Assembly: GCA_044892525.1 (NCBI GenBank) | Contig: CM097885.1 | Location: forward strand, 70,742,001-70,806,000 | Reading direction: 5' to 3' | Length of the DNA: 64,000 nucleotides | Origin: Schmidtea polychroa | Taxonomy: Eukaryota | Shown: positions 1-64,000 of the stretch, one piece after another | How the letters are laid out: every line of letters begins with the position of its first letter | Numbering within the stretch: position 1 is the stretch's first letter | The notes under the pieces: model-generated | The model's input: only the letters and a program-made list of their open reading frames with translations | Database searches by the model: none | Told to the model about the DNA's origin: nothing | Translations under genes and position numbers: made by a program

Positions 1-629
1 TGTGGCGAAGTAGCGTGGGATGAAAACGTCAAACTTCTTTTGAAGAATAGTGGTAAAAAATTGAAGACGTGGATACGCGGTTCATACTAAATTTCATACA
101 ATCCCTCTGTGATCATCTTGCAGATAGATTTCCAGAGAATGAAGTTCGGGACTGGTCCGCTTTTAATTGTGACGCTATAAAACAATGCAATTTCAGTTTT
201 GGTATTGAACAAATTAAGAATCTGTGCTCAAAATACAAGAATCTCCTTGAGCTCAATGAAATTGATCTTGTAGTTCAAGAATATAAAGATTACAAATTTG
301 TTGTAGCTGAAAAGATAAAAAGTAAACTGGTTTCCAATTATCCAGACATGGTTGCATACGCACTTCAAAGTGACCAGTTTCAACATCTATCCAAACTGAT
401 GGATATAGGGGGAACGTTCCTAGCTTCAAGTGTGGACTGTGAACGAGGTTTCAGTTTAATGAACAATATAAAAAACAAATTACGAAATCGTTTAGAAGAA
501 TTTCATCTCGATATGCTCATACGAATTAAAAGTTACCTGCTAGATGGCGGAATAATAAATCTGGACACAGTTTATTCAGAGTGGAACTTCCAAGTTGAAG
601 CTTTGTTCGCGAGCAGTTTGGAAGACTGA
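1..629 (+). pseudogene. hAT-superfamily transposase C-terminal remnant (dimerisation domain), runs off the window start
   Basis: ORF 69-629 contains ASSVDCERGFSLMNNIKNKLRNRL, matching the hAT C-terminal dimerisation motif. Upstream coding-like text (CGEVAWDENVKLLLKN) is in another frame, implying a frameshift near 55-65. Confidence 0.75.
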
Positions 630-1622
630 TAAAAAGCACAATGCAGAGTAAATTTTGAAGTTTGTATTAAATATTTATTGATTTAAAAAACATGTTATAA
701 ACTGAAGTTTTAGCGTTGAAAGCTCAACAATGTAGAACATTTTTCTATACCTATTATAACATTTTATCAATGATTCGTTTCTTCTCCCAGTCCCAGATAT
801 ATTTGACTCATAATCCGAGTAATTTTCTGACCTAGTATATAATAGTAATTTACATTGAAATGCGAAATGTGTGCTATATCAATCGCGGATTTCGTAATTT
901 TTCAAACTCGCAAGCGCACAAATTATGCAGCTTTTCACAAACGTTGCACAGGCAGAATTTTCTGCGCACATACTCTCCGAGAAATTAGAGAATATGAGGC
1001 AGGTGAGCACTTGTGTTAGCACTACTCACTCGTGTGCTTCCAGTTCGAGTTCTTGACTGACTATAGAAGGACTTACGTCTTCACAGAAAACGAATGTCTG
1101 CTAGATCAATACGATAACCATAAGTCATGGTCATACCTTATTATATCATTACTGTTTAATGTAAATATCATCTACTTGAAACAAACCACAAGTTTTAATC
1201 ACCTACAACATTTTTATTTACACTATGTATATAACATGCTAAGTACAATTTACATCAACAGGGCACAGAAAGAAACAAAAGGAAAACATCTACCGGTCAA
1301 GATACAACTACTACAATATGTTTACACAAGTACACAAACTCACAATCCACTATAAAACTGAACGTTAATCTGACGTCTGGAAGATTCTTGGTTGGGCGCG
1401 ACACGTTGCTTCGATGGATAGCCGTGACCCGTCGCGGAGACTCACATGGCATCACTCCAGAAGGAGGCGGCCTCGGCTTCGACCAACAGATCGGCGAGGT
1501 TTTCTATATCGACCGTTTCCTCCGAGTGTAAATCCACTAGAAGAATAATTCGCGTTTTGTATTGAATTAGTGATTAACAATTTTGGTTAATTTAATGTAA
1601 ATTAATTTGCAATTTAGATCGA

Positions 1623-3065
1623 ATGTCGACTATAAATGAAAAATTGAATAAAATTTCCCAGTTGCTTTCAGAGCACAAATTTACAATTGTCAGTGATCTA
1701 ACTGAGGATTACAAATGTGGAATTTGCAAAGGAATTATCAACAATGCACATCAAATAATATGCGGATGTAATTTTTGTATGAATTGTATTAATCAATATA
1801 TTGGCAATGGCGGGGCTAAATGTCCAGCATGCCAATATGAAAATGTATTAGAGATTTCAAAAAATCACAAATTGAACATACAAATTTCTTCAATTACGGT
1901 GAGATGTCCAAATGAAAATTGCGCTCATGAATGCAAGCTCACAGAAATGGACGAGCATTTGAGATTATGCTCAAAAAGAAATGTGGAATGCCCGTTTGGC
2001 GGTATTGGCTGTCAGTTGAAGGAGATGAGCAAGGATAAATTGAATGAGCATTCCATCTCTAATATTGACAACCACAATAAAATCTTAATTGAAATGATCG
2101 GAGAATTGAGAAATGAAATGAATGAGCTAAAGATAAATGATATGAGAAAAGATGAAGCAATTGAATCATTAAGAAATGAAATCAATGCGATAAAGGTAAA
2201 TCAAATATCTGATTGATTTATTAATAACTGGCATAATTCAGCAAGAAAATCAAGAGCTGAAAACCATGATGAGAAATAGCAATAATAATTTGTGGATCAA
2301 ATTGGATCAGATGGATATCGAGATAAATGACAGGTGCAGAAATGATACGGTCACATCGATAACTGAGCAAATTGAATCTGTGAGAGTAAAATAATTGATT
2401 GAATTGATCTGATCAATTGATTTATAAATATTCAGATCAATCAATTGGAATTGGAACAGCAATTGAAAATTGTCGACAGAAAATGCCAAGTGAGAATTGA
2501 GAGCATTTGATTATTGTTGATGATAAATTGATCTGAGGAATTGAATGGAAATGTGCAAATCATTCACCAGGTGAAAGCTGACAGTGATAGGATGGCGATG
2601 GATATGCAGGAAATGAAGGGGGAAATGGATAAACTGACACGGGAAATGCAGCGAATCAACAAATTCCTGGAAATGCGGTATGATGGGGAGTTGCGGTTGC
2701 CAATCGGTAAAATCAATGAAATGCAATGGATGGGCAGTGACATATTCTACGATTTCCAGAATCCATATAAAATGCTATTGGTGCTGAATAATGCAGCTGA
2801 TAAATTGAAAATATGGCTATGGATTTATTCTGCTGCATTTGATGATGATTTGCAATGGCCAGTGAAGGCAGAAATAAACATTGAAATTGAATCATTAAAT
2901 AATCTTGAACAATCAAAATCATTGACAAAATCACTGACAATCCAAAAACCAGCAAATGATTCAGAGGAACCAAGTGATGCATTATCATTTGCCCATGCAG
3001 ATCTGAATGCATTACAATTGCTTGATAATAATTGCATAATTGATTGTTCTGTTAAATTTGAATAA
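1623..3065 (+). CDS. TRAF-like protein (RING - TRAF zinc finger - coiled coil - divergent MATH/TRAF-C), 4 exons, ~430 aa
   Basis: Exon 1 (1623-2195) has a RING (CGICKGIINNAHQIICGCNFCMNC...CPAC) and TRAF-type zinc fingers (CPNENC...HLRLC; CPFGGIGC...H). Three phase-0 GT-AG introns join everything in frame: 2196-2241 (46 nt), 2380(or 2386)-2435, and 2490-2537 (48 nt). The last exon has MATH-like text (SDIFYDFQNPYKMLL...AFDDDLQWP). Confidence 0.85.
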
Positions 3066-4789
3066 ATTTTCCTAATTTCCATTTACCTTTCGGTTCGATT
3101 CTTGCAGGAAATTATAAATATAAATAACTAGCTAATTAATCCGCCTGCGCTCGCGATTCCAAACCGCATATAATAGTAATTCAAAATATTTAAAAATTGT
3201 TTTAATCGAACTATTTTTGGTTAGTTACATTTTTAAGCGGGCTTTGAGGATAAGAGAGCAAAATTTGCGAAATAATATAAATTGCCTGGAGCCCATTGCA
3301 AAAATAATGTTACAGAAATGTTTACCTGTTAGTTTTTATTCCCATTAAAATTTTTTAAATTGACTTTTCATGTTTACTATTCAAACGCTTATTTCGATAT
3401 TCTGAATTTGTTGCACACAATTTCATTATTTTGATTTTTGATATAGTGCATAGGAGGGAGTTATTTATCTGAATATTTATTTGGGAGGGAAAATAAGGTA
3501 TTATTTTGGATCATTCCTAAAGTTCTAAAATAAATAACGAACCCTAATGAAACTAATATTACGAATTGGTGGGTTATCTTTGGGGAGTCTTTCATTATTG
3601 TATGTTTCCCTATCCGATACTTTTGGCGTGTTTCACTTTCCACTAGCAAATATGCATAATTATTTTATCCAGCCGCTAAACGCCCATCGCAAGCGACGTT
3701 AATGCTGCAATTTAGCGGTTGGCTGTCGGGAAAAGGTGAGCTCTACCATAATAACTGCCACTGACCCAACGAGCCCTGGGTTCATGAGCTACTGTAGAAG
3801 GTTTAGCGCTCCATTTTTTATTGCTATTGCTTTTTGTAGCGGTTCTTTATTATAATGAATCCTTCTGTGCTAATTTTGAGTGATTGTTTTCGCTAGACTA
3901 CTTTCTTTCGTTCACTTTTTGGTTTGGGTATTTTGTGTTTGGCTGTTGAATCCTTCTAATTTTCGGTTGTAGTTATGATGTTTTACTGGTTTGGTTGAGT
4001 TGTTTCATTTTTAATTGGTTTAAGGGTTTTGTCTGGTTAGTTGTCTAGTGGTGAGAGTTTTCTTTCTCGTTTTGTCTTTTGATTTGTGCGTGTTGATTTT
4101 TTGATTATTTGTTTGGTCGGGTATTTATACCCTTATTTTACTGAGTTCACTTTTAGAATTTCATGCGGGTGCTCAGTGTGTCATTCTGAGCACCCGGTCA
4201 GTTTATTGAACAAACTCAGGTAGGTAGGATATAAAAATATGATTTTTTGTATTTTTTAAACTCTCTTTCTCCTCCCCCTTTAGTGGTAAATCACCTTCTC
4301 TTTTTATCACTCGTTCTTTATCTCTTCCTCTCTCTCTCTGGGATTTCTTTTTCGGGCATTTTCTGTTAATTTTCCTTATTTTCCAATTTTTCCTCTAAAA
4401 TGTCAGGACCGATGCCTCATCGATTCGCTGTTATTTTCTTATAAGTTTTTAATCTTTTTTTTGTCGTTTATCGGCCTTATTGGAATTTTATTTAAAATGT
4501 TGTAAATTTTAATAACTAATTTTTTTATTTTAATTTGTATTTTCCGTTTTTTTTGTTTTAATGTTTACTCTATTTATAATTTTTGTTTATTAATTAACTT
4601 TGGTATTATATTTTATTTTCTTTCTCATTTTATTTTATTTATTTTTATTTATTTATTGTACTTTTCCACTCGATTTTTCCTTTAATTTTGAATTTTTTGC
4701 ATTTTTTCCCAACAGATGAATTATTCTCTCAATATATGTTTGCCTTTCTTTGCGATTAGTTTTTCTCATGATTTGTCTTATCCAGGCAG

Positions 4790-5249
4790 TCAAAAGTTCC
4801 GTTCTTTTACATTCGTAACACCTTTATAGTTGACGGCATTATTCTGACAATACCAACGTGTCACATTTTGAAAACAATTGTTTTTATTGTGTCCTTGTCG
4901 TTTGCACTTGTTACAGTAGGTGTTCGTACGCGCATCACTTTCATTATCCAGTTTCATCTCAATTTCATTTCCTCTTGCGATTCTGTGGCAAGTTTTCTTC
5001 TTTGCATCATTGTTTTCGATATTTTGTTTCTCGTGATTATCTTTAACGTTCGATTTTTTTTGGTTTTCTTTATTGATTAAGGCCATATAATCTTGTGTAT
5101 CGGGTGTTTGAGCTGGAAGGACTAGTTTCCTCACTACTGATGATCTCTACAATTCCAGCCTTCTTGTTGTCCGTGACATTCATTGAAGTAGTGTCCTAGT
5201 CTTTTACAGTCTTTACTATATTTTTCAATGCTTCTGTTGTTCGTCGTCT
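4790..5249 (-). pseudogene. Decayed gag-like remnant of an older minus-strand LTR element (left part, interrupted by element 1)
   Basis: ORF 4790-5134 has the CCHC knuckle CNKCKRQGHNKNNC. Joining the flanks across the GTCT TSD gives a further degenerate knuckle (SKDCKRLGHYFNEC). Confidence 0.6.
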
Positions 5250-6311
5250 TGTTGGGGTTCAGTAGGAACCGAAATTGAAGGTTCGAAATTAAATAATAAT
5301 TAAAATAATAATTAATTACTAAAATAGGAAGTAAAATAAAAATAGTATTTTAAAATTACCAAAAATAGAAATTAAACTATAAAATTAAAACTAAAATATA
5401 ATTAATAATAAATAATTACTAAAAATAGAATTATAGAAATTATTTAAAAATATATAATAAAAATAGTAATTAAACAATTACTATTAATAGAATTAGGTAA
5501 GTAAAAATTATATAAATTGTAGATGAAAATCAGATGGGAGGACGGTGAAAAAAGATCGGACACGACAGATTAAAAGTAGTTCAAAAAGTCGATATAAATC
5601 GAAACTGATTTGCTCGCATTAAGCGACAGAAAATTTACATTAAATTTGGACAGACCAGCATTTGATAGTCTCAGTTGATCAACAATTTTTGATTAAGAAA
5701 CATTAACAAATAATTTGGAATTTTTTATTTTTTCGCTTATCTCTAACTTCTATTGAAGAATTAATTTAAGAAAAAGGGAAGATCAGATTAACAAGTTCAA
5801 CAACCCATCTGAGGTTCATATTCATTTTCGGAATATCTTATAGTTAGTATTATTATTGTCTTATTCTTGAAAATATTTGTTTACTTATTTTAACTAAATA
5901 AAGGGACAATATAACCTCATCACTGATTTTTGTGTTGTATCGTTATTTAATATTAAAATTCATTTGAAAAGAGTTAACCAATTTCTGGGTTGACTCTATA
6001 GCTTAAAATTTGGTGATCTACCCTGTGTCTTTTCCTTACACCTATATCAGGCTGTTGGCGCATTTAGGGCCAGCCTTGATCCTTAGTAACACTCTTTAGA
6101 GCGGTTTGAATAACCGTTTTCTGTACTTAGAGAACGCAGCGTGTTGTATCTATATATGCATATTTAAACGTGTAACTAACCTTTTATTGATAAATAAATA
6201 TTTAAAACATATCTCTTATTTATTTATTTACCTACACGCGTAAATTATTTACTTGGAGTCAGATAGAACATTTTTTGTGTTAGTTCGAATTCATACCCAT
6301 CGAACCTAACA
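5250..6311 (+). repeat. 5' LTR of element 1
   Basis: Same length as 18997-20058 with about 11 substitutions by my manual comparison; TG...CA ends. Confidence 0.97.
6151..6198 (+). promoter_or_regulatory. Putative TATA box (6151-6157) and AATAAA poly(A) signal (6193-6198) in the LTR
   Basis: Motifs sit in the expected U3/R position of the LTR. The AT-rich context weakens specificity. Confidence 0.4.
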
Positions 6312-6314
6312 TTT

Positions 6315-6332
6315 TGGTGAGCCCGACGTGAT
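6315..6332 (+). promoter_or_regulatory. Primer-binding site complementary to tRNA-Trp
   Basis: TGGTGAGCCCGACGTGAT lies 3 nt after the LTR and matches 17/18 nt of the avian retroviral tRNA-Trp PBS TGGTGACCCCGACGTGAT. Confidence 0.9.
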
Positions 6333-6410
6333 AAAATTATCAGCGGGTAGATATTGAAATAAAACAAAATAGCGTTAGGAACTAGAGCCAGAGTAAAACT
6401 GAATAATCAT

Positions 6411-7305
6411 ATGGCAGAGGAAGCTAATGAAAATGCATTTGCCAGATATCCCGCTCTGCCCGTAAAGGCATTCAGCTGTGATCCGGGAGAATTCCCAGTT
6501 TATGTCTGAATATTATCAGATGGCCAAAGCATATGCTTATCCAGATAATATCATGATACAAAGGCTACCTATATATTTGAAGGGGCTGGCAAGAGAAAAA
6601 TATAATGACATTATAGCATTACCAGTTGCTCAAGTACCGAAAACATGGGCTGAAATGAGAGAAGCAATGACTGCTCGAATATTGCCCGGAGATGCGGGAA
6701 GAATATTTAGACAACAATTTTATCATCGGAAACAAAATGCCAATGAACATGTAGGGGAATTTGCACACCAGCTATCATTAATTGCTGAAAGAGCATTTGG
6801 ACCAAAAACCACATGGGCAAAGCCAACAGAATTGTTAGTTAAGGATCAGCTATGGGCAGGACTTACTCCTACAATGAGGAACGCTCTAATATTACATACT
6901 AGTGATGGTTTTGATGAATTGACACGGAAAGCTGTCGTAATTGAAAGCAGCTTGGAAAAGTCAACCATGTTCCTGGTAAACAGTGAAAGAACACCGGTAG
7001 AGTGTTTCAATTGCCATAGAAAAGGGCATATAGCGAAAGATTGTACCAGTAGGAAAATTATGGACAATCGCAAAAGTATACAATGTACCAAATGTGGACG
7101 GAATAACCATGGTGCGGAAAATTGTAGAGTGCAGAATTTGCAATGCGAAAAATGTAAACGAAAGGGACATATTACTGCGGTCTGTAAGACTAGAAGTTCT
7201 CAGAACAGCAATAATTTTAGTACAATTAAAAGAGAGGATGTAAATTCATCAAGAAAGATAAAATGTCACGGATGTGGGAAATTCGGACATATGATGAGGT
7301 CATGT
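6411..7305 (+). pseudogene. gag: Gag with four CCHC zinc knuckles (frameshift near 6485-6495)
   Basis: ATG at 6411 (MAEEANENAFARYPALPVKAFSCDPG) is out of frame with ORF 6478. Capsid-like text (FYHRKQNANEHVGEFAHQL) is followed by knuckles CFNCHRKGHIAKDC, CTKCGRNNHGAENC, CEKCKRKGHITAVC and CHGCGKFGHMMRSC (7003-7305). Confidence 0.9.
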
Positions 7306-7893
7306 CCTCAGAACCAGAGTGGAAATACGAGTCAGTTCAATAAAAATACCGATAAGGGTAATGTGAACAAGTCTAAGACAACTTTCATGGTTAATCAGGA
7401 TCAAGGGTTAACGTATCTGCAACAACTGGAAATGGAAATCCAGGAGGAAAAGAATAGGTTGGCTAGATTGACCGACCAAGAAGGCACCATCTTCATGGTA
7501 GAAGTTGGAAGAGATGAATATCTCAGAAAAAAGGACTCCGTTAGAGAGGACTTCCAGGAAACGGAATCAGAGGAGAGTTCCGATGATGAACCTAGTATGG
7601 CCACCATACTAAGCGAGTTCGATAGAACCTTGCCAGGGAAAGCAAAGGTAAAAGAAGGGTCAGATACCCTAACAAAATGTTTAAAACTGGTGGATTCCAG
7701 ATATGAGTACCAGCAGAAGCTGGCCAGACAATTGGGAAAATTGGGAGAAACAGAAATTAAAATTCACGAAATCGATACAGTAGTAAAACTGATATCGCAG
7801 GTCGAAGATGATCCAAAGTATCATAACGACACGTACAAAATCCTAAGGAAATTAGGAAAACTCATGGAACATGAGTGGGATCTCCAAGATGCC

Positions 7894-8100
7894 CAGCTCA
7901 ATATAAAACTCCCACAGGATAAAGAGTATAATCTCGATATAAATGTAAGAAGTCGAGCCGATAAATTAACGGAAGCATTGGCAAGTATTAAGCACCAAGG
8001 ATATGACTTATACTTATGTGGAACAAAACTAGAAGCAAATCAAACACTTCTACAGAACGGGATACTTCCAGGTGGAGTAACGAAGCTCACAGCAAAGAGA
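7894..8100 (+). other. Ubiquitin-like domain 1 in the element-1 polyprotein
   Basis: QLNIKLPQDKEYNLDI...YDLYLCGTKLEANQTLLQNGILPGGVTKL parallels ubiquitin MQIFVKTLTGKTITLEV...[28 protein letters not shown] (by-eye alignment). Confidence 0.65.
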
Positions 8101-8415
8101 GCACAGAAGCCAGTAGCAGTAATGGATCAAGATAGCGTATTCTTGATTACTCAAATGGAAATAGAGAGTTTGGAAGAAACTCAACAATTAACCCAGCGAC
8201 TAGGGTTAGAATTGCAGAAATCTCCACGAGATGGAGAAACCATAAAGGAAATACTGGACTGGATATTAGTATTACGAATACCAGTAGATTTGTTGGAAGC
8301 AATAATTCCACTTATACTACCAGTAGTAAAGGAAACAAGCCCATTCCAGACGCAAATTGAAGCGCTGATGAGGAAAAATGGGAAAGCTATCCGAAGTCAG
8401 CCTGATAGACAAGGC

Positions 8416-8637
8416 AACATTAATCTAGACGTGCGAATGATGGGAAAAGAACCATTAACAATGATTTATAATTGCTATATCAAGGTTAAAATATTGAGGA
8501 GAGATGTAATTGCCACCGATCAAACTACAGGTATATTCCTGATAATGGTCCATGGCAGGCAAGTGGATGATGATGAATATTTAGTGGATGTGGGTTGTCT
8601 ACCGCTGGCAACAACCACGGTAATGATCATCCCAGTA
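8416..8637 (+). other. Ubiquitin-like domain 2 in the element-1 polyprotein
   Basis: INLDVRMMGKEPLTM...FLIMVHGRQVDDDEYLVDVGCLPLATTTVMII, where HGRQVDDDEYLVDVG parallels ubiquitin [15 protein letters not shown]. Confidence 0.6.
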
Positions 8638-9453
8638 ACTCCACCAGAGTCCCAGTGGTCATTAATGAGACTGCCAGATATAGCAAACGAAATTGCGGAA
8701 GAGATTGAGGAAATAAGACTAGAGGAAATTAATCCCTGTCCAATGGTGGACATTGACGAGGAAGATTACTTCTCAGAATACGTCAGATTAAATCCAGGAG
8801 AAACAAACGTAGGAGCTACTACGTCACAAGCAGTAACAAATCTGGAGACTGAAAAACCTCCGGAGAAAGTGAAAAAAGATGCACGAGGACGTCCTAGAAA
8901 GGATCAAATGAAACCTCCACCCAAGGAGCAGTTAAATCCAGATACGATTCGGAAAATTCAGTTAAAAACATTAGCAGGGATAGCCCAAGAAATGGACGAC
9001 CAGGCGGGAGATGAGACAACGTCAGAAAGGTCGTTATTATGGCAACGTATCCAACAAATGATCGGGATTATCAGGCCCGAATGGAGAATTCCAAAAATCA
9101 AGGGGATCGAAGTAAAGAAAATAAAGAAAGAGGTCAAGAAGACAATGGAAAGAGTATCCTAAGATGTATCAACTAGAGATATACAGGATGCCATAGAAGC
9201 ATTCGTGCAGCAAGGATTAACGAGAGGGAAAGTGGTGACATCACTATCATTGTTAATTCAAAATGCCTTAGCACGGATAGGGGATGATAAAAGGCTTATA
9301 GAACGAGAAATCGATCAAATAGTCGAAATGATAGATTATTACCTGGAGGTATGGATGACCGTAAACAAATTTTGGGAAAAGGAAACGATTCCAAAACCAC
9401 GATATGAAGTCGTGGAAGAGGCCATAAATAATGGTAGTCCAGGCACAGGAAAC

Positions 9454-11310
9454 ATGACAAGCATGATCCTGATGTTCCTAGTGATGATGGGCATATTAAA
9501 ACAAACAAATTCATTAACAGTATTTGACTGTGGAAACCCTAAACTATCTCGGGTATATTCATTAGTAGATGCAATTGAGTGCAAAGAGGCGTATCCCGAG
9601 AAGGTTCATCAAGGGGAAAAGGTAGAATATTATGTCTACCAAGAGAGTGAATTTTATAGAACAACGATAAAGGAATGTAGAGTTCAAAGAGCTACATTCT
9701 AATATTATTGCGGTAGTAATAGCTATTCTGCTTTTCTATCCGCAACATTAATACCAAGGCCGGTAAACATAATGCCCGAAGATTGCTTAGATGCATTTCG
9801 AAAAGGAAGTGTGAGGATAGACAACGAGGTATCAATCTCAGCAGAAATTGGGAAAACATTGGGAATAACAATCACTCGAGGAGGAACAATTGCCTCAGAT
9901 GGAACCTGCGAAGGTAGAAAGAAAATTCGCGGTAGCAATTTAGTTTCCTATGTGGTAGACATAGAAGATTACTCAGTAGAGCTACGAGAATACGAGGGAA
10001 CATTCGATGTGGCCACAGGAAAATTGATGGCACATCCGCAATGAAATGCCAAGTTCGGTAGTTGTAAAACGGGAACCACTACATTAATCTACGAACAAAT
10101 GAGAGATCATTGTAAGCTGGCCTTCCTCAAGAAAATTCCTTTTAGAAAATTAAATGGAACTAAATACCGGGACTCCCAGAATCCAGAAAAGGTTTGGGAT
10201 AAAGCAAAAACGTTGAAGAAAATCAACAAACAAGAGAAGGAAGATATCGAAGAGGAAAACACACCTCTAGTATTGATATCGGAAGACAAGACGGAAGCAA
10301 TTCGATTTGTCCGAAAAGATAAAAAGACTAAATGTGGGAAAAGAGTATACGAGACGAACTATAAAGGAATTTTCCTGTCAAGAGAATATATCCGGAATTC
10401 CAAGGTCCTACACGTAAAGGATATCAAAATCACGAATTATATAAATAATAAAGTAGATTATTTATACCATGATTTGCAAGGACAAATGCAAGATATGTAT
10501 CAAGAGGTGATACTAAACGATTGCAAGCTTAATCGTGAAATAGTCCGAAATAGATTAGCAATATCTATCGTTAACCCAGAGTTGGTTACTCCAATGTTAT
10601 TGGAAGATGGAATGTTTGGCAGAATCATGGGAGAAGCTATATATAGCTATGAGTGTAAACCAGTTGAAGTACAATTAGCCAGATTTAATCAATGCACTCT
10701 AGAACTGCCAGTATCTTACCAAGGAAAATTAAGATTTGTTATGCCAGTAACCAGAAAGTTACTTGAGAAAAACGCTAAACCTCAACCAGCTATATGCAAC
10801 CCGGCAATATCACCATTATATAAAATAAATGACATGTGGATATCTCTGCCGGAAAGGAAACCATCTACACAACGGGTAGAGACCCTGGAGGTAACTAAAT
10901 TAAAGGATAATCTGGAATTCAAGTCACTAGACGAATTAGCAAAAGGAGGGATCTATACTCCCGACGATATCGAGGAAGCAAGAAGGACATTGCTATTCCC
11001 ACAAATCAGAGACAGAGGTATCACGGAAATAACTTATCATGATAACTTAATAAGACCAGATTACAATCTATTATTTGGACCGGAACACTATAAAGAAGCG
11101 GCAAAGAACGTAATGATGAAAATATGGGGACGGTTTACCAATTTTGGTATTTTCGTCGCGGGATGTTCGGGAATTTACGCAATATTTGTAATTCTAAAGC
11201 TGATAATTACACAACTGATGTCAACATATAGCATATTCAAAATTGGGGGATGGTCATGGAAACTGCTATTAGGACTATGTCCTATGTGTGTAGAGTTTGC
11301 ATTATTCAAA
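9454..11310 (+). pseudogene. env: Envelope glycoprotein, chuvirus-G/herpesvirus gB-like (class III fusion), in frame between Gag and protease; internal stops at 9700 and 10042
   Basis: Signal-like MTSMILMFLVMMGILKQTNS, then VFDC, ECRV...YYCGSNS, EDC...GTCEG, YINNKVDYLY, CKLNRE..RLAI..NP, GEAIYSYECKPVEV and CTLELPV motifs. TM FGIFVAGCSGIYAIFVILKLII at ~11143-11220. Confidence 0.75.
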
Positions 11311-11985
11311 CATCACAGAAAGGAAATTAAAGAAATTAGACAGAAACATTTGGTCAAACATGAAGTAATTGGAACAGAAATGGAGGAGTATTCTAGTTAT
11401 CGGGACGATAACAATTCAAAGGGAGGAGGTAATGGAGGCTCTCGTGAAACATCTTCAAGATCAAATCAATCACGAAAACAGAACTACAACAAAAAACCGA
11501 ATCAGCAACAAAGAAAATCGAGATTTAAGGAATATCTTCCTCCATATGACCAATCAAAGGAAATATACGTGAGAAAACAATCCTCAGAAGGAGAATATGA
11601 CAGTTCCGACCAAAAATTCGACATAAGGTCACCCAGATTCAAGAAAAGTCCAAGATATGTACAATTGCCAACTTTGAGGAGTTTACCATCCGTACCAAAC
11701 GAAGGGCGGGAACATTCAAGGGAAACAACACTCAGAACAGGACGACACCAATGGAAAATCGGTGAAGATACCATATTTAATAATCTGACATGTTCAACAT
11801 TGCCAGAATTACCTAAAGTGCACTATCCAAAGGAAGCGTTAAAGTCAATTAAAGCTAAATTTAAAGAGTATAATCCTCAACTGAGTGATCCTGAATTACT
11901 GGAAGCAGAACAAACTAGAGCAAATACAATCGGTATCTCGCACGATACTATCCTGATGGTCAATAACCCAGTGAACTTGGATAAA

Positions 11986-14040
11986 AAGCCAATGATAAAA
12001 ATAAGAGTGAACCGACATACAGTTAATGCGGTAATAGACTCAGGAGCAGACGGTACTATAATTGAAGCTAAATTGTTAAACCATCATGAACTGCAGTCGC
12101 TAAAACCGGCAGGAGTAAAATTAACAGGAGCAAACGGATCCTCATTAAACGTAATAGGGTCATTATCATGCCAGATTAAGCTATGTGACCAGGAGCTCCA
12201 TCACGACATCATAGTAATGAGAAGCCTCCCAGCCGAATGTCTATTAGGTATGGACATCCTAAAAAGACTACGAGGAGTAGTATTCGATTGTGCATCTGGA
12301 TTGTTAATCCGAGCTCGAGGTAAAAAGAGAAAAATTTACAACGATGATACAGCTTATATAGATCATACAACTATCATACCACCCAGAGCAGAAACAGTAT
12401 GGTTTGTAGCTACAAGCAATAATTGGGAAGGTGAAGTTGTATTTGAACCAGACGAAAGATTTTCGGAGAAATACAATATACCAGTTACGCATAGCGTAGG
12501 TTTAATAGTCAATGGCAGAATACCAATCAGGGTAGCCAATCTGGACATTAAACCACTTTACTTATATCCAGATACCAGAGTGGGCAGAATCTGGAAACAA
12601 AACGAACCACAAGCCACGGGAGAAGGGTCGATACTCACCGTAAAGGCAGAAGAAAGAGATCCAGACATTGAGTACTATGAGGCACCTACAGCAAACAGCA
12701 AAGTGCTAACTAGAAAGGAAAATATTCAAGTAAATATGTTATTGAGGAAATATGACCAGGTATTCGCAAAACATGAATACGATCGGGGAAAGACAAACTT
12801 GCTAGAACATGAGATTGTTCTCACCAATACAAAACCTATAAAGTTGAGACCATACCGTATTCCATTCAGTCTGGAGGAACCATTAGATAAACAGGTGAAG
12901 CTGATGTTAAAACATGGCATAATCAGGCATAGTAAATCACCATATCAATCACCAATGATAGTGGTGGCCAAGAAGGATGGATCAGTACGATTATGTAACG
13001 ACTATCGCATGGTTAACGAAGCAACATGCAAAGATAGCCATCCATTGCCACTGTTAGATTATATCTATGGACGCATGAGAAACGCAAGGTTCTTTTCAGT
13101 AATGGACGCCCAAAAGGGATTTTATCAAATTAAGCTAAAAGATAAGACTATACCAATAACAGCGTTTTCTACGAGTATGGGTCATTACGAATATAACGTA
13201 ATGCCATTTGGACTCACCGGAGCTCCAGTCACATTTCAAAGAGCAATGAATTTGATGCTCATGAATGTACATCATGCGATGGTATACATTGACGACGTCA
13301 TAGTATTCTCGCCAAATTTGGAAAAACACTTGGAACATTTGGAAGATGTGTTCAAGAGGTTGATCAATGCTAACATGAAAGTGAAACCTACCAAATGTAA
13401 ATGGGCCGAACCAGAAGTGGTATATGTTGGCCATATTATATCACGAGACGAGGTTAAACCCGATCCAGCTAATGTCGAAAAGGTAAAGAATTTCCCGGAG
13501 CCTAAAACCGTTAAACATATCAAAGGGTTTTTAGGTCTAGTTGGATACTACAGAAAATTCATTAGAAACTTTTCGGTTATAGCTTTTCCACTCACGCAGT
13601 TAGAAGGCAAAAATGTCAAATTTGTGTGGGGAACAGAACAGCAAGAAGCATTTGATATGCTCAAGGAAAAACTCATCAAGCCACCTATATTGCGATTTCC
13701 AGACTTTGAGAGACAATTTTTGGTTATGACAGATGCCAGCACTCGGGGCATAGGTGCTGTGCTAGGTCAGAGAGATGACCTAGGAGATGAGTATGCAATT
13801 GCATACGCTAGCAGAGGATTAAAACCGCACGAAAGAAACTACGCAGTGATAGAACTAGAGGCTTTAGCAATTGTGTATGCTATAACCCAGTTTAGGACTT
13901 ACCTATGGGGTCGAAAGATCATAGTGTATACCGATCATAGACCATTACAGTGGCTGACGAAACACACAATGGATACATCAAAACTGGTCAGATGGGCATT
14001 AATTTTACAGCTATATGACATAGAAATCCATTATAGAAAA
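11986..14040 (+). CDS. pol: Aspartic protease, reverse transcriptase and RNase H (part of ORF 10099-14376)
   Basis: VIDSGA at 12037; YRIP, LCNDYRMVN, MDAQKGFYQI, MPFGLTGAP and YIDD (13285); TDAS (13729), ELEALAI, YTDHRPL and NADALSR. Confidence 0.97.
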
Positions 14041-14376
14041 GGAGATCATAATGGAAATGCAGACGCTTTATCAAGAATGGACCAGGAGGAGGAAGCAGAG
14101 AATGTGAAGGAAGGACGTCTCGAAGGGACTATCTTCACACTGACTCGAGAAGTCAACCGGCTAGCTGATTTAATGGAGGCAAAAAAAGCTGACGAAGAAA
14201 TCAATGTCATTCGACAAGCCTTAGAGGCAAAATACGTGCCCACAGAATTCACGAAATATTGGGAAAAGAATAAAGACAAGTTTGTGCTGGAGGAAAGATT
14301 AGTCAAATATTCAGATGTAAGAGACAATGTTCTAATGGTCCCTAAGAAATACCGTAAAGCACTCATGTTGCAGTAA

Positions 14377-15390
14377 CACGATGGAGCCTTAGGAGGCCAC
14401 CTGTCATCCAGAAAAACATTGTCAAGGTTAAAACAAAAATATTTTTGGCCCGGCATGAAACAAGATGTTAAAACCTGGTGTCAGACATGTAAGATCTGTA
14501 TCACCAGAAGGAATACCGGCAAGAAACCACACGTACCAATGAAGCCGATGCCTGTACCATCCACACCTATGGAAATGACGGCAATGGACGTGTTGGGGCC
14601 ATTCAAAGAATCTAATAGCGGAAACAAGTACATATTAGTTTTCTGCGACTACTTGACTAAGTGGCCAGAGGCCTACCCGATGCCTAATCACAAAGCTGAT
14701 ACCATAGCTAGAATTTTCGTTGAACAAATTGTCTTTAGGTATGGAGTACCTACAAAGTTATTAACGGATCGGGGAGCTGATTTCATGAGTAATTTGCTCA
14801 AAGGAATAAATGATTATTTCGGAGTTCTAAAGTTGAACACTTCCCCATATCACCCACAGACGGATGGGCTAGTAGAACGATTTAATGGAACACTAGCTAA
14901 TATGTTAGCATCATATGTAAATTCAGGGCAAACGGATCGGGATATCCACATTCCATCCTGTTTATTTGCATACAGGAATGCAGTACACGAAGGAACAGGT
15001 GAAACGCCATTTTACCTAATGTACCTAAGGTAAAGTAAAATGCCAGTAGATCTGTTGTTTTTCCCTAAAGCAACACAGTATTTAGATCAGGAAGATTATC
15101 TAATGGAAATGAAGGAAAGAATGCAGGAAGCATGGGCTAGAGCAGGTCTCAGTATAAAATATAATCAGGAGGCATCCAAAGATTATCATGACCGAAAAAC
15201 CAAGGATCATGGCATATTGGTTGGAGACCAGGTGATGTTGGAAAGTCATTATAACAAGAAAGGCTTATCACCAAAACTCATGCGAAATTTCAAAGGGCCA
15301 TACGAGGTATTGAGAACCACAGACACAAATCTCATATTACAACTTGTAGCCAACAGAAAAGCAGAACCAATAATGGTGCATGCTAATCGG
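14377..15390 (+). pseudogene. int: Integrase: HHCC finger, D-D(35)-E core, GPY/F module; in-frame stops at 14374 and 15031
   Basis: HDGALGGH...CQTCKIC; D at 14587, D at 14767, E at 14875 (35-residue spacing); KGPY at 15292-15303. Confidence 0.95.
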
Positions 15391-15531
15391 TGTAAAAAGT
15401 GCGAAATCTCAACAAAAGGAACCTCTGGAAATTCAAAAGTAAAAGCACCAGAGAAACAAGTGAAACCAAACACTACCGAAGAACCACAAGAACACCGATA
15501 CCCATTGAGATCACCGGGTGTTCCAAAATCG

Positions 15532-16410
15532 GTAACCTTTTTGCTGATAATAAGCTGTATGATGACTTTGGCAATGGCAAAAAGGGATAGAAAGGCATAT
15601 TTTCAGCCTATGGCGATGCAAGTGGAACATTTACATTTTATAAGAACGTATCACGGAATTAGTATACTCACCACGTGCGATAACGCTACAAAATTCAATT
15701 TACATTTCTACAACAAGTATTTGCGGATCCGCCAACTCAATTCAGAAGAAAAAGAGTGGGATTTATATGATTTAAAAGCTGAGACGGATTACAAACTGCA
15801 CATCGCAGCATCAAGGTTATACCAGAGCGGTTGGTATACCTATCACGTATCAAATTGGATCCTAAGGATGGCGGATTTCACAAATCGCATATCGATATCC
15901 TACGAGAAGGAGAAAGTAAAGTTTAGCCAGCAAATTAACAGGGAGGAGGTGAAAATCAGCATTCTAGACGGATCAACCACGAGAGGAACATTATGGTTAG
16001 ACCAGAACTCTCCCTCCCAAGAAATGTATCTAAATCAGTCCGTAGAATATTCGGTTCTAGTTATATACTATAGTCCGAGGAAACGGGAGGACGATAGGTG
16101 GTTCGAGGTATTTGAGGAGATATTGCCTCTGAGACAACCCGTTATAACGAAAACACCACCAAAAGTCGTCAGGGAGAACATGGTGATACATCCCGCAATG
16201 TGGCAACATCTTAGACAGTTGCCACCTATCAAACAAATATCTTGCCAAACGCCCCCAAATCTGACAAACTGTTGTGATTGTAATGCCATCACGAACTTTA
16301 ATGCTGGATATATTCTGAAAATACCCATAGGGGTATGGATTACGGTATCGGCCGTACTATCGCTAGTAACTACACTGATAGCTATGGGTATTTGGACCAA
16401 GCTATATTTT
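15532..16410 (+). other. Second type-I membrane protein module after integrase: signal-like segment, FN3-like ectodomain, Cys-rich stalk, TM
   Basis: VTFLLIISCMMTLAMA; FN3-like strands WDLYDLKAETDYKLHIAAS (15757-15813) and YLNQSVEYSVLV (16027-16062); NCCDC; TM IPIGVWITVSAVLSLVTTLIAMGIW. Confidence 0.6.
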
Positions 16411-16584
16411 AGACAAGCCATAAGGGCTTACGATGGAGTACTGATGTCGCAATTATGACAATTACAGACTCCCCCGAGGGAAAAATCACATATAAATATT
16501 TATATATATCTTAAAATCTATATTTACGTAGAGCTCCAGGTAGCATTAAAATTCAGCATATGTAGATCTTTTATAATAAGACTC

Positions 16585-18691
16585 ATGCATATCTTTTTAG
16601 CCTATTATGGCATATCAGTATATCTGATATTATGGTTAATGATTTTTATTTCAGGAATGCAGAGCCACCCAATATCCCAATACCAAGGAAGGCATAGCAT
16701 TATACGTGCTACGACCTTGCTAAAGGAAAAACTCATTTATAAAAACCTGGAGAAGCAGGTTATAGAGCAAGGTAGAAAAGGCCAAAGGCACTGGTTTTAC
16801 GGACATTGTTCAGGCATACCCAATAATTTCAAGTTTGACGAGGCCCCAAAGCGTCAAATGATTATTTCAAGAATCCCGGGCAAGCATAACGGCAGCATTA
16901 GGCTTACCGAGGTCATGCCTGAGTTTGGCAGACATAGTCTGACCAACCACCTGTGGATACACGCCATTAACAAACCATTTACGGTTTATGTTCCTGGCGC
17001 CACAAACCCTATTTTGCTGCAAAAGCACACAACCCTCGAAATTGAAAACGGGGATGGAAGGGAAAAGAACATCTCACTGTTATGTGAAGGTATAGATACC
17101 ATCATAGCAATGGAAATTCTGGAACCTCACAGAGAAACACAAACGAGATGGGTTAATGACCCAAACTGGACATATAATGTCAACGATAACGACATTAAAA
17201 CATTTAAGTCTTTCGTTAGACAGCGTTTGGACCCTAGACAAGAGGATAACCTCACCATTTTCGTAGCAGCTCACTACGCTACACTACGACAATTCCTGAA
17301 ACCGGCAATCGAGGCCATCTCAATCTCACATTTCAATGGCGATCTGATACTCAACACGAGAGTTACCCCCAGAGCACAGGTCAAACATTACCAATCGCAT
17401 GCGCATGGTATGACCGAGAAACAAATAACAGGACAGTTCGACGGAGAAGACTGTGCCGAAAGAATTAGAAAAATCTCCGATGGGAAGATCATCGTGGGAT
17501 TGCTAGTAAAGGACCTATTAGAAGTAATCAGATTCCCAATGCAGCGCGCACTCGGAATCCGTGAGTTAGGCGCAGCTAAATGCCTCGAAAGTAGGGACCT
17601 AAAGAAATGCAACGGGTATTACCGTTTGGCATATCTGGCAAAAGCAGTCACTGGTAAAGAGGCACATCACTTCTCAGACCTACAAACGGAGAATGATGTC
17701 ACAACCATTAAGGAGATTTACGACAATTTACGAAACATCTGGGTTGATGACATTTCACCAGACACCCGGAAAGAGGTGGTGTCTTCACAAATACAGCAGA
17801 TGGAACCCGGTACCTCAAGCAGGCAGAAACCTCTAGCTATGGAGAGCTATGTGAAAGAAGATATCCCTAGGTCGAAGTTGCTGAAAATAGTGGAAGAAGA
17901 TTCCTTGTCGCCGCCAGCCATTTCAATTGCTGATGAAGACGACTATGCCACTTGTGAGAGTGCAGACGATAACTGCCTCCAAGTCACCCTTACCATTGAC
18001 GGTAGAGTGGTGAATTCGGCTAAAATGGAAGTAGAAAAACCTCAGCCAGCAGAAAAGTTAGTTGAACGGGTCACCAAGATCCTGAAAGCGTTGGCGCCGT
18101 TGGGTGAACCCAAACACGGAGCAGTTTAAAAAGAAAACAACGGAGAAATCCCCCCAGAAAGAGGACAAGGAGAAAAATGTCCCTACCTCTACAAAAAGGA
18201 AAAAGGAGATTCCTAAGAGTACGAAAAAGAAAATGCCTAGGATATCCATCCAGGATGAGGATGACGATCCCCTAGAAACCCACTATCAGCCACCAGATCC
18301 TGCGTTGACCAAGATATTGGCAACAAAGAGTGAACCCACGATTGCAGGAGAGCCTATTATCGTGAAGGAAGGCGAGTTCGTCGGAAGGGGCAACTCAATC
18401 AAAATACGGGAAGATCTCGACAGGGAAGATCCTAGTTGGTGGCAGAGACCCGACAGCAAATGAAAACCGCGTATCAAGGAATACGACGGAGGCCCAATCC
18501 ATGAAGTAGCCGTATCCAATTTCCCCAATTACGGAGTATTGGAGGCTAATGAGGGCTCATATATCTTCACCTCAATTGTGTACAAAGAGGTAAGTACACG
18601 GGAGACTTTGGTGGTCAGTTACAGACCTGACATTGTAGAACAAAGGATCCGTAACGAAAGTGCCAAGGTCATGAAAAGTAGAAAATACTAG
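16585..18691 (+). pseudogene. 3' accessory coding region: hydrophobic segment, degenerate AlkB-like beta-helix (~16850-17120), degenerate DEDDh/ISG20-REX4-like exonuclease (~17251-17727), charged tail via frameshift near 18110-18125
   Basis: Same frame as the polyprotein, with no stop between TGA 16456 and ATG 16585. AISISHFNGDLILNTRVTPRAQVKHYQSHAHGM...KIIVGLLVKDLLEVI...ENDVTTIKEIY follows the REX4/ISG20 pattern. Coding continues in ORF 18104-18463 and, past a TGA, to TAG at ~18691. Confidence 0.6.
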
Positions 18692-18984
18692 CAATTCGGC
18701 TATGTATTCAAGGGACCTAGCAATTTGCTATACGTCCTCAATCCCAACACCTTCGACAACTCAATCCAATCCAGATATTCAAATTGATAGACATTATGAA
18801 CAACATTTGATTAATCTGATTTTTGATTTTGTTTAACAATCTTTGATCATTTTGATTTTTACTTTGATTATTTTATATATATTTTAATCAGTTGTTTTTA
18901 TTTTAATTTTATAATTTTATTTTTATGTATCCGCTGCAATGGTCTTATCTTTACCGCTTTAATTTTCGGGACGAAAATCTTGTT

Positions 18985-18994
18985 AGGGGGAAAA
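18985..18994 (+). promoter_or_regulatory. Polypurine tract of element 1
   Basis: AGGGGGAAAA followed by CA, directly before the 3' LTR. Confidence 0.85.
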
Positions 18995-18996
18995 CA

Positions 18997-20058
18997 TGTT
19001 GGGGTTCAGTAGGAACCGAAATTGAAGGTTCGAAATTAAATAATAATTAAAATAATAATTAATTACTAAAATAGGAAGTAAAATAAAAATAGTATTTTAA
19101 AATTACCAAAAATAGAAATTAAACTATAAAATTAAAACTAAAATATAATTAATAATAAATAATTACTAAAAATAGAATTATAGAAATTATTTAAAAATAT
19201 ATAATAAAAATAGTAATTAAACAATTACTATTAATAGAATTAGGTAAGTAAAAATTATATAAATAGTAGATGAAAATCAGATGGGAGGACGGTGAAAAAA
19301 GATCGGACACGACAGATTAAAAGTAGTTCAAAAAGTCGATATAAATCGAAACTGATTTGCTCGCATTAAGCGAAAGAAAATTTACATTAAATTTGGACAG
19401 ACCAGCATTTGATAGTCTCAGTTGATCAACAATTTTTGATTAAGAAACATTAACAAATAATTTGGAATTTTTTATTTTTTCGCTTATCTCTAACTTCTAT
19501 TGAAGAATTAATTTAAGAAAAAGGGAAGATCAGATTAACAAGTTCAACAACCCATCTGAGGTTCATATTCATTTTCGGAATATCTTATAGTTAGTATTAT
19601 TATTGTCTTATTCTTGAAAATATTTGTTTACTTATTTTAACTAAATAAAGGGACAATATAACCTCATCACTGATTTTTGTGTTGTATCGTTATTTAATAT
19701 TAAAATTCATTTGAAAAGAGTTAACCAATTTCTGGGTTGACTCTATAGCGTGAAATTTGGTGATCTACCCTGTGTCTTTTTCTTACACCAATATCGGGCT
19801 GTTGGGGCATTTAGGGCCAGCCTTGATCCTTAGTAACACTCTTTAGGGCGGTTTGAATAACCGTTTTCTGTACTTAGAGAAAGCAGCGTGTTGTATCTAT
19901 ATATACATATTTAAACGTGTAACTAACCTTTTATTGATAAATAAATATTTAAAACATATCTCTTATTTATTTATTTACCTACACGCGTAAATTATTTACT
20001 TGGAGTCAGATAGAACATTTTTTGTGTTAGTTCGAATTCATACCCATCGAACCTAACA
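18997..20058 (+). repeat. 3' LTR of element 1
   Basis: Direct repeat of 5250-6311, followed by TSD GTCT. Confidence 0.97.
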
Positions 20059-20640
20059 GTCTCGCAGTTGTCACTTTCATTTCTTTGACAGTTATCTTTG
20101 ATTTTACACTGCCTGTGATGTTGTTTTCGGCTATTTGAAATGATTACCGTGGTTAGTTGGCTTGTCAAACTGGTAGTCATATCCTGTAAATATACTTCTT
20201 ACATATTTTTAAGTTGTTTATCACTCGTTTCTAATCTTTTTGCTTCGATTGTTATCAACAATTGTACTGGTTTTACGATTATTTTCATTCGGTAGGTTCA
20301 TGCTAATTTGATTGAAATCGCTTCTATTATCTACTTTTCACTCTCGCACCGTTCTTATTCCTAAAGGATTACTTCTTCTGGTATCTATTTGACTTCTTGA
20401 TCGACTTTTCTGATTTGAAATTGGTTTGATGGTATTTCTTTGGTTGTTTAATGTTTTGATCTGGTACGATCCGATTTTGATCTTGACTTGATACTTTGTT
20501 TATTGCTTTGATTGGATGTCTTTAATACTGGAATTTTGGCTGAATTGATTGCTTTATCTGAATTGAAAAATATCCCTTCTCCCAATCGTTTATCAAATAT
20601 GCATATATTCTTATTTATAATGATGGTATCATGTGGCATA
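20059..20640 (-). pseudogene. Right part of the decayed minus-strand host element interrupted by element 1
   Basis: Reads through the TSD into 5245 and below (…ITVKEMKVTTARRRTTEALKK…), with the same A-rich minus-strand coding composition. The outer boundary is uncertain. Confidence 0.45.
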
Positions 20641-21329
20641 TCTCGGTAAATTAATTTTACATAATTTCCTTTATTTCCGTTATATCTATTTCATTATTGT
20701 AATATCATTTTTGCTTTTATTCCTGAAATTCATTACGAGTTTCAATGTTGCTTCTATCACTTATTCCTAGTTTTCATTCATAGCTTTTCGTATTCCTAAC
20801 ACTATTCCCGTTATTATTTTCAATTCAAGGTTTCTCGTCTTCGTAACTCGTATCGTGTTATTTTTTTCCTTCTGTTGGGTTGGAAGCTAAAATAATAATT
20901 TAATAAAATAATAAAATAATAATTTATTTTTTTGTTTTAATTTGAGAATAAGATTTTTCTTTGTTTTAATAAATAAAATTACGGCAGTAGAGAGTCAACT
21001 GAGATACCTTAATAAGCTTGGAAAAAGCAATAAGTCAAGTCAAATGATAATAGAACACCAAATAAAACAAATTAATCATTACAAAAATAGAATAATTAAA
21101 AACAACAAAAATAATTAAAAATCAAGAAACCGTAAGCAGTATCACAAGTTACACAAGCTAGAAAGAATGGAAAAAGTAATAATTGCGAACGTTTTTTTGA
21201 TTTTTCGAAATAAGATTCATTGCAGAGAAACTTTCAGTAACAAGTTTTTTAGATGATGTATAAATAGTTATTGGTGGAACTTTTGGAACTTTAATACCCT
21301 TTTTAATTCTTTTTCTTAATTTCCTAATA

Positions 21330-21780
21330 TTTTTTACCCTTGCTTTTAAAAAACATTATTACTCGTACATGTTTTCAACTTTGTTTATAAACCATGGCAT
21401 CCATGCGGTATTTTTGTAGCATCTTGAAATGCACTGATAAAAACATTTCGATTGTTAGGATATGATTGACGTGCAAGAAAATCAATGGCAGTCGTATCTC
21501 AAGGGTTCTTAAAAATAACTAAATATTGAACATTTAAATTATGTGTTCGATGTGCACCACCTTGATGAAATAGATAAAAATCTTTTTCTTTATTGGCTTC
21601 TTGGTACAAATCATCGATAATGATGACATCAACTTAGTGTAACCGACTGGACCAGTTTTTATTAAATCCCTTTACTATTTTTATGTTTTTCAATTTTCAG
21701 AAAAACATTTGATTGCGTCAATTCATGTTCTTCAGCAGTACCCCTATACTAATAAATCCTGTTGAATTTGTTTTGAACAT
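21330..21780 (-). pseudogene. Maverick/Polinton packaging ATPase (A32/FtsK-like) remnant, copy 1
   Basis: Minus-strand DVIIIDDLYQEANK (Walker B), then HRTHNLNVQYLVIFKNP*DTTAIDFLARQSYP...FQDATKIPHG; multiple disruptions. Confidence 0.7.
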
Positions 21781-21796
21781 ATTTGATTTTAGTAAT

Positions 21797-21800
<4 letters not shown>

Positions 21801-21875
<75 letters not shown>
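21801..21875. repeat. (AT)n microsatellite
   Basis: About 37 AT units seen directly. Confidence 0.98.
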
Positions 21876-21878
<3 letters not shown>

Positions 21879-22113
21879 GGTAGTTAGTAGCCCACTGCAG
21901 CAATGACCCCTCCCGGGGGGGGGGGGGGGGGTTTCTGCTGCAACTTTTGATTACGCAATTGTTGAAACTCGTTTTTTTTATTGTTCAGTAAGCTACTCTT
22001 ATTTTTTTTTAAATGATTTTCAATACAAAAAAAAACAAGTTACAACAATTGCGCAATCAAAAGTTGCAGCAAAAAAACGGCTTGCATTTGCAGCGGGCTC
22101 CTAACTACCTACT
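21875..22113. mobile_element. 239-bp palindromic element with Polinton-like AGTAG termini
   Basis: AGTAGGTAGTTAGTAGCCCACTGCA ... TGCAGCGGGCTCCTAACTACCTACT terminal inverted repeat, plus an internal inverted repeat (gctgcaacttttgatt.cgcaattgttg / caacaattgcgcaatcaaaagttgcagc). No TSD found. Confidence 0.55.
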
Positions 22114-22129
22114 AAACGGTGCCTGAGAA

Positions 22130-22696
22130 ATGAAATTTTTTCAATGACAATTTTACATGAAAATTATGGTCTAAAATTTTCAATTAAGTTCTAAAATAAA
22201 GTCTAAAATTTTCAATTAAGTAAATTATGGTCTAAAATTTTAAATTAAAGTAAATTATGGTATATATTTTTAAACTTAAGTAAATTAAAGATAAATAAGC
22301 AAATTAAGGTCTTAAATTTCAATTAAGTAAATTAAGGTCTAAAATTTTCAATTAAGCAAATTAAGGTCTAAAATTTTCAATTAAATTAAATTAGGGGTCT
22401 AAATTTTTAAATTGAATTAATCAAGGATCTAAAATTAAACTAAAGTAAATTAATGATAAATAGGTAAATTATGGTCTAAAATTTTCAATTAAGTAAGTTA
22501 AGGTCTAAAATTTTCAATTAAATAAATTATGGTCTAAAATTTTGAATTAAAGTAAATTATGGTATATATTTTTCAACTTAAGTAAATTAAAGATAAATAA
22601 GCAAATTAAGGTCTTAAATTTTAATTAAGTAAATTAAGGTCTAAAATTTTCAATTAAAGTAAATTAAGGTCCAAATTTCGAATTAAAGTTAATTAA
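22130..22696. repeat. AT-rich ~29-30 bp minisatellite (aagtaaattaaggtctaaaattttcaatt-like); resumes at 24998 beyond the piggyBac
   Basis: Tandem degenerate units seen directly on both sides of the piggyBac. Confidence 0.85.
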
Positions 22697-24993
22697 CACT
22701 AGATTTACGGACGAAATTACATACCTATTTTTACTGAAACCCGTCATATTGACGGCTACATTAAAATGCTTGTATTGAGCAAAATTTATTGAAAAAAATA
22801 TATATTTTAAAAATCTGATTTAATATAAAAAACAAAGATGAATATATTCATAATTTATTTCATTTAATGGCAAAATATTTTTTTTTCAACATATTATTCA
22901 ACATATTTTTTGCATACATATATCATTTTTTGTGTGCATTTACCACAAACATATTTATTACATTTAATACAAATATTATTGGTTTTGTTTTTTTTTACAA
23001 TATCCGATTTGGCAGGATTTGCGTATATTAGACTTATTTTCTATTGACGATAATGGGTTAGAACCTTTTTGGTATTCACTTCGAATATTCCGCTGCAAGT
23101 TCATCAGCCAATTGAAAAAGAAATTTTTTTCTGGATATATTTTCCCCCGTGGTTTCCTTGTATAGCACCCAAGCATTAATTCCCGACAAATTTAAAATGT
23201 TGTAGAAGACTTGTAGAGGCCATCTACGAGACCCTGATTTTACGCTATATTTCCGTGCCATTTGGTCGACTACATCAACACCAAATTTGGTTTGGTTATA
23301 AAAAGAAACAGTTTCTGGCAAACGTTTATTATTATCTTCAATTTTTACAAATTTATGTTATGAGCTGAGTAGTAAAACCTTTTTTTGTGGTTTACTTTTA
23401 TATATCGTTAGAACACATGACCCAGATTTGTAAAGAAGTGTAGAGAAGCGTTTCATGTTATCTTTCTTATTTTTAGCTGATTTTGGCAATTCCCTTTTGT
23501 TAGCTCGTATAGTTCCAACCAAAGTTGTTCTTTTTGCAAATAATTTATTTGCAAGTGGAATGCTCGTAAAAAAATTATCTGTCGAAATATTTCTTCCACG
23601 TCCTAAATACGGTTCAGCAAGTTTGAGCACTATGAACTCGCTCAAAGGTACTGATCCCCGAGTTTCGTCTTTACCTAAGTACGGGAAGCCATTTAGCAGA
23701 TATTTACTATTTACGTCTGCCGCCAACCAAAATTTTGTACCAAATTTATCTGGTTTATTTGGCATATATTGCGTAAATCGACATCTAGCCTTTGTGGGGA
23801 ACAATTGTTCATCAATGGTAATGTTTTCGCCAGGCTTATAACAGGCTTGACAATTTTCAATAAATTTGTTCCATGTATAGGAAATTAACGCAAACTTATC
23901 AGTTTGTAAACGTTGACTTCGTTCAAATCGTTTGTCAAACCGTATGAATCGGAGAATTTCCATAAATTTGTCTCTGCTCATTGTCTGTGTGAAAAAACTC
24001 GGTCCCCATATCTTTGACCGTAAATATGAAGCCTTCAAAGATTTTGCTTCGTAAGCTCCACGTGCATATAAAATTGCTATGAAAGCGCGTAACTACGATT
24101 TTGATATTTTCCACTCTTTTTTCAAAATTCGAAATGCCTCTAATTCAATGCAAATTTTTATATGTTCCAACATACTTTCATCAATTATCAGTTCAAATGC
24201 GCTAGGTACATTACCTAGCATAATATTCCTTTTGGCGTAAGCCGTTGGTCCTCCTACATCTGTAAATTTATTGAAAAATTGTGGTCTGCCACTACTTACA
24301 CCTTTTTTTAGGGTTTTGCATATGGTCCCATCAACAGATATTTCATTTTCTATGTCTCGTTTTTGTGATTCACCAGGAATTTCAACTTCGCTGTCCGTTT
24401 CTGAAAGAATTCGCAATCTTTTTTTGCCGCGACATACATTAGAAATACTTTCTTCTTCAGTGTCTAAGAGTTCGATTTCATCAGAATCAGAATACTGTAC
24501 TTCATTCTCGCTTTCACATAGCTCAACCTCATTTCTATCAAAATTAGAATCGGAGCAGTTCTCATTTATACCGGTAATTTTTTGTAGTAATTCAGCAATC
24601 CTACGAGATTTCCTCATAATAGCCCTATTCAATTTAGGAAAACTAGATAATATATACATATTTATTATGAAAATATTTTGAACTTACCCTGAAAAATTAA
24701 ATCTATGCTCACAAAATTATTTATGAATGAATCCGTAATATTTGTTGTACAAATAAAAAATGTCGATTTATATTGAAATTAGTTAACCCGTCAAATTGAC
24801 GGATTTTCGGGAAAATAGGTATACCACATACCGATATTTGAAATTAAGATAGCCAACGAAAAATAAAATAGAATATATATTCATATCAATAAACCAATAA
24901 TTTACAACATAATAAAAAAAATCTTTCATTTTATTAATTTAATAGATATGAAATTTGAAACCCGTCAAATTGACGGGTTTCGTAAATCTAGTG
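22697..24993 (-). mobile_element. piggyBac DNA transposon (2,297 bp), defective
   Basis: TTAA TSD at 22693-22696 and 24994-24997; perfect 13-bp TIR CACTAGATTTACG; three subterminal CCCGTCA-N-TTGACGG palindromes (~22737, ~24786, ~24957). Confidence 0.95.
22894..24617 (-). pseudogene. piggyBac (PGBD4-like) transposase pseudogene
   Basis: Catalytic motifs ITIDEQLF, STDNFF and GVDVVDQM; C-terminal Cys-rich domain RKSCQIGYC...CIKCNKYVCGKC. In-frame stops at 24093 and 23358, frameshifts near 23085 and 22990. Confidence 0.92.
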
Positions 24994-24997
24994 TTAA

Positions 24998-26236
24998 GGT
25001 TCAAAATTTAAAATTAAAGTAAATTAAGGTTCTAAAAAATTAAATTAAAGTTAATTAAGGTCCAAATTTTTAAATTAAGTAATCAATGGTAAAAAAAATT
25101 TTAATTGAAGTTAAATAAGTAAATTAAAGTAATAATTTTTAAATAAGTAAATTAAAGTAAATTAAAGTAAGATTTTAAAATTTATTAACAAAAAGTTGAA
25201 ATAATAGAAGGTGTTTGAGAATTGAAATTTTTTAATGAAAATTTTTATGAAATAATTTTTTAAGTAATTTTAGATGGAAATTTTTATGAAATATTTTTTA
25301 AATGACAAATTTTAATAATAATTCAACAACAAACCAACAACTTAGTACCAACAACCAGTAAATTACGAACATGTATTTACAACCAGATACCTACAACTAG
25401 TTACTAACAACCTGATACCAACTACTCACGACCGTCAACAACCAGGTACTAAGCATCATCAACCAACTACTAAGTACCTACAACCTACAACTAGTTACTA
25501 ACAACCAGTTACCTGATACTAAGTACCTACAACCACCTAACAAGTACTAACAACCAAAAACAAGCAACCAACTAGCTACCAGATACCAAGTACTCACAAC
25601 CGTCAACAACCAGGTACTAAGCACTGTCAACTAGATACCAAGTACTTACAACCAGATGACCACATGAAATTATTGGTTAAATAAGTAAATTAATGTCTAA
25701 TTTTAAAATTAAGTAATCAATTATCTAAATATTAAAGTTAAAGTCAATTTCAGATGAAAGTTTTTCTGGGATTTTCAATGTTAATTTTAGATGCAAATCT
25801 TCATCAATTAATCAATGACCACATGAAATTATTGGTAAAATATGAAAATAAGGGTTATATTTAGTTGTTACGTAAATTATGGTATAAAATTAAGTAATAA
25901 AAAATAATTAGGTAAATTAAGGTTAAGTAAATTAAAGTTAAAAATTTTAAATAAGTAAATTAAGGTTCAAAATTTAAAATTAAGTAACCAATGGTTCAAA
26001 TTTTAAATTAAAGCTAAATAAGTAAATTAAAGTAATAATTTTTAAATAAGCAATGTAATAAGTAAATTAAACTAAGATTTTTAAATTTATTATCAAAAGA
26101 TTGAATAACCACCAACTTTTTTGAGAAATGTAATTTTTAATGAAAATTTAAATGGAATTTTTTTTAAGTTAATTTTAAATGTAAAATTTTTTAAGTTAAT
26201 TTTTAAAGTTAATTTCAATGAAATATTTTTCAAAGT
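24998..26236. repeat. Continuation of AT-rich satellite with an embedded degenerate AAC/ACC-rich tandem array (~25320-25660)
   Basis: Repeated aagtaaattaa and caaccag/tactaag motifs; the latter recur at ~26443-26550 and ~27030-27330. Confidence 0.7.
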
Positions 26237-26442
26237 NNNNNNNNNNNNNNNNNNNNNNNNNNNNNNNNNNNNNNNNNNNNNNNNNNNNNNNNNNNNNNNN
26301 NNNNNNNNNNNNNNNNNNNNNNNNNNNNNNNNNNNNNNNNNNNNNNNNNNNNNNNNNNNNNNNNNNNNNNNNNNNNNNNNNNNNNNNNNNNNNNNNNNNN
26401 NNNNNNNNNNNNNNNNNNNNNNNNNNNNNNNNNNNNNNNNNN
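26237..26442. other. N gap (206 nt); other gaps at 37750-37897, 46438-46612 and 60552-60726
   Basis: Runs of N seen directly; the ORFs spanning them are artefacts. Confidence 0.99.
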
Positions 26443-26900
26443 CCAACAACGATCATGTATTTACAACTAGGTGCTAAAAAATAAGTACCAAATACTTACA
26501 ACATGATACCATGAACTCACTAACACTCAAACAACCAAGTACTTATAACCAACTAAATCTTCTTCATTGTATTTTATGAAATGTTTTTTAAAATTAATTT
26601 TTTATCTATCTTCAAAAATATATTTTAATTACAATCAATAGAAAAACCTTTTCAAAATGTCTAAATTTAACAAAAATGTTGATTTTCATCAAAATTGAAT
26701 AATTGTCAACTCATCACCACGTGGAATTCAAAATAATTTAAATTACAATGAAAGACTAAGGAATTCTAATTTACAAAACATTCTTCTTTTAAATGATAAC
26801 TACTGACTTATTATTGCAAAGTAAAAATCACATTCAATAAATACTTATTGTTGATCAGTTTTATTATATATACTCTGAGTTTATCCGACAGGATGTTTTG

Positions 26901-27024
26901 ACTCTCTAAGGGTATTAGTTGTAGGGGTACTGGTCGTAAGGGTATTAGTCGTAAGGGTACTGGTCGTAAGGGTACTGGTCGTAAGAGTACTGGTCGTAAG
27001 GGTACTGGTCTTAAGGGTATTGGT
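26901..27024. repeat. 15-bp tandem repeat (aagggtactggtcgt)
   Basis: About 8 units; explains the spurious LRPVP-repeat ORF 26811-27029. Confidence 0.9.
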
Positions 27025-28284
27025 AACACTCAACCACAACCTACTCATTAACTAGCTACTAAGTACTAACAACCAGCTAACAACTAGATACCAAGTACTT
27101 ACAAGAAATATCAACCAGCTACTAAGTATTATCAACCTACAACTATATAACAACAATCAGTAAACAACACTGTACCAACTACCAAATATAAGATACCAAC
27201 AACTAGATACCAAGTAGCAACAATCAACTAACAACACATAAAAATAATAGCAATTAAATACAAAATATTCTTCATCACATACACTATCTTATCAAAATCT
27301 AAAAAGTCAACCAACTACTTACAACCTACAACTATGTACTAAAAAATTGATCTTTAAAAGAAAATACTTATCACTTGAAAAATTGGATGAAAAATTAATT
27401 GAACTCAAGGCATCAATAACTAGGTAAAAATTGATTAAATAATTGTTAAAATTTAAATTATTCAAAATATACCAAATAATTATTATAAAAATGTAATTAA
27501 TGGACAAGAAAGAATTCTAGTCATTAATCATCCAGCAAATAAAAAAAATAATACTGACCATTCAAGTTAATATGAATCAACTAAGATAATAAATTAATAA
27601 GATAAGATCTAGTAGATAATTGATTTAGATTGAATAAATTAATTGAAATAAAATTAATTTTAATTATTTTTTTAAAAGTAATACATATACTAAAATTGAT
27701 TGACTGATTGCTCAATATATTCAAAAAATCAGTATAAATTCATTACAATTATCAAAGTCATCAATCTACAATAAAAATAATTATCATTAAATTCCAAAAG
27801 ACACTAGATAACTAATGATAACATCTAACAAACCAGTAAATTCATTTAAATGACAATAATTGGTATATCCAAGTGAATTCTCCAATAAAAACATCTAAAA
27901 AGAATCATTTCCCCCTAAATATATCAATATTTAAAAATTGGTATTTTAATGATAAATAATTGTTAAAGATCATATATTCACCTCAAACTAATAAGATTCC
28001 TTAAAATCCCTTAAATGACTATATTTCAACCCTTAATTCATATTATTACAAATATCATCTAAAAAGCATCAAATTTCCTTGAAATAACTCTATCTTTAAA
28101 GATTGATATTTTAATGATAAGTACCCGTAAAAGATCATATATTCCCCTCAGATTAATAAGATTGCTTAAAATCCCTTTTAAATGACTATAATTCTAACTT
28201 TAATTCCTATTATCATACATATTTCACTATTGATAAAACCAGTTATAATTAGATTTTTGTTAATCACTGTACTCGATATTTTAA

Positions 28285-28573
28285 CACATTGACGGACAGT
28301 AGAAACAAGTGAAGTTCGAAAATAGACACCATATGTTTTTGTAATTTGTAAGTCGTGTTACAACCCTAACCCTAACCCTAACCCTAACCTCAACCTAAAA
28401 AAATGTTTCCAAAACATGACACTAGGCTTCTACTTGTACGCCGGTAAATGCACATTTGTCCTGCTATAGCCGCAGTGTCTAAAAACAACCGTTTCGTTTT
28501 TGACGGCTATTGCCGGCATGCCACATAGTGAACTTCGCCTTGAAGGCTATAGACGCAAGTGTCCGTCAACGTG
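28285..28573. mobile_element. piggyBac-type MITE (289 bp) containing (CCCTAA)4
   Basis: TTAA at 28281-28284 and 28574-28577; TIR CACATTGACGGACA / TGTCCGTCAACGTG (13/14 match); telomere-type repeat at 28364-28387. Confidence 0.8.
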
Positions 28574-30094
28574 TTAAATAAATATTACTACAATATAACT
28601 GACTAGGTCCCATTGAAAGATTAAATTTATCCATTCAATAAAATATATTTCTTCAAATGATCATTTTTACCAATATTCAACCGATTTAATTACTAATTAA
28701 AATCAATCGATAGATTTCTTTCAATGAAGATCAATTTTATTTAGTTGTTGTCGATGTTTTAAGTCCATATTTTTCAACTTTTGTCATTCTCCGTCTAAAT
28801 AAAGATAAAAATAAATTAAAGTTGATATCAATCCCAATTATCTGTAAAGTTTTCATTGTCAAAACCAAGTAAATCGATCATTATCCCTACTTAATAAAAC
28901 ATTGTTCTAAAACATAAATCTAAATTAATTTACTGTGCATTAATCACAACCTAATAAAACAATATAATTTCACATTATTATTGATTCATAACTGACTAAT
29001 GTATTGCAATTTCCCTTAAAACATTGATATTTTACCAACATCATCCTTAAAAAATCATATATTCCCATCTTAACCCATCCTTCATTAAATTCAATCGACT
29101 ATATCTCCCTTACAATGATATTTTCCCATCTTAATCGATCTCTAATTAAATATTTCTACCTCTTTAAACATCTAACCGAATATAACCTTCAATTCTACCC
29201 ACTTGAATCCTCCTTTAATTCAATTCAGTCTTAAAATCCTTAAAAAACTTCAAAAATATGACTTTTCATTAACTGTTATAGACACCAAATATTCTTCCAT
29301 TGAAATAATTTAGAAGCTAAATAATAATAGCCCACTAACCAATCAAAATCATGGAAAGGTAGGGAAAAAATATATTACGTTGCGGTATTTTAAAAGTTAA
29401 ATATATTTTAAAAAAACATTTTGACGCTAAAGTCGACTTATGTAACACACATAATAAACTGATTATTTCCTACAAATATTTCACCCATCAAATACCTAAC
29501 TAGAGATTATAAATATTGTTTGATCATAATTCTTCAGCTATTCAACCAATCATTTTCAAGCTCTATCAGCAAATTAAATTTCTGTATATCCAACAATAAT
29601 TATCAAGTAAATTTAAAGTCCCTGATAAAGTTAACTGGTTTCTTAGCTTATGTTTTTTAAAGATCATCAATGTGTAAATATTCTTAGAAAATTATTGAAA
29701 AAAATTATCTAGTCAAATATATTACAAAGTTATCATCAAAAATTTATTCTATCACTTAATTATTAACCTAATTGTCAATGAAATTAATTTTTATTTAAAA
29801 ACTATTCAATAAAATACAACTAATTATCAAGAAATTAATTAAATTTATCAATTAAATTTATCACCATTAACACTTTTAATCAGTCAACATGAAATTCTTA
29901 GAAAATTATTCAATATCCTCATCAAAGTTTATCCTACCACTTGATTATTGTACAAACTCTAATTATTAACCTATTTAAAAATAATTTTTATTTAAAATTA
30001 AAAATACATCCAATTATCAAGAAATTAATTAAATTTATCTTAGAACTAACTTTAAATTATTAAATTTTCATTCAATAAACATGAAATTTGCAAA

Positions 30095-30310
30095 AATGTT
30101 AGAAATCCACAAAAATAATAGAAATTTACAAAAATCAAAGAAATTCACAAAAATGATAAAAATTCATGAAAATGATAGATATTCACAAAAATTACTGATA
30201 TTCACAAAAAAATATGGAAATTCATGAAAATGATGGAAATCCACAAAAAACGATAAAAATTCACAAAAATGATAAACATTCATAAAAATGATAGTTCATA
30301 AAAATTATAG
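30095..30310. repeat. ~19-20 bp tandem repeat (aaattcacaaaaatgata-like)
   Basis: About 10 degenerate units seen directly. Confidence 0.8.
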
Positions 30311-31639
30311 AAATTTACTTGAATATTTACTAAAACCATCAACTCTAAAAATTATCAATGAATGCCTTAAACAAATTTGCCTTAATAATCATTCAAATAA
30401 AAGCATTAAATACTCTTGCGACCAGTACCCTTGCGACATGTTGAATGTGAGTAGTACCCTTGTTAGCAATACCCATAGGGGGACAGAATATTTTGTCGGA
30501 TAAACTCAGAGTATATATAATAAAACGAATTAACTCATTCAAACTTGTCATTGAATCAGTAAAATTATCATAAATTTTGATAAAGAAATCTTATTCTAAA
30601 GTGGTAAGCAATTGTAGGATAAAAATGAAAAGAGAATTATTTTTTCATAAACTTTGATAAAATTAACAATATTATTCTCAGGTGGTAAGAATCTTTATTA
30701 AAGTGAGAAATTATTCATTACTCGATGATAAATTAATAATTCAAATGGGTGAAAATAAGTGGTAGAATAATTCATTAATGAATTATGGGAGGTAAATGAA
30801 AATATATACTGAGAAGTGACATAGATAAGATTTAGGTGGATAAGAATGGAAATATATTAATCGCATTTATTTAAAATTATTTCATAAAATTCATAAATTT
30901 AATAAAAACATTTAGTATAGTTTTAAAAGAAATAAATGTGGTGGAAATATAAGTGAGGAGGATATATAATTTAAATTATTTTATTTTAAGGTTATTGTTT
31001 TCTATTGAAAATCCCAGAAAAAATATGAGTAGCCCCCTGCCGCAATGGCTTTTTTTCTATAGGCCCCTTTATTTGTATTGAAAAAATATGAGTAGCCCAC
31101 TCCCGAAATTACATAATCATAAAAGCAAAAATAACGAGTTGCCGCAAAACAAAAGTTGAAGAATATTTTTAAATTAATTGCCATCGGGAGTTTACTCTCC
31201 GGCAAGCTGCTCCCTATACTGACGGAACAAGTGTATCGGCAAAATCTTACACAACTCCATCTGTAACCGTCAATTATACCTTTGTTTTTTTGTAATCTTG
31301 ATTGTGGAAACGTTGGACATTTTTAGCATAGCTGTTCGATTTTGATAATGTTAATTTTTTTAATGTTAATTCTTTAGATTCAGAAATTTGAGCCAAAAAA
31401 CATCATTAAATATCATATTGGAAATTTCTTTATCGGAATAAATCTCATTAGAATCTATAATGTGTTTCTGTCTAATTTTAGACATTTATGAGTTAAAGAA
31501 AAGCAATTTGTTAAAACTTACTATTTTTTATAAAACACAATAATTTATTTAAACACAATAATTTATTTAAATATACTATTTTATTTAAGTCACACTATTT
31601 TATTTAAACCACACTATTTATAGCATTTACCTAATGTAT

Positions 31640-32235
31640 TTTTGCTTATAAATTGTAACACCTTTTTCATTGAAAATATCTGTTCTAACACGTAAATCAT
31701 CGGGATATTGTTGAGTAAAGTCGAAAAATAAATACTCATGGGTTATCTTTGTTGCATCTTGGAAGGATTCAATTAAATATTTAGGATAAGTTTATCTTGC
31801 GAGAAAATCAATTATAGTTGCGTCTCGAGGATTTTTGAAAATAACCAAATATTGTACATTGAAATTAGGCGTTCGATGACTTCCACCTTGATAAAATAAA
31901 CTTGTGTTATAAAAAATACCGTTACTCCGATATGTCTACTGGTTTTTGTAAATAAATTATTAAAATCTTTCTCTTTATTTGCTTCCTGATATAAATCATC
32001 AATAATTATAACATCACCTTGATGTAATCTAGATGACCAATTTTTATCGAATCCCATTATATTCATTTTTAATTTACAAAACTGATTTTATGTCATACCA
32101 TGCTCGTCATTGGCTCCCGTATGTCAGTATATTTTATTGAATTTTGATTTGAACATATTCGATTATAATAATTTACAAACAAAAAAAGGTTTTCCAATAC
32201 CACTAGAACCTACAATTTGATGAACGGCATAATTT
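31640..32235 (-). pseudogene. Maverick/Polinton packaging ATPase remnant, copy 2
   Basis: Walker A-like IVGSSGIGKPFF (~32185-32220); GDVIIIDDLYQEANKEKDFNNLFTKTSRHIGVTVFFITQ; after a frameshift, YLVIFKNPRDATIIDFLAR...FQDATKITHEYLFFDFTQ...LRVRTDIF. Confidence 0.8.
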
Positions 32236-35200
32236 CTTTTTTCCATTTCAATTAATCTAATTTCATTAATATTATTGTTTATATTTGTTTAAATTTATTA
32301 TTATAAGTATATAAAAATTATTTTAATTTTATTACATGACTTTGACCTCAACAATACTATATATCTTGGGATATTTGGCTTGGTTTATACTCCTCACTAC
32401 TCTAATAAAGTATAACTATTACTTAAGATATAAAAAAATTAAATATTACACAAGAGGTCAAATATTACATAGTGTGTGATAAAACCGATTATTATACAAT
32501 CTGCGTATCGTTACATCATAATGTATATAATTACGTACCTTTATAGAATGATGTAACATCGTACCCACCCAGGTAACCATACAAATATTGCGTAAAACTG
32601 TATATCGTGGGATATTCGGCTTGGTTTATATCCTCACTTGTCATTCTTAGGAATGTTAATGATGTCATTGAAAATACCGATGATTCATATAGTCAATATA
32701 ATTCAAAATATAATTTAACAAAATTTTGTTCAAATTAAAACATTCTTGTTATAATTTACGCTCTTGTCAGGATTTATTAAATGTAAATGTAGAAAAATAA
32801 TAATAAATAAATAAAATTAATTGAATAATTATTAAAAAATTCATTAAAAATTCTGTTTATAATTAAATTCTTGTTAAGATATATTAAATGTAAATGTAAA
32901 AAAAATAAATAAATAAAATTAATTGAATAATTAATTAAAAATTAATTACAAAAGTAAAAATAAATTAGTAATAATAATAGTTCATGGAATAAATAAAAAA
33001 TAAATAAAAATAATAATAATTTTAATAATAATTAAAATTTATTAGGACATAAACCAAAAAAATTAATTATTTGTGACGTTAATGAATAGGTATTTTTATA
33101 ATCAATTTGATTAAATTCTTGCATATAGATTTATTTTTTCTCGTTTAAATTCTGAGAATATAAATATTTTTACATTATTTTCTTCACAACATCTAACCTA
33201 AAATTTCTTGTCTTTCAGAATTAATTTTGAAATCGAAATTCCCATGTATGAGGTGATTTTTCAAACTTCCTAAATAATCGCCAGAATCTTCATTTTCCAC
33301 TTTGCTGTTTCGATAATTTTTTGAAATTCGTTTTTGCATTTTCAAAATATCCTTCCCGGATTATCAGCTATTTTAAAATTACCAAATAATTTTCACCTTT
33401 CTTTAAATAATCTCATTGATATTTTTTATCTTTTTTCTCCTGCTCCATCTGATTATTTTTTCTTTATAATGTGAGTAAGTGATTTGGATCTTTTCCATAG
33501 CAGATCTCAATAGAAAATGGGTCAGTGATAAAATTGTTGGGGGAGTGACAGATTGAAAGGTCTCCTGACCACACGAATTATAGACCTCCAAGCCACCCGG
33601 GATTGAATTTTACTACACAAGATCTACCAATAATAATTTTAATAACTTGTAGTGCCCCTATAAATTTTAATTAAAATCAATGGAAATTTTTAATCATTAA
33701 CTTATAATAAAATAAAGACCGTTGAGACATAGGAAAATCTAAGAAAAATGAAAGCATAATTTTCTAAATGAAAAAATCTTTCTACATACAATTATTGATT
33801 GCCATTTTACTCTACGAATATAGTCTAACAAATCAATTTAATAGAGTTCTTACATAACATTTCTTGAATGCATAATTTGGATGAAAAAATGGACATACGC
33901 TAACGCATTGTATTTCCAGAACAAATAAGATTAGAGTAAAACGTGAGAGTCAAAATCTTTTGTTCAATACAACATCTTATATACCTAAGTTTTCGTGAAT
34001 CATACTTTGAATTTTTTGTTTTTCCTACTGTTTGTTATCGTGTTAGATGAACATAACAAAATCAATGCTAGTTTTTGACCTAACTATAGAAACAAACAGA
34101 ATTATCTGTTTATCAAATTTTAATGTTACATGGAACAAAAAATTATATAGAAATAGGAAAGTGGTATAATTTAATAAAAACAAAGATTTTATTATTTGGA
34201 AAAGTGACAGATTAAAATTAAGAATTCAATGCCAAATTTTTTAAAATGAGTTGAGAAAATAAAGAGAAAACAGAAATTATGAAGACGAATTTTTTAATGG
34301 TTACTATGAATAACAAAATGTTTATTTACCTTTATAATTTACAAATTTGAAAAAAACTTTTAACGATAAAACATAACCTAAAACCATTATTTAATAAATA
34401 TTCACCATTTTGTCCAAAATGGATAAATAAAATAAAAATATGTGGTTTATAATATAAAACATATAATTTAGGTAAAAAATTATTAACACTTACTTTAAAT
34501 TGCAAAAAAATCAAAGTAAAATCAAATTCATAAATTGAATAAAAATAACAGATAACAAATTATGAGTCATCTATAGATTTGTACATTAATCTGTATTATA
34601 GATATTTTTATTCCGTGTAAACGGATGTAAAGTCATCTAGAGTTGATTTCGATTTGAGGGTTTACCAATTTGTTCTAGCGCATCAGAAAAATATACATTC
34701 AACAGCATTAAGTCGATTTAAAATCCACGATAATACATCTAGTAAACTAGTAAAGACCACAACACCTCAATCATAAATTAAAGTATGTAATTAAAAAATT
34801 GTAGCGATAGATAATTTACTACAATATAGTTAAGAATGAAAAATAAAGTAATTTAAAATCTTGCTTACTGAAATCAATACCTTGTCCAATTTCAGTGTGG
34901 TAGGGTCAGGTATGGTGGTCGCGGGTTGTCACTTGAATTTTTCCACCGGAATTCAATTTTTGGTCATTCTGGGGTGAATGCACTGAATTCCTTGTGGTTT
35001 CTCATGATTTCGGTCTTTATTGTGTTGGGCTAGAACTGATTTCTAGACCCAAAGTTGGAAATGGGACGAAATGTGTCAGTACACAACACGCATACCCAGC
35101 ATTAAGTTTACTTAAATAAAAATATATAAAACACCAAGTAAACAATGATAATAGAGAGATAATATACCCAAAAATAAAACATCTGAATTAAAAATAAAAT

Positions 35201-38200
35201 AAAACACGAGCAAGAAGTATTACACGAAAACTTACTCAAATATAACCGAAAGACATAAAACAACAAAAAACAAATTCGAATAAAGGCGATTAGTAAAAAT
35301 TAAAAAAGAAAATTAAAGAAAATCTTCATAAAATCTTACGTAAAGAAAATTATATCGATATTTTGAATAAAAATCCAGAACAATTCATAAAAATGGCGAA
35401 ATCCATCATGACGGCCAAACGACCCAATAAAATTTATAAAAAATAAATATTTTAGTTTAAAAAATAAATATTTTAGAAAAGAAATCATAAAAAACAATTT
35501 AAAAATAAGAAATAGATTGAATTTAGCATGGACTGTTCTGGAAATGCTGAAATCCATCATGGAGGCAAATTTAATAAAAAATAATTCGAAAATAAAATTT
35601 CAAAAATAAAAACAAAAATTCTTACTGAAAAATCGCCATCAAAATCGATAAAAATTAAAAATCGAATGTTCGAGAATTAAAATAATCTGAATTTGTTTTA
35701 CTGCATCAATGCACGCATGTATACTTACACGTCAAACAGAGACTATATAAACTAACACATTTCGTCACTTTTTAAGCAAGGAAAAAAAAATGAAAATGAA
35801 TATTTTTACTCTTATGCCAAATTTTTGGTTTTGATTTCTCTGAGATTGTAGGTAAGGACGATTTCATTGTGAATTATAAATTATTATTATTGAAAGCTTG
35901 TTTTCATTATTTCTTTTTAACTATAGAAATGTAGGTTTGAGTGAGATCGTCGGTTATCATTGATTTTGAAGCGAGATCCCAGCCAACCCTGCACCTATGC
36001 ACTTTATCATCGATGATTAAACAGCCCACAATGATTGCAGGCCACTGCCTGGCACGCACTTATCAATATTATTTGTTTTTTTTTGTTCAGGTCATTCGGA
36101 GGTCGCACCACTTCATGGTTCTGCCATGGAGTTAAGTCGATGAAATCCTCCGTCTGACTCTACCTATTTATTATAGGTCAGCCGTAAAGGGTTGACTTAC
36201 CACACAACAGTAAGGTTTGTCGTAGTGGTCACAGTGGGGCCGCGAAAGCAAACACTCTTCCCGACTTTCAATGCATGAATAATTTACATAGTTAAAAACT
36301 ACATCCAAAATCATCACAATACAATACACTAAGGTTATTAAACAGAGTAGATCTCAGACCTAAATTAATCACAACTCTGCAATTCACAATTAATGTAGAC
36401 GGTTAAATATCATCAAGAACCAAGTCTACCTATACGTTTGTCGAATCTAAATTTATAAATGTCTTAAATAAATTTTCTAGTAATAGTGTAAAGTAAAGAT
36501 TGTTTAAAAATGATTGATTTAGTAGTGATAGTATTCATAAAGGTGTTCGACATGCGCATCAGCAAGACTTTTAAATTGAATAGACTCTAAACTAACTATA
36601 AAAATTCAAATCGTAAACCCATAACAGTATAAATTATCCTCTCAATTTCATAAAAATGTGAATTATACTTATAGATTTAATTTCTTCAAAATATAAATTA
36701 TGATTAGTTATAAAGGTATAAATTATAAATTTAATTTCTTGAAATTATAAATTACAAATTTGTATTGACGATAAAAATTATAAATTATAACTCTAAGTTA
36801 ATTATAAAAGTATAAATTATAATCTTAACTTCATAAAAATATAAATTATAAAATTATATTAGCTTTAAAATATAAACTATAAATTTAACTTAACTTCATA
36901 AAATATAAATTATAAACTCAAAAGTATAAATTATAAAATTATATTAGCTTTAAAACATAAACTATAAATTTAATTTCATAAAAATATAAATTATAAACTT
37001 ATATTAGCTGAAAGACTATAAATTATAATCTTAATTTGGTCATAAAAGTATAAAATATAAACTACGTTAGCGATAAAAATATAATCTATAATAAGTTGTA
37101 AATATTTTATAAATACCCCCCCCCCCGAGTTACGTAATGGTCGAAACAAATGTCCAGATTCATAATCTAACTTATATATGTATATTTGAAACTTATAAAA
37201 GTATAACTTACCTTTTTCATGAGTACCCCCCTCAAACTATACATTAGTCGAGAACAATATATATAGCAATAAATTAACTTATATACGTGCAGTTATCAAA
37301 CTTAATAATTCCTCAGATCACCTAACCATTAATTATTGTCTAAATACATTAATACATTATCTTTACTATATAAATTTGGAAAATTTTGATAAATGACCCC
37401 CCTTAATTCATATAACCATCAACCACTAATTGATACACTCAGTTAGACTATTTAATATATATACTTAACTTGGATTACCTTTAAAATCATAGTTGAAAAT
37501 TTTTCATCAAAGACCCCCCAATAAACCATATCGTCATCAACTACTACCTAAATATACATTTAACTTATATTATATTTTAAAATATAAATTGAAAATTTTC
37601 ATAAATGACCCCCCTTCAACTCATGTAGCCATTAACTATTCCTTAGGTATACTGAATTGTATCATCTTCGTAGAGTTAAATTATATTTCAAACCAAAAAA
37701 ATAATTCCATAAATTTTCGTAAATGATCCCCCCCATATGTAGTAATCTTNNNNNNNNNNNNNNNNNNNNNNNNNNNNNNNNNNNNNNNNNNNNNNNNNNN
37801 NNNNNNNNNNNNNNNNNNNNNNNNNNNNNNNNNNNNNNNNNNNNNNNNNNNNNNNNNNNNNNNNNNNNNNNNNNNNNNNNNNNNNNNNNNNNNNNNNACT
37901 CTTACTATTATTATTACTATTATCATTATTATTATTATATTATTAAAATAATTATCTTTATTTCATAAAAATAAAATTATAAAACAAATTATTGATTTTG
38001 GGATTCCCCTATCTCTAAATTTAGTTTCAATGGCCCTATCTTCCAATAAAATTACGGAAAATCACTAAAATCTATTTTTAGTAACACCCCCCCCCCCTGA
38101 AAACGACATCAATATTATTAATTTAAATTATATCCATATATGTACATATGTGTATATGTATGTGTATATATAAGTGGATGTGTGTATGTACATACCGATT

Positions 38201-38636
38201 TATAAAACAACCTTATAACAATACGATAACCTTCCCCCTCAAGACCCCTGTTATGTGATGGTCACAACCCCTTTAAGGTGATGGAACGAGGATAGAGTAG
38301 TTTACTGAAGTAATTTAGTAGAATCATTTATTAATTTATTAAAATTATTGGATTTATTTTTAACTAGATCAAAAGAAGAAAAACAAAGACTAAGTTTATT
38401 GATTTCGATCATCAAATTTATTCACATAATTGTTTCTTTGAATCATATTCATACCAAAAAGTCCTTCGAGCTCAGTTGATGGACCATCCCGATGAAATAC
38501 ATTTCCTGGGGTTGGAAAATGGAAAACTTATATTAAAATATCTTTCAGAATTTCTTTTAGATTCCCACAATTAAATAATTCCAAATTATTTCTCACAAAT
38601 ATATTCGATCAAAAAGAATTTTAATATTTTATTTAA

Positions 38637-39305
38637 TTACAACATCCTGAATTTATTTCTTTCCTTGGCTGCTTTAAGATCATAAATGGGCATTTTTCAT
38701 TTATTAATCGTATAAAATCAGTTATTCTGTACAACCTTTACATTCTTCACCCCAGCTTTCTAATATTTTTTGAGATCTTTAACGCGAGCTTTGTTTAGAT
38801 TAATACCAGTAAGATCAATAGGTTTGTCTGAAAAATAGTTGAATTAATATTTAAAATCTTAACTGAACATACCATATTTTAATTCACAAATTTGTGAATC
38901 AATTGCTTTTAGTTTTTCAGACTTTTTCAGCGGGCATAACCCAACTCAAAGGCTGAGACAAATGTTTTACAATATATGCAGTAGATGTTACCAATCCTCC
39001 AATATAATAACACTAAAAATAAATTACAATTTTATAGTAATCAGTTATAATACCTTACCAGACTTTATTCTTTTCCTTTACTTGTTTTGCTCATCTTTTT
39101 GAATTTATTTTCAATATTTTCGATATTTGTACTTTCATCTCCATCTAGACTATCTTTCAGGCGTCTCACAAACTTAACACAAACTGAACAATTTTTAAAT
39201 ATAATAAAAATAAGTGCCAAATACCTTCGCAATTATTTTCATTAACTGTAGCTGACATTACATAGTAAACAATGATTAGAAAAGAAAAACTGATAAAATT
39301 TTCAT
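38637..39305 (-). pseudogene. MANF: MANF/ARMET-family gene copy with three introns, disrupted, inside the solo LTR
   Basis: Signal peptide, NNCE^VCVKFVRRL, ^CYYIGG, DSQICELKY^DKPIDL and KARVKDLKKILESWGEECKGCTE (CXXC). GT-AG introns at 39184-39224, 39013-39058 and 38828-38872. Several frameshifts and one stop. Confidence 0.9.
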
Positions 39306-40109
39306 TGCAAAATATTACTAATATAAAAAAAAATGGTTTGTTAAAAAAAAAAATAATTAGTTAAAACAAGTTTAAAATATTTCAAACTGACGTATAAGTT
39401 TTGTTTAAAATGTAAGTAACGAGTATTGTAAAATTAATTTAATATTATTATAAATTTTGAATTAAAATTTTCTTAAAATTCTAGAAAAAAAAAATCTATT
39501 ATTAACAGAAAACAAATTTTTAAAAATAAATAAAGTTTGAGTCAATTTGAATTTTCTAGAAGTATCTCTTAAAATTATATAGGGAATTGTTTTGTAGCAG
39601 TTATTGATGTATTTTGAATTTATTTAACTTGAATTAAAAATATAATATTAACAAAAATGTATTGTGAGATTTTGATTGTTGATCTAACCATCTCTCTATA
39701 ACTACCCGGGCTCAACAAAGGGGAGTGTCATTGTACGTCAACTAGGACAGTCATAGTCACCGCGAAATACGCTTAGTCAAATAATACGCGGTCATAAACA
39801 ATCATGGTTCTTGTAAAGTTATTATATTTTGTTGTTGTGGTTGGTGAAATTTCTGACCCTTATTTGTATGTTCACTAATATATAAGTTGTTTTTTTTTAT
39901 TGTGTTCTAATTAAATTCATTATCCTCAAAAATTTCTTAAGGTATGTTTAATAAACTATGGCTATGTTTCACTTAGTTTATATTCAAACATTTTAGATGT
40001 GGTATTGTATGAACAGGTTTTAATAGATTAATGTATGATTCCTGATGACTTATGATCGCTTGAGGATAGAAAGTTTGTATAGGCATAGTTGAGAAAGTAA
40101 TTATAATAA

Positions 40110-40339
40110 GGGACCTGCGTAAATCGGACATATATCTTCTAACGATAGTCCGTGAACCCAGTAGAGTGCTCGACAATTACAGTGCAAGTAGTGCGCTCAC
40201 TTTTTGCGAGCACTCACCCTCTTGATACAGTACCAACGTTGATCATTCAACGGGTATCAAGCGGTAAACAATGTTGTATCTTGGGTTAAGCTGGTAACAG
40301 CACTAAAGAGCAAAATATTTGATCATCAGTAACCCACCA
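40110..40339 (+). other. Conserved structured LTR-end (U5-like) module, copy at the solo-LTR end
   Basis: Homologous to 40750-40980, 41842-42062, 48104-48340 and 62217-62453; stems are retained with compensatory changes. Confidence 0.75.
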
Positions 40340-40749
40340 ATTGTTAGAGGGACCTTATATGCGTTTAGATCTAAACTGAGGGTATCATGTATTAGGCCTC
40401 AAATTGCGACTAACCACCTCGTAAAATATATATTTTGTTATCAATTTAGAAAATATCCAGTCAACTCTATTCAGACGAAGAGGAACATCAATCGGGAGGA
40501 GAAGAATCTCAATCGGAACTAATCACTCGACTCCGGACCCGATGGATTTGGTATCACATCCACGATTGGATGAGAAAAGGTCTGGAGGATCTTGGACCAG
40601 TCATCCGAACCGGGCTAGAACCTGGAGCCCTGGCATGGGTCAAGCAAGAGCCCACAACAACCTTCTGGAAGAAGCCAGCTTATATGCCGAGATGGCGTTT
40701 GATGAGATGGTGAGAAAGTTTATAGGATTTGGGAAAACAAATAAATTGA

Positions 40750-40980
40750 GGGACCAGAGCTAATCCGACACACATCTTCTATCGATAGTCCGTGGACCCA
40801 AGAAGTGCCCGATAATTATAGCGCAAATAGTGTGCTCACTTTCTGCGAGCACATACCCTCTTGATGCAGTATTAACGTTAATTTGTCAACGGGTATCAAG
40901 TGGAGAAAGGAATCGTTTGTTTTCTGGGTTATGCTGGAAACAGCACGAAAGGGTAAAATGTATGTCTACCTGTAACCCAC
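40750..40980 (+). repeat. Diverged copy of the structured LTR-end module (older LTR remnant)
   Basis: cttctatcgatagtccgtgg...cttgatgc/gtatcaag...gggttatgctggaaacagca...gtaaccca. Confidence 0.7.
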
Positions 40981-41841
40981 TAATTATATGATCATTTTAT
41001 GACTGAATAACGTCACTGAATAGAGTTTGGTTTTAATAAAAGGTTTTCTACACTTCTTAGAACGAAATTGCTTTCAATGATGCATGATACAAACATCTTT
41101 CGTTCCACAGCCACTTCACAAGCGGAAAGCCAGCAAAATCAAACACATTTTCAATACGGGAAGTAGTAGTCGTACTGTTTCATTTATTTGGAGTAGTTTT
41201 ACTACAGCGTTCATCGGTAATGTGGTACGCTCATGCAGATACATGCTATGCTTGCAACAATTCATATAGAGAGCTTTTACCGCTTTACCGTTCAGCGTTT
41301 CAAGGTCTCAAAAGTTCGTTACACTAGAGTCCAGTGGACCACGGGGGGCGAGCAATTTTTTATTTCGTAATTCAATTTACACTCTTTCATAGTATAGGAC
41401 ACTAAGAGCTCGTTCCCTTCATGTTCAATGGGCTTTAGCAACCAAGCATTCAAGCTATTCTAGACTCAAATTCCGAACAGAACACAATAAAAATATCAAA
41501 GTGATACCAGTCTTATAAGTCAAAGTCATAGGACAGAACATGATAAAAGAACAAATATCAGTCAAAGTACTCAAAAGTCAATTTTAACTTTATTTTCAAA
41601 GAACCCCGAATCACAGCGCGTTTATCTGGTTCCAAATTCACATATCTAACAGTCACTTAAGTGTAGCGTTTATATATTAATAAACTTGTATGTAATTATT
41701 TTTCGTTTCCAATTTGAGTCCACGTGTGAAAGATTTCCAGCGGGTTAATATCGACTTCCGCCGTAGCATGAGAGGTAAGCCATAGGAGAGCCGATTTCCC
41801 AAGATTCGCGTCATTGGAGCATAGTATGCAAGATTTAACTA

Positions 41842-42062
41842 AAATCGGGCACAGGCCTTCTATTGGTAGTCCACGACCCCATTCGAATGCTCGATGATTA
41901 TAGTGTACAGAGGTAGACTCACTTCTCGTGAGTATTCCCCATGCGACACATTACCAACGTTTATCAATCAACAGGTATCGGAGAGTTAAGCAAGTTATTG
42001 TATCTTAGGTTGCGTCGGACACAGCACGAATGGGTAAAATGTGGATTACCAGCGACCAACCA
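41842..42062 (+). repeat. More diverged copy of the structured LTR-end module
   Basis: gccttctattggtagtcc...gaatgctcg/tgagtattc...taggttgc/gcgaccaa. Confidence 0.6.
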
Positions 42063-43074
42063 GTAAGATGATGACTGAATGGTAATCATTTTATTGAAAT
42101 TAAATGTGATGTAGATAAAGGAATTTAGTATGGATTGAATAGACGAGATTCACCAGTATTCACCAAATAATTTAACAGCAGTTCTGGAAACAGAACCCAA
42201 ATTTTACTGACAGGTGAAAACTTGTGTCATGTAATCAGTTTTTTTCTCAACAGGTGACAAATGGTAGAAATAATGTTATGATTCGAAATGAGAACTAAGT
42301 TGGTCATGATAACCGACGAACACGGCATTTATTTATTGGTTATTTATAGCCGTATAAATCTGATTCTATTTATTTCATTATTATTGAGTTGTCTTTAGGA
42401 ATTGTCTTTAGGAAACCTTTTTTGCCAGCGGAACCCCTACAATTAAAAGGTCAAAAATTAGAATTTAAAATATAATTTTGTTTTAGTAGTTTTAATGACT
42501 TTCACAACAATTTTTTTTAATTCTTGGTTCAATCTTTGATAGAGTTTCATTTTTTGGTCAACTATCAGCAATTTACCGCAAGGAAGTGTCTTTACTTTTT
42601 ATCAATCCCCTTATTTTTAATAAATTCCTAAAAATTTCTGGTAATGTCTAGTTTCAGAGCTCGAAATCTCGCGGAACCATAGGGGACGATATTAGACAAA
42701 GGATATGGTTTATTAGACTAAGGTTTTCGTTTTTGATAAATGCTTCTTTAAACCGCTTTGCACAATTAACCGATATTTTTCTATCATAAAACAATTTCTA
42801 TTTGATTTGGAAACAGTTAAAAGCCGTTTTGTGTAGCTAGGGCTCAATGTTTATCATATGATTTTCAAATATGTGCCACTGACGTCGTTGCTTACAAAAT
42901 GATAATACATCATTGTTTATCTGCTTAGTCCTCTTTCTAAAATACACAAATCCCTTGCTTTACGTCGTAGTATCGAATACATTTTAAACATTGCGTTTTA
43001 GGGCATTAAAAAATATGCAAGTTGCTTTTAACATTTACAATAAACGTTTTACAATTTGCCTGAAAATCAATAGA

Positions 43075-43869
43075 TAGCCTATTTCGGTCTATGGGCAATA
43101 TTTTATTCATACTTGGAAAAACTCCTTTCAATACATGAGGAATATGCTGTAATACTAAGGATGAAAGATTATAATTTTTAAAAAAGTTATTGATTTTATC
43201 CTTTTCAATATTTAAAAAAATATTTTAAAAATATTCAATATTTTAAAATATAATAGGTATTAAAATATGACTCGCAGACAGTAAATATACTTCGATCTTA
43301 GCAGGAATTTCACCATTCCTAAATTATAAAGCCTTTTTAAAGCTAATTAGAGGTCAGTAATATTACTAATGAGATACGATTGTAATCCTGGCAACTCTTT
43401 ATAATTTCTCGATACATGGTTGTAGCGATAGCCATCATGTGACGGCATGCCGGGAAAGTCTGAAATTAACGTCCATAAATACACAATTCTTTGATCATTG
43501 TGAAATACATGAAAAGCTAAGAATGAATTTTCAAAACTATGTTCTCAATATCAATATCTAACTCCTGTGAATTGTGTAAACAATTATCTGTGCTTAGCAA
43601 TTTGCTTTCACTACATTTTTGTTATCTGCTTCCAAGTTCATGTATAACGATTAATGAATTCCGAAGTTCGCTATTCCATTTTTACATGATCACAAAATTA
43701 TAAGACTTTTTTTTCGTATTTTCTTATTGTATTCGCAAATACTATTTCTGGGGAATTCTGAGAATGATATAACTGGAATTACTGCATTTCCCCGCATATA
43801 CCTTGTGAATTTCGACCAAACCTGTGAAAAAAGAATTGATATGATGTAGGATATTTACAGTCAGTGCCG
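43075..43869 (-). pseudogene. hAT transposase remnant, unit X (target of element 2; completed by 62454-62480)
   Basis: Near-identical to 62481-63612 except for a ~300-bp deletion; decayed hAT motifs (KANC..H, WLSLQPCIEK). Confidence 0.65.
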
Positions 43870-46800
43870 TGTTGGGCTAGAACTGATTTCTGAACCCAAA
43901 GTTAGGAATGGGACGAAATGTGTCAGTACACAACACGCATACCCAGCATTAAGTTTACTTAAATAAAAATGTATAAAACACCAAGTAAACAATGATAATA
44001 GAGAGATAATATACCCAAAAATAAAACATCTGAATTAAAAATAAAATAAAACACGAGCAAGAAGTATTACACGAAAACTTACTCAAATATAACCGAAAGA
44101 CATAAAACAACAAAAAAACAAATTCAAATAAAGGCGATTAGTAAAAATTAAAAAAAAAATTAAAGAAAATCTTCATAAAATCTTACGTAAAGAAAATTAT
44201 ATCGATATTTTGAATAAAAATCCAGAACAATTCATAAAAATGGCGAAATCCATCATGACCGCCAAACAACCCAATAAAATTTATAAAAAATAAATATCTT
44301 AGTTTAAAAAAGAAAAAGTTTAGAAAAGAAATCATAAAAAACAATTTAAAAATAAGAAATAGATTAAATTTAGCATGGAATGTTCTGAAAATGCTGAAAT
44401 CCATCATGGAGGCAAATTTAATAAAAAATAATTCAAAAACAAAATTCCATAAATAAAAACAAAAATTCTTACTGAAAAATCGCCATCAAAATCGATAAAA
44501 ATTAAAAATCGAATGTTCGAGAATTAAAATAATCTGAATTTGTTTTACTGCATCAATGCACGCATGTATACTTACACGTCAAACAGAGGCTATATAAACT
44601 AACACATTTCGTCACTTTTTAAGGGAAAAAAATGCAAATGAATATTTTTACTCTTATGCCAAATTTTTGGTTTTGATTTTTCTGAGATTGTAGGTAAGGA
44701 CGATTTCATTGTGAATTATAAATTATTATTATTGAAACTTTGTTTTCATTATTTTTTTTAACTATAGAAATGTAGGTTTGAGTGAGATCGTCGGTTATCA
44801 TTGATTTTGAAGCGAGATCCCAGCCAACCCTGCACCTATGCACTTTATCATCGATGAGTAAACAGCCCACAATGATTGCAGGCCACTGCCTGGCACGCAC
44901 TTATCAATATTATTGGTTTTTCTTGTTCAGGTCATTCGGAGGTCACACCACTTCATGGTTCTGCCATGGAGTTAAGTCGATGAAATCCTTCGTCTGACTC
45001 TACCTATTTATTATAGGTCAGCCGTAAAGGGTTGACTTACCACACAACAGTAAAGTTTGTCGTAGTGGTCACAGTGGGGCCGCGAAAGCAAACACTCTTC
45101 CCGACTTTCAATGCATGAATAATTTACATAGTTAAAATCTACATCCAAAATCATCACAATACAATACACTAAGGTTAATAAACAGAGTAGATCTCAGACC
45201 TAAATTAATCACAACTCTACAATTCACAATTAATGTAGACGGTTAAATATCATCAACAACCAACTCTACATATACGTTTATCGAATCTAGATTTATAAAT
45301 GTCTTAAATAAATTTTCTAGTAATAGTGTAAAGTAAAGATTTTTTAAAAATGATTGATTTAGTAGTGATAGTATTCATAAAGGTGTTCGACATGCGTATC
45401 AGCAAGACTTGGATTTTAAATTGAATAGACTCCAAACTAACTATAAAAATACAAATCGTAAACCCATAAAAGTATAAATTATAAAATTATATTAGCTTTA
45501 AAATATAAACTATAAATTTAACTTAACTTCATAAAATATAAATTATAAACTTAAAAGTATAAATTATAAAATTATATTAGCTTTAGAAATATAAACTATA
45601 AATTTAACTTCATAAAAATATAAATTATAAACTTATATTAGCTGAAAGACTATAAATTATAATCTTAATTTGGTCATAAAAGTATAAAATATAAACTACG
45701 TTAGCGATAAAAATATAATCTATACTAAGTTGTAAATATTTTATAAATACCCCCCCCCCGAGTTACGTAATCGTCGAAACAAATGTTCAAATTCATAATC
45801 TAACTTATATATGTATATTTGAAACTTATAAAAGTATAACTTACCTTTTTCATAAGTACCCCCCTCAAACTATACATTATTCGAGAACAATATATATAGC
45901 AATAAATTAACTTATATATGTGCAGTTATCAAACTTAATAATTCCTCAGGTCACCTAACCATTAATTGTTGTCTAAATACATTAATACCTTACCTTTACG
46001 ATATAAATTTAGAAAATTTCAATAAATGACCCCCCCTTAATTCATATAACCATTAACCACTACCTGATACACTAATTTAGACTATTTAATATATATATAC
46101 TTAACTTAGATTACCTTTAAAATTATAGTTGAAAAATTTTCATCAAAGACCCCCATAAACCATATAGTCATCCCCTACCAACTAAATATACTAAATTAGC
46201 TTATTTTAATACATATTTAACTTATATTATATTTTAAAATGTAAATTGTAAATTTTTATGAATGACCCCCCTCAAAATCATATAGTCATCAACTACCACC
46301 TAAATATACTAAATTAGCTTATCTTAATATATATTTAACTTATATTATATTTAAAACTATAAATTGTACATTTTCATAAATGACCCCTCCCCCCATAGGT
46401 ATCTTAAAAAAAATATAAATTTACATTTATTATTATTNNNNNNNNNNNNNNNNNNNNNNNNNNNNNNNNNNNNNNNNNNNNNNNNNNNNNNNNNNNNNNN
46501 NNNNNNNNNNNNNNNNNNNNNNNNNNNNNNNNNNNNNNNNNNNNNNNNNNNNNNNNNNNNNNNNNNNNNNNNNNNNNNNNNNNNNNNNNNNNNNNNNNNN
46601 NNNNNNNNNNNNACATTATCACTCTTATTATTATTATTATTACTATTATCATTATTATTATTATTATATTATTAAAATAATTATCTTTATTTCATGGAAA
46701 TAAAATTATAAAACAAATTATTGATTTTGGGATTCCCCTATCTCTAAATTTAGTTTCAATGACCCTATCTTCCAATAAAATTTTAGAAAACCACTAAAAT

Positions 46801-48340
46801 CTATTTTTAGTAACAGCCCCCCCCCAGAAAACGACGACACAATTAATAATTTAAATTAAATAAATATATAAATATGTATGTATGTGTATGTATATATAGA
46901 TTTATAAAATAACCTTATAAAAATATAACCACCGTTCCCCCTAAAGACCGCAAGTTGTATAATAATAAGAATAAAGGTTATTGCTAGTCGTCCTATAATC
47001 CTAAAAATTTTTATAATTTTGCATGTGTTATTATTATTACCCTAGTGCTATTATTATTACTACGATTATTATTATCATTATTATTATTATTACTATTATT
47101 ATTATTACTGCTATCAATGTTATTATTATTATTATAAATAGCATAAAAAAGAGAAAAAAAAATAACTAAACAAAATAGGAACTTTTATTGTGCAAATTGT
47201 TCGTTTTGAGAGCCGATAAAATTCCAATAATTCACCTTTTCCTGAAAAGTTTGCTAGGTAGTTTATACCCGTGTGCTCCGACTAGCGCTTCTATTTCAGG
47301 TTTAAATCGTTTTCAGTTGTAAACTTTCCGTTTAAATATCTAAAAATAAGCATTTTAATAAAATAAATTACCCTCCAATTCGAAAAATGGTGATTAAACC
47401 ACTCATGACGAGTACAACTGAGGGATAAGCAAGTAACACGAGTGGCTAGGCTCGTCACTAATACTTATCACCCCAGTGTACCCGAATTTAGTGGTAATAT
47501 CCGATTCATTGGTTTAATCCTGAAAAATAAAAAAAAATATATATATATATATATTAAATTTCAAATTACCACCCAGTGGTAAACAAGATTTTAGATTAAA
47601 ATAGTTAACTTAAACAAAGTTAATTAATAATGTAATTTGAAAAGATCAACGTTTTTTGTATGTTTTTGAAGCAATAGTGAAGACATGAAATTGAATGTTT
47701 TCTCTAAATTTCTAGGGGATAATGCCTCATCAGGGTCGATATTTCGTTAAAAATTAAATTAATTAACAGCCAAATTAGGCATTTAAAAACTAATTGACGA
47801 AAACGAGGATCGAGAATGCAGTAAATTTAAATAGAGTATGTTGGATGTTTGAACGTGATTAAAACCGAATCGAATACACCCAGATAATCCGGCAAGCTCA
47901 CGGACGGGAATAGATGGGCGTATACAGGTGTATGAAGAGATGGATGGGGAGGCGAATACCTATGTGTGTACACGCGTACAGGGATATGTATGAAATGGAG
48001 TGTGAGTAACGACAACGGGAAATCGATGAATAAAGAAAACGTGGTTTTGTATTTTAAAGGAAATAAATATAAATGGAACGACACTCAATCGGTAGGAATA
48101 GATGGGGACCTGAATAAGAAATCGGACATAAGCCTTCTATCGGCAGTCCGTGAACCCCAATGGGTGCTAGACAATTATAGTATGCTAAGCATGCTCACTT
48201 TTTGCTAGTACTCAAACCCTTGATACAGTACCAACGTTGATTGCTCAAAGGGTATTAAGTGGTCAGCTGTCAATTGTATTCTGGGTTACGCTGGAAACAG
48301 CACGAGTAGGTGGAAACTTTGGATTACCTGTAACCCACCA
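43870..48340 (+). repeat. 5' LTR of element 2 (4,471 bp including a 175-N gap)
   Basis: About 99% similar to 57990-62453 by eye (roughly 30 differences). Confidence 0.95.
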
Positions 48341-48348
48341 TACAAATT

Positions 48349-48366
48349 TGGGGGCTCAGCCGGGAT
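48349..48366 (+). promoter_or_regulatory. Primer-binding site complementary to tRNA-Pro
   Basis: TGGGGGCTCAGCCGGGAT lies 8 nt after the LTR and matches 16/18 nt of the MLV tRNA-Pro PBS TGGGGGCTCGTCCGGGAT. Confidence 0.85.
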
Positions 48367-49774
48367 CCTTAAACTTTCTTGGTAAAGGAACCTGTAAATA
48401 GACGGGAATACTTAGTGGTTTTATGATCAGGAAATAAAATGCTGTATGGAAGAGTAAGAAAGATTGTTTTCCCAAATAAATAGATATGATGTGTGAATAT
48501 TCGTGTATGATGAAAATGAATGTTGAATGTTGTACATGATGAATAAAAAGTTTTAAATTATGTAAATATAGAAAATCGATGAAACCAGGTATGAGAATAA
48601 TGTAAAAGCGTTCCGTGATGATGGGGTAGAATGTTGATGGGTAAGAAATGAAATAAAAATAAAAAATAAATAAATAAATAAAAGTTGTAAAAATAAATAA
48701 CAAATAAATTGTAAATAAAAGGAAATAATGAAAAATTCAAAAATAGGGAAAATGGGGGAGGTAATATAACGGTATATAGAAAAGGGGGATAACGCATAAA
48801 ACAGTGCATTGTGAAATAGAAATAAATAGACGATGCAATTAATTATAAAACCGGGGGAAGATGTAAAACTACGTTAAAGATTAAAGGGGTATATTGAGTA
48901 TTTGATAAAATGACTAAAATTATGGACAAGCTGGGATCAAAAGGGTTACGTGGACTAAGATAATAAACTAGAGGGAACGGATAAGAATGCACGGAACATC
49001 ATTTAATAGACTGGGAGCCTAAACTAACAGGGTAAAACAGCTATTGAACTTACTTAATTTGAATAAGGAAATAAATGGGTAGAGGTAAGCTAATTAAAGG
49101 GGAATAATAACACTTAATAAAATGCTGAATTAATAAAGTATAACTTGATGGAATTAACCGGCTACATTATAAAGAAACTTGAAAATTCTTAAATTTAACT
49201 AACAACTCACTACAAAGATTGAATTGAAACGCAGAGCAGTTGGCAAACATCCGAGAAGGACTGATCTTAAAACCAAGACCAGTAGATGATGAATTGTGTA
49301 TAATGACGAGAACTGCTACACCAAATGTGGAATTAACTACTCAAAGAGTATATCAGGTTCAGAATTTACGTTTGGATAAGGCCAAATTTAACACCAAATG
49401 GCAAGAATTAAAGATAAAAATTGAAACGGTTGAAGATGCAATAAGGGAGGCGATCGAGAATGAAGTCAAATGTTGAGTGTGCAGAAGCAACGAGGTAAAA
49501 ATAATGATTGTTCCTTGCGGACATCTATGTTATTTCCAAGATTGTGCATTGAAACTGAAACGATTGTAATGTATGTGACGCAAACGTGAGAGAAAGAGTA
49601 GTAGTGTACCTCCCTGAGGGAGATGTAGAAAAATTAAAGATGATGAAATGAATTGCAGCCGAGTGTGAGTTAGTAAAATGTTAGTAAAACTAATTCCATA
49701 ATAGCAACCGAAAGGTATAAAACATATGTTGAACATAGACATATGAAATACACAAGGGACCGAAGACCGCGAAT

Positions 49775-50410
49775 ACGGCGTAATGGTGTAAAAGCCCAGG
49801 CGTCTAGGAATCGTAAAAGACTTCAAAGATTAAAATATTATGAAACCGGCCGGAAGCCGATGCCGACGCGGAGGTCTAATAAACCGAAGCGTTGATGGTT
49901 AATAGTGAATTATATGGCGTAATGGTGTAAAAACCCAAGCGTCTAGGAGTCGTAAAAGACTTCGGAGATTAAAAGTATAATAAAACCGGCCGGAAGCCGA
50001 TGCCGACGCGGAGGTCTAATAAACCGAAGCGTTGATGGTTAATAGTGAATTATATGGCGTAATGGTGTAAAACCCCAAGCGTCTAGAAGTCGTAAAAGAC
50101 TTCGGAGATTAAAAGTATAATAAAACCGGCCGGAAGCCGATGCCGACGCGGAGGTCTAATAAACCGAAGCGTTGATGGTTGATAGTGAATTATATGGCGT
50201 AATGGTGTTAAAGCCCAGGCATCTAGGAGTCGTAAAAGACTTCATGGGATTAAAATGAGTTGATTAAACCGGCCAGAGAGCCGATGGTAATTGAATGAAA
50301 ATAAATGATTTAAATGAAATAAGAGAAGTGATTAAACCGGCCAGGGAGCCGATAGTAAATAAATGTAGACGTAGAGGTCGCGCGAACCGAAGCGTCGATG
50401 ATTAACTCTG
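49775..50410 (+). repeat. ~140-bp GC-rich tandem repeat (about 4 copies plus a degenerate tail) in the 5' leader of element 2
   Basis: ggcgtaatggtgt recurs at 49777, 49916, 50056 and 50196; units contain the CCGGCCGG palindrome. Confidence 0.9.
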
Positions 50411-51137
50411 AACGAAATAAAAGAGATAAACTATTAAGATGAAATTGATTAAATTGACGTAGATTAAGTGCGACAAAGAGGTAATGATTAAAGGAAAATT
50501 ATGATAGAGCGCCGGCGCAAGAGAAACTGAAACCAAATTTTTGAATGGGGAAAAGCGAAGAGGAGATATTAATTAAGTTACTGATGAGTTTTATATGTAT
50601 ATGACTAATGATATATATTTTTTAATTATATAATTGATGTTGTGATTATATGATAGATAATTGATACGACGATATAGATAATTCATACGAGTTATAGATA
50701 ATTAAAAATGGACTTAAATTCAAAAGGGGGTGAGTAGCAAAAAGTAAAAGCGTACCATGAATTAGAAAAGGAACAGCGAGAGAAATAATGAGTAAAGAGT
50801 AGTATAAAATAAAGAAAATAGGGAAATAAATGAAGGGTAGAATAAAATGAATAAAATATTATGATATGTACTAGGAGTGTTAATTATTTTAGAATAAAGC
50901 AAACCATTCAGAAGGAAGTCAATACAGCCCAAGAATTCAAGCGAAATAAAGAGAAATCAAAAATTCAAAAGAAAACAAATAAGGAATCAAGAGAATCAAA
51001 CGAGGATAGAAGAAAGGTAAACAAAGTCAATTTAAATAACAAGAGGAAAATTAAAGCGTTGGCCAACGAAACACAGTGAAATTCAAAAGAGATTATTAAA
51101 GCGGGACAAAATTGATAATATAGCCATTCGAACGAGA

Positions 51138-52301
51138 TTGTATAGCAAAGGAGGCTCTAGTTTATTAGGAAACGCAGAGAGACAAAGAGCCAAGAGAAAC
51201 AGAAGAATCAATAAGAAACCAGCGTCAGTGAAAACATTATTTGAATCAGACAGCTTAACCAACGAAAGTGAAAACAGCGACGATATTAAAAGAAACGAAT
51301 TATATCCGGTAACTGATATCAAACCAACAGACAAGAAAGAGAGTAGCTCAGGCATAACAAGTTTGTGTCGAGATATAATGTTAGACGGAAACCAAGTGAA
51401 TAACCCGAATGGGTCAGAGTCGACATACACACCAGAGATAAACCATGTCAACGTCAATGTTGGAGAATTTAGAATAAGATTTCGAGGAGAACCATTCGAT
51501 GGGAATATTAATGAACTAGAAACGTTTATAAAAGCATTCGAGGTATATATTACGATATGTCACTGGCCAGACATAGTCGTACGAGAGCGAATACCATTAT
51601 ATTTAAGAAGAAATGCACAAGATGTATATTTAGAGGCAAAGTGTGATGCAACAAAACTAAAAACATGGAAATCAATAAAGCATTTTTTAATAAAAACATT
51701 CGGTAGCAAAAGGGAAGGAAATCGCAAAATGTTGGATTTTCTGCATCGAAAGCAGAAATACAATGAGTCAAACGCACTATATGCATGTGAATTGAGACGA
51801 CTGGCAAAAGAGGCATTCGATTCAAATCAAACAGTTCCGGAAGACAAGATAATAGCCGTATTCGTAGAGGGTATGAAAAGAAAGGACATACGAGCAACAG
51901 TGGGGTGCCGAGCACCAGATACGCTCGAGGAAACATTAAAAATCGCTAATAAATGCGAAAACTACTTGACTCCAGTACAAGTAGCAGCAATGGCAGCAGT
52001 ACCAATAGCTACAACACCAACATGGACTACCGAAATTAATCCAACCAACAATGCAAATCTAGCAATGAATCAATTTATCTCAGAATCGCAACAGTTGTTC
52101 AAGGCGCCAAAAACGACAAATCCGGATAACAGAGGTAATATTCAATTTTACACTAATAATTTCAGGAACAACGAGAACAATAATCGGAAGTGTAACATAT
52201 GTCAACGACTAGGACATTGGAGCAACGAGTGTTATAAGACAACGATGTGCCAAAATTACGGTAAAAGGGGTCACACAGAAATATATGCCGAGGACCAATG
52301 A
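51138..52301 (+). pseudogene. gag: Gag of element 2 (capsid-like domain + CCHC knuckles); single-A deletion near 52280 separates it from ORF 52298
   Basis: FDGNINELETFIKAFE...W...IPLYLRRNAQDVY...RKQKYNESNALYACELRRLAKEAF; CNICQRLGHWSNEC. Restoring one A gives CQNYGKRGHTENIC in frame with CYSCKELGHVAREC. Confidence 0.88.
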
Positions 52302-55300
52302 TGTCGATGAGAGGAGGAAGGACTAGAACCTGCTACAGTTGCAAGGAACTTGGACATGTGGCGAGAGAATGCGCGATGAGGACAAAACATAATCAACCAA
52401 GAGCAAACGATCCAAGTCAAATTATACAAATCAACATCATGCAGAAAATTGAACAGTTGAAAAAGATGATCCAACGGATACCAGAGGATATCCGGAAACG
52501 ACCAACAAGAGAACAACAAGACCAGCAACGAATCGAAGGGCAGAGACCACTAAACGAAGAAGCCAGAGAAATTCAAAGAAGATGGAAAAAGCGAGAAACC
52601 AACCCCGGAAGAATAAATATGGTGAGATTAACGATCAAAGAGGAACCGCACACTGTGGAGCAGTGTATTAACAACAAAGGGAGTGACATGGCAATAATCA
52701 ATGAGACGAAAGTGATAAAAGAAGATGAGACAGATCAATTGACGGAGCAATTTACAGAACTGAGTAACGAGGATAAAATAAAAATAATACAAGAGTTCAC
52801 CAAAGAGGAAAAAGAAAATAGACGAAAAAGAGATGAAACAGGGGACGAACCAAAAAGCAACGAGATCGTTACAAAGAATCGAATTCAAAGGGTATTACTA
52901 CAAAAAATTGAAGATAGAATTAGAAGAGAAGAACCAAAATTAACGGATAAGCAAGTAAAAGAAAAAGTAAAAGACAACTGGTTCAGGAAAAATGAGTGGT
53001 CCGTAAAGAAAGAACCAAGTAACAGAGCCAATATAAACATGCTGAGACAAATACCGAATGATCAGACGGACCAGGAAGACGAAAAAAGTGCGGTGAGTAG
53101 CCTGAGAAGTGAATTATGTCAATCGAGTGATGAAAATAATGAACAAGGAAAACCTCAAAATAACGAAGAGGGTGAGAGCGACGATATGGAATTACTGATA
53201 GAAAATGGCGATGAGGAAATATCTGAAGAAATTTCCATCGGGGTATCGGAAAGAGAACGAAATGAGAGCTATATTAACGAACCAACATACAGAAAATGTA
53301 TAAAACTGATAACTCAAGCATACCAGTGGGAAGGAGGTATATTAACGGTAACATGGAAAGATTTGGCGACGAAATATAAAGAAAAATTGAAAGAAGTTGA
53401 TCCAGATCAATACCAAGTAAGTATTCAACACCTTGAAACTCAGATGCAGATTATTGAATTAAAAGTAACAAATATCGATGAACTGTATAATTGGGTACAG
53501 GAAAAGATGGGAACAAGTCATAAGAATAAACACCTATACGATAATGGTTACAAAGTTAAAATGAGCATACATCTAGTAGATATGATGAGATGGCCAAACG
53601 AAGTTAATATCTTAATCTTAAAGAAAAACAGAGACAGCGAATCAGTAACGGAAATACTGAGGAAAATCCAACAGATATTCAACAATGAAGTGGAACCAGA
53701 AATAGAAAAGACTGAACAAAAGATAATGAAGGAAAATCAAATAATCGTAGTAAAACAAGCAATCGATCAAGCGAAGAAATATATTAACAGATTGAGGGAA
53801 AGATGGCCGCAGCTAATGAAACAGTTTGTCAAAGACGTACGGGATACTGAGATTATGGGATTTGAATATAAACGAGCAACGGAGTTGATATCAAAATATG
53901 GTAAATACGAGAGAATCAGATGTGAACAAGAATTACCATGGCTATCCAACAGAAAAGTGACAATAGTAAAAGAATCACTGAAGAATAGTCATTTAAATAA
54001 ACACGAAGAAATGATCAAAATATCACATGTCGAAGATGACATTTTTGGAAAAGGCCGGAGTGGAAAAAATGACAAAGACCATAACGACAAAAATGAGGAA
54101 GACGACGGGAACCTTGAAAGGAACAACGGAAATGGAAACTCAGGCGAACGAGATAATGAAGAAGACGAGGAGTCAGAAGATGACGTCGAAGACTTGAAGG
54201 ATACTAAGGACAACTCAGATCAAAGCGAAGACAACCAACGTAATGAAACAGAGAACGACATACAAAAGTTCCCACTACATAACATAGTAATGCGGAAGAA
54301 TCTAAACCAGCCACTCCTGCTACAAAGTATCCTAATAATACTAACGTCACTTTGCCTAACAGAAACGAAAAATACGCGAATTACGAGAGAAAATCTGAAA
54401 GAAGTCGAACTATTCATGATAAAAGTCAGCGACAACGACGGAAACGCGGTCGGGATATGTATCCAATTGATGGAAGGAACCGGAATAAGTTGTGATTTTA
54501 GAACGATAACAAAAGGGAGGATTTTCAATAGTCAAAAAGGAGACCTTGAATTATGTGGAGACTACAACATTTGCGAAGACATAACAGCAGAAGAAAAAGA
54601 ATTGGAAAGAGCTAACGAAACCGGAGTACATGTCGCAATTAAAGCTACAATGGAGGGTATCGAAATAATAGATAAAGGAAATTTGCCAACAACGCAAATA
54701 TGTTTTAGAGATGACGAAGACATATGTATAACGGTGGACATGGAACGAGATCGCGAATTTTTTTGGACAAACGTAAAACCAAACACCAACATTGTGGTAT
54801 GCGCAGGTACCCAGGAAATAGTGGTATGTAAAGCAGTTAAAACCGCGCAAATAAAAAGCCGGCCAAAAAGTATGGCTAGTAAACGATATCAACCAAGGAT
54901 CAAACCAGCAATTAAGAAACCCCAGAAACAATCCAGTACGAGAATGATAAGAGGACAGCACCAAATCAAGACAAACGCAACAGTAATATGGATCAAAGAT
55001 GAGAGACGAGAAGTACTAGTAAATGTCGAATTCAACAAGAAAAGAGAAGAAGTAATCATGGTCAGAAACCAAGGTGAAGAACCAATAATAAGAGTATGTG
55101 TACTAAACAGGACAGGAATAGTCGACTGCATAGAAACACTACTTGACAAAGGTGCAGAAGTTAAAATGACAATAGGAGAAAGAAAGGGACGATACCTCAT
55201 ATGTGTTCTTAAAAACGGAAGCGATTTAAGTTCATGCCAAGCAATAACCAGACAACGACCACGGATGATAAACATACCATTGGCAACCAGAAAACCAAAA

Positions 55301-55788
55301 GAAGTGGAAAAGCCAAAAAGAAACGAACATCTAACGGCAGAAGAAACGAAACAGTTATACCAGATGCTCAAGAAAAATAAAACACAGGGGGCAACTACAA
55401 CAGAAACTAAAATGATGATAACGACAGGAAAATTCAACAACAAGACACTGATAACCGTTAAAATGGTGTGGATTGCTAGCGCAATAATGAGTGCAGTGAT
55501 AACATCACTAATAATCCAATGGATAAGAACCTCCAAAATATGTAAACAAAAACCTAAAGATGGCCACAAGTGGAGAATGTCGAATATGGTATGCCCACAG
55601 AAAACCCGAATCCAGAAGAGTACGAAGCGATTAAAGATCCAAGGTCAAGCAGACTATGGATGCAAGAATTACTCAGAATACAAACCTTAGACGATTGGGT
55701 AAACGAATTTGACATATACCGGTCAACGGATGAAAGATATGGGGGAATGCGCACATTGCATTCAGGTCCCCTGGCAACAATGGTATAA
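52298..55788 (+). CDS. Gag C-terminal extension: knuckle, charged/coiled-coil region, internal signal-like peptide, three 4-Cys FN3-like repeats, TM, cytoplasmic tail (true tail probably in frame 55570-55788)
   Basis: LLLQSILIILTSLCLT (54314-54361); Cys repeats at 54458-54574, 54701-54829 and 55097-55237; TM MVWIASAIMSAVITSLIIQWI (55463-55525). Confidence 0.7.
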
Positions 55789-56512
55789 GAAAGTGATGAG
55801 TCGATGTAAATAGTGTGTATATAAACGTGAGGGTAAAAGTAGTTTTGTAGATTTGTAATATGTTCAAAAAAAATGGGTATGATAACTACGTATTATAAAT
55901 AAGAAATGAATCAGAGAAGCGAGGATCAAGTATATCAAACGAGGATACCATATGTTGTTGAATTGGGAAATTAACCACTAGTAAATATTAATCAGACATA
56001 AATAGTAGAAATTGATACAATTACAACGATTACAAAGTTAGTCAGCAGGATCAATGTGAAGAACACAATGTGAATTAATGACAAATGACAAACCATACCC
56101 AAGAATATCGGTTACGTAATTAGAATGTGTTAATGGACAGCATCAATAGAAACTCGATATATATAACAAGAATAAAAGAGCAACAACAAATAGTCACACA
56201 ATTAGAATACAATAACAAACAGTTGATAAGCCAAATAAAATGGTAGGCAGGAGAAATCAGGAGATTACACGAAAACCGTCAGCATGATGATATCACGAGT
56301 TAAGTTGAGTGGATAACCGGCCTACCAGGAACTGGGGAACCGGACGCAACGGGAGAGACATAAAAGAAGGGGAAAGTAGCCCTGTAAACAAACAAAATTA
56401 TAGCCAAAGTAGAAGCTCCGAGATTAAACGCTATCGTGGCAGAATGCCGAGAGAAAGTGGAAAAAAGTGGAGGAACAAAACTATTAACTATGAGCTGATA
56501 AGAAAATATTAG

Positions 56513-57214
56513 GTCAAATCAGATGAATTCGAGGAGAGACTATTGTGTGCGGACAAAGATTATTAATAAGAGCACGTCAGACCCTATGAGGATGTAGATT
56601 ATGACATGGAGGTACTACACGACTCGTAACAAGAAAAGCAGAAGTTAAAGAGAAATCCACAGCAAGAATCAGCCACATCCCAGATGACAATAATAATAAA
56701 ACTCTTAGAAGAAATAAACCAGCGAATAATGATGTCTGTCAACGAATGTCCGAGCAACTATGAAGCAAAGACGCTCGAAGAAATAAAGGAAAGGGTAAAT
56801 AACGCAGTCAAAGAAAAGCCAATTACTCAAGATGAAATAATAAAAACATTGAGAGAGATATAGATGGAAATAATAACAACTATTGACAAAATCCCGATGA
56901 ACCATGAGACAATGACCAAAACTTTAGAAGGAATAAAGAGGAGAATATCAACTACCTTTAACGAAGACTTCGCATACTAAAATGTCCTAATAAAGATGCT
57001 CACGGAAATCTGGAAAGGAGTAATAACGACAGTCAACAAAACCCTACACACTAAATCAAATAACCTCGAAGAAGAATTCAAATCGACGGATACAATCCAA
57101 CTAATGAAAACAGTGAGCATGTTGCGAGAGATAAAAAAGGAAGTGACAATCAAAACAAGGTCAGCAGAGAAAAAAAAATTTTTTTTGAATGAAAAGAAAA
57201 CCCCGAATCCATAA
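56513..57214 (+). pseudogene. Decayed helical/amphipathic coding region of element 2
   Basis: One frame reads as ~230 codons of repetitive amphipathic helix with about five in-frame stops, ending in ORF 56996-57214. Confidence 0.45.
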
Positions 57215-57479
57215 CAGTACTGATCCTGTTGACAGCGAATCTCATGATAAATAACAATACTGAGCTTGATAGCCCTTAAACCCACTCAAATCCATGGAAG
57301 CACAAAAACCTCAAGTTGAAAGAACAATTCCGAAGCATTCGCTTTCTAATAGAAGAACCAATACCCAGAGACTACATCTATCAAATCTATCAAATCTATC
57401 TTCTACAACCTTCAAATTTAGAGCCGTCATCGAGATGAGATCCCGAACAACCGAGTGTTTAAATCCTGATATAAACCGA

Positions 57480-57690
57480 CAATGATCCTGATATAATATG
57501 ACAACAATCTTGAGTTGATTGACAATGTTCTTATTATGTGTTGACAATGATCCTGAATCGATTGACAATGATCTGAAAATGATTTATGTGTTGACAATGA
57601 TCCTGATTCGATTGACAATGATCTGAAAATGATCTAGATGTGATTTAACAATGATCCTGACATGATTCGACAATGATATGATTTGATTAT
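57480..57690 (+). repeat. Tandem ttgacaatgatc-based repeat in the 3' UTR of element 2
   Basis: Repeated gacaatgatcctga / gacaatgatctgaaaatgat units. Confidence 0.85.
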
Positions 57691-57989
57691 TATTGTGAAT
57701 TGATGCAAATATTATATATTACTTTGATATTATTTGAGCATAACAATTTGATAAAATTTTGTGTGGACCGACCGTGGTCTTCTTTCTCTTCTTCTTTAAA
57801 CCTTTTTGTAGCATGTAGCGTATCAGTAGAAACGTTTTATGTATGTGGGTATTGAGGTCACGACCCTGTAGCTCGTGGACCCAATTACATGTAGGCACTT
57901 GTAATACAGTGCAACCAATTCTGTCTAATTATATCTTGAACTTTTTATTAAATTGCGGGTCGCAATTTTATGGGCCCCCGAGTGTTTTA

Positions 57990-60900
57990 TGTTGGGCTAG
58001 AACTGATTTCTGAACCCAAAGTTAGGAATGGGACGAAATGTGTCAGTACACAACACGCATACCCAGCATTAAGTTTACTTAAATAAAAATATATAAAACA
58101 CCAAGTAAACAATGATAATAGAGAGATAATATACCCAAAAATAAAACATCTGAATTAAAAATAAAATAAAACACGAGCAAGAAGTATTACACGAAAACTT
58201 ACTCAAATATAACCGAAAGACATAAAACAACAAAAAAACAAATTCAAATAAAGGCGATTAGTAAAAATTAAAAAAAAAATTAAAGAAAATCTTCATAAAA
58301 TCTTACGTAAAGAAAATTATATCGATATTTTGAATAAAAATCCAGAACAATTCATAAAAATGGCGAAATCCATCATGACCGCCAAACAACCCAATAAAAT
58401 TTATAAAAATAAATATCTTAGTTTAAAAAAGAAAAAGTTTAGAAAAGAAATCATAAAAAACAATTTAAAAATAAGAAATAGATTAAATTTAGCATGGAAT
58501 GTTCTGGAAATGCTGAAATCCATCATGGAGGCAAATTTAATAAAAAATAATTCAAAAACAAAATTCCAAAAATAAAAACAAAAATTCTTACTGAAAAATC
58601 GCCATCAAAATCGATAAAAATTAAAAATCGAATGTTCGAGAATTAAAATAATCTGAATTTGTTTTACTGCATCAATGCACGCATGTATACTTACACATCA
58701 AACAGAGGCTATATAAACTAACACATTTCGTCACTTTTTAAGGAAAAAAATGCAAATGAATATTTTTACTCTTATGCCAAATTTTTGGTTTTGATTTTTC
58801 TGAGATTGTAGGTAAGGACGATTTCATTGTGAATTATAAATTATTATTATTGAAACCTTGTTTTCATTATTTTTTTTAACTATAGAAATGTAGGTTTGAG
58901 TGAGATCGTCGGTTATCATTGATTTTGAAGCGAGATCCCAGCCAACCCTGCACCTATGCACTTTATCATCGATGAGTAAACAGCCCACAATGATTGCAGG
59001 CCACTGCCTGGCACGCACTTATCAATATAATTAGTTTTTTTTGTTCAGGTCATTCGGAGGTCGCACCACTTCATGGTTCTGCCATGGAGTTAAGTCGATG
59101 AAATCCTCCGTCTGACTCTACCTATTTATTATAGGTCAGCCGTAAAGGGTTGACTTACCACACAACAGTAAGGTTTGTCGTAGTGGTCACAGTGGGGCCG
59201 CGAAAGCAAACACTCTTCCCGACTTTCAATGCACGAATAATTTACATAGTTAAAATCTACATCCAAAATCATCACAATACAATACACTAAGGTTAATAAA
59301 CAGAGTAGATCTCAGACCTAAATTAATCACAACTCTACAATTCACAATTAATGTAGACGGTTAAATATCATCAAGAACCAACTCTACATATACTTTTGTC
59401 GAATCTAGATTTATAAATGTCTTAAATAAATTTTCTAGTAATAGTGTAAAGTAAAGATTGTTTAAAAATGATTGATTTAGTAGTGATAGTATTCATAAAG
59501 GTGTTCGACATGAGTATCAGCAAGACTTGGATTTTAAATTGAATAGACTCCAAACTAACTATAAAAATACAAATCGTAAACCCATAAAAGTATAAATTAT
59601 AAAATTATATTAGCTTTAAAATATAAACTATAAATTTAACTTAACTTCATAAAATATAAATTATAAACTTAAAAGTATAAATTATAAAATTATATTAGCT
59701 TTAGAAATATAAACTATAAATTTAACTTCATAAAAATATAAATTATAAACTTATATTAGCTGAAAGACTATAAATTATAATCTTAATTTGGTCATAAAAG
59801 TATAAAATATAAACTACGTTAGCGATAAAAATATAATCTATACTAAGTTGTAAATATTTTATAAATACCCCCCCCCGAGTTACGTAATCGTCGAAACAAA
59901 TGTTCAAATTCATAATCTAACTTATATATGTATATTTGAAACTTATAAAAGTATAACTTACCTTTTTCATAAGTACCCCCCTCAAACTATACATTATTCG
60001 AGAACAATATATATAGCAATAAATTAACTTATATATGTGCAGTTATCAAACTTAATAATTCCTCAGGTCACCTAACCATTAATTGTTGTCTAAATACATT
60101 AATACCTTACCTTTACGATATAAATTTAGAAAATTTCGATAAATGACCCCCCTTAATTCATATAACCATTAACCACTACCTGATACACTAATTTAGACTA
60201 TTTAATATATATACTTAACTTAGATTACCTTTAAAATTATAGTTGAAAAATTTTCATCAAAGACCCCCATCAACCATATAGTCATCCCCTACCAACTAAA
60301 TATACTAAATTAGCTTATTTTAATACATATTTAACTTATATTATATTTTAAAATGTAAATTGTAAATTTTTATGAATGACCCCCCTCAAAATCATATAGT
60401 CATCAACTACCACCAAAATATACTAAATTAGCTTATCTTAATATATATTTAACTTATATTATATTTAAAACTATAAATTGTACATTTTCATAAATGACCC
60501 CTCCCCCCATAGGTATCTTAAAAAAAATATAAATTTACATTTATTATTATTNNNNNNNNNNNNNNNNNNNNNNNNNNNNNNNNNNNNNNNNNNNNNNNNN
60601 NNNNNNNNNNNNNNNNNNNNNNNNNNNNNNNNNNNNNNNNNNNNNNNNNNNNNNNNNNNNNNNNNNNNNNNNNNNNNNNNNNNNNNNNNNNNNNNNNNNN
60701 NNNNNNNNNNNNNNNNNNNNNNNNNNACATTATCACTCTTATTATTATTATTATTACTATTATCATTATTATTATTATTATATTATTAAAATAATTATCT
60801 TTATTTCATGGAAATAAAATTATAAAACAAATTATTGATTTTGGGATTCCCCTATCTCTAAATTTAGTTTCAATGACCCTATCTTCCAATAAAATTTTAG

Positions 60901-62453
60901 AAAACCACTAAAATCTATTTTTAGTAACAGCCCCCCCCAGAAAACGACGACACAATTAATAATTTAAATTAAATAAATATATAAATATGTATGTATGTGT
61001 ATGTATATATAGATTTATAAAATAACCTTATAAAAATATAACCACCGTTCCCCCTAAAGACCGCAAGTTGTATAATAATAAGAATTAAGGTTATTGCTAG
61101 TCGTCCTATAATCCTAAAAATTTTTATAATTTTGCATGTGTTATTATTATTACCCTAGTGCTATTATTATTACTACGATTATTATTATCATTATTATTAT
61201 TATTACTATTATTATTATTACTGCTATCAATGTTATTATTATTATTATAAATAGCATAAAAAAGAGAAAAAAAAATAACTAAACAAAATAGGAACTTTTA
61301 TTGTGCAAATTGTTCGTTTTGAGAGCCGATAAAATTCCAATAATTCACCTTTTCCTGAAAAGTTTGCTAGGTAGTTTATACCCGTGTGCTCCGACTAGCG
61401 CTTCTATTTCAGGTTTAAATCGTTTTCAGTTGTAAACTTTCCGTTTAAATATCTAAAAATAAGCATTTTAATAAAATAAATTACCCTCCAATTCGAAAAA
61501 TGGTGATTAAACCACTCATGACGAGTACAACTGAGGGATAAGCAAGTAACACGAGTGGCTAGGCTCGTCACTAATACTTATCACCCCAGTGTACCCGAAT
61601 TTAGTGGTAATATCCGATTCATTGGTTTAATCCTGAAAAATAAAAAAATATATATATATATATATATTAAATTTTAAATTACCACCCAGTGGTAAACAAG
61701 ATTTTAGATTAAAATAGTTAACTTAAACAAAGTTAATTAATAATGTAATTTGAAAAGATCAACGTTTTTTGTATGTTTTTGAAGCAATAGTGAAGACATG
61801 AAATTGAATGTTTTCTCTAAATTTCTAGGGGATAATGCATCATCAGGATCGATATTTCGTTAAAAATTAAATTAATTAACAGCCAAATTAGGCATTTAAA
61901 AACTAATTGACGAAAACGAGGATCGAGAATGCAGTAAATTTAAATAGAGTATGTTGGATGTTTGAACGTGATTAAAACCGAATCGAATACACCCAGATAA
62001 TCCGGCAAGCTCACGGACGGGAATAGATGGGCGTATACAGGTGTATGAAGAGATGGATGGGGAGGTGAATACCTATGTGTGTACACGCGTACAGGGATAT
62101 GTATGAAATGGAGTGTGAGTAACGACAACGGGAAATCGATGAATAAAGAAAACGTGGTTTTGTATTTTAAAGGAAATAAATATAAATGGAACGACACTCA
62201 ATCGGTAGGAATAGATGGGGACCTGAATAAGAAATCGGACATAAGCCTTCTATCGGCAGTCCGTGAACCCCAATGGGTGCTAGACAATTATAGTATGCTA
62301 AGCATGCTCACTTTTTGCTAGTACTCAAACCCTTGATACAGTACCAACGTTGATTGCTCAAAGGGTATTAAGTGGTCAGCTGTCAATTGTATTCTGGGTT
62401 ACGCTGGAAACAGCACGAGTAGGTGGAAACTTTGGATTACCTGTAACCCACCA
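57990..62453 (+). repeat. 3' LTR of element 2 (4,464 bp including a 175-N gap)
   Basis: Direct repeat of 43870-48340, followed by TSD GCCG. Confidence 0.95.
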
Positions 62454-62480
62454 GCCGTTTCCAAAGGCTGGCAAATAAGG

Positions 62481-63612
62481 TAGCCTATTTCGGTCTATGG
62501 CCAATATTTTATTCATACTTGGAAAAAACCCTTTCAATACATGAGGAATATGCTGTAATACTAAGGATGAAAGATTATAATTTTTAAAAAAGTTATTGAT
62601 TTTATCCTTTTCAATATTTAAAAAAAATATAATGTAATGTTTCTGGGAATTCATCAAGCAGGCAGGCTCGAAGTTAGCATTTGTCTCTTCAATTTCACAA
62701 AACCTGGGAATATTTTCCAAATTTTTATCAATTTCGAAGACAGATAGTTTCATAATTATCGAAATTTCACTAAAATCAATTTTCTATATACTCTAGAGAT
62801 GATGTAAAATAAATATTGCGCAAAATTTTGTTAAATTTTTTTAGTTTTGTTATTTCCTTTTCACTTCATAGCCAGAAAATTGTTTTTCTATTACTGACCT
62901 TATTTGATTTTTAAATTCTTTAAGCATATCGAAAAAATCTATTTTTTTATAGATTTTTTTACTAAAGGTTTTATAGGCATTAAAATATGACTCGCAAACA
63001 GTAAATATACTTCGATCTTAGCAGGAATTTCACCATTCCTAAATTATAAAGCCTTTTTAAAGCTAATGAGAGGTCAGTAATATTACTAATGAGATACGAT
63101 TGTAATCCTGGCAACTCTTTATAATTTCTCGATACATGGTTGTAGCGATAGCCATCATTGGACGACATGCTGGGAAAGTCTGAAATTAACGTCCATAAAT
63201 ACACAATTCTTTGATCATTGTGAAATACATGAAAAGCTAAGAATGAATTTTCAAAACTATGTTCTCAATATCAATATCTAACTCCTGTGAATTGTGTAAA
63301 CAATTATCTGTGCTTAGCAATTTGCTTTCACTACATTTTTGTTATCTGCTTCCAAGTTCATGTATAACGATTGATGAATTCCGAAGTTCGCTATTCCATT
63401 TTTACATGATCACAAAATTAGAAGGATTTTTTTTCGTATTTTCTTATTGCATTCGCAAATACTATTTCTGGGGAATTCTGAGAATGATATATTTGGAATT
63501 ACTGCATTTCCCCGCATATACCTTGTGAATTTCGACCAAACCTGTGAAAAAAGAATTGATATGATGTAGGATGTTTACAGTCAGTGCCGTTTCCAAAGGC
63601 TGGCAAATAAGG
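62481..63612 (-). pseudogene. hAT transposase remnant, unit X' (tandem duplicate with the empty element-2 site)
   Basis: Minus-strand fragments KANC*AQI, LDIDIENIVLKIH, HVVQ*WLSLQPCIEKL, LPGLQSYLIS and AKIEVYLLFASHIL; a single GCCG at 63586-63589 within cagtgccgtttccaaaggc. Confidence 0.7.
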
Positions 63613-64000
63613 TGATTCCCATTGGCGCGGAGGCGCAGCAAACGCATAGGGGTGCCACAATAATATCACAGTTTGAGATACTTCGCTCACCAATTAGTTG
63701 TAAATGCTTAAATTAAAGATATTAACGCATACACATGAGTATAAAATTTTAACAGGATAAAATTTTAAGAGACAGCGAAGGTTAAGCGCTTAGACTACTA
63801 AAAATAAACCTATCACGACCAATAGAACGTCAGGTGGGGTCTTGAGGGTCGCCAAATTGAACCTCTCCCACGGGTGCCGTAAGGCGCTCTTTACAGTTTA
63901 TTAAATTCGATGGAAAAATTTAAAATTTATATGACAGACTTGAAAATATGAAAGTTATATGCGGGAAAATACAAAGTATTGCCTTATTCATATGAGGAAT

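Follow-up and report, generated by a model that had tools for sequence, protein, structure and literature searches.

The window, by which we mean the whole 64,000-nucleotide stretch of DNA that was analyzed, holds a full-length LTR element at positions 5250-20058 (14,809 bp), and all features of this element described below lie on the forward (+) strand. The 5′ LTR (5250-6311; 1062 bp, TG...CA) is 99.0% identical to the 3′ LTR (18997-20058), a purine-rich tract stands just ahead of the latter, and GTCT is found on both sides of the entire element as a 4-bp target-site duplication. A primer-binding-site-like stretch at 6315-6332 is recognized by its position and its TGG start only. The LTRs, the target-site duplication, a PR-RT-RH-IN order and a gB-type Env between gag and pol are features of a Ty3/gypsy Gag-Env-Pol errantivirus, and all are present.

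Inspection of the coding region reveals a single frame at 6466-18129 that runs through Gag capsid, zinc knuckles, a cargo block, Env, protease (PR), RT, RNase H (RH), integrase (IN) and a tail. Six internal stops interrupt this frame, as does a frameshift early on, and at most 3,888 codons are in frame. The Gag start codon at 6411 is out of frame with the main ORF, the frameshift lying near 6470-6500, and the Gag capsid region (6411-6963) matches Retrotrans_gag with an E-value of 0.0015. It is followed by the nucleocapsid (7000-7320; zf-CCHC E 1e-7), where four CCHC zinc knuckles are read from the sequence. Further downstream, a hydrophobic stretch at 9460-9510 (11-residue hydropathy of 2.97 at 9466), presumably the h-region of the Env signal peptide, precedes an in-frame Env fusion protein of the gB/Monjiviricetes type (9511-11350; PF24664 E 1e-64), which has stops at 9700 and 10042 and a membrane segment at 11134-11229. 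Pol, comprising protease, RT, RNase H and integrase, continues in frame at 11980-15400 with stops at 14374 and 15031. Read from the sequence, the order of domains is Gag-H1-UBL1-H2-UBL2-AT-hook-helical domain-signal-Env-PR-RT-RH-IN, where H denotes a helical bundle and UBL a ubiquitin-like domain. Among public sequencing runs under one species label, the family is high-copy and variable, and many variant copies carry internal deletions (within window positions 6300-10100). Past the integrase, about 870 codons at 15500-18129 remain in frame with several hydrophobic segments and may encode more accessory proteins; comparison of this tail with Pfam and NCBIfam gave no convincing family.

Two predicted bundle-plus-ubiquitin-fold units in the cargo block

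Two segments enclosed by the element, UBL1 at 7891-8100 and UBL2 at 8419-8637, had been described in an initial annotation as ubiquitin-like beta-grasp domains. Structure prediction, which that annotation proposed as a check, gives both a beta-beta-alpha-beta-beta-beta fold of about 70-75 residues, in agreement with the description. Each is preceded by a predicted helical bundle, a three-helix bundle ahead of UBL1 (H1, 7684-7866) and a four-helix bundle ahead of UBL2 (H2, 8161-8397), and the structure model is confident over helical bundle and UBL; these bundles, like the AT-hook and the Bcl-2-like domain described below, had been missed. Sequence similarity of the UBLs to the ubiquitin family is weak yet consistent across searches, lying under Pfam cut-offs and at about 6-21% identity to ubiquitin-family chains. 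Profile matches include ubiquilin UBL domains, in structure UBL2 comes closest to SUMO chains, level with ISG15 and ubiquitin, and ubiquitin-family leads appear in the ESM Atlas at 0.83-0.86, under its mark of 0.9. A C-terminal di-glycine after the last strand is absent from both UBL1 and UBL2, as expected from the earlier view that they are not conjugatable. Each segment, a predicted ubiquitin fold with no di-glycine at its end, forms the second half of a bundle-plus-UBL unit, and the stretch that encodes UBL1 and H2-UBL2 is unbroken. Neither H1 and H2 nor their profiles match a family in Pfam or the PDB. A Foldseek match to ATG5 (UBL-helical-UBL; E 3e-6) was discarded, its rmsd of 23 Å indicating likeness in domain order only. 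The two units likely arose by duplication, as suggested by their shared predicted architecture and by the second unit of the related protein P0009, which aligns to the first unit of the window; BLASTP finds no similarity between UBL1 and UBL2 (E 11).

The expectation that the UBLs would be conserved among relatives was confirmed by phmmer, where 13 of the 15 matched proteins are relatives of the cargo block, at 24-55% identity. The remaining matches, P0013 and P0015, were set aside, the latter being a repeat protein and spurious. Inspection of the relatives reveals H2-UBL2 to be the conserved core, kept in all long relatives, and this second unit persists in distant ones at 24-44% identity. 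Two units can be recognized in the window, P0005, P0009 and the L002/L005 family, and P0006, P0007 and P0014 have the second unit only. In P0002, which is 55% identical, UBL1 runs almost directly into UBL2 and H2 is absent. H1 is aligned in P0002, P0005 and P0009, and more weakly in L002/L005. Gag zinc knuckles occur in 4 of the 13 block relatives, and P0014 joins a Gag zinc knuckle, the H2-UBL2 unit, Env and protease in one protein. Residues 1550-2070 of P0014 hold up to four aspartyl-protease-like stretches in tandem.

The unit is also matched by nine metagenome loci that belong to another family with about 20% identity to the window; three of the loci (L002, L004 and L005) continue into an Env-like frame. 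Word-based protein searches with a single sequence gave no match, and the 8 proteins recovered with a profile all belong to the L002 family. In the viral contigs searched, neither the unit nor the Bcl-2-like region has a relative. The dN/dS comparison that had also been proposed was made in this related family, taking in L002, L004 and L005 out of the nine loci. Values of about 0.1-0.2 were obtained (UBL1, 0.06-0.22; UBL2, 0.08-0.21; linker, 0.16-0.23; some dS saturated), and purifying selection acts on the frame as a whole, without being clearly stronger in the UBLs than in the linker. Because selection on the linker is of similar strength, these values attest to a frame being maintained rather more than to any special role of the UBLs.

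Each UBL was further compared with the binding surface of ubiquitin, with the patch positions L8, I44 and V70 mapped via alignments of the UBLs with ubiquitin-family members. Of the 15 UBL2 rows, 9 have a hydrophobic residue at the I44-equivalent (3 of them Ile) and 6 have Ser, Gln or Glu; in UBL1 this position is hydrophobic in one and polar or charged in five of the 6 rows that truly carry UBL1, two non-homologous rows having been dropped. The V70-equivalent column is hydrophobic in 12/14 rows. UBL2 of the window has hydrophobic residues at the patch, with Met at the I44-equivalent, and the patch is absent from UBL1. In contrast to the variable I44-equivalent, the conserved face of UBL2 retains E-Y-L in 15/15 rows, the first Asp in 14/15 and a Gly in 14/15, where these invariant residues constitute an acidic loop on a face other than the Ile44 patch and their conservation is partly circular, three L rows having been fetched with the acidic-loop motif.

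A probable Bcl-2-like domain ahead of Env

Past UBL2, an acidic linker and an AT-hook-like sequence motif (8881-8904, in low-confidence linker) lead into a six-helix domain at 8938-9372 that carries BH1- and BH2-like motifs. The AT-hook motif is also present in P0006, P0007, P0009 and P0014 (Pfam AT_hook E 0.027 on P0009), and is not seen in the L002/L005 translations. The domain at 8938-9372 was chosen by eye before testing. Its stop at 9160 in the window copy is absent from the other copies compared from public runs, and its six helices are modelled at low confidence (pLDDT 35-65).

Several comparisons link this domain to Bcl-2. A five-row profile aligns to BH1-BH2 of Bcl-xL with an E-value of 1.3 (30/31 matches, all to the same protein), and the sole NCBIfam match of P0006 is TIGR00865 bcl-2, at E 0.013. 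HHalign against two viral Bcl-2 proteins gives a score of 27.0 (P 8e-4 over 66 columns), where column shuffles reach at most 16.2 (0/232 attain 27.0) and the reversed control 13.8; the HHalign probability itself is low, at 25%, falling to 7% without P0006 and to 2% in a further comparison. Pfam Bcl-2 does not match the domain, a four-row profile finds no match in the PDB, the ESM Atlas offers no usable match to the C-terminal domain of P0006, and the Foldseek fold lists, filled by UBL matches, contain no Bcl-2 or TFIIS-N fold. Ig-Fc and scaffold-protein matches were taken as chance, and three of five loci fetched with the BH1 pattern were not Bcl-2. On these sequence comparisons, 8938-9372 is probably homologous to Bcl-2, and the estimate draws in part on Burro, a planarian retroelement for which a BCL-2-like motif at the equivalent position has been published.

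As in viral and cellular Bcl-2 proteins, the BH1- and BH2-like motifs appear to lie near the spacing of Bcl-xL and are followed by a hydrophobic segment; the h-region of the Env signal begins about 30 residues past the BH2-like motif. The domain differs from those proteins in a degenerate NWGR motif, in having no clear BH3, in falling under all family cut-offs and in being embedded in a retroelement polyprotein. P0014 retains H2-UBL2 and Env and by eye has no Bcl-2-like domain before the signal, such that the UBL does not depend on the Bcl-2-like domain. A probable Bcl-2-like domain near the Env signal is seen also in P0006 and in L002/L004/L005. Separately, clear Bcl-2 homologues were observed in viral contigs of 130 and 148 kb (L010:481-792 and L011:432-743 (-), with Pfam E-values of 2e-24 and 5e-12, respectively).

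Possible roles of the cargo block

A six-residue motif recurs in the polyprotein at 6964, 7381, 7486, 8134, 11947 and 14128, where 6 occurrences compare with 0.42 expected for a pattern drawn up post hoc, from sites already seen. The borders at which it falls include capsid/nucleocapsid, the position before protease, RNase H/integrase and UBL1-H2, the last of these as a candidate protease-cleavage motif at 8134-8151. Cleavage by the protease of the element at the motif near 7486 and near 8134 would release two proteins, H1-UBL1 and H2-UBL2-linker-Bcl-2-like, the latter with the AT-hook in its linker. Signal peptidase would then leave the Env signal segment on the latter protein as a C-terminal membrane anchor, a placement that would match that of cellular Bcl-2 proteins.

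The explanation that we favor, plausible and held tentatively, is that the block provides the protein-binding modules of a host-control cassette within a Gag-Env-Pol errantivirus polyprotein and does not consist of budding signals. The Bcl-2-like domain would dampen or delay apoptosis of expressing cells, and the UBL unit would bind host ubiquitin/SUMO-pathway or proteasome factors, or set the turnover of its own protein, using its conserved acidic face instead of the Ile44 patch. The order UBL, BCL-2, Env matches the published order of Burro and supports a host-control cassette; an AT-hook, on the other hand, sits poorly with a membrane-anchored product. A more far-reaching version, possible and rather doubtful, is that the bundle-UBL and Bcl-2-like cassette is old and conserved across a clade of Gag-Env-Pol errantiviruses and is not an oddity of Burro. 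The Env signal peptide would double as a Bcl-2 tail anchor, so that every capsid precursor of these RNA retroelements would come with one anti-apoptotic protein, membrane-anchored and under the control of the fused UBL unit, which would act via a surface other than Ile44.

The budding role that had originally been suggested, in which the UBLs act as a built-in ubiquitin mimic that recruits ESCRT and replaces a late domain, now appears distinctly unlikely. The available portion of PMC2958808 reports that ubiquitin fused to Gag can replace late domains and that this rescue needs both L8 and I44. The UBLs are placed behind the nucleocapsid, PT/SAP, PPxY and YPxnL motifs are absent from residues 1-1000 of the main frame, and the hydrophobic patch of the window UBL2 (Met at the I44-equivalent), together with the largely hydrophobic V70-equivalent column, would suit such a mimic. 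The suggestion as a whole is weakened because the I44-equivalent, needed for budding by fused ubiquitin, varies across rows, and it is further opposed by the low identity to ubiquitin-family chains and by a YPxL-like motif in the upstream Gag frame near 6447. The same variable patch bears on another role that we consider highly improbable, in which the UBLs shield the polyprotein by acting as decoys for deubiquitinases or proteasome receptors: proteasome receptors recognize the Ile44 patch, which is not conserved here, although ubiquilin UBL domains are among the profile matches and a UBL without di-glycine could bind such enzymes uncut.

Two further roles draw on the neighboring domains. The bundle-UBL units might form a matrix- or tegument-like layer that links the capsid to the membrane via the Env signal anchor, an unlikely role that would suit a Gag starting almost directly with capsid, where any tie to the membrane would be C-terminal. 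With Gag, cargo and Env in a single frame, block and capsid would be produced in equal numbers, and the retention of H2-UBL2 in all long relatives and the confident bundle-UBL model are also consistent with such a layer. Copy number, however, varies between one and two units, P0002 is without H2, and the adjoining Bcl-2-like and AT-hook motifs point to regulation. Very unlikely, in our assessment, is a nuclear or chromatin module, in which TFIIS-N-terminal-like bundles act with a SUMO-like domain and the AT-hook to bring in SUMO machinery or serve as a tether for the integration complex, like the SUMO-like domains of Rad60/NIP45 or like LEDGF. The AT-hook motif of the window and four relatives and the SUMO chains among the best (tied) structural matches of UBL2 agree with this module, and we take H2, by eye, to resemble TFIIS-N. 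Against it, H1, H2 and their profiles have no Pfam or PDB match to a TFIIS-N-type domain, the AT-hook is not seen in the L002/L005 translations, and a membrane anchor is predicted at the C-terminus of the product.

Relation to known elements and proteins

The combination of domains had been thought unreported, which does not hold: the available portion of a 2019 review (Arkhipova and Yushenova, PMC6431247), from which all statements on Burro here are taken, describes planarian Burro ORF1 as containing Gag, a Ubi2/SUMO-like domain, BCL-2 and an in-frame Env. Burro/GYPSM1 and the window element share a single polyprotein with Gag and CCHC knuckles, UBL, BCL-2-like domain (a probable one here), Env and PR-RT-RH-IN, and the Burro Env, in frame like that of the window, is similar to mononegavirus fusion proteins. 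The Burro authors suggest meddling with host apoptosis and ubiquitination. In size, Burro exceeds 30 kb with an ORF1 near 4,900 aa, in contrast to 14.8 kb with 1.06-kb LTRs here; the review names one UBL, whereas the window has two, each behind a helical bundle, and four knuckles. The Burro UBL is likened to the window UBLs by published description, and homology is not implied. MATH, BIR and ankyrin cargo, which are traits of Burro, gave no Pfam match at E up to 1 in the element ORFs. The spacer between PR and RT fits the size of the dUTPase-like domain of Burro, and no dUTPase profile match lies there. The window element is a compact relative of Burro and is not Burro by size or by MATH/BIR/ankyrin cargo. 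In its available portion, PMC8532177 treats the expression of Burro, not its domains.

Chary and Hayashi 2026 (PMC13524379, available in part) describe six families of GAG-ENV-POL type in Schmidtea; the length of four is 14.5-14.9 kb. These Platyhelminthes errantiviruses share with the window element the GAG-ENV-POL order, an HSV/gB-type Env, a size near 14.5-15 kb and a multicopy state. Smed_errantivirus_4 is the closest of the six by the start of Env (by eye, the first 50 residues agree at roughly two positions in three), a likeness that suggests a planarian host, and the window Env differs from all six Env fragments. Ubiquitin, Bcl and apoptosis are absent from the main text available, the seven supplements contain no relevant mention, and the cargo block is unannotated there. 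In the literature searched, with figures and subscription papers outside its scope, UBL/BCL-2 cargo in such elements was found only in PMC6431247, and a description of the doubled helical-UBL unit or of its spread was not found.

Integral UBLs, such as those of ubiquilins, Rad60/NIP45 and BAG6, likewise place a beta-grasp inside a larger protein without a di-glycine end. The UBLs described here differ in their 6-21% identity, variable Ile44 position, conserved acidic loop and linked upstream bundle. What is new is the doubled bundle-UBL unit, the retention of its second unit in distant relatives, and an AT-hook and probable Bcl-2-like domain ending just before the Env signal peptide. The discovery is moderate because the combination has already been published. 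In 2019 such cargo was noted in a single sentence based on HHpred; the present analysis backs that sentence with structural and evolutionary support and widens its reach beyond giant Burro to multicopy elements that are compact and share its architecture. Regulators of apoptosis and of the ubiquitin system encoded by the parasite itself are known mostly from large DNA viruses. Should the cassette work as proposed, retrotransposons of regenerating animals would carry their own regulators of both, and the compact block offers small isolated domains open to testing.

Elsewhere in the window, pieces of a TRAF-like host gene (RING, TRAF zinc finger and MATH) lie upstream of the element at 1596-3065. 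A second Gag-like ORF pair at 51036-55690 combines zinc-knuckle-like motifs with a long ORF in which no RT is visible. ORF remnants at 23358-24683 (-) and 57-629 (+) resemble what we take to be piggyBac-type and hAT-type transposases, respectively. Three copies of a repeat of ~3 kb occupy 35023-38100, 43870-46900 and 57990-61000 and are 92-100% alike in their best blocks.

Follow-up and report, generated by a model that had tools for sequence, protein, structure and literature searches.

An FN3-like type I membrane protein predicted behind the integrase of gB-first gypsy retroelements

Introduction

Ty3/gypsy elements with the order gag-env-pol have been surveyed as GAG-ENV-POL errantiviruses, and members from Platyhelminthes, Nematoda and Bryozoa carry an env of the HSV/gB type between gag and pol (Chary and Hayashi, PMC13524379). 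That survey points out that HSV requires gD and gH/gL besides gB, names the entry of gB-type errantiviruses as unexplained, and examines Pol C-termini only for chromodomains (PMC13524379). The words 'fibronectin' and 'FN3' have no occurrence in its main text and in the text of seven of its supplements (figures lie outside this text, and long cells in it are incomplete). Burro elements, which belong with GYPSM1 to the giant gypsy elements of dugesiid planarians, are likewise described as having an in-frame env that separates gag from pol; the section on Burro names no FN3 domain or second membrane protein after the integrase (PMC6431247).

Two other lineages of LTR elements offer partial parallels. 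Atlas virus, a hookworm belpaovirus of the Bel/Pao type, encodes a Gag-Pol-Env polyprotein with a class II fusogen, in which Gn and Gc adjoin as one phlebovirus-like block (PMC9094657). LTR elements of bdelloid rotifers carry ORF3 genes downstream of pol, among them small TM ORFs and DEDD exonucleases, as separate ORFs that mostly replace a true env; 'fibronectin' and 'immunoglobulin' do not occur in the available text of that paper (PMC5408684). The available parts of PMC8532177 and PMC11410931 add nothing further on structure.

Here, we analyze a Ty3/gypsy LTR element of 14.8 kb, located at 5250-20058 of a 64,000-nt stretch of Schmidtea polychroa DNA (hereafter, the window). An original prediction, made from the letters of this DNA, held that a second membrane protein with an FN3-like ectodomain is fused directly after the integrase (IN). 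Our literature search, whose scope was running text rather than Repbase entries and paper figures, yielded no description of such a cassette, and an FN3-like type I membrane protein behind the IN of gB-first gypsy elements is apparently new.

Results and Discussion

Overall structure of the element

The domain order in frame 1, as assigned with Pfam, is gag, gB-type env, protease (PR), reverse transcriptase (RT), RNase H (RH) and IN (Table 1). The two LTRs are 1062 bp each and 98.96% identical, with TG...CA termini and a 4-bp target-site duplication (TSD), GTCT. The PBS we take to be that of tRNA-Trp. LTRs, PBS, polypurine tract (PPT), TSD and the Ty3/gypsy order PR-RT-RH-IN, all features of the errantivirus class, are thus present; instead of the uninterrupted ORFs of that class, the window copy has five in-frame stops (9160, 9700, 10042, 14374 and 15031) and one frame change, in the Gag region near 6490. 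The element is a decayed copy of a gB-type GAG-ENV-POL errantivirus family, of the class described in PMC13524379. The damage, spread over 6466-16455, is heavy for LTRs that differ by ~1% (a young insertion, or sequence error). The flanks in the window are mostly 21-30% GC; this composition, a TRAF-like gene and the gB stretch (see below for both) make a dugesiid planarian the probable host.

The gB-like fusogen that the original prediction placed in the same element is confirmed by the PF24664 match (Table 1), and hydropathy assigns to it an internal signal (9442-9498) and a TM segment (11149-11205). By visual comparison, its domain I-II stretch is closest to Smed_errantivirus_4, which shares with it some 41 of the initial 62 positions (PMC13524379, supplement file 3). 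Two stretches of mild hydrophobicity lie in the spacer between Gag and gB (7900-8800), which has no Pfam match; the equivalent spacer in relatives holds a ubiquitin-like domain.

Table 1. Features of the LTR element, in window coordinates
Feature	Position	Strand	Basis
5' LTR (TG...CA), GTCT TSD just upstream	5250..6311	+	LTR comparison, ends
Primer-binding site, tRNA-Trp-like	6315..6332	+	sequence directly 3' of LTR
Gag, CCHC knuckles and long spacer; stop at 9160	6411..9159	+	Retrotrans_gag, zf-CCHC matches
gB-type (class III) env; stops at 9700, 10042	9442..11349	+	PF24664 Monjiviricetes_fusion, three pieces, best E 1.2e-64
Aspartic protease, RT, RNase H	11995..14016	+	Pfam
Integrase (Zn finger, core, SH3-like C-terminus), stops at 14374, 15031	14377..15513	+	Pfam; ends HRYPLRS
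Putative internal signal, small-x-small end, own start codon absent	15532..15579	+	hydropathy (19-residue peak 1.74)
FN3-like domain 1, 7 predicted strands, L-x5-Y strand E-F motif	15601..15867	+	model strands 7-95
FN3/Ig-like domain 2, 7 predicted strands	15889..16131	+	model strands 103-183, pLDDT mostly 68-85
Pro/Thr-rich stalk with four-Cys cluster (16243-16281)	16132..16326	+	sequence
Predicted TM helix	16327..16395	+	hydropathy peak 2.12; confident helix in alignment-free model
Predicted cytoplasmic tail (~20 residues), S-x-L end of class I PDZ type, then stop	16396..16458	+	motif
Separate downstream ORF, DEDDh exonuclease-like, apparently degenerate	16657..18129	+	Atlas lead 0.89 to RNase_T clusters; ISG20L2 E 0.13
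3' LTR, polypurine tract before, GTCT after	18997..20058	+	LTR comparison, ends

A signal-to-TM cassette directly follows the integrase

A cassette spanning 15532-16455 follows IN directly and in frame, and consists of an internal signal, two predicted β-sandwich domains, a stalk, a TM segment and a short tail. Frame 1 is open from 15034 until a TGA at 16456; the cassette is therefore unbroken in the window copy. The fused second membrane protein thus holds as originally described, and the motifs cited for it all lie in frame 1: HRYPLRS at the end of IN (15493-15513), the signal-like stretch, the strand motifs YDLKAETDYKLHIAA (15766-15810) and YLNQSVEYSVLV (16027-16062), the Cys cluster and the TM segment. 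The end point given at the time, 16410, falls inside the cassette, but the protein runs 45 nt further. We take the TGA as the true end since the protein fits the C-terminal motif of its clade (see below); its last residues are of class I by the usual definition of PDZ motifs.

By hydropathy-based prediction, the window protein has the features of a type I membrane protein, namely a signal, an ectodomain of ~250 residues with three glycosylation sequons, a single TM segment and a tail. The signal/TM pair on which the original prediction depended is present by the same measure. The charge bias across the signal is reversed for type I (+2 on the N-side, +3 on the C-side).

The first Met in frame upstream of the signal lies 55 residues away, and just 5 of the 20 proteins compared (the window protein and 19 relatives) have a Met within 10 residues of the signal. 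The second signal is thus most readily understood as lying inside the polyprotein, and the gB region opens likewise. The original claim of two separate surface proteins stands insofar as two products are expected, but they would come from one reading frame. A scan for protease sites, trained on seven protease-like sites, placed none of its best 15 of 3274 positions in the linker between IN and signal. The standard 'Pol' annotation of such elements would hide a further protein.

The cassette is a trait of the gB-first clade

A search with Pol plus tail returned 1067 matches among 3230 candidates, and the best 120 of the 1067 were examined (relatives are given below by P number). The 20 closest relatives, at 47-54% identity, rank ahead of ordinary gypsy elements within these 120. 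In a tree of RT-RNase H with 55 rows (P0021 was dropped for its incomplete RT, and P0022-24, P0049 and P0061-P0121 lie outside it), the window element and 19 relatives form one branch with support of 100/98. The sister of the window element is P0002 (100/98), and the window branch is long.

A signal-to-TM cassette is found after IN in 19 of the 20 clade relatives, compared to 2 of 100 other proteins among the best 120 of 1067, by a hydropathy rule derived from the clade itself and with a limit of 520 aa for the ectodomain. Because of this limit, five outside matches with longer, ordinary env-like tails were not counted. The lone exception in the clade, P0005, ends after an extra protease copy. 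Among the same best 120 of 1067, gB precedes IN in all 14 gB-bearing proteins, 13 of which carry the cassette (12 from the clade, plus its sister P0050). The cassette is a conserved part of the gB-first gypsy clade, a conclusion that we regard as firm, and the original concern that the segment might be missing from most family members does not apply to the 19 of 20 clade relatives within the 120 examined.

Topological signals persist across the window protein and 19 relatives. The N-side of the signal is the more basic in 15 of 20 (reversed in three, including the window protein), and the C-side of the TM segment in 15 of 20 (reversed in two). Glycosylation sequons in the 20 cassettes number 101 against 52.9 expected, with the Pol control also above expectation (82 versus 58.6). 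A C-terminus of the form S/T-x-V/L/I occurs in 10 of 20 clade proteins versus 8 of 100 others, and a C-terminal Val in 13 of 20 versus 7 of 100; both counts are drawn from the best 120 of 1067, in which kin are not independent. The tails of the clade vary from 22 to 129 residues, and three contain PPxY.

These observations bear on the possibility that the cassette is neutral cargo or chance read-through, i.e. a captured gene fragment without a job. Very low sequence conservation, and the lack of a database homolog of the window ectodomain in the searches described below, would suit such a fragment. Nevertheless, the cassette is in frame and open to its stop in 19 of 20 relatives, at RT identities down to ~55%, and its signal, TM segment, topology bias and tail motif have been kept. 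This explanation is largely refuted, and we consider it very improbable.

The element and its relatives share with Burro and GYPSM1 a huge polyprotein, an env between gag and pol, and accessory domains, with ubiquitin-like and ankyrin domains occurring in Burro/GYPSM1 and also in the clade relatives; the window element, at 14.8 kb, is far shorter than the >30 kb of Burro/GYPSM1 (PMC6431247, as described there). Unlike Burro, the window element has no BIR, BCL2, MATH or ankyrin domain among its Pfam matches, and no named Burro sequence is among the matches listed in the Pol-plus-tail search.

Predicted fold of the ectodomain

The ectodomain is very probably a tandem of β-sandwiches, and these are probably of the FN3 type, both grades being a matter of judgement. 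A model based on an alignment of 17 rows (the window ectodomain and 16 relatives) consists of two seven-strand sandwiches, with a pLDDT of 70.5 and a pTM of 0.48. Since the rows are only 8-18% identical to the window ectodomain, the model leans on the relatives. Foldseek found 174 matches to it at E <= 0.001 (best E 3e-6), the top ones being the FN3 tandems of LAR, integrin beta4 and fibronectin, and the FN3/Ig-like fold suggested originally is supported by this comparison. Whole-model TM-scores against these matches are low (0.27-0.38) because the inter-domain angle differs. Models made free of an alignment also have domain 2 folded. The alignment-free model is poor overall (pLDDT 43.3), and none of its Foldseek matches reached E <= 0.001; the first-ranked was Tencon, a designed FN3 (E 4.3e-3). 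A wide fold search with this model was discarded, its matches having been taken up by the TM helix.

Searches with profiles lean the same way. Against PDB sequences, the 17-row profile has 19 matches at E <= 10, the best being contactin-1 (E 0.0083), and 18 of the 19 are FN3-bearing proteins; the single ectodomain sequence has none. Pfam fn3 (PF00041) scores 13.4 bits on domain 1 (E 0.09) compared to a gathering score of 25 bits, does not match domain 2, and matches one of the 17 alignment members (E 0.062). As the gathering score is not reached, we use the label 'FN3-like' rather than PF00041. The fold is well supported by prediction, with FN3 as the best call. A Pfam match to DUF5703_N (E 0.002-0.015), below cut-off, was set aside. 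With VIA-align, FN3, C2, glycosidase Ig-like and designed Ig domains are tied at Z 7.3-8.6, and domain 2 gives a tie among Ig-like folds at Z ~8, while Foldseek, Atlas clusters and the PDB profile search all lean to FN3. The nearest Atlas clusters are fn3 (0.92; recognition 1782 with 159 shared features, weak by the tool's own measure).

The Tyr-corner motif of FN3 strands E-F is L-x-P-x-T-x-Y. Domain 1, which aligns in register with the modules of relatives, has the Leu, Thr and Tyr and lacks the Pro; domain 2 retains only L-x5-Y. The Leu is the sole nearly invariant column across the 17 rows, and the alignments of the 17-row profile with contactin-1 and neogenin fall on this motif. Among the relatives, a Cys pair together with a C-x2-L-x5-Y motif is found in 24 modules from 14 proteins. 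When the query was left out of the profiles, the window ectodomain did not stand out from shuffles, of which 5 in 500 and 23 in 1000 matched its score, and the P0002 ectodomain is likewise not above shuffles in leave-query-out profiles.

A sequence search of the window ectodomain against 1.84 billion representatives returned no match. Two of 3583 shorter candidates matched the segment, each with coverage of about a quarter, and were read as the end of IN; the 17-row profile matched none of 4060 longer candidates, a negative that the tool itself flags as weak. The original prediction had suggested looking for host FN3 receptors as donors. None was found in these sequence and profile searches, and, as they returned no ectodomain relative, no host donor is named.

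Rapid divergence and exchange of the ectodomain

Sequence change in the ectodomain far outpaces that in RT or gB. P0011 and P0012 have 58% ectodomain identity, compared to 95% for both RT and gB, and P0015 and P0017 have 48%, compared to 85% for RT and 97% for gB. A further close pair has 45% versus 88% for RT, and P0008 and P0010 have 23% versus 87%, with ectodomain identities of ~20-27% representing the floor of global alignment. The gB stretch of P0015 and P0017, 97% identical beside an RT at 85%, suggests a recent env exchange.

Signal, TM segment and tail motif persist while the ectodomain diverges. Relatives have from one to three ectodomain modules; P0016, P0018 and P0019, which are nested in the clade, have instead a short Cys-rich non-FN3 module in this slot, together with a PPxY tail, and the sister P0050 has yet another ectodomain. 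The module of P0018 has no Pfam match. With FN3 modules in one to three copies, Cys-rich modules or others in the same position, the cassette is fixed in position and topology and exchangeable in its ectodomain. The Cys cluster named in the original prediction is real but private to the window protein, and we rejected it as a family feature: 13 of 19 relatives have no Cys within 70 residues before the TM segment.

The region between IN and signal varies as well. Extra aspartic-protease copies are inserted here in P0004, P0005, P0011-P0015, P0017, P0018 and P0021, and ankyrin repeats in P0013, P0021 and P0122; they may serve to release IN from the membrane anchor. Ubiquitin-like domains, as well as ankyrin domains, are carried by clade members.

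This architecture could also belong to a trafficking or assembly anchor, whose TM segment and tail hold Pol, or the site of assembly, at a polarised membrane and whose ectodomain is an exchangeable spacer. Such a role would agree with an ectodomain that varies in module number from one to three, or is of another kind altogether, between a persistent signal, TM segment and tail end. The signal is joined to IN until cleaved, and several relatives have the extra proteases at this junction. On the other hand, a spacer could do without folded domains and without the Cys pair and E-F motif that are retained in the 24 modules of 14 proteins, and the TM segment and tail would be detached from Pol once the signal is cleaved. 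An anchor function is, in our judgement, rather improbable.

Proposed processing and function

In intact members, a single long polyprotein would thread the ER membrane twice. Gag would be in the cytosol, followed by signal 1, gB in the lumen, a TM segment, PR-RT-RH-IN in the cytosol, signal 2, the FN3 pair and stalk in the lumen, a second TM segment, and the tail in the cytosol. Cleavage by signal peptidase would yield a type I membrane protein at approximately 1:1 with gB, and two type I glycoproteins would be released from one message. We infer this release by analogy with the polyprotein processing established in flaviviruses and bunyaviruses. Displayed at the surface, either on particles or where producer and target cells touch, the fast-changing FN3 ectodomain would bind a host cell-surface partner and so provide attachment or tropism for gB, and the PDZ-type tail would place the protein in a particular membrane domain.

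We favour this attachment role because the outside of the protein changes fast, its anchor is fixed, and the company of gB is near-universal; that the cassette is an attachment or cell-tropism partner of the gB fusogen is a serious possibility, which we rate a little short of an even chance. A partner for gB is not obligatory, as rhabdovirus G and baculovirus GP64 act alone, with attachment and fusion performed by one protein. Gn of phleboviruses, the receptor-binding partner, is likewise the more variable of its pair, as presented in PMC9094657. Several observations count against attachment: the non-FN3 modules in P0016, P0018, P0019 and P0050; a second element of the window with a signal-to-TM cassette and no gB or pol (see below); the sequon excess of the Pol control; the protease-site scan, which placed none of its best positions in the linker; and, for the window protein, the reversed charge bias of the signal and an ectodomain that is not significantly similar in sequence to the modules of relatives. 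Additionally, the tails, with their 22-129 residues, PDZ-type ends and, in three cases, PPxY, point to an action inside the producer cell.

The last of these features would suit a host-modulating decoy, the receptor interference considered in the original prediction. Such a protein would stay on the producer cell and block a receptor, ligand or PDZ scaffold independently of gB, and its effects would be immune damping or superinfection exclusion. The fold is common to cytokine receptors, receptor phosphatases and adhesion receptors, as the profile and Foldseek results indicate, and the class I PDZ end is enriched in the clade (the 10 of 20 versus 8 of 100 given above, with kin not independent). 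Ankyrin and ubiquitin-like domains in clade members, and a cassette of the same plan in the gB-less second element, are also in line with it. The related planarian Burro elements are described as hoarding apoptosis and ubiquitin regulators (PMC6431247). No host donor was found in the sequence and profile searches, one of which the tool itself marks as weak. Clear likeness to the mimicked receptor is usual in decoys, and the missing donor counts against this role. Furthermore, a slot filled in nearly every gB-first element is more in keeping with a central function than with a dispensable one. A decoy thus seems unlikely to us. If the protein were one, its gene would join the accessory genes for host modulation that are known chiefly from large viruses.

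Returning to attachment, we tentatively propose, as one possible picture, a two-part entry machine, in which one polyprotein supplies both a class III fusogen, encoded ahead of Pol, and an adhesion-type FN3 protein, acquired separately and placed after IN. The post-IN position would then be an exchangeable tropism slot, occupied by one to three FN3 modules, Cys-rich modules or others, with a cassette of the same kind in pol-less partner elements. Should the cassette serve in attachment, receptor binding and fusion would have been divided between two proteins independently in a retrotransposon, with a cellular-type FN3 module as the source. The cassette is a concrete candidate helper for the entry of gB-type errantiviruses, a question posed in PMC13524379.

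The original prediction drew a parallel with herpesviruses and paramyxoviruses, and we retain it in a functional sense only. Herpesvirus gD and gH/gL and paramyxovirus HN/H/G are attachment partners of a fusogen, and the same division of labour would exist here if the attachment reading is true. Paramyxovirus attachment proteins are type II β-propellers, in contrast to the predicted type I protein with β-sandwiches in the window. The 50 viral fold library matches listed are generic FN3, phage tail proteins, or unnamed; among these 50, several of them unnamed, there is no sequence or fold link to herpesvirus or paramyxovirus attachment proteins, and no viral relative of the second surface protein was found.

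The arrangement had also been called very unusual for a retroelement. This is to be tempered, as Atlas virus already has two glycoproteins in one retroelement polyprotein, albeit as one Gn-Gc pair (PMC9094657). Atlas virus and related nematode belpaoviruses have in common with the window element a single polyprotein and a variable putative receptor binder beside a fusogen (PMC9094657). In contrast to Atlas virus, the window element encodes its fusogen, of class III, ahead of Pol, and its FN3 module lies behind Pol.

Downstream ORF and other features of the window

The separate ORF downstream of the cassette is located behind a splice-acceptor-like tract, and its first acidic motif appears, by eye, to be lost; its product is possibly an RNA-binding pseudo-nuclease. 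A ToxA_N match on this ORF (E 0.08-0.27) is weak and was taken as chance. The hydrophobic stretch at 16591-16647 probably does not represent a third membrane protein, since it lies over the AT-rich acceptor-like tract that precedes the ATG at 16657. A DEDD-like downstream ORF is a feature that the window element shares with the rotifer elements with ORF3 genes, as the latter are portrayed in PMC5408684. Unlike rotifer ORF3, the TM protein of the window is fused to IN and additional to gB.

The window also contains a second LTR element at 43869-62453, with LTRs of ~4.5 kb (99% identical) and the TSD GCCG. Its PBS is presumably tRNA-Pro-like. It contains no pol or gB detectable by tblastn. A gag (51036-52298) is followed by an ORF in another frame (52265-55687), which ends with a signal (54314), ~360 residues with Cys-bearing β-rich modules, and a TM segment (55448), the same plan as in the main cassette. 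This second ectodomain matches neither profile, no library, and not the main cassette sequence. An older partial copy of the LTR of the second element, ~93% identical, is located at 35020-38172, and the 618-bp flank of the second element is repeated at 43253 and 62973.

TRAF genes are expanded in planarians, and pieces of a TRAF-like host gene (RING, zf-TRAF and MATH) are found at 1596-3062. A broken transposase lies on the minus strand at 23358-24683 and, by eye, is presumably piggyBac-like. AT-rich tandem repeats with a unit of 29-30 nt occur at 22160-22715 and 24990-26210.

Follow-up and report, generated by a model that had tools for sequence, protein, structure and literature searches.

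Exon-confined A-to-G changes likely record RNA editing in a dead antisense MANF copy carried by the LTRs of a gag-only planarian element

In the published accounts cited here, each ingredient of the locus that we describe has a precedent: gene capture by LTR elements, antisense LTR units, and A-to-G hyper-editing in avian retroviruses. The Burro/GYPSM1 elements of planarians are giant and gypsy-like (PMC6431247), and their architecture recurs in ~34-kb relatives of the family studied here, referred to below as B relatives. The family in our window differs from Burro as described there: it is 21-22 kb long and gag-only, and its cargo is non-coding, antisense and placed in the LTR rather than being a domain of the polyprotein. 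A host gene inside the LTR is not among the Burro features given in that account. In LTR-mediated retroposition (Tan et al. 2016, PMC5131818), host sequence likewise replaces element sequence, and the chimera stays mobile non-autonomously; the short junction similarity described there has a possible counterpart at one MANF junction. However, the retrocopies reported there are mRNA-derived and intronless and replace internal ORFs, whereas the MANF piece described here keeps its introns and upstream DNA, is antisense and sits in both LTRs.

Transduced genes in LTR elements are usually in sense orientation, according to the survey in PMC7264820. The same source describes antisense units in Grande, RIRE2, Retand and micropia that could form dsRNA with the genomic RNA, much as proposed here, but these lie between pol and the 3' LTR and are given no known host source, whereas the donors of the MANF family are identified host genes. 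In maize, captured pieces can cross-talk with their donor genes through RNA (bioRxiv 10.1101/777037); the route reported for plants is siRNAs, while the trace on MANF is most readily read as editing. A parallel to that trace comes from RAV-1/ALV, where A-to-G hyper-edited clusters in an LTR or inverted repeat survived reverse transcription (PMC12925331, PMC8586724). As presented, those cases are isolated virus variants, one of them in an inverted repeat, whereas the partner of MANF appears to be a separate spliced RNA, and the exon borders are imprinted on germline copies, recurrently and with later re-amplification. For natural sense/antisense RNA pairs, editing is reported to make no general contribution (PMC5701935). 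A literature search covering few subscription papers, and neither supplements nor Repbase, turned up no antisense MANF capture and no element copies in which A>G is restricted to exons.

The window, 64,000 nucleotides of Schmidtea polychroa contig CM097885.1, contains a 5,317-bp solo LTR of a gag-only Burro-related family on the plus strand (35023-40339). It has TG...CCA ends, matches both LTRs of 21-22 kb elements and is identified as solo by this paired-LTR identity and by having no adjoining internal sequence. The target-site duplication (TSD) ATTG, which the original prediction had read from the LTR termini, is present at 35019-35022 and 40340-40343. A PBS-like stretch and the gag frames, in a second element of the window and in full-length relatives, set the LTR polarity as plus; the MANF exons are on the minus strand, so the copy is antisense, again as predicted. 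The captured piece is 1.35 kb long (38525-39879, minus strand), extending past the 38637-39305 first noted, and comprises the four exons with their three introns, the 3' flank and, beyond the ATG, 575 nt of upstream DNA, matching G000 C2:64447316-64446086 and C2:64440804-64440568 at 90-97%. The coding part of exon 1 (39225-39305), exon 2 (39059-39183), exon 3 (38873-39012) and exon 4 (38652-38827) are separated by GT-AG introns of 41 nt (39184-39224), 46 nt (39013-39058) and 45 nt (38828-38872), exactly the segments that transcript contigs skip. The upstream region (39306-39879) matches the host and would comprise a short 5' UTR and a likely promoter.

What had been called a complete four-exon copy is complete in its exon-intron structure; its coding frame is not. 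Although 96% like host MANF, the window copy is disabled by a stop at codon 66 in exon 2, frameshifts at codons 7, 100, 135, 150 and 160 (the first in exon 1, a 2-nt deletion in exon 3, and three 1-nt deletions in exon 4), and a 35-nt deletion at 38652 that takes the KADL-stop end.

Several other features share the window. Element 2, a gag-only relative on the plus strand (43870-62453, TSD GCCG), has an internal region ~93% like that of the MANF-bearing elements; its LTRs have the 5' part and the last 230 nt of the window LTR in common with it, but a different middle, and the MANF piece is missing from both, as first noted. A 618-bp direct repeat (43253-43870 and 62973-63590, 97.6%) flanks element 2 and is longer than its 4-bp TSD. 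At 5250-20058 lies a separate LTR element with 1,062-bp LTRs that are 99% alike; its coding part, broken by stops, includes gag, a protease with a fusion-glycoprotein region ahead of it, RT, RNase H and integrase. Pieces of TRAF-like genes, with RING, TRAF zinc finger and MATH, occupy 1596-3065 beside a hAT dimerisation fragment at 57-629, and a piggyBac-type transposase remnant (PF13843) is found on the minus strand at 23358-24683.

Element 2 and the long frames of the window family (three frames tested) matched only gag and zinc-knuckle profiles; an env-like region, RT-RH-IN, MATH/TRAF, BIR and ankyrin, which are present in B relatives, are not found in the window family frames tested. Two B elements of ~34 kb have the same LTR ends, and the one scanned for domains contains, over several frames, gag with a zinc knuckle, MATH, a protease preceded by a fusion-glycoprotein region, RT, RNase H and integrase, together with ankyrin, TRAF and BIR-RING. 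The gag region of element 2 is 75-78% like that of the B elements. At 21-22 kb, the MANF-bearing elements fall below the Burro criterion of >30 kb. We therefore describe the window family as apparently non-autonomous and Burro-related, a likeness judged by described architecture rather than by the sequences of Burro-1 to -4. Full Burro-type relatives probably mobilise it in trans.

The MANF-bearing LTR is abundant. A search of the animal's own genome with the segment gave 250 candidates, and all 40 that were scored are 99-100% identical; the intron-3 motif has 228 genome matches, one of them the host gene, with none for a control. In all six full-length elements that were fetched, both LTRs contain MANF, and the two LTRs of a pair are 99.4-99.9% alike. 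Matched and distinct TSDs flank four of the six; a fifth adjoins more element sequence, and the flanks of the sixth do not match. Thus, the expectation of many MANF-bearing LTR copies at distinct insertion sites was borne out, at more than 200 LTRs. For copy analyses, we aligned 167 of ~227 MANF copies and dropped none, in a non-random sample picked from hit lists that counts both LTRs of some elements. The codon-66 stop occurs in 164 of the 167; another copy has three frameshifts instead, and the remaining two lack the region. A stop common to nearly all copies argues for one capture that was disabled early, and the idea that the LTR disperses working MANF genes does not survive these counts. 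The copies nearest to the host differ from it by 8-13 of about 535 coding letters. One young amplified subfamily (41 fetched loci) has kept the MANF gene body, while the sequence from ~65 nt upstream of the ATG onward was replaced. Two copies first taken as separate insertions, L094 and L095, have identical flanks and were not counted as such. At another locus (L164, G000 C1:17.452-17.455 Mb), the 5' part of MANF is present as three tandem repeats ~540 nt apart.

The parent gene lies on another contig than the window, at G000 C2:64446510-64447178, and has an intact 178-aa frame. It is single-copy (its downstream flank has 1 match of 1 in its own genome). Its identity as MANF, proposed from the window copy, is confirmed by host exons that pass the Pfam cut-offs of both ARMET_N (saposin-like) and ARMET_C, by the KDEL-like end KADL, and by the match of exon 4 to solved MANF (E 1e-20). 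The host region is now split by a solo LTR upstream of MANF. Since the captured piece matches the host on both sides of this LTR, it was copied from the empty site, and the solo LTR postdates the capture or lies on another allele. Read-through from this LTR was considered as the source of the capture and rejected: the copy continues across its position and matches the empty site (TSD ATAT). The solo LTR itself (L070-L071, G000 C2:64440804-64446086) measures 5.3 kb and belongs to a related family, with a 5' part 86-90% like the B-family LTR; it sits ~420 nt upstream of the intact gene, in the same orientation.

MANF was not the first host gene in this part of the LTR. A sister LTR family (116 motif matches) has both flanks of the MANF LTR around a different middle of ~880 nt, and this middle is NDUFA7, also antisense (PF07347: 121 matches). 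In the window, leftovers of it lie on either side of the MANF piece, both on the minus strand: the NDUFA7 3' end at 38389-38519 (89% to the intron-bearing host locus L261/L246; PF07347) and a distal upstream part at 39883-39984 (81-83% to host L246/L261). The MANF piece replaced ~880 nt of this earlier capture in the same slot. The best candidate for the host NDUFA7 gene is L261: its frame is intact, its two introns measure 44 and 43 nt, the surrounding 10 kb contain no LTR end, and its downstream flank is a repeat; of two other loci considered, L252 sits in an LTR and L260 is a fragment. A TTAA-ended insertion upstream of the candidate gene (L261:475-868) is missing from the LTR-borne copies.

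How the MANF piece entered the slot is a near-even choice between two routes. We lean slightly towards a reverse-transcriptase template switch onto unspliced read-through RNA. Template switching is reported to replace element sequence and to leave short similarities at the junctions (PMC5131818); the similarity here is only 5 nt, at one junction. The close contender is a DNA-templated capture, in which the repair of a break in the LTR would have copied the MANF locus. The introns, ~500 nt beyond the likely start site and the 3' flank, none of which belong to mature MANF mRNA, speak for it, and the 7-nt duplication beside the 5-nt similarity and the 4 filler letters at the other junction would fit end-joining repair. 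Either way, the later steps would be unchanged.

MANF also survives in part among the B relatives. Thirteen LTRs of ~34-kb Burro-type elements (within L114-L121 and L134-L146) hold a MANF 3' remnant with intron 3 that adjoins the NDUFA7 upstream piece. These remnants are 68-82% like the host and 98-99% alike mutually, and they have three clear non-host letters in common with the other MANF copies. They likely go back to the same capture, on a branch that has evolved fast. Their most frequent change is A>G (17/85, with 1/21 in the intron). An ATG-like match that hinted at a whole decayed gene in this family was discarded, as 51 of 200 block shuffles scored as high.

The original prediction held that antisense orientation lets introns survive RNA-mediated transposition. 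For MANF this is borne out: introns 1, 2 and 3 are kept in 162/162, 165/165 and 166/166 testable copies, with no case of loss, and a search of G000 for the exon 3-4 junction, that junction only, found no form without intron 3 in genome DNA. On the element strand, antisense introns and poly(A) signals would not be read by standard splicing and processing, and would thus pass intact through each RNA cycle. But orientation is no lasting shield, as NDUFA7 in the same slot has lost both of its coding-region introns precisely, the first in 29 of 30 and the second in 21 of 22 testable copies (36 loci examined). The exception is a solo LTR, L267, that retains both introns and thereby marks the loss as secondary; most likely, NDUFA7 was captured with its introns and lost them later. 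This locus (L267/L298) lies at G000 C1:123.617-123.621 Mb and has the TSD TTGA. NDUFA7 LTR copies also keep 600-690 nt of host upstream DNA. In one short element, both LTRs (L252:1471-1851 and L253, G000 C2:19.04-19.05 Mb) hold an intronless, stop-free NDUFA7 frame of 127 aa preceded by host upstream DNA, possibly a working retrogene inside an LTR.

Transcript evidence comes from contigs of four runs guessed to be RNA (X1-X4), which represent at most three samples from two studies. No run catalogued as RNA was listed with the stretch, a blank that speaks neither way. Contigs of these runs skip all three MANF introns. The intron-2 joint occurs in its host form in all four runs, and in the form of the LTR copies in X1, X2 and X4, hence in both studies, with none of the LTR type in the X3 contigs. 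A contig of X4 is closer to the window copy (0/64 and 1/117 letters different) than to the host (2 and 8 at the same places). As the joint is spliced and of LTR type, and intron-less DNA copies are absent (for intron 3 from the genome, for intron 2 from 165 copies), the contigs, taken from probable RNA runs, show that transcription in the MANF direction, followed by splicing, takes place in some LTR copies. Contig cover over the captured upstream region falls to ~1 or 0 above 39335-39403, with the caveat that contig depth is no measure of expression. Transcription of the LTR copies in the MANF direction probably starts from the captured promoter.

The exons of the MANF copies bear a strand-specific mark. 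We scored A>G on the element strand, with one count per variant column, and compared introns with an mRNA footprint of the exons plus 45 nt of 5' UTR and 148 nt after the stop, both UTR bounds being set post hoc. In the first 64 copies, A>G had hit 55 of 144 A in coding exons and 3 of 63 in introns, a contrast that does not depend on the UTR bounds. With 167 copies, the footprint shows A>G at 126/244 A columns and the introns at 8/63 (P 1e-8), compared with 34/201 in the upstream region and 28/144 in the LTR 3' part; for T>C, the footprint count is 55/278. To the left of the capture, A>G (37/95) is matched by T>C, which is about as common (29/91). NDUFA7 copies show a weaker skew (81/158 vs 58/179 upstream, P 6e-4).

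The mark is concentrated in few copies, as 132 of the 167 carry at most one private A>G within the footprint. Of the private changes in the strongest case, L107, a copy without a matching TSD, 54 are A>G, none is T>C and 5 are of other types; across its edited span, 54/142 exon and UTR A are changed and 0/63 intron A (P 6e-11). L166 shows the same division (28/89 vs 0/42), L044 has 16 A>G changes, and L045, L183 and L243 have ~20 in common. Masking the editable columns places L107, L166, L044 and the L045 clade in different subfamilies, which makes at least four independent A>G events. The L045 clade is present at three insertion sites, so the edited form transposed again. A fifth clade at four sites (L075, L094/L095, L101, L228) has 6 A>G changes in common and 6-7 per copy, which is weak for a single copy (P 0.02-0.11), and L233 is not significant. 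In the exons 1-3 of L107 and L166, the last 55 nt are edited at 1/77 and the rest at 65/167, for a bound chosen post hoc and two events only; this gap would fit shielding by the exon junction complex, given the position of that complex on spliced RNA.

The letters around the changed A follow the rules of adenosine deaminases. By 5' neighbour, the edited fraction is 0.50 for U, 0.32 for A, 0.26 for C and 0.12 for G (5/42 after G vs 54/107 after U; P 1e-5 across the four classes). Among 3' neighbours G is highest, and ADAR prefers G at that position. ADAR is also reported to avoid a 5' G (PMC8586724), and a planarian has both ADAR1 and ADAR2 (PMC8797187). One-directional, confined to duplex-capable regions and depleted after 5' G, the clusters look like ADAR hyper-editing, and an ADAR origin of the exon-confined A>G is likely. 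The partner strand would have been a separate spliced RNA, because an inverted MANF copy inside the element, which could have supplied an internal duplex, is absent from all three full elements tested. For L166, a member of the subfamily without the upstream region, the partner likely came in trans. Exon restriction thus supports the suggestion that antisense RNA from the LTR pairs with MANF RNA.

At a probability of roughly 0.8, our reading is that a dead antisense MANF copy with intact introns has been carried in the LTRs of a gag-only element, and that its exon-confined A>G changes are ADAR edits which arose by pairing with spliced MANF RNA and were fixed by reverse transcription. After the 1.35-kb genomic-type piece had displaced the NDUFA7 segment, the copy was disabled early and amplified. 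Transcription and splicing in the MANF direction would offer LTR-derived RNA, next to host mRNA, as a possible partner. In a duplex of element RNA with either, exons and UTRs would pair and introns would loop out; ADAR would edit the element strand, and some edited RNAs would be packaged and integrated. Contact of this kind with spliced RNA may also have led to the precise intron loss of the NDUFA7 lineage: if reverse transcriptase moved onto spliced mRNA while making the plus strand, the polarity would be right for removing introns from an antisense copy.

Could the antisense genes have been kept for a function? Element RNA might lower the MANF and NDUFA7 message via dsRNA or piRNAs, and either the element or the host might profit. 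Pairing, to which the exon-restricted A>G points, is what this proposal needs; two highly conserved housekeeping genes occupy the same slot, both antisense, and three MANF-bearing subfamilies are young and amplified. We nevertheless consider it unlikely. The same internal region also amplifies in a form that lacks MANF, element 2, and SMEDWI-2 piRNAs of S. mediterranea are described as unlikely to target coding genes (PMC8532177). Per-site variation in the exons (0.31, 64 copies) is no lower than in the LTR 3' part (0.21), and replacement changes outnumber silent ones ~2-3:1 in most copies. Given the dead frame, the unreduced exon variation, the MANF-less element 2 and the amplification of a subfamily devoid of the upstream region, the best reading of the sequences is that the MANF segment is a dead passenger whose function is not supported.

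It is more doubtful still that selection acted on the promoter, with host upstream DNA driving the element and the gene body hitchhiking. Both captures do bring along ~575-690 nt of DNA from upstream of the ATG, which lies directly ahead of the conserved 3' end of the LTR, but the young amplified subfamily did the reverse, keeping the gene body and exchanging what lies upstream. Less credible again is an origin of the A>G clusters outside ADAR, whether from misincorporation by reverse transcriptase, from errors of assembly or from recombination with a diverged copy of MANF. A>G transitions are frequent in these copies as a whole, but the clustered changes leave out all three 41-46 nt introns within one edited span, run in one direction as in L107, follow ADAR neighbour rules, and occur alike in copies from separate insertion sites. 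That the window might be the ancestral MANF locus caught between two unrelated LTR fragments with a chance TSD match, the case named at the outset as fatal to the prediction, can be set aside, with more than 200 copies in the same LTR context and an intact single-copy gene elsewhere.

These results have practical sides. More than 200 near-identical MANF pseudo-copies, some of them spliced, will confound read mapping and RNAi of MANF in this animal. For any genome, strand-specific A>G changes that respect exon borders in element-borne gene copies provide a search recipe. For NDUFA7, one genome contains both intron states (29 copies lack introns, the host gene and L267 have them), so that the cDNA-recombination model of intron loss can be put to a direct test. 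As a wider and more tentative proposal, which we hold to be possible rather than probable, the LTR slot would serially capture housekeeping genes in antisense, leading to routine pairing with the spliced message, ADAR edits shaped by exons, UTRs and exon junction complexes, precise intron loss, and damping of MANF and NDUFA7 in trans. If so, one RNA contact would print the shape of an mRNA into the germline twice, as edits and as intron loss. The genomic MANF copies appear to keep a dated, heritable record of sense/antisense pairing, made in the cells that transmit new insertions, and with it a likely route by which RNA editing turns into germline mutation.

Follow-up and report, generated by a model that had tools for sequence, protein, structure and literature searches.

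A pol- and env-less family of LTR elements in Schmidtea polychroa, apparently a deletion form of a 35-kb Burro-like gypsy element and probably spread with its help

The genome of Schmidtea polychroa harbours a family of about 110 LTR elements that encode neither pol nor env. Sequence comparison suggests that the family arose by in-frame deletion from a 35-kb gypsy element, and it probably spreads in particles shared with that element, from which it would borrow PR, RT and IN. In the following, the deleted form is called the satellite and the 35-kb element its helper. One satellite copy of 18,584 bp (~18.6 kb) occupies positions 43870..62453 of the window, i.e., the whole stretch of 64,000 nucleotides that was analysed. 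Its features, and those of a related solo LTR, are as follows.

35022..40339 (+): a solo LTR that belongs to this satellite family and has a 4-bp target-site duplication (TSD) of its own, ATTG
43866..43869 (+): left TSD, GCCG, 4 bp; empty-site paralog at 63570-63615
43870..48340 (+): 5' LTR, 4471 bp, TG...CA; its terminal 22 and 11 nt are those of the helper LTR
48349..48366 (+): primer-binding site (PBS) for tRNA-Pro(TGG), 8 nt past the LTR; PBS and spacer are the helper's
49150..49625, approximate (+): decayed remnant of the helper's 160-aa leader RING-finger ORF, with 2 stops and 2 frameshifts
49755..49756 (+): site without the ~1.27-kb leader segment (the shared island) in this copy
49773..50286 (+): 140-bp units in tandem at the island's 3' edge; 84-91% likeness to those of the helper
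51036..52301 (+): Gag, with the capsid at ~51495-51968 and with zinc knuckles; the first ATG is at 51378 and a frameshift lies near 52,280
52265..53932 (+): third zinc knuckle and long linker with candidate protease motifs, colinear with helper aa ~394-960
53933..54022 (+): family-defining junction, helper aa ~960 / ~25-aa MATH remnant (helper ~1243-1268) / helper aa ~4180
54290..54361 (+): internal signal peptide, predicted from hydropathy
54386..54850 (+): 4-Cys repeats 1 and 2; predicted fold with pLDDT 33
54995..55252 (+): 4-Cys repeat 3; predicted 7-strand Ig-like beta-sandwich
55463..55525 (+): transmembrane (TM) helix, predicted
55558..55788 (+): cytoplasmic tail; its motifs EYG and EEYEAI are out of frame behind the frameshift near 55,555
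56408..57455 (+): decayed remnants of the start of the helper TRAF ORF and the end of the helper's last accessory ORF, flanking a second large deletion of ~6 kb
57949..57989 (+): pre-LTR motif, a short inverted repeat and a G/C run, with no classic polypurine tract; the same as the helper's
57990..62453 (+): 3' LTR, 4464 bp
62454..62457 (+): right TSD, GCCG

Masked N apart, the two LTRs (~4.47 kb) of the window copy have ~99.4% identity, the GCCG-flanked insertion target has an uninterrupted counterpart at 63570-63615, and the PBS is the exact complement of the 3' end plus CCA of a tRNA-Pro(TGG) from the same genome, which agrees with the recent retrotransposition that a first-pass annotation of this DNA had described. 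The Gag ORF continues, as also described there, across a frameshift into a 1141-aa ORF (52265-55690), and Pfam finds in these two long ORFs only Ty3_capsid (E 5e-6), Retrotrans_gag and zf-CCHC. There is no other long plus-strand ORF in the six-frame listing of the element, and tblastn with helper residues 961-4164 has no match in it; env, and PR, RT, RH and IN, the last four already reported missing, are thus absent by Pfam and by tblastn. The signal peptide and the TM helix are predicted as had been described, the three 4-Cys spacings are those given there, and the EEYEAI motif of the tail (55615-55632) is there too, in frame in unbroken copies but shifted out of frame here. The window copy carries two frameshifts (near 52,280 and near 55,555) and is probably a damaged, dead-end member of its family.

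The loss of pol is a trait of the satellite family rather than a lesion of one copy, since a match to helper aa 961-4164, i.e., pol or env, occurs in 0 of the 102 copies examined, 101 of them span the same in-frame junction, and the junction 20-mer is counted 111 times in the genome. When matches to the ectodomain are scored (n = 134), 110 have 90-100% identity and none of these lies in a frame longer than 1587 aa, while the remaining 24 have 61-62% identity, 14 of them in longer frames of up to 4812 aa. The intact satellite ORF has 1572 aa and consists of Gag, linker and membrane protein. The junction deletion took out ~9.7 kb, with MATH, env, PR, RT, RH, IN and ankyrin, and both deletions that join Gag to the membrane protein preserve the frame. 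Each of five further copies that were checked has a separate 4-bp TSD (6/6 with the window copy), and the LTR pairs of these five are 98.6-99.9% alike over the 3.2-3.8 kb fetched. A few satellite copies form tandem pairs ~16 kb apart or near-identical pairs. Within the ORF, satellite copies are mosaics of one another.

A search of the genome for an autonomous element with the same LTR ends and tRNA-Pro PBS, as the first-pass annotation had proposed, leads to the helper, of which there are ~258 copies as judged from a Gag 20-mer count. Two copies, of 35.2 and 35.6 kb, have ORFs of 4778 and 4791 aa that encode Gag, MATH, a Monjiviricetes fusion protein, PR, RT, RH, IN and ankyrin, and are followed by TRAF and BIR-RING ORFs. 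The env match (PF24664, E 1.6e-68) lies upstream of PR, in frame between gag and PR. Satellite and helper have the same LTR ends, PBS, pre-LTR motif and TSD length; their LTR interiors match in patches, at only 67-81%, and their coding regions differ at a dS of ~0.6-1.5. Two loci, L083 and L092, considered as helper-satellite chimeras, were rejected as such, being closer to the helper along their whole length.

Burro (GYPSM1) elements are, according to PMC6431247, giant gypsy-like LTR elements of planarians, longer than 30 kb, with one ORF of ~4,800 aa, a Gag with CCHC knuckles, MATH, ankyrin and BIR, and a mononegavirus-type env in frame between gag and PR; that they are proviruses is put forward there as a hypothesis. 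The helper is likewise longer than 30 kb, with a single ORF1 close in size to the ~4,800-5,100 aa of Burro and with MATH, ankyrin and BIR, so that it fits Burro by description. For the BCL2-like, dUTPase-like and ubiquitin-like domains that PMC6431247 describes with HHpred, Pfam gives in this ORF1 only a weak UBXL match (E 0.04) and no BCL2 or dUTPase match. The window element is colinear with the helper but has no env, pol or accessory genes, and is by this comparison a Burro derivative rather than a full member; the satellite family as a whole accordingly reads as a deletion form of the 35-kb element. The Burro passages of PMC6431247 describe neither a non-autonomous family that keeps Gag nor a second protein, of signal peptide/Ig-like/TM type, after integrase. 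In S. mediterranea, PIWI knock-down leads to more BURRO1 RNA (PMC8532177).

Satellite and helper are most alike in a leader island of ~1.2 kb, where they are 95-100% identical, compared with ~75% elsewhere. Over 450 bp of island, satellites and helpers are a distance of 0.040 apart; no difference is fixed between them, 11 columns are polymorphic in both, and three helpers fall within the satellites. At the start of Gag the distance is 0.241, and 79 differences are fixed. An island 20-mer is counted 388 times, close to 111 + 258. The intermixed alleles indicate that the island is homogenised with the helper; it has likely been swapped between the two, and may be a packaging signal. It is GC-rich and internally repeated, with folding z values of -1.8 to -3.0 in core windows, the other windows folding no better than shuffles (z 0 to -1.3), and Rfam gives one chance match only (E 0.55).

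The same satellite-helper pair could also be read, with less probability, such that the island acts as a promoter or enhancer or in translation (IRES, splice or non-AUG start control), and stays alike through DNA-level gene conversion and strong selection and not through exchange in particles. A position 1.8-2.7 kb behind the LTR is remote for a classical packaging signal, and ~100 open codons precede the first AUG in both families. The window copy, moreover, integrated without the island: it has a TSD and matched LTRs, from which it follows that the island was lost during or after the last insertion or is not strictly required. We rejected the possibility that this copy predates the gain of the island, because the absent segment has, in its 5' part, diverged from the helper as far as the flanks have. 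Of 51 satellite loci, 46 carry the ~1.27-kb segment, as does the helper. Its loss is private to the window copy among 40 scored matches, which speaks against a regulatory island, as do its GC-rich, partly structured and repeated sequence and the ORF mosaics, which template switching predicts. In favour of the regulatory reading, homogenisation in grass pararetroviruses did not match reverse-transcription landmarks in the data of PMC5491270.

The 'receptor-like' protein of the satellite is the last ~600 aa of the helper polyprotein, a signal peptide/ectodomain/TM module joined to Gag by the in-frame deletions. Its sequence points to inheritance from the helper and not to capture, and the earlier view of it as cargo of the satellite is given up, this protein being also dispensable in cis (see below). 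The ectodomain had been called FN3-like, and of this a general Ig-like fold survives for repeat 3: its predicted structure (pLDDT 60-87) has as best match a designed Ig domain (Z 9.1, rmsd 2.5, 71 aligned), with Z 6.7-6.9 against FN3-bearing chains. The FN3 assignment itself is unproven, as the fn3 profile matches none of the three repeats at E up to 10, and structure prediction reaches a pLDDT of only 33 for repeats 1-2. The annotation had left room for an ectodomain with no definable fold and for pol in most family members; repeat 3 has a predicted fold, and none of the 102 copies examined has pol. Profile comparison among the three repeats gives probabilities of only 0.2-10%, and their mutual homology therefore rests on cysteine spacing. 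Foldseek finds nothing in PDB at E<=0.001, an Atlas search with the ectodomain no usable match, and among longer proteins (350 candidates) there is no homologue beyond this genome. Three representative-library matches (E 3e-8 to 4e-4) were rejected as ankyrin-repeat proteins hit through a chance motif, and a Foldseek viral match was rejected at rmsd 30. A 1380-nt contig across junction and ectodomain occurs in sequencing run X1, which we guess to be RNA. Run X9, the only one recorded as RNA, carries another organism label and gave 0 reads, which does not bear on expression here.

The signal peptide/ectodomain/TM layout is seen also in the family of another element, element 1, where the module likewise follows integrase and where there is an FN3 lead. 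The parallel drawn earlier holds for this layout, but there is no sequence likeness between the modules, and element 1 belongs to a family that encodes pol and env.

Selection was assessed in 92 near-complete satellite copies, with variant counts that ignore recombination and recurrent mutation. Private variants have a dN/dS of 0.94, while variants common to at least 3 copies have 0.38 in the capsid; shared stops number 2 when 21.0 are expected, and the frame is open in 47 of the 92 copies. The satellite capsid is thus under purifying selection. The ectodomain, in contrast, has a dN/dS of ~0.14 in the helper and 1.3 in the satellite, with shared nonsynonymous to synonymous changes of 13:33 in 12 helpers and 59:23 in satellites (p=2e-6). 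Copies with a broken ectodomain have spread nonetheless, through a stop in a clade of five copies and through one frameshifting deletion common to four loci; the membrane protein is dispensable in cis and under no net amino-acid constraint in the satellite. A four-copy lineage with a shared frameshift near codon 500 still spread as well, so that only capsid and nucleocapsid look needed in cis, and for the same reason we rejected a need to translate as far as the signal peptide in order to anchor Gag.

The membrane protein thus likely matters to the helper and is largely a relaxed passenger in the satellite. This label is too simple, since past the nucleocapsid 2 shared stops are found and 17.5 expected (p=4e-6), and, in the signal peptide and beyond, shared changes avoid helper-identical sites (p=0.012, changes toward the helper residue removed). 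It is conceivable, though rather doubtful, that the satellite keeps the protein as a working attachment or decoy protein on particles or cells, with the dN/dS above 1 reflecting diversifying selection. The stop depletion, the site avoidance, the 47 open copies, the frame kept by both deletions and the 12 ectodomain cysteines, at none of which a shared change is seen (low power), argue for it. Against it are the broken lineages that spread anyway, the far weaker constraint than in the helper, the loss of the fusion protein from the satellite, and the shared stops from the signal peptide on, 2 against 6.0 expected, with a p of 0.06 only.

Returning to a passenger protein and a packaging island, the life cycle may be pictured as follows. 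RNA from the 5' LTR would be translated into Gag-linker-signal peptide-ectodomain-TM; signal peptidase would free the membrane protein, and helper protease would trim Gag. Satellite Gag is proposed to coat its own RNA preferentially, which would explain why its capsid stays under selection, and Gag and RNA would enter particles shared with the helper. The island would serve as packaging or dimerisation signal, with template switches in mixed RNA dimers maintaining its match with the helper. tRNA-Pro would prime reverse transcription, and helper integrase would insert the DNA with a 4-bp TSD. Mobilisation in trans is suggested by the shared cis elements and the island exchange, and the satellite-like element with its own Gag and borrowed Pol that the first-pass annotation had suggested is in line with the pol-less copies, their separate TSDs and a partner with the same ends and PBS.

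The origin of the satellite likely lies in an autonomous sister lineage that the assembly no longer shows, and the present helper was adopted later. There are no copies of intermediate identity among the 134 and 150 scored matches. The decayed RING remnant has a dN of 0.17-0.19 at a dS of 1.5-1.9, from which it follows that most of its divergence arose while the RING was still functional. As a speculation to which we give little weight, Burro-type elements would be two-glycoprotein endogenous viruses, with a second, Ig-like surface protein cut from the far end of the polyprotein in addition to the known fusion protein; the satellite would be a defective-interfering form that supplies capsid and second glycoprotein, takes polymerase and fusogen, updates its packaging signal by recombination and could travel between cells in helper-made particles.

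That a different partner moves the satellite (a sister Burro lineage missing from the assembly, or another gypsy family), the likeness to the helper being shared ancestry, would suit the coding and LTR-interior divergence, but is improbable in view of the missing intermediates, the island alleles intermixed with the present helper's, and the other LTR ends and PBS of element 1. Multiplication of a dead deletion derivative by segmental duplication only, which the few tandem or near-identical pairs might recall, is refuted by the separate TSDs, and the young LTR pairs and the selection on shared capsid variants make it scarcely credible.

Sequence exchange between partners reportedly has precedents in Jiang 2002 (Dasheng/RIRE2) and Du 2010 (soybean LTR swapping); here, the LTR interiors are not homogenised and an internal leader island is. 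TR-GAG elements of plants are shorter than 4 kb, with LTR, PBS and a single Gag-precursor ORF, without pol and apparently mobile, and for TR-GAG1 an autonomous partner was not found (PMC4350172). The satellite has LTRs, a PBS, an ORF with Gag in it, the lack of pol and apparent mobility in common with them; with 18.6 kb or more it exceeds 4 kb, its ORF is longer than Gag by ~1,100 aa, the last of which form a membrane protein, and an autonomous partner can be named. LARDs, longer than 4 kb, have lost coding regions, and BARE-2 lacks Gag and keeps pol (PMC4350172); these are likewise large, partner-dependent, non-autonomous LTR elements, but the satellite, though longer than 4 kb, retains open ORFs and a selected capsid. 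A similar pattern is seen in grass pararetroviruses, whose non-autonomous members have non-coding regulatory sequences homogenised with the helper and diverged coding regions (PMC5491270), such that region-specific recombination keeps a non-coding segment alike; they are episomal in plants, whereas the satellite, an LTR element of an animal, is primed by tRNA-Pro and integrates with TSDs. Gag-only dependents and recombination with a partner are hence already known in plants, and the kind of system is not new. None of the papers listed in a literature search deals with non-autonomous relatives of Burro or with a gypsy polyprotein that contains an FN3/Ig-like membrane protein, which does not imply absence from print. 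What is chiefly new is the leader island common to satellite and helper, a candidate packaging signal.

As an experiment by natural deletion, the satellite sets apart the functions that giant elements need in cis from those that they can borrow: LTR ends, PBS, capsid-nucleocapsid and probably the leader island are supplied in cis. Its comparison with the helper also reveals in the latter a second membrane protein under purifying selection (dN/dS ~0.13-0.14), not listed in the Burro account of PMC6431247, and the homogenised island provides a concrete 1.2-kb candidate for the packaging signal of Burro-type giants.

The element lies in the window as follows.

43870-62453: whole element
43870-48340 and 57990-62453: its LTRs, about 99.4% identical to each other with masked stretches excluded

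It is flanked on both sides by the 4-bp target-site duplication (TSD) GCCG, and its target also exists intact, without insertion, at 63570-63615. The primer binding site (PBS) at 48349-48366 is the exact complement of the end of this genome's tRNA-Pro(TGG) plus CCA, and Pfam identifies in the element a Ty3 capsid, Gag and zinc knuckles and no pol domain. The giant near-identical LTRs, TSD and PBS described in the first-pass annotation are thus borne out, as are the absence of PR, RT, RH and IN, the signal peptide and transmembrane segment (TM), and the cysteine spacing of each of the three repeats. The EEYEAI tail motif is present in sequence, but a second frameshift near 55,555 was overlooked, and the motif is therefore out of frame in this copy.

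The host DNA at 43072-43869 and 62454-63615 forms a short local duplication, in which one unit houses the element and its neighbour retains the empty target site. The 3' part of the LTR (47,400-48,340) is about 76-79% similar to the LTR of five other copies of the family and 93-99% similar to many dispersed LTR ends (39 others among 40 scored), so LTRs of two or more types occur in the family. The tRNA-Pro 3' pattern has about 2,160 genome matches (G000:C1:130.90-130.95 Mb, locus L103, and elsewhere), of which those listed are tandemly arrayed at a period of 475 bp. Window positions 57-629, 1596-3065 and 23358-24683 hold what we take, by eye, to be a hAT-like C-terminal fragment, RING/TRAF-like ORFs and a piggyBac-like transposase remnant on the minus strand.

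When the 781-Mb genome is searched with the ectodomain (three 4-Cys repeats), the 134 matches scored among 485 candidates fall into two groups: 110 have 90-100% identity and frames of at most 1587 aa; the other 24 have 61-62%, and 14 of these lie in longer frames of up to 4812 aa. With the Gag-linker as query, 108 of 150 matches have at least 89% identity and the remainder 82-83%, with none of the 150 in between. The 102 copies examined comprise 97 of the 110 ectodomain matches and five from the linker query alone; six matches on small contigs, six tandem partners and one fragment were excluded. None of the 102 matches aa 961-4164 of the autonomous relative introduced below, and all except one truncated copy (101) span an identical junction between Gag-linker and membrane module. 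The exact junction word occurs 111 times in the genome, a control pattern not at all. Each of five copies checked has a 4-bp TSD of its own, and their LTR pairs are 98.6-99.9% alike over the fetched parts. From the missing pol, the common junction and the individual TSDs follows that pol loss is a family trait, true of all 102 copies examined, a check that the first-pass annotation had asked for, and that the copies were inserted separately after the loss. The family is here called the satellite.

An autonomous partner with the same LTR ends and tRNA-Pro PBS, for which a search had been proposed, is found in the same genome. Two of the 61% ectodomain matches are elements of 35.2 and 35.6 kb, here called helpers; their LTRs measure 5 kb and their ORFs 4778 and 4791 aa. 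The one ORF scanned encodes Gag, MATH, a fusion protein of Monjiviricetes type, PR, RT, RH, IN and ankyrin, and is followed by TRAF and BIR-RING ORFs. The layout corresponds to that of Burro/GYPSM1, known from planarians (PMC6431247), and suggests a planarian host. The genome has 258 occurrences of a Gag word of helper type. Helper and window element have in common LTR ends, PBS with 8-nt spacer, pre-LTR motif and TSD length. The satellite ORF consists, in frame, of helper aa 1-960 (71% identical), a MATH remnant of about 25 aa and aa ~4180-4778 (57%); a second deletion has taken out the bulk of the accessory genes further downstream, and in the leader the RING ORF has decayed. By this colinearity with the ends of the helper ORF, the membrane protein is inherited from the helper and not captured, so that the supposed captured receptor fused to Gag reduces to a module of the helper polyprotein.

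Hydropathy of helper ORF1 (loci L012-L013) places signal peptides at aa 1884-1902 and 4280-4298 and TMs at 2461-2481 and 4668-4686, a predicted topology consistent with two ectodomains and cytosolic enzymes between them. About 100 open codons before the first Gag AUG are kept in both families (window ~51036-51377; L012 2107-2416; 58% identical, dN/dS 0.40), a hint that translation may start at a codon other than AUG or that the leader may be spliced. The motif IN[ML][ML], a pattern picked after inspecting the data, occurs four times in the helper Gag linker (aa 449, 474, 524, 655; 0.27 expected) and twice in that of the satellite (window 52430-53050; 0.08 expected); these are candidate protease sites.

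In the 5' leader, satellite and helper share an island of about 1.2 kb at 95-100% identity, while its flanks are mostly at 65-80%. It is held by 46 of 51 satellite loci, the others being four 5'-truncated loci and the window copy, to which its loss is private (40 scored matches). In the 3' half (450 bp; 46 satellites, 12 helpers) the mean difference is 0.040, no difference is fixed, 11 polymorphic columns are common to both families, and three of the helpers fall among the satellites; the 5' half (350 bp) has three fixed differences and seven shared columns. At the start of Gag the difference is 0.241, and 79 differences are fixed. Since alleles are common to both families despite a synonymous divergence near 1, a recent exchange at the island is required, and template switching in co-packaged RNA would account for it. 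The island word occurs 388 times in the genome, near the sum of junction and helper Gag words (111+258). The island is GC-rich, carries internal repeats and is structured in part, the folding z being -1.8 to -3.0 in its core windows and close to 0 in its other windows; it has no Rfam match. It may be a packaging signal; a regulatory element, compatible with the rest of the model, is the less probable reading. At G000:C1:39.42-39.47 Mb, four island words at 15.8-kb spacing, one beside a helper-type Gag word and none beside a satellite junction, may represent a further deletion form arrayed in tandem.

Selection was assessed in 92 near-complete satellite copies, 10 truncated ones having been removed, with variant counts that take recombination and recurrent mutation as absent. 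The frame is open in 47 of the 92. Private variants are neutral (dN/dS 0.94; 33 stops, 38.6 expected), while among variants common to at least three copies dN/dS is 0.38 in the capsid, which is thus under selection; the linker has 0.57-0.86, and the part beginning at the signal peptide 1.3. These common variants include two stops against 21.0 expected. The helper ectodomain is conserved (pairwise dN/dS 0.13), and its shared variants are nonsynonymous to synonymous as 13:33 in 12 helpers versus 59:23 in satellites (p=2e-6). A stop in the ectodomain is common to a clade of five satellite copies, of which four are also frameshifted near codon 500, and one frameshifting ectodomain deletion is common to four other loci on different branches. 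With broken ectodomains shared across lineages, only capsid-nucleocapsid looks to be required in cis. That the membrane protein is of use to the satellite itself is rather unlikely, although the pure passenger reading is weakened because post-nucleocapsid stops are depleted (2 versus 17.5 expected) and sites identical to the helper are avoided by shared changes (p=0.012).

Relative to the helper, the remnant of the RING ORF shows dN 0.17-0.19 and dS 1.5-1.9, and the kept regions dN/dS 0.1-0.3. Most of the divergence therefore arose while selection was acting, likely in a sister lineage that was autonomous and of which this assembly shows no copy; late in its history that lineage probably gave rise to the satellite, which would then have adopted the present helper. 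Its ORF would be translated as one polyprotein, cut by signal peptidase and, at candidate motifs, by helper protease; its Gag would co-assemble with helper Gag-Pol, tRNA-Pro would prime reverse transcription, and helper integrase would insert the DNA. Such dependence on a Burro-like helper we consider quite probable. Beside the island exchange, mobilisation by another helper is improbable, and beside the separate insertions, multiplication by segmental duplication is hardly credible.

AlphaFold2 (7-row alignment) resolves only ectodomain repeat 3, with seven strands at pLDDT 60-87; repeats 1-2 are modelled at pLDDT 33. Structurally, repeat 3 comes closest to a designed Ig domain (Z 9.1, rmsd 2.5, 71 aligned), and FN3-bearing chains score Z 6.7-6.9, inside the common background. 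Of the FN3-like ectodomain first proposed, a predicted Ig-like repeat 3 is retained, but no repeat matches the fn3 profile. Element 1 (window 5250-20058) is a separate gypsy family with 1.06-kb LTRs, a different PBS and about 150 genome matches, several within ~3,370-aa frames; its order is Gag, Monjiviricetes-type env, PR, RT, RH, IN, then signal peptide, ectodomain and TM. The proposed parallel holds for the layout, and this post-integrase ectodomain has an FN3 lead (Atlas, with high confidence over 172 features; Pfam fn3 E 0.13), but its sequence shows no similarity to that of the window element.

The window element is genuine, of a type of system already known and in a form that is new. 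It works in the manner of the TR-GAG elements (PMC4350172), though it departs from them in size and in not encoding Gag alone, and it is not a LARD because it has coding capacity. The island resembles the non-coding regions that are homogenised in non-autonomous pararetroviruses of grasses (PMC5491270). Our literature searches turned up neither a non-autonomous Burro family nor the second membrane protein, either of which Grohme et al. 2018, its extended data or Repbase may cover. The satellite-like element suggested at first is half of a well-defined pair with shared cis ends, and would borrow its Pol. That the helper is a two-glycoprotein element travelling from cell to cell is doubtful. The lasting interest lies in a defined satellite-helper pair, in a candidate for the packaging signal of a giant element that bears env, and in a little-noticed second membrane protein of the helper that is here brought to light.
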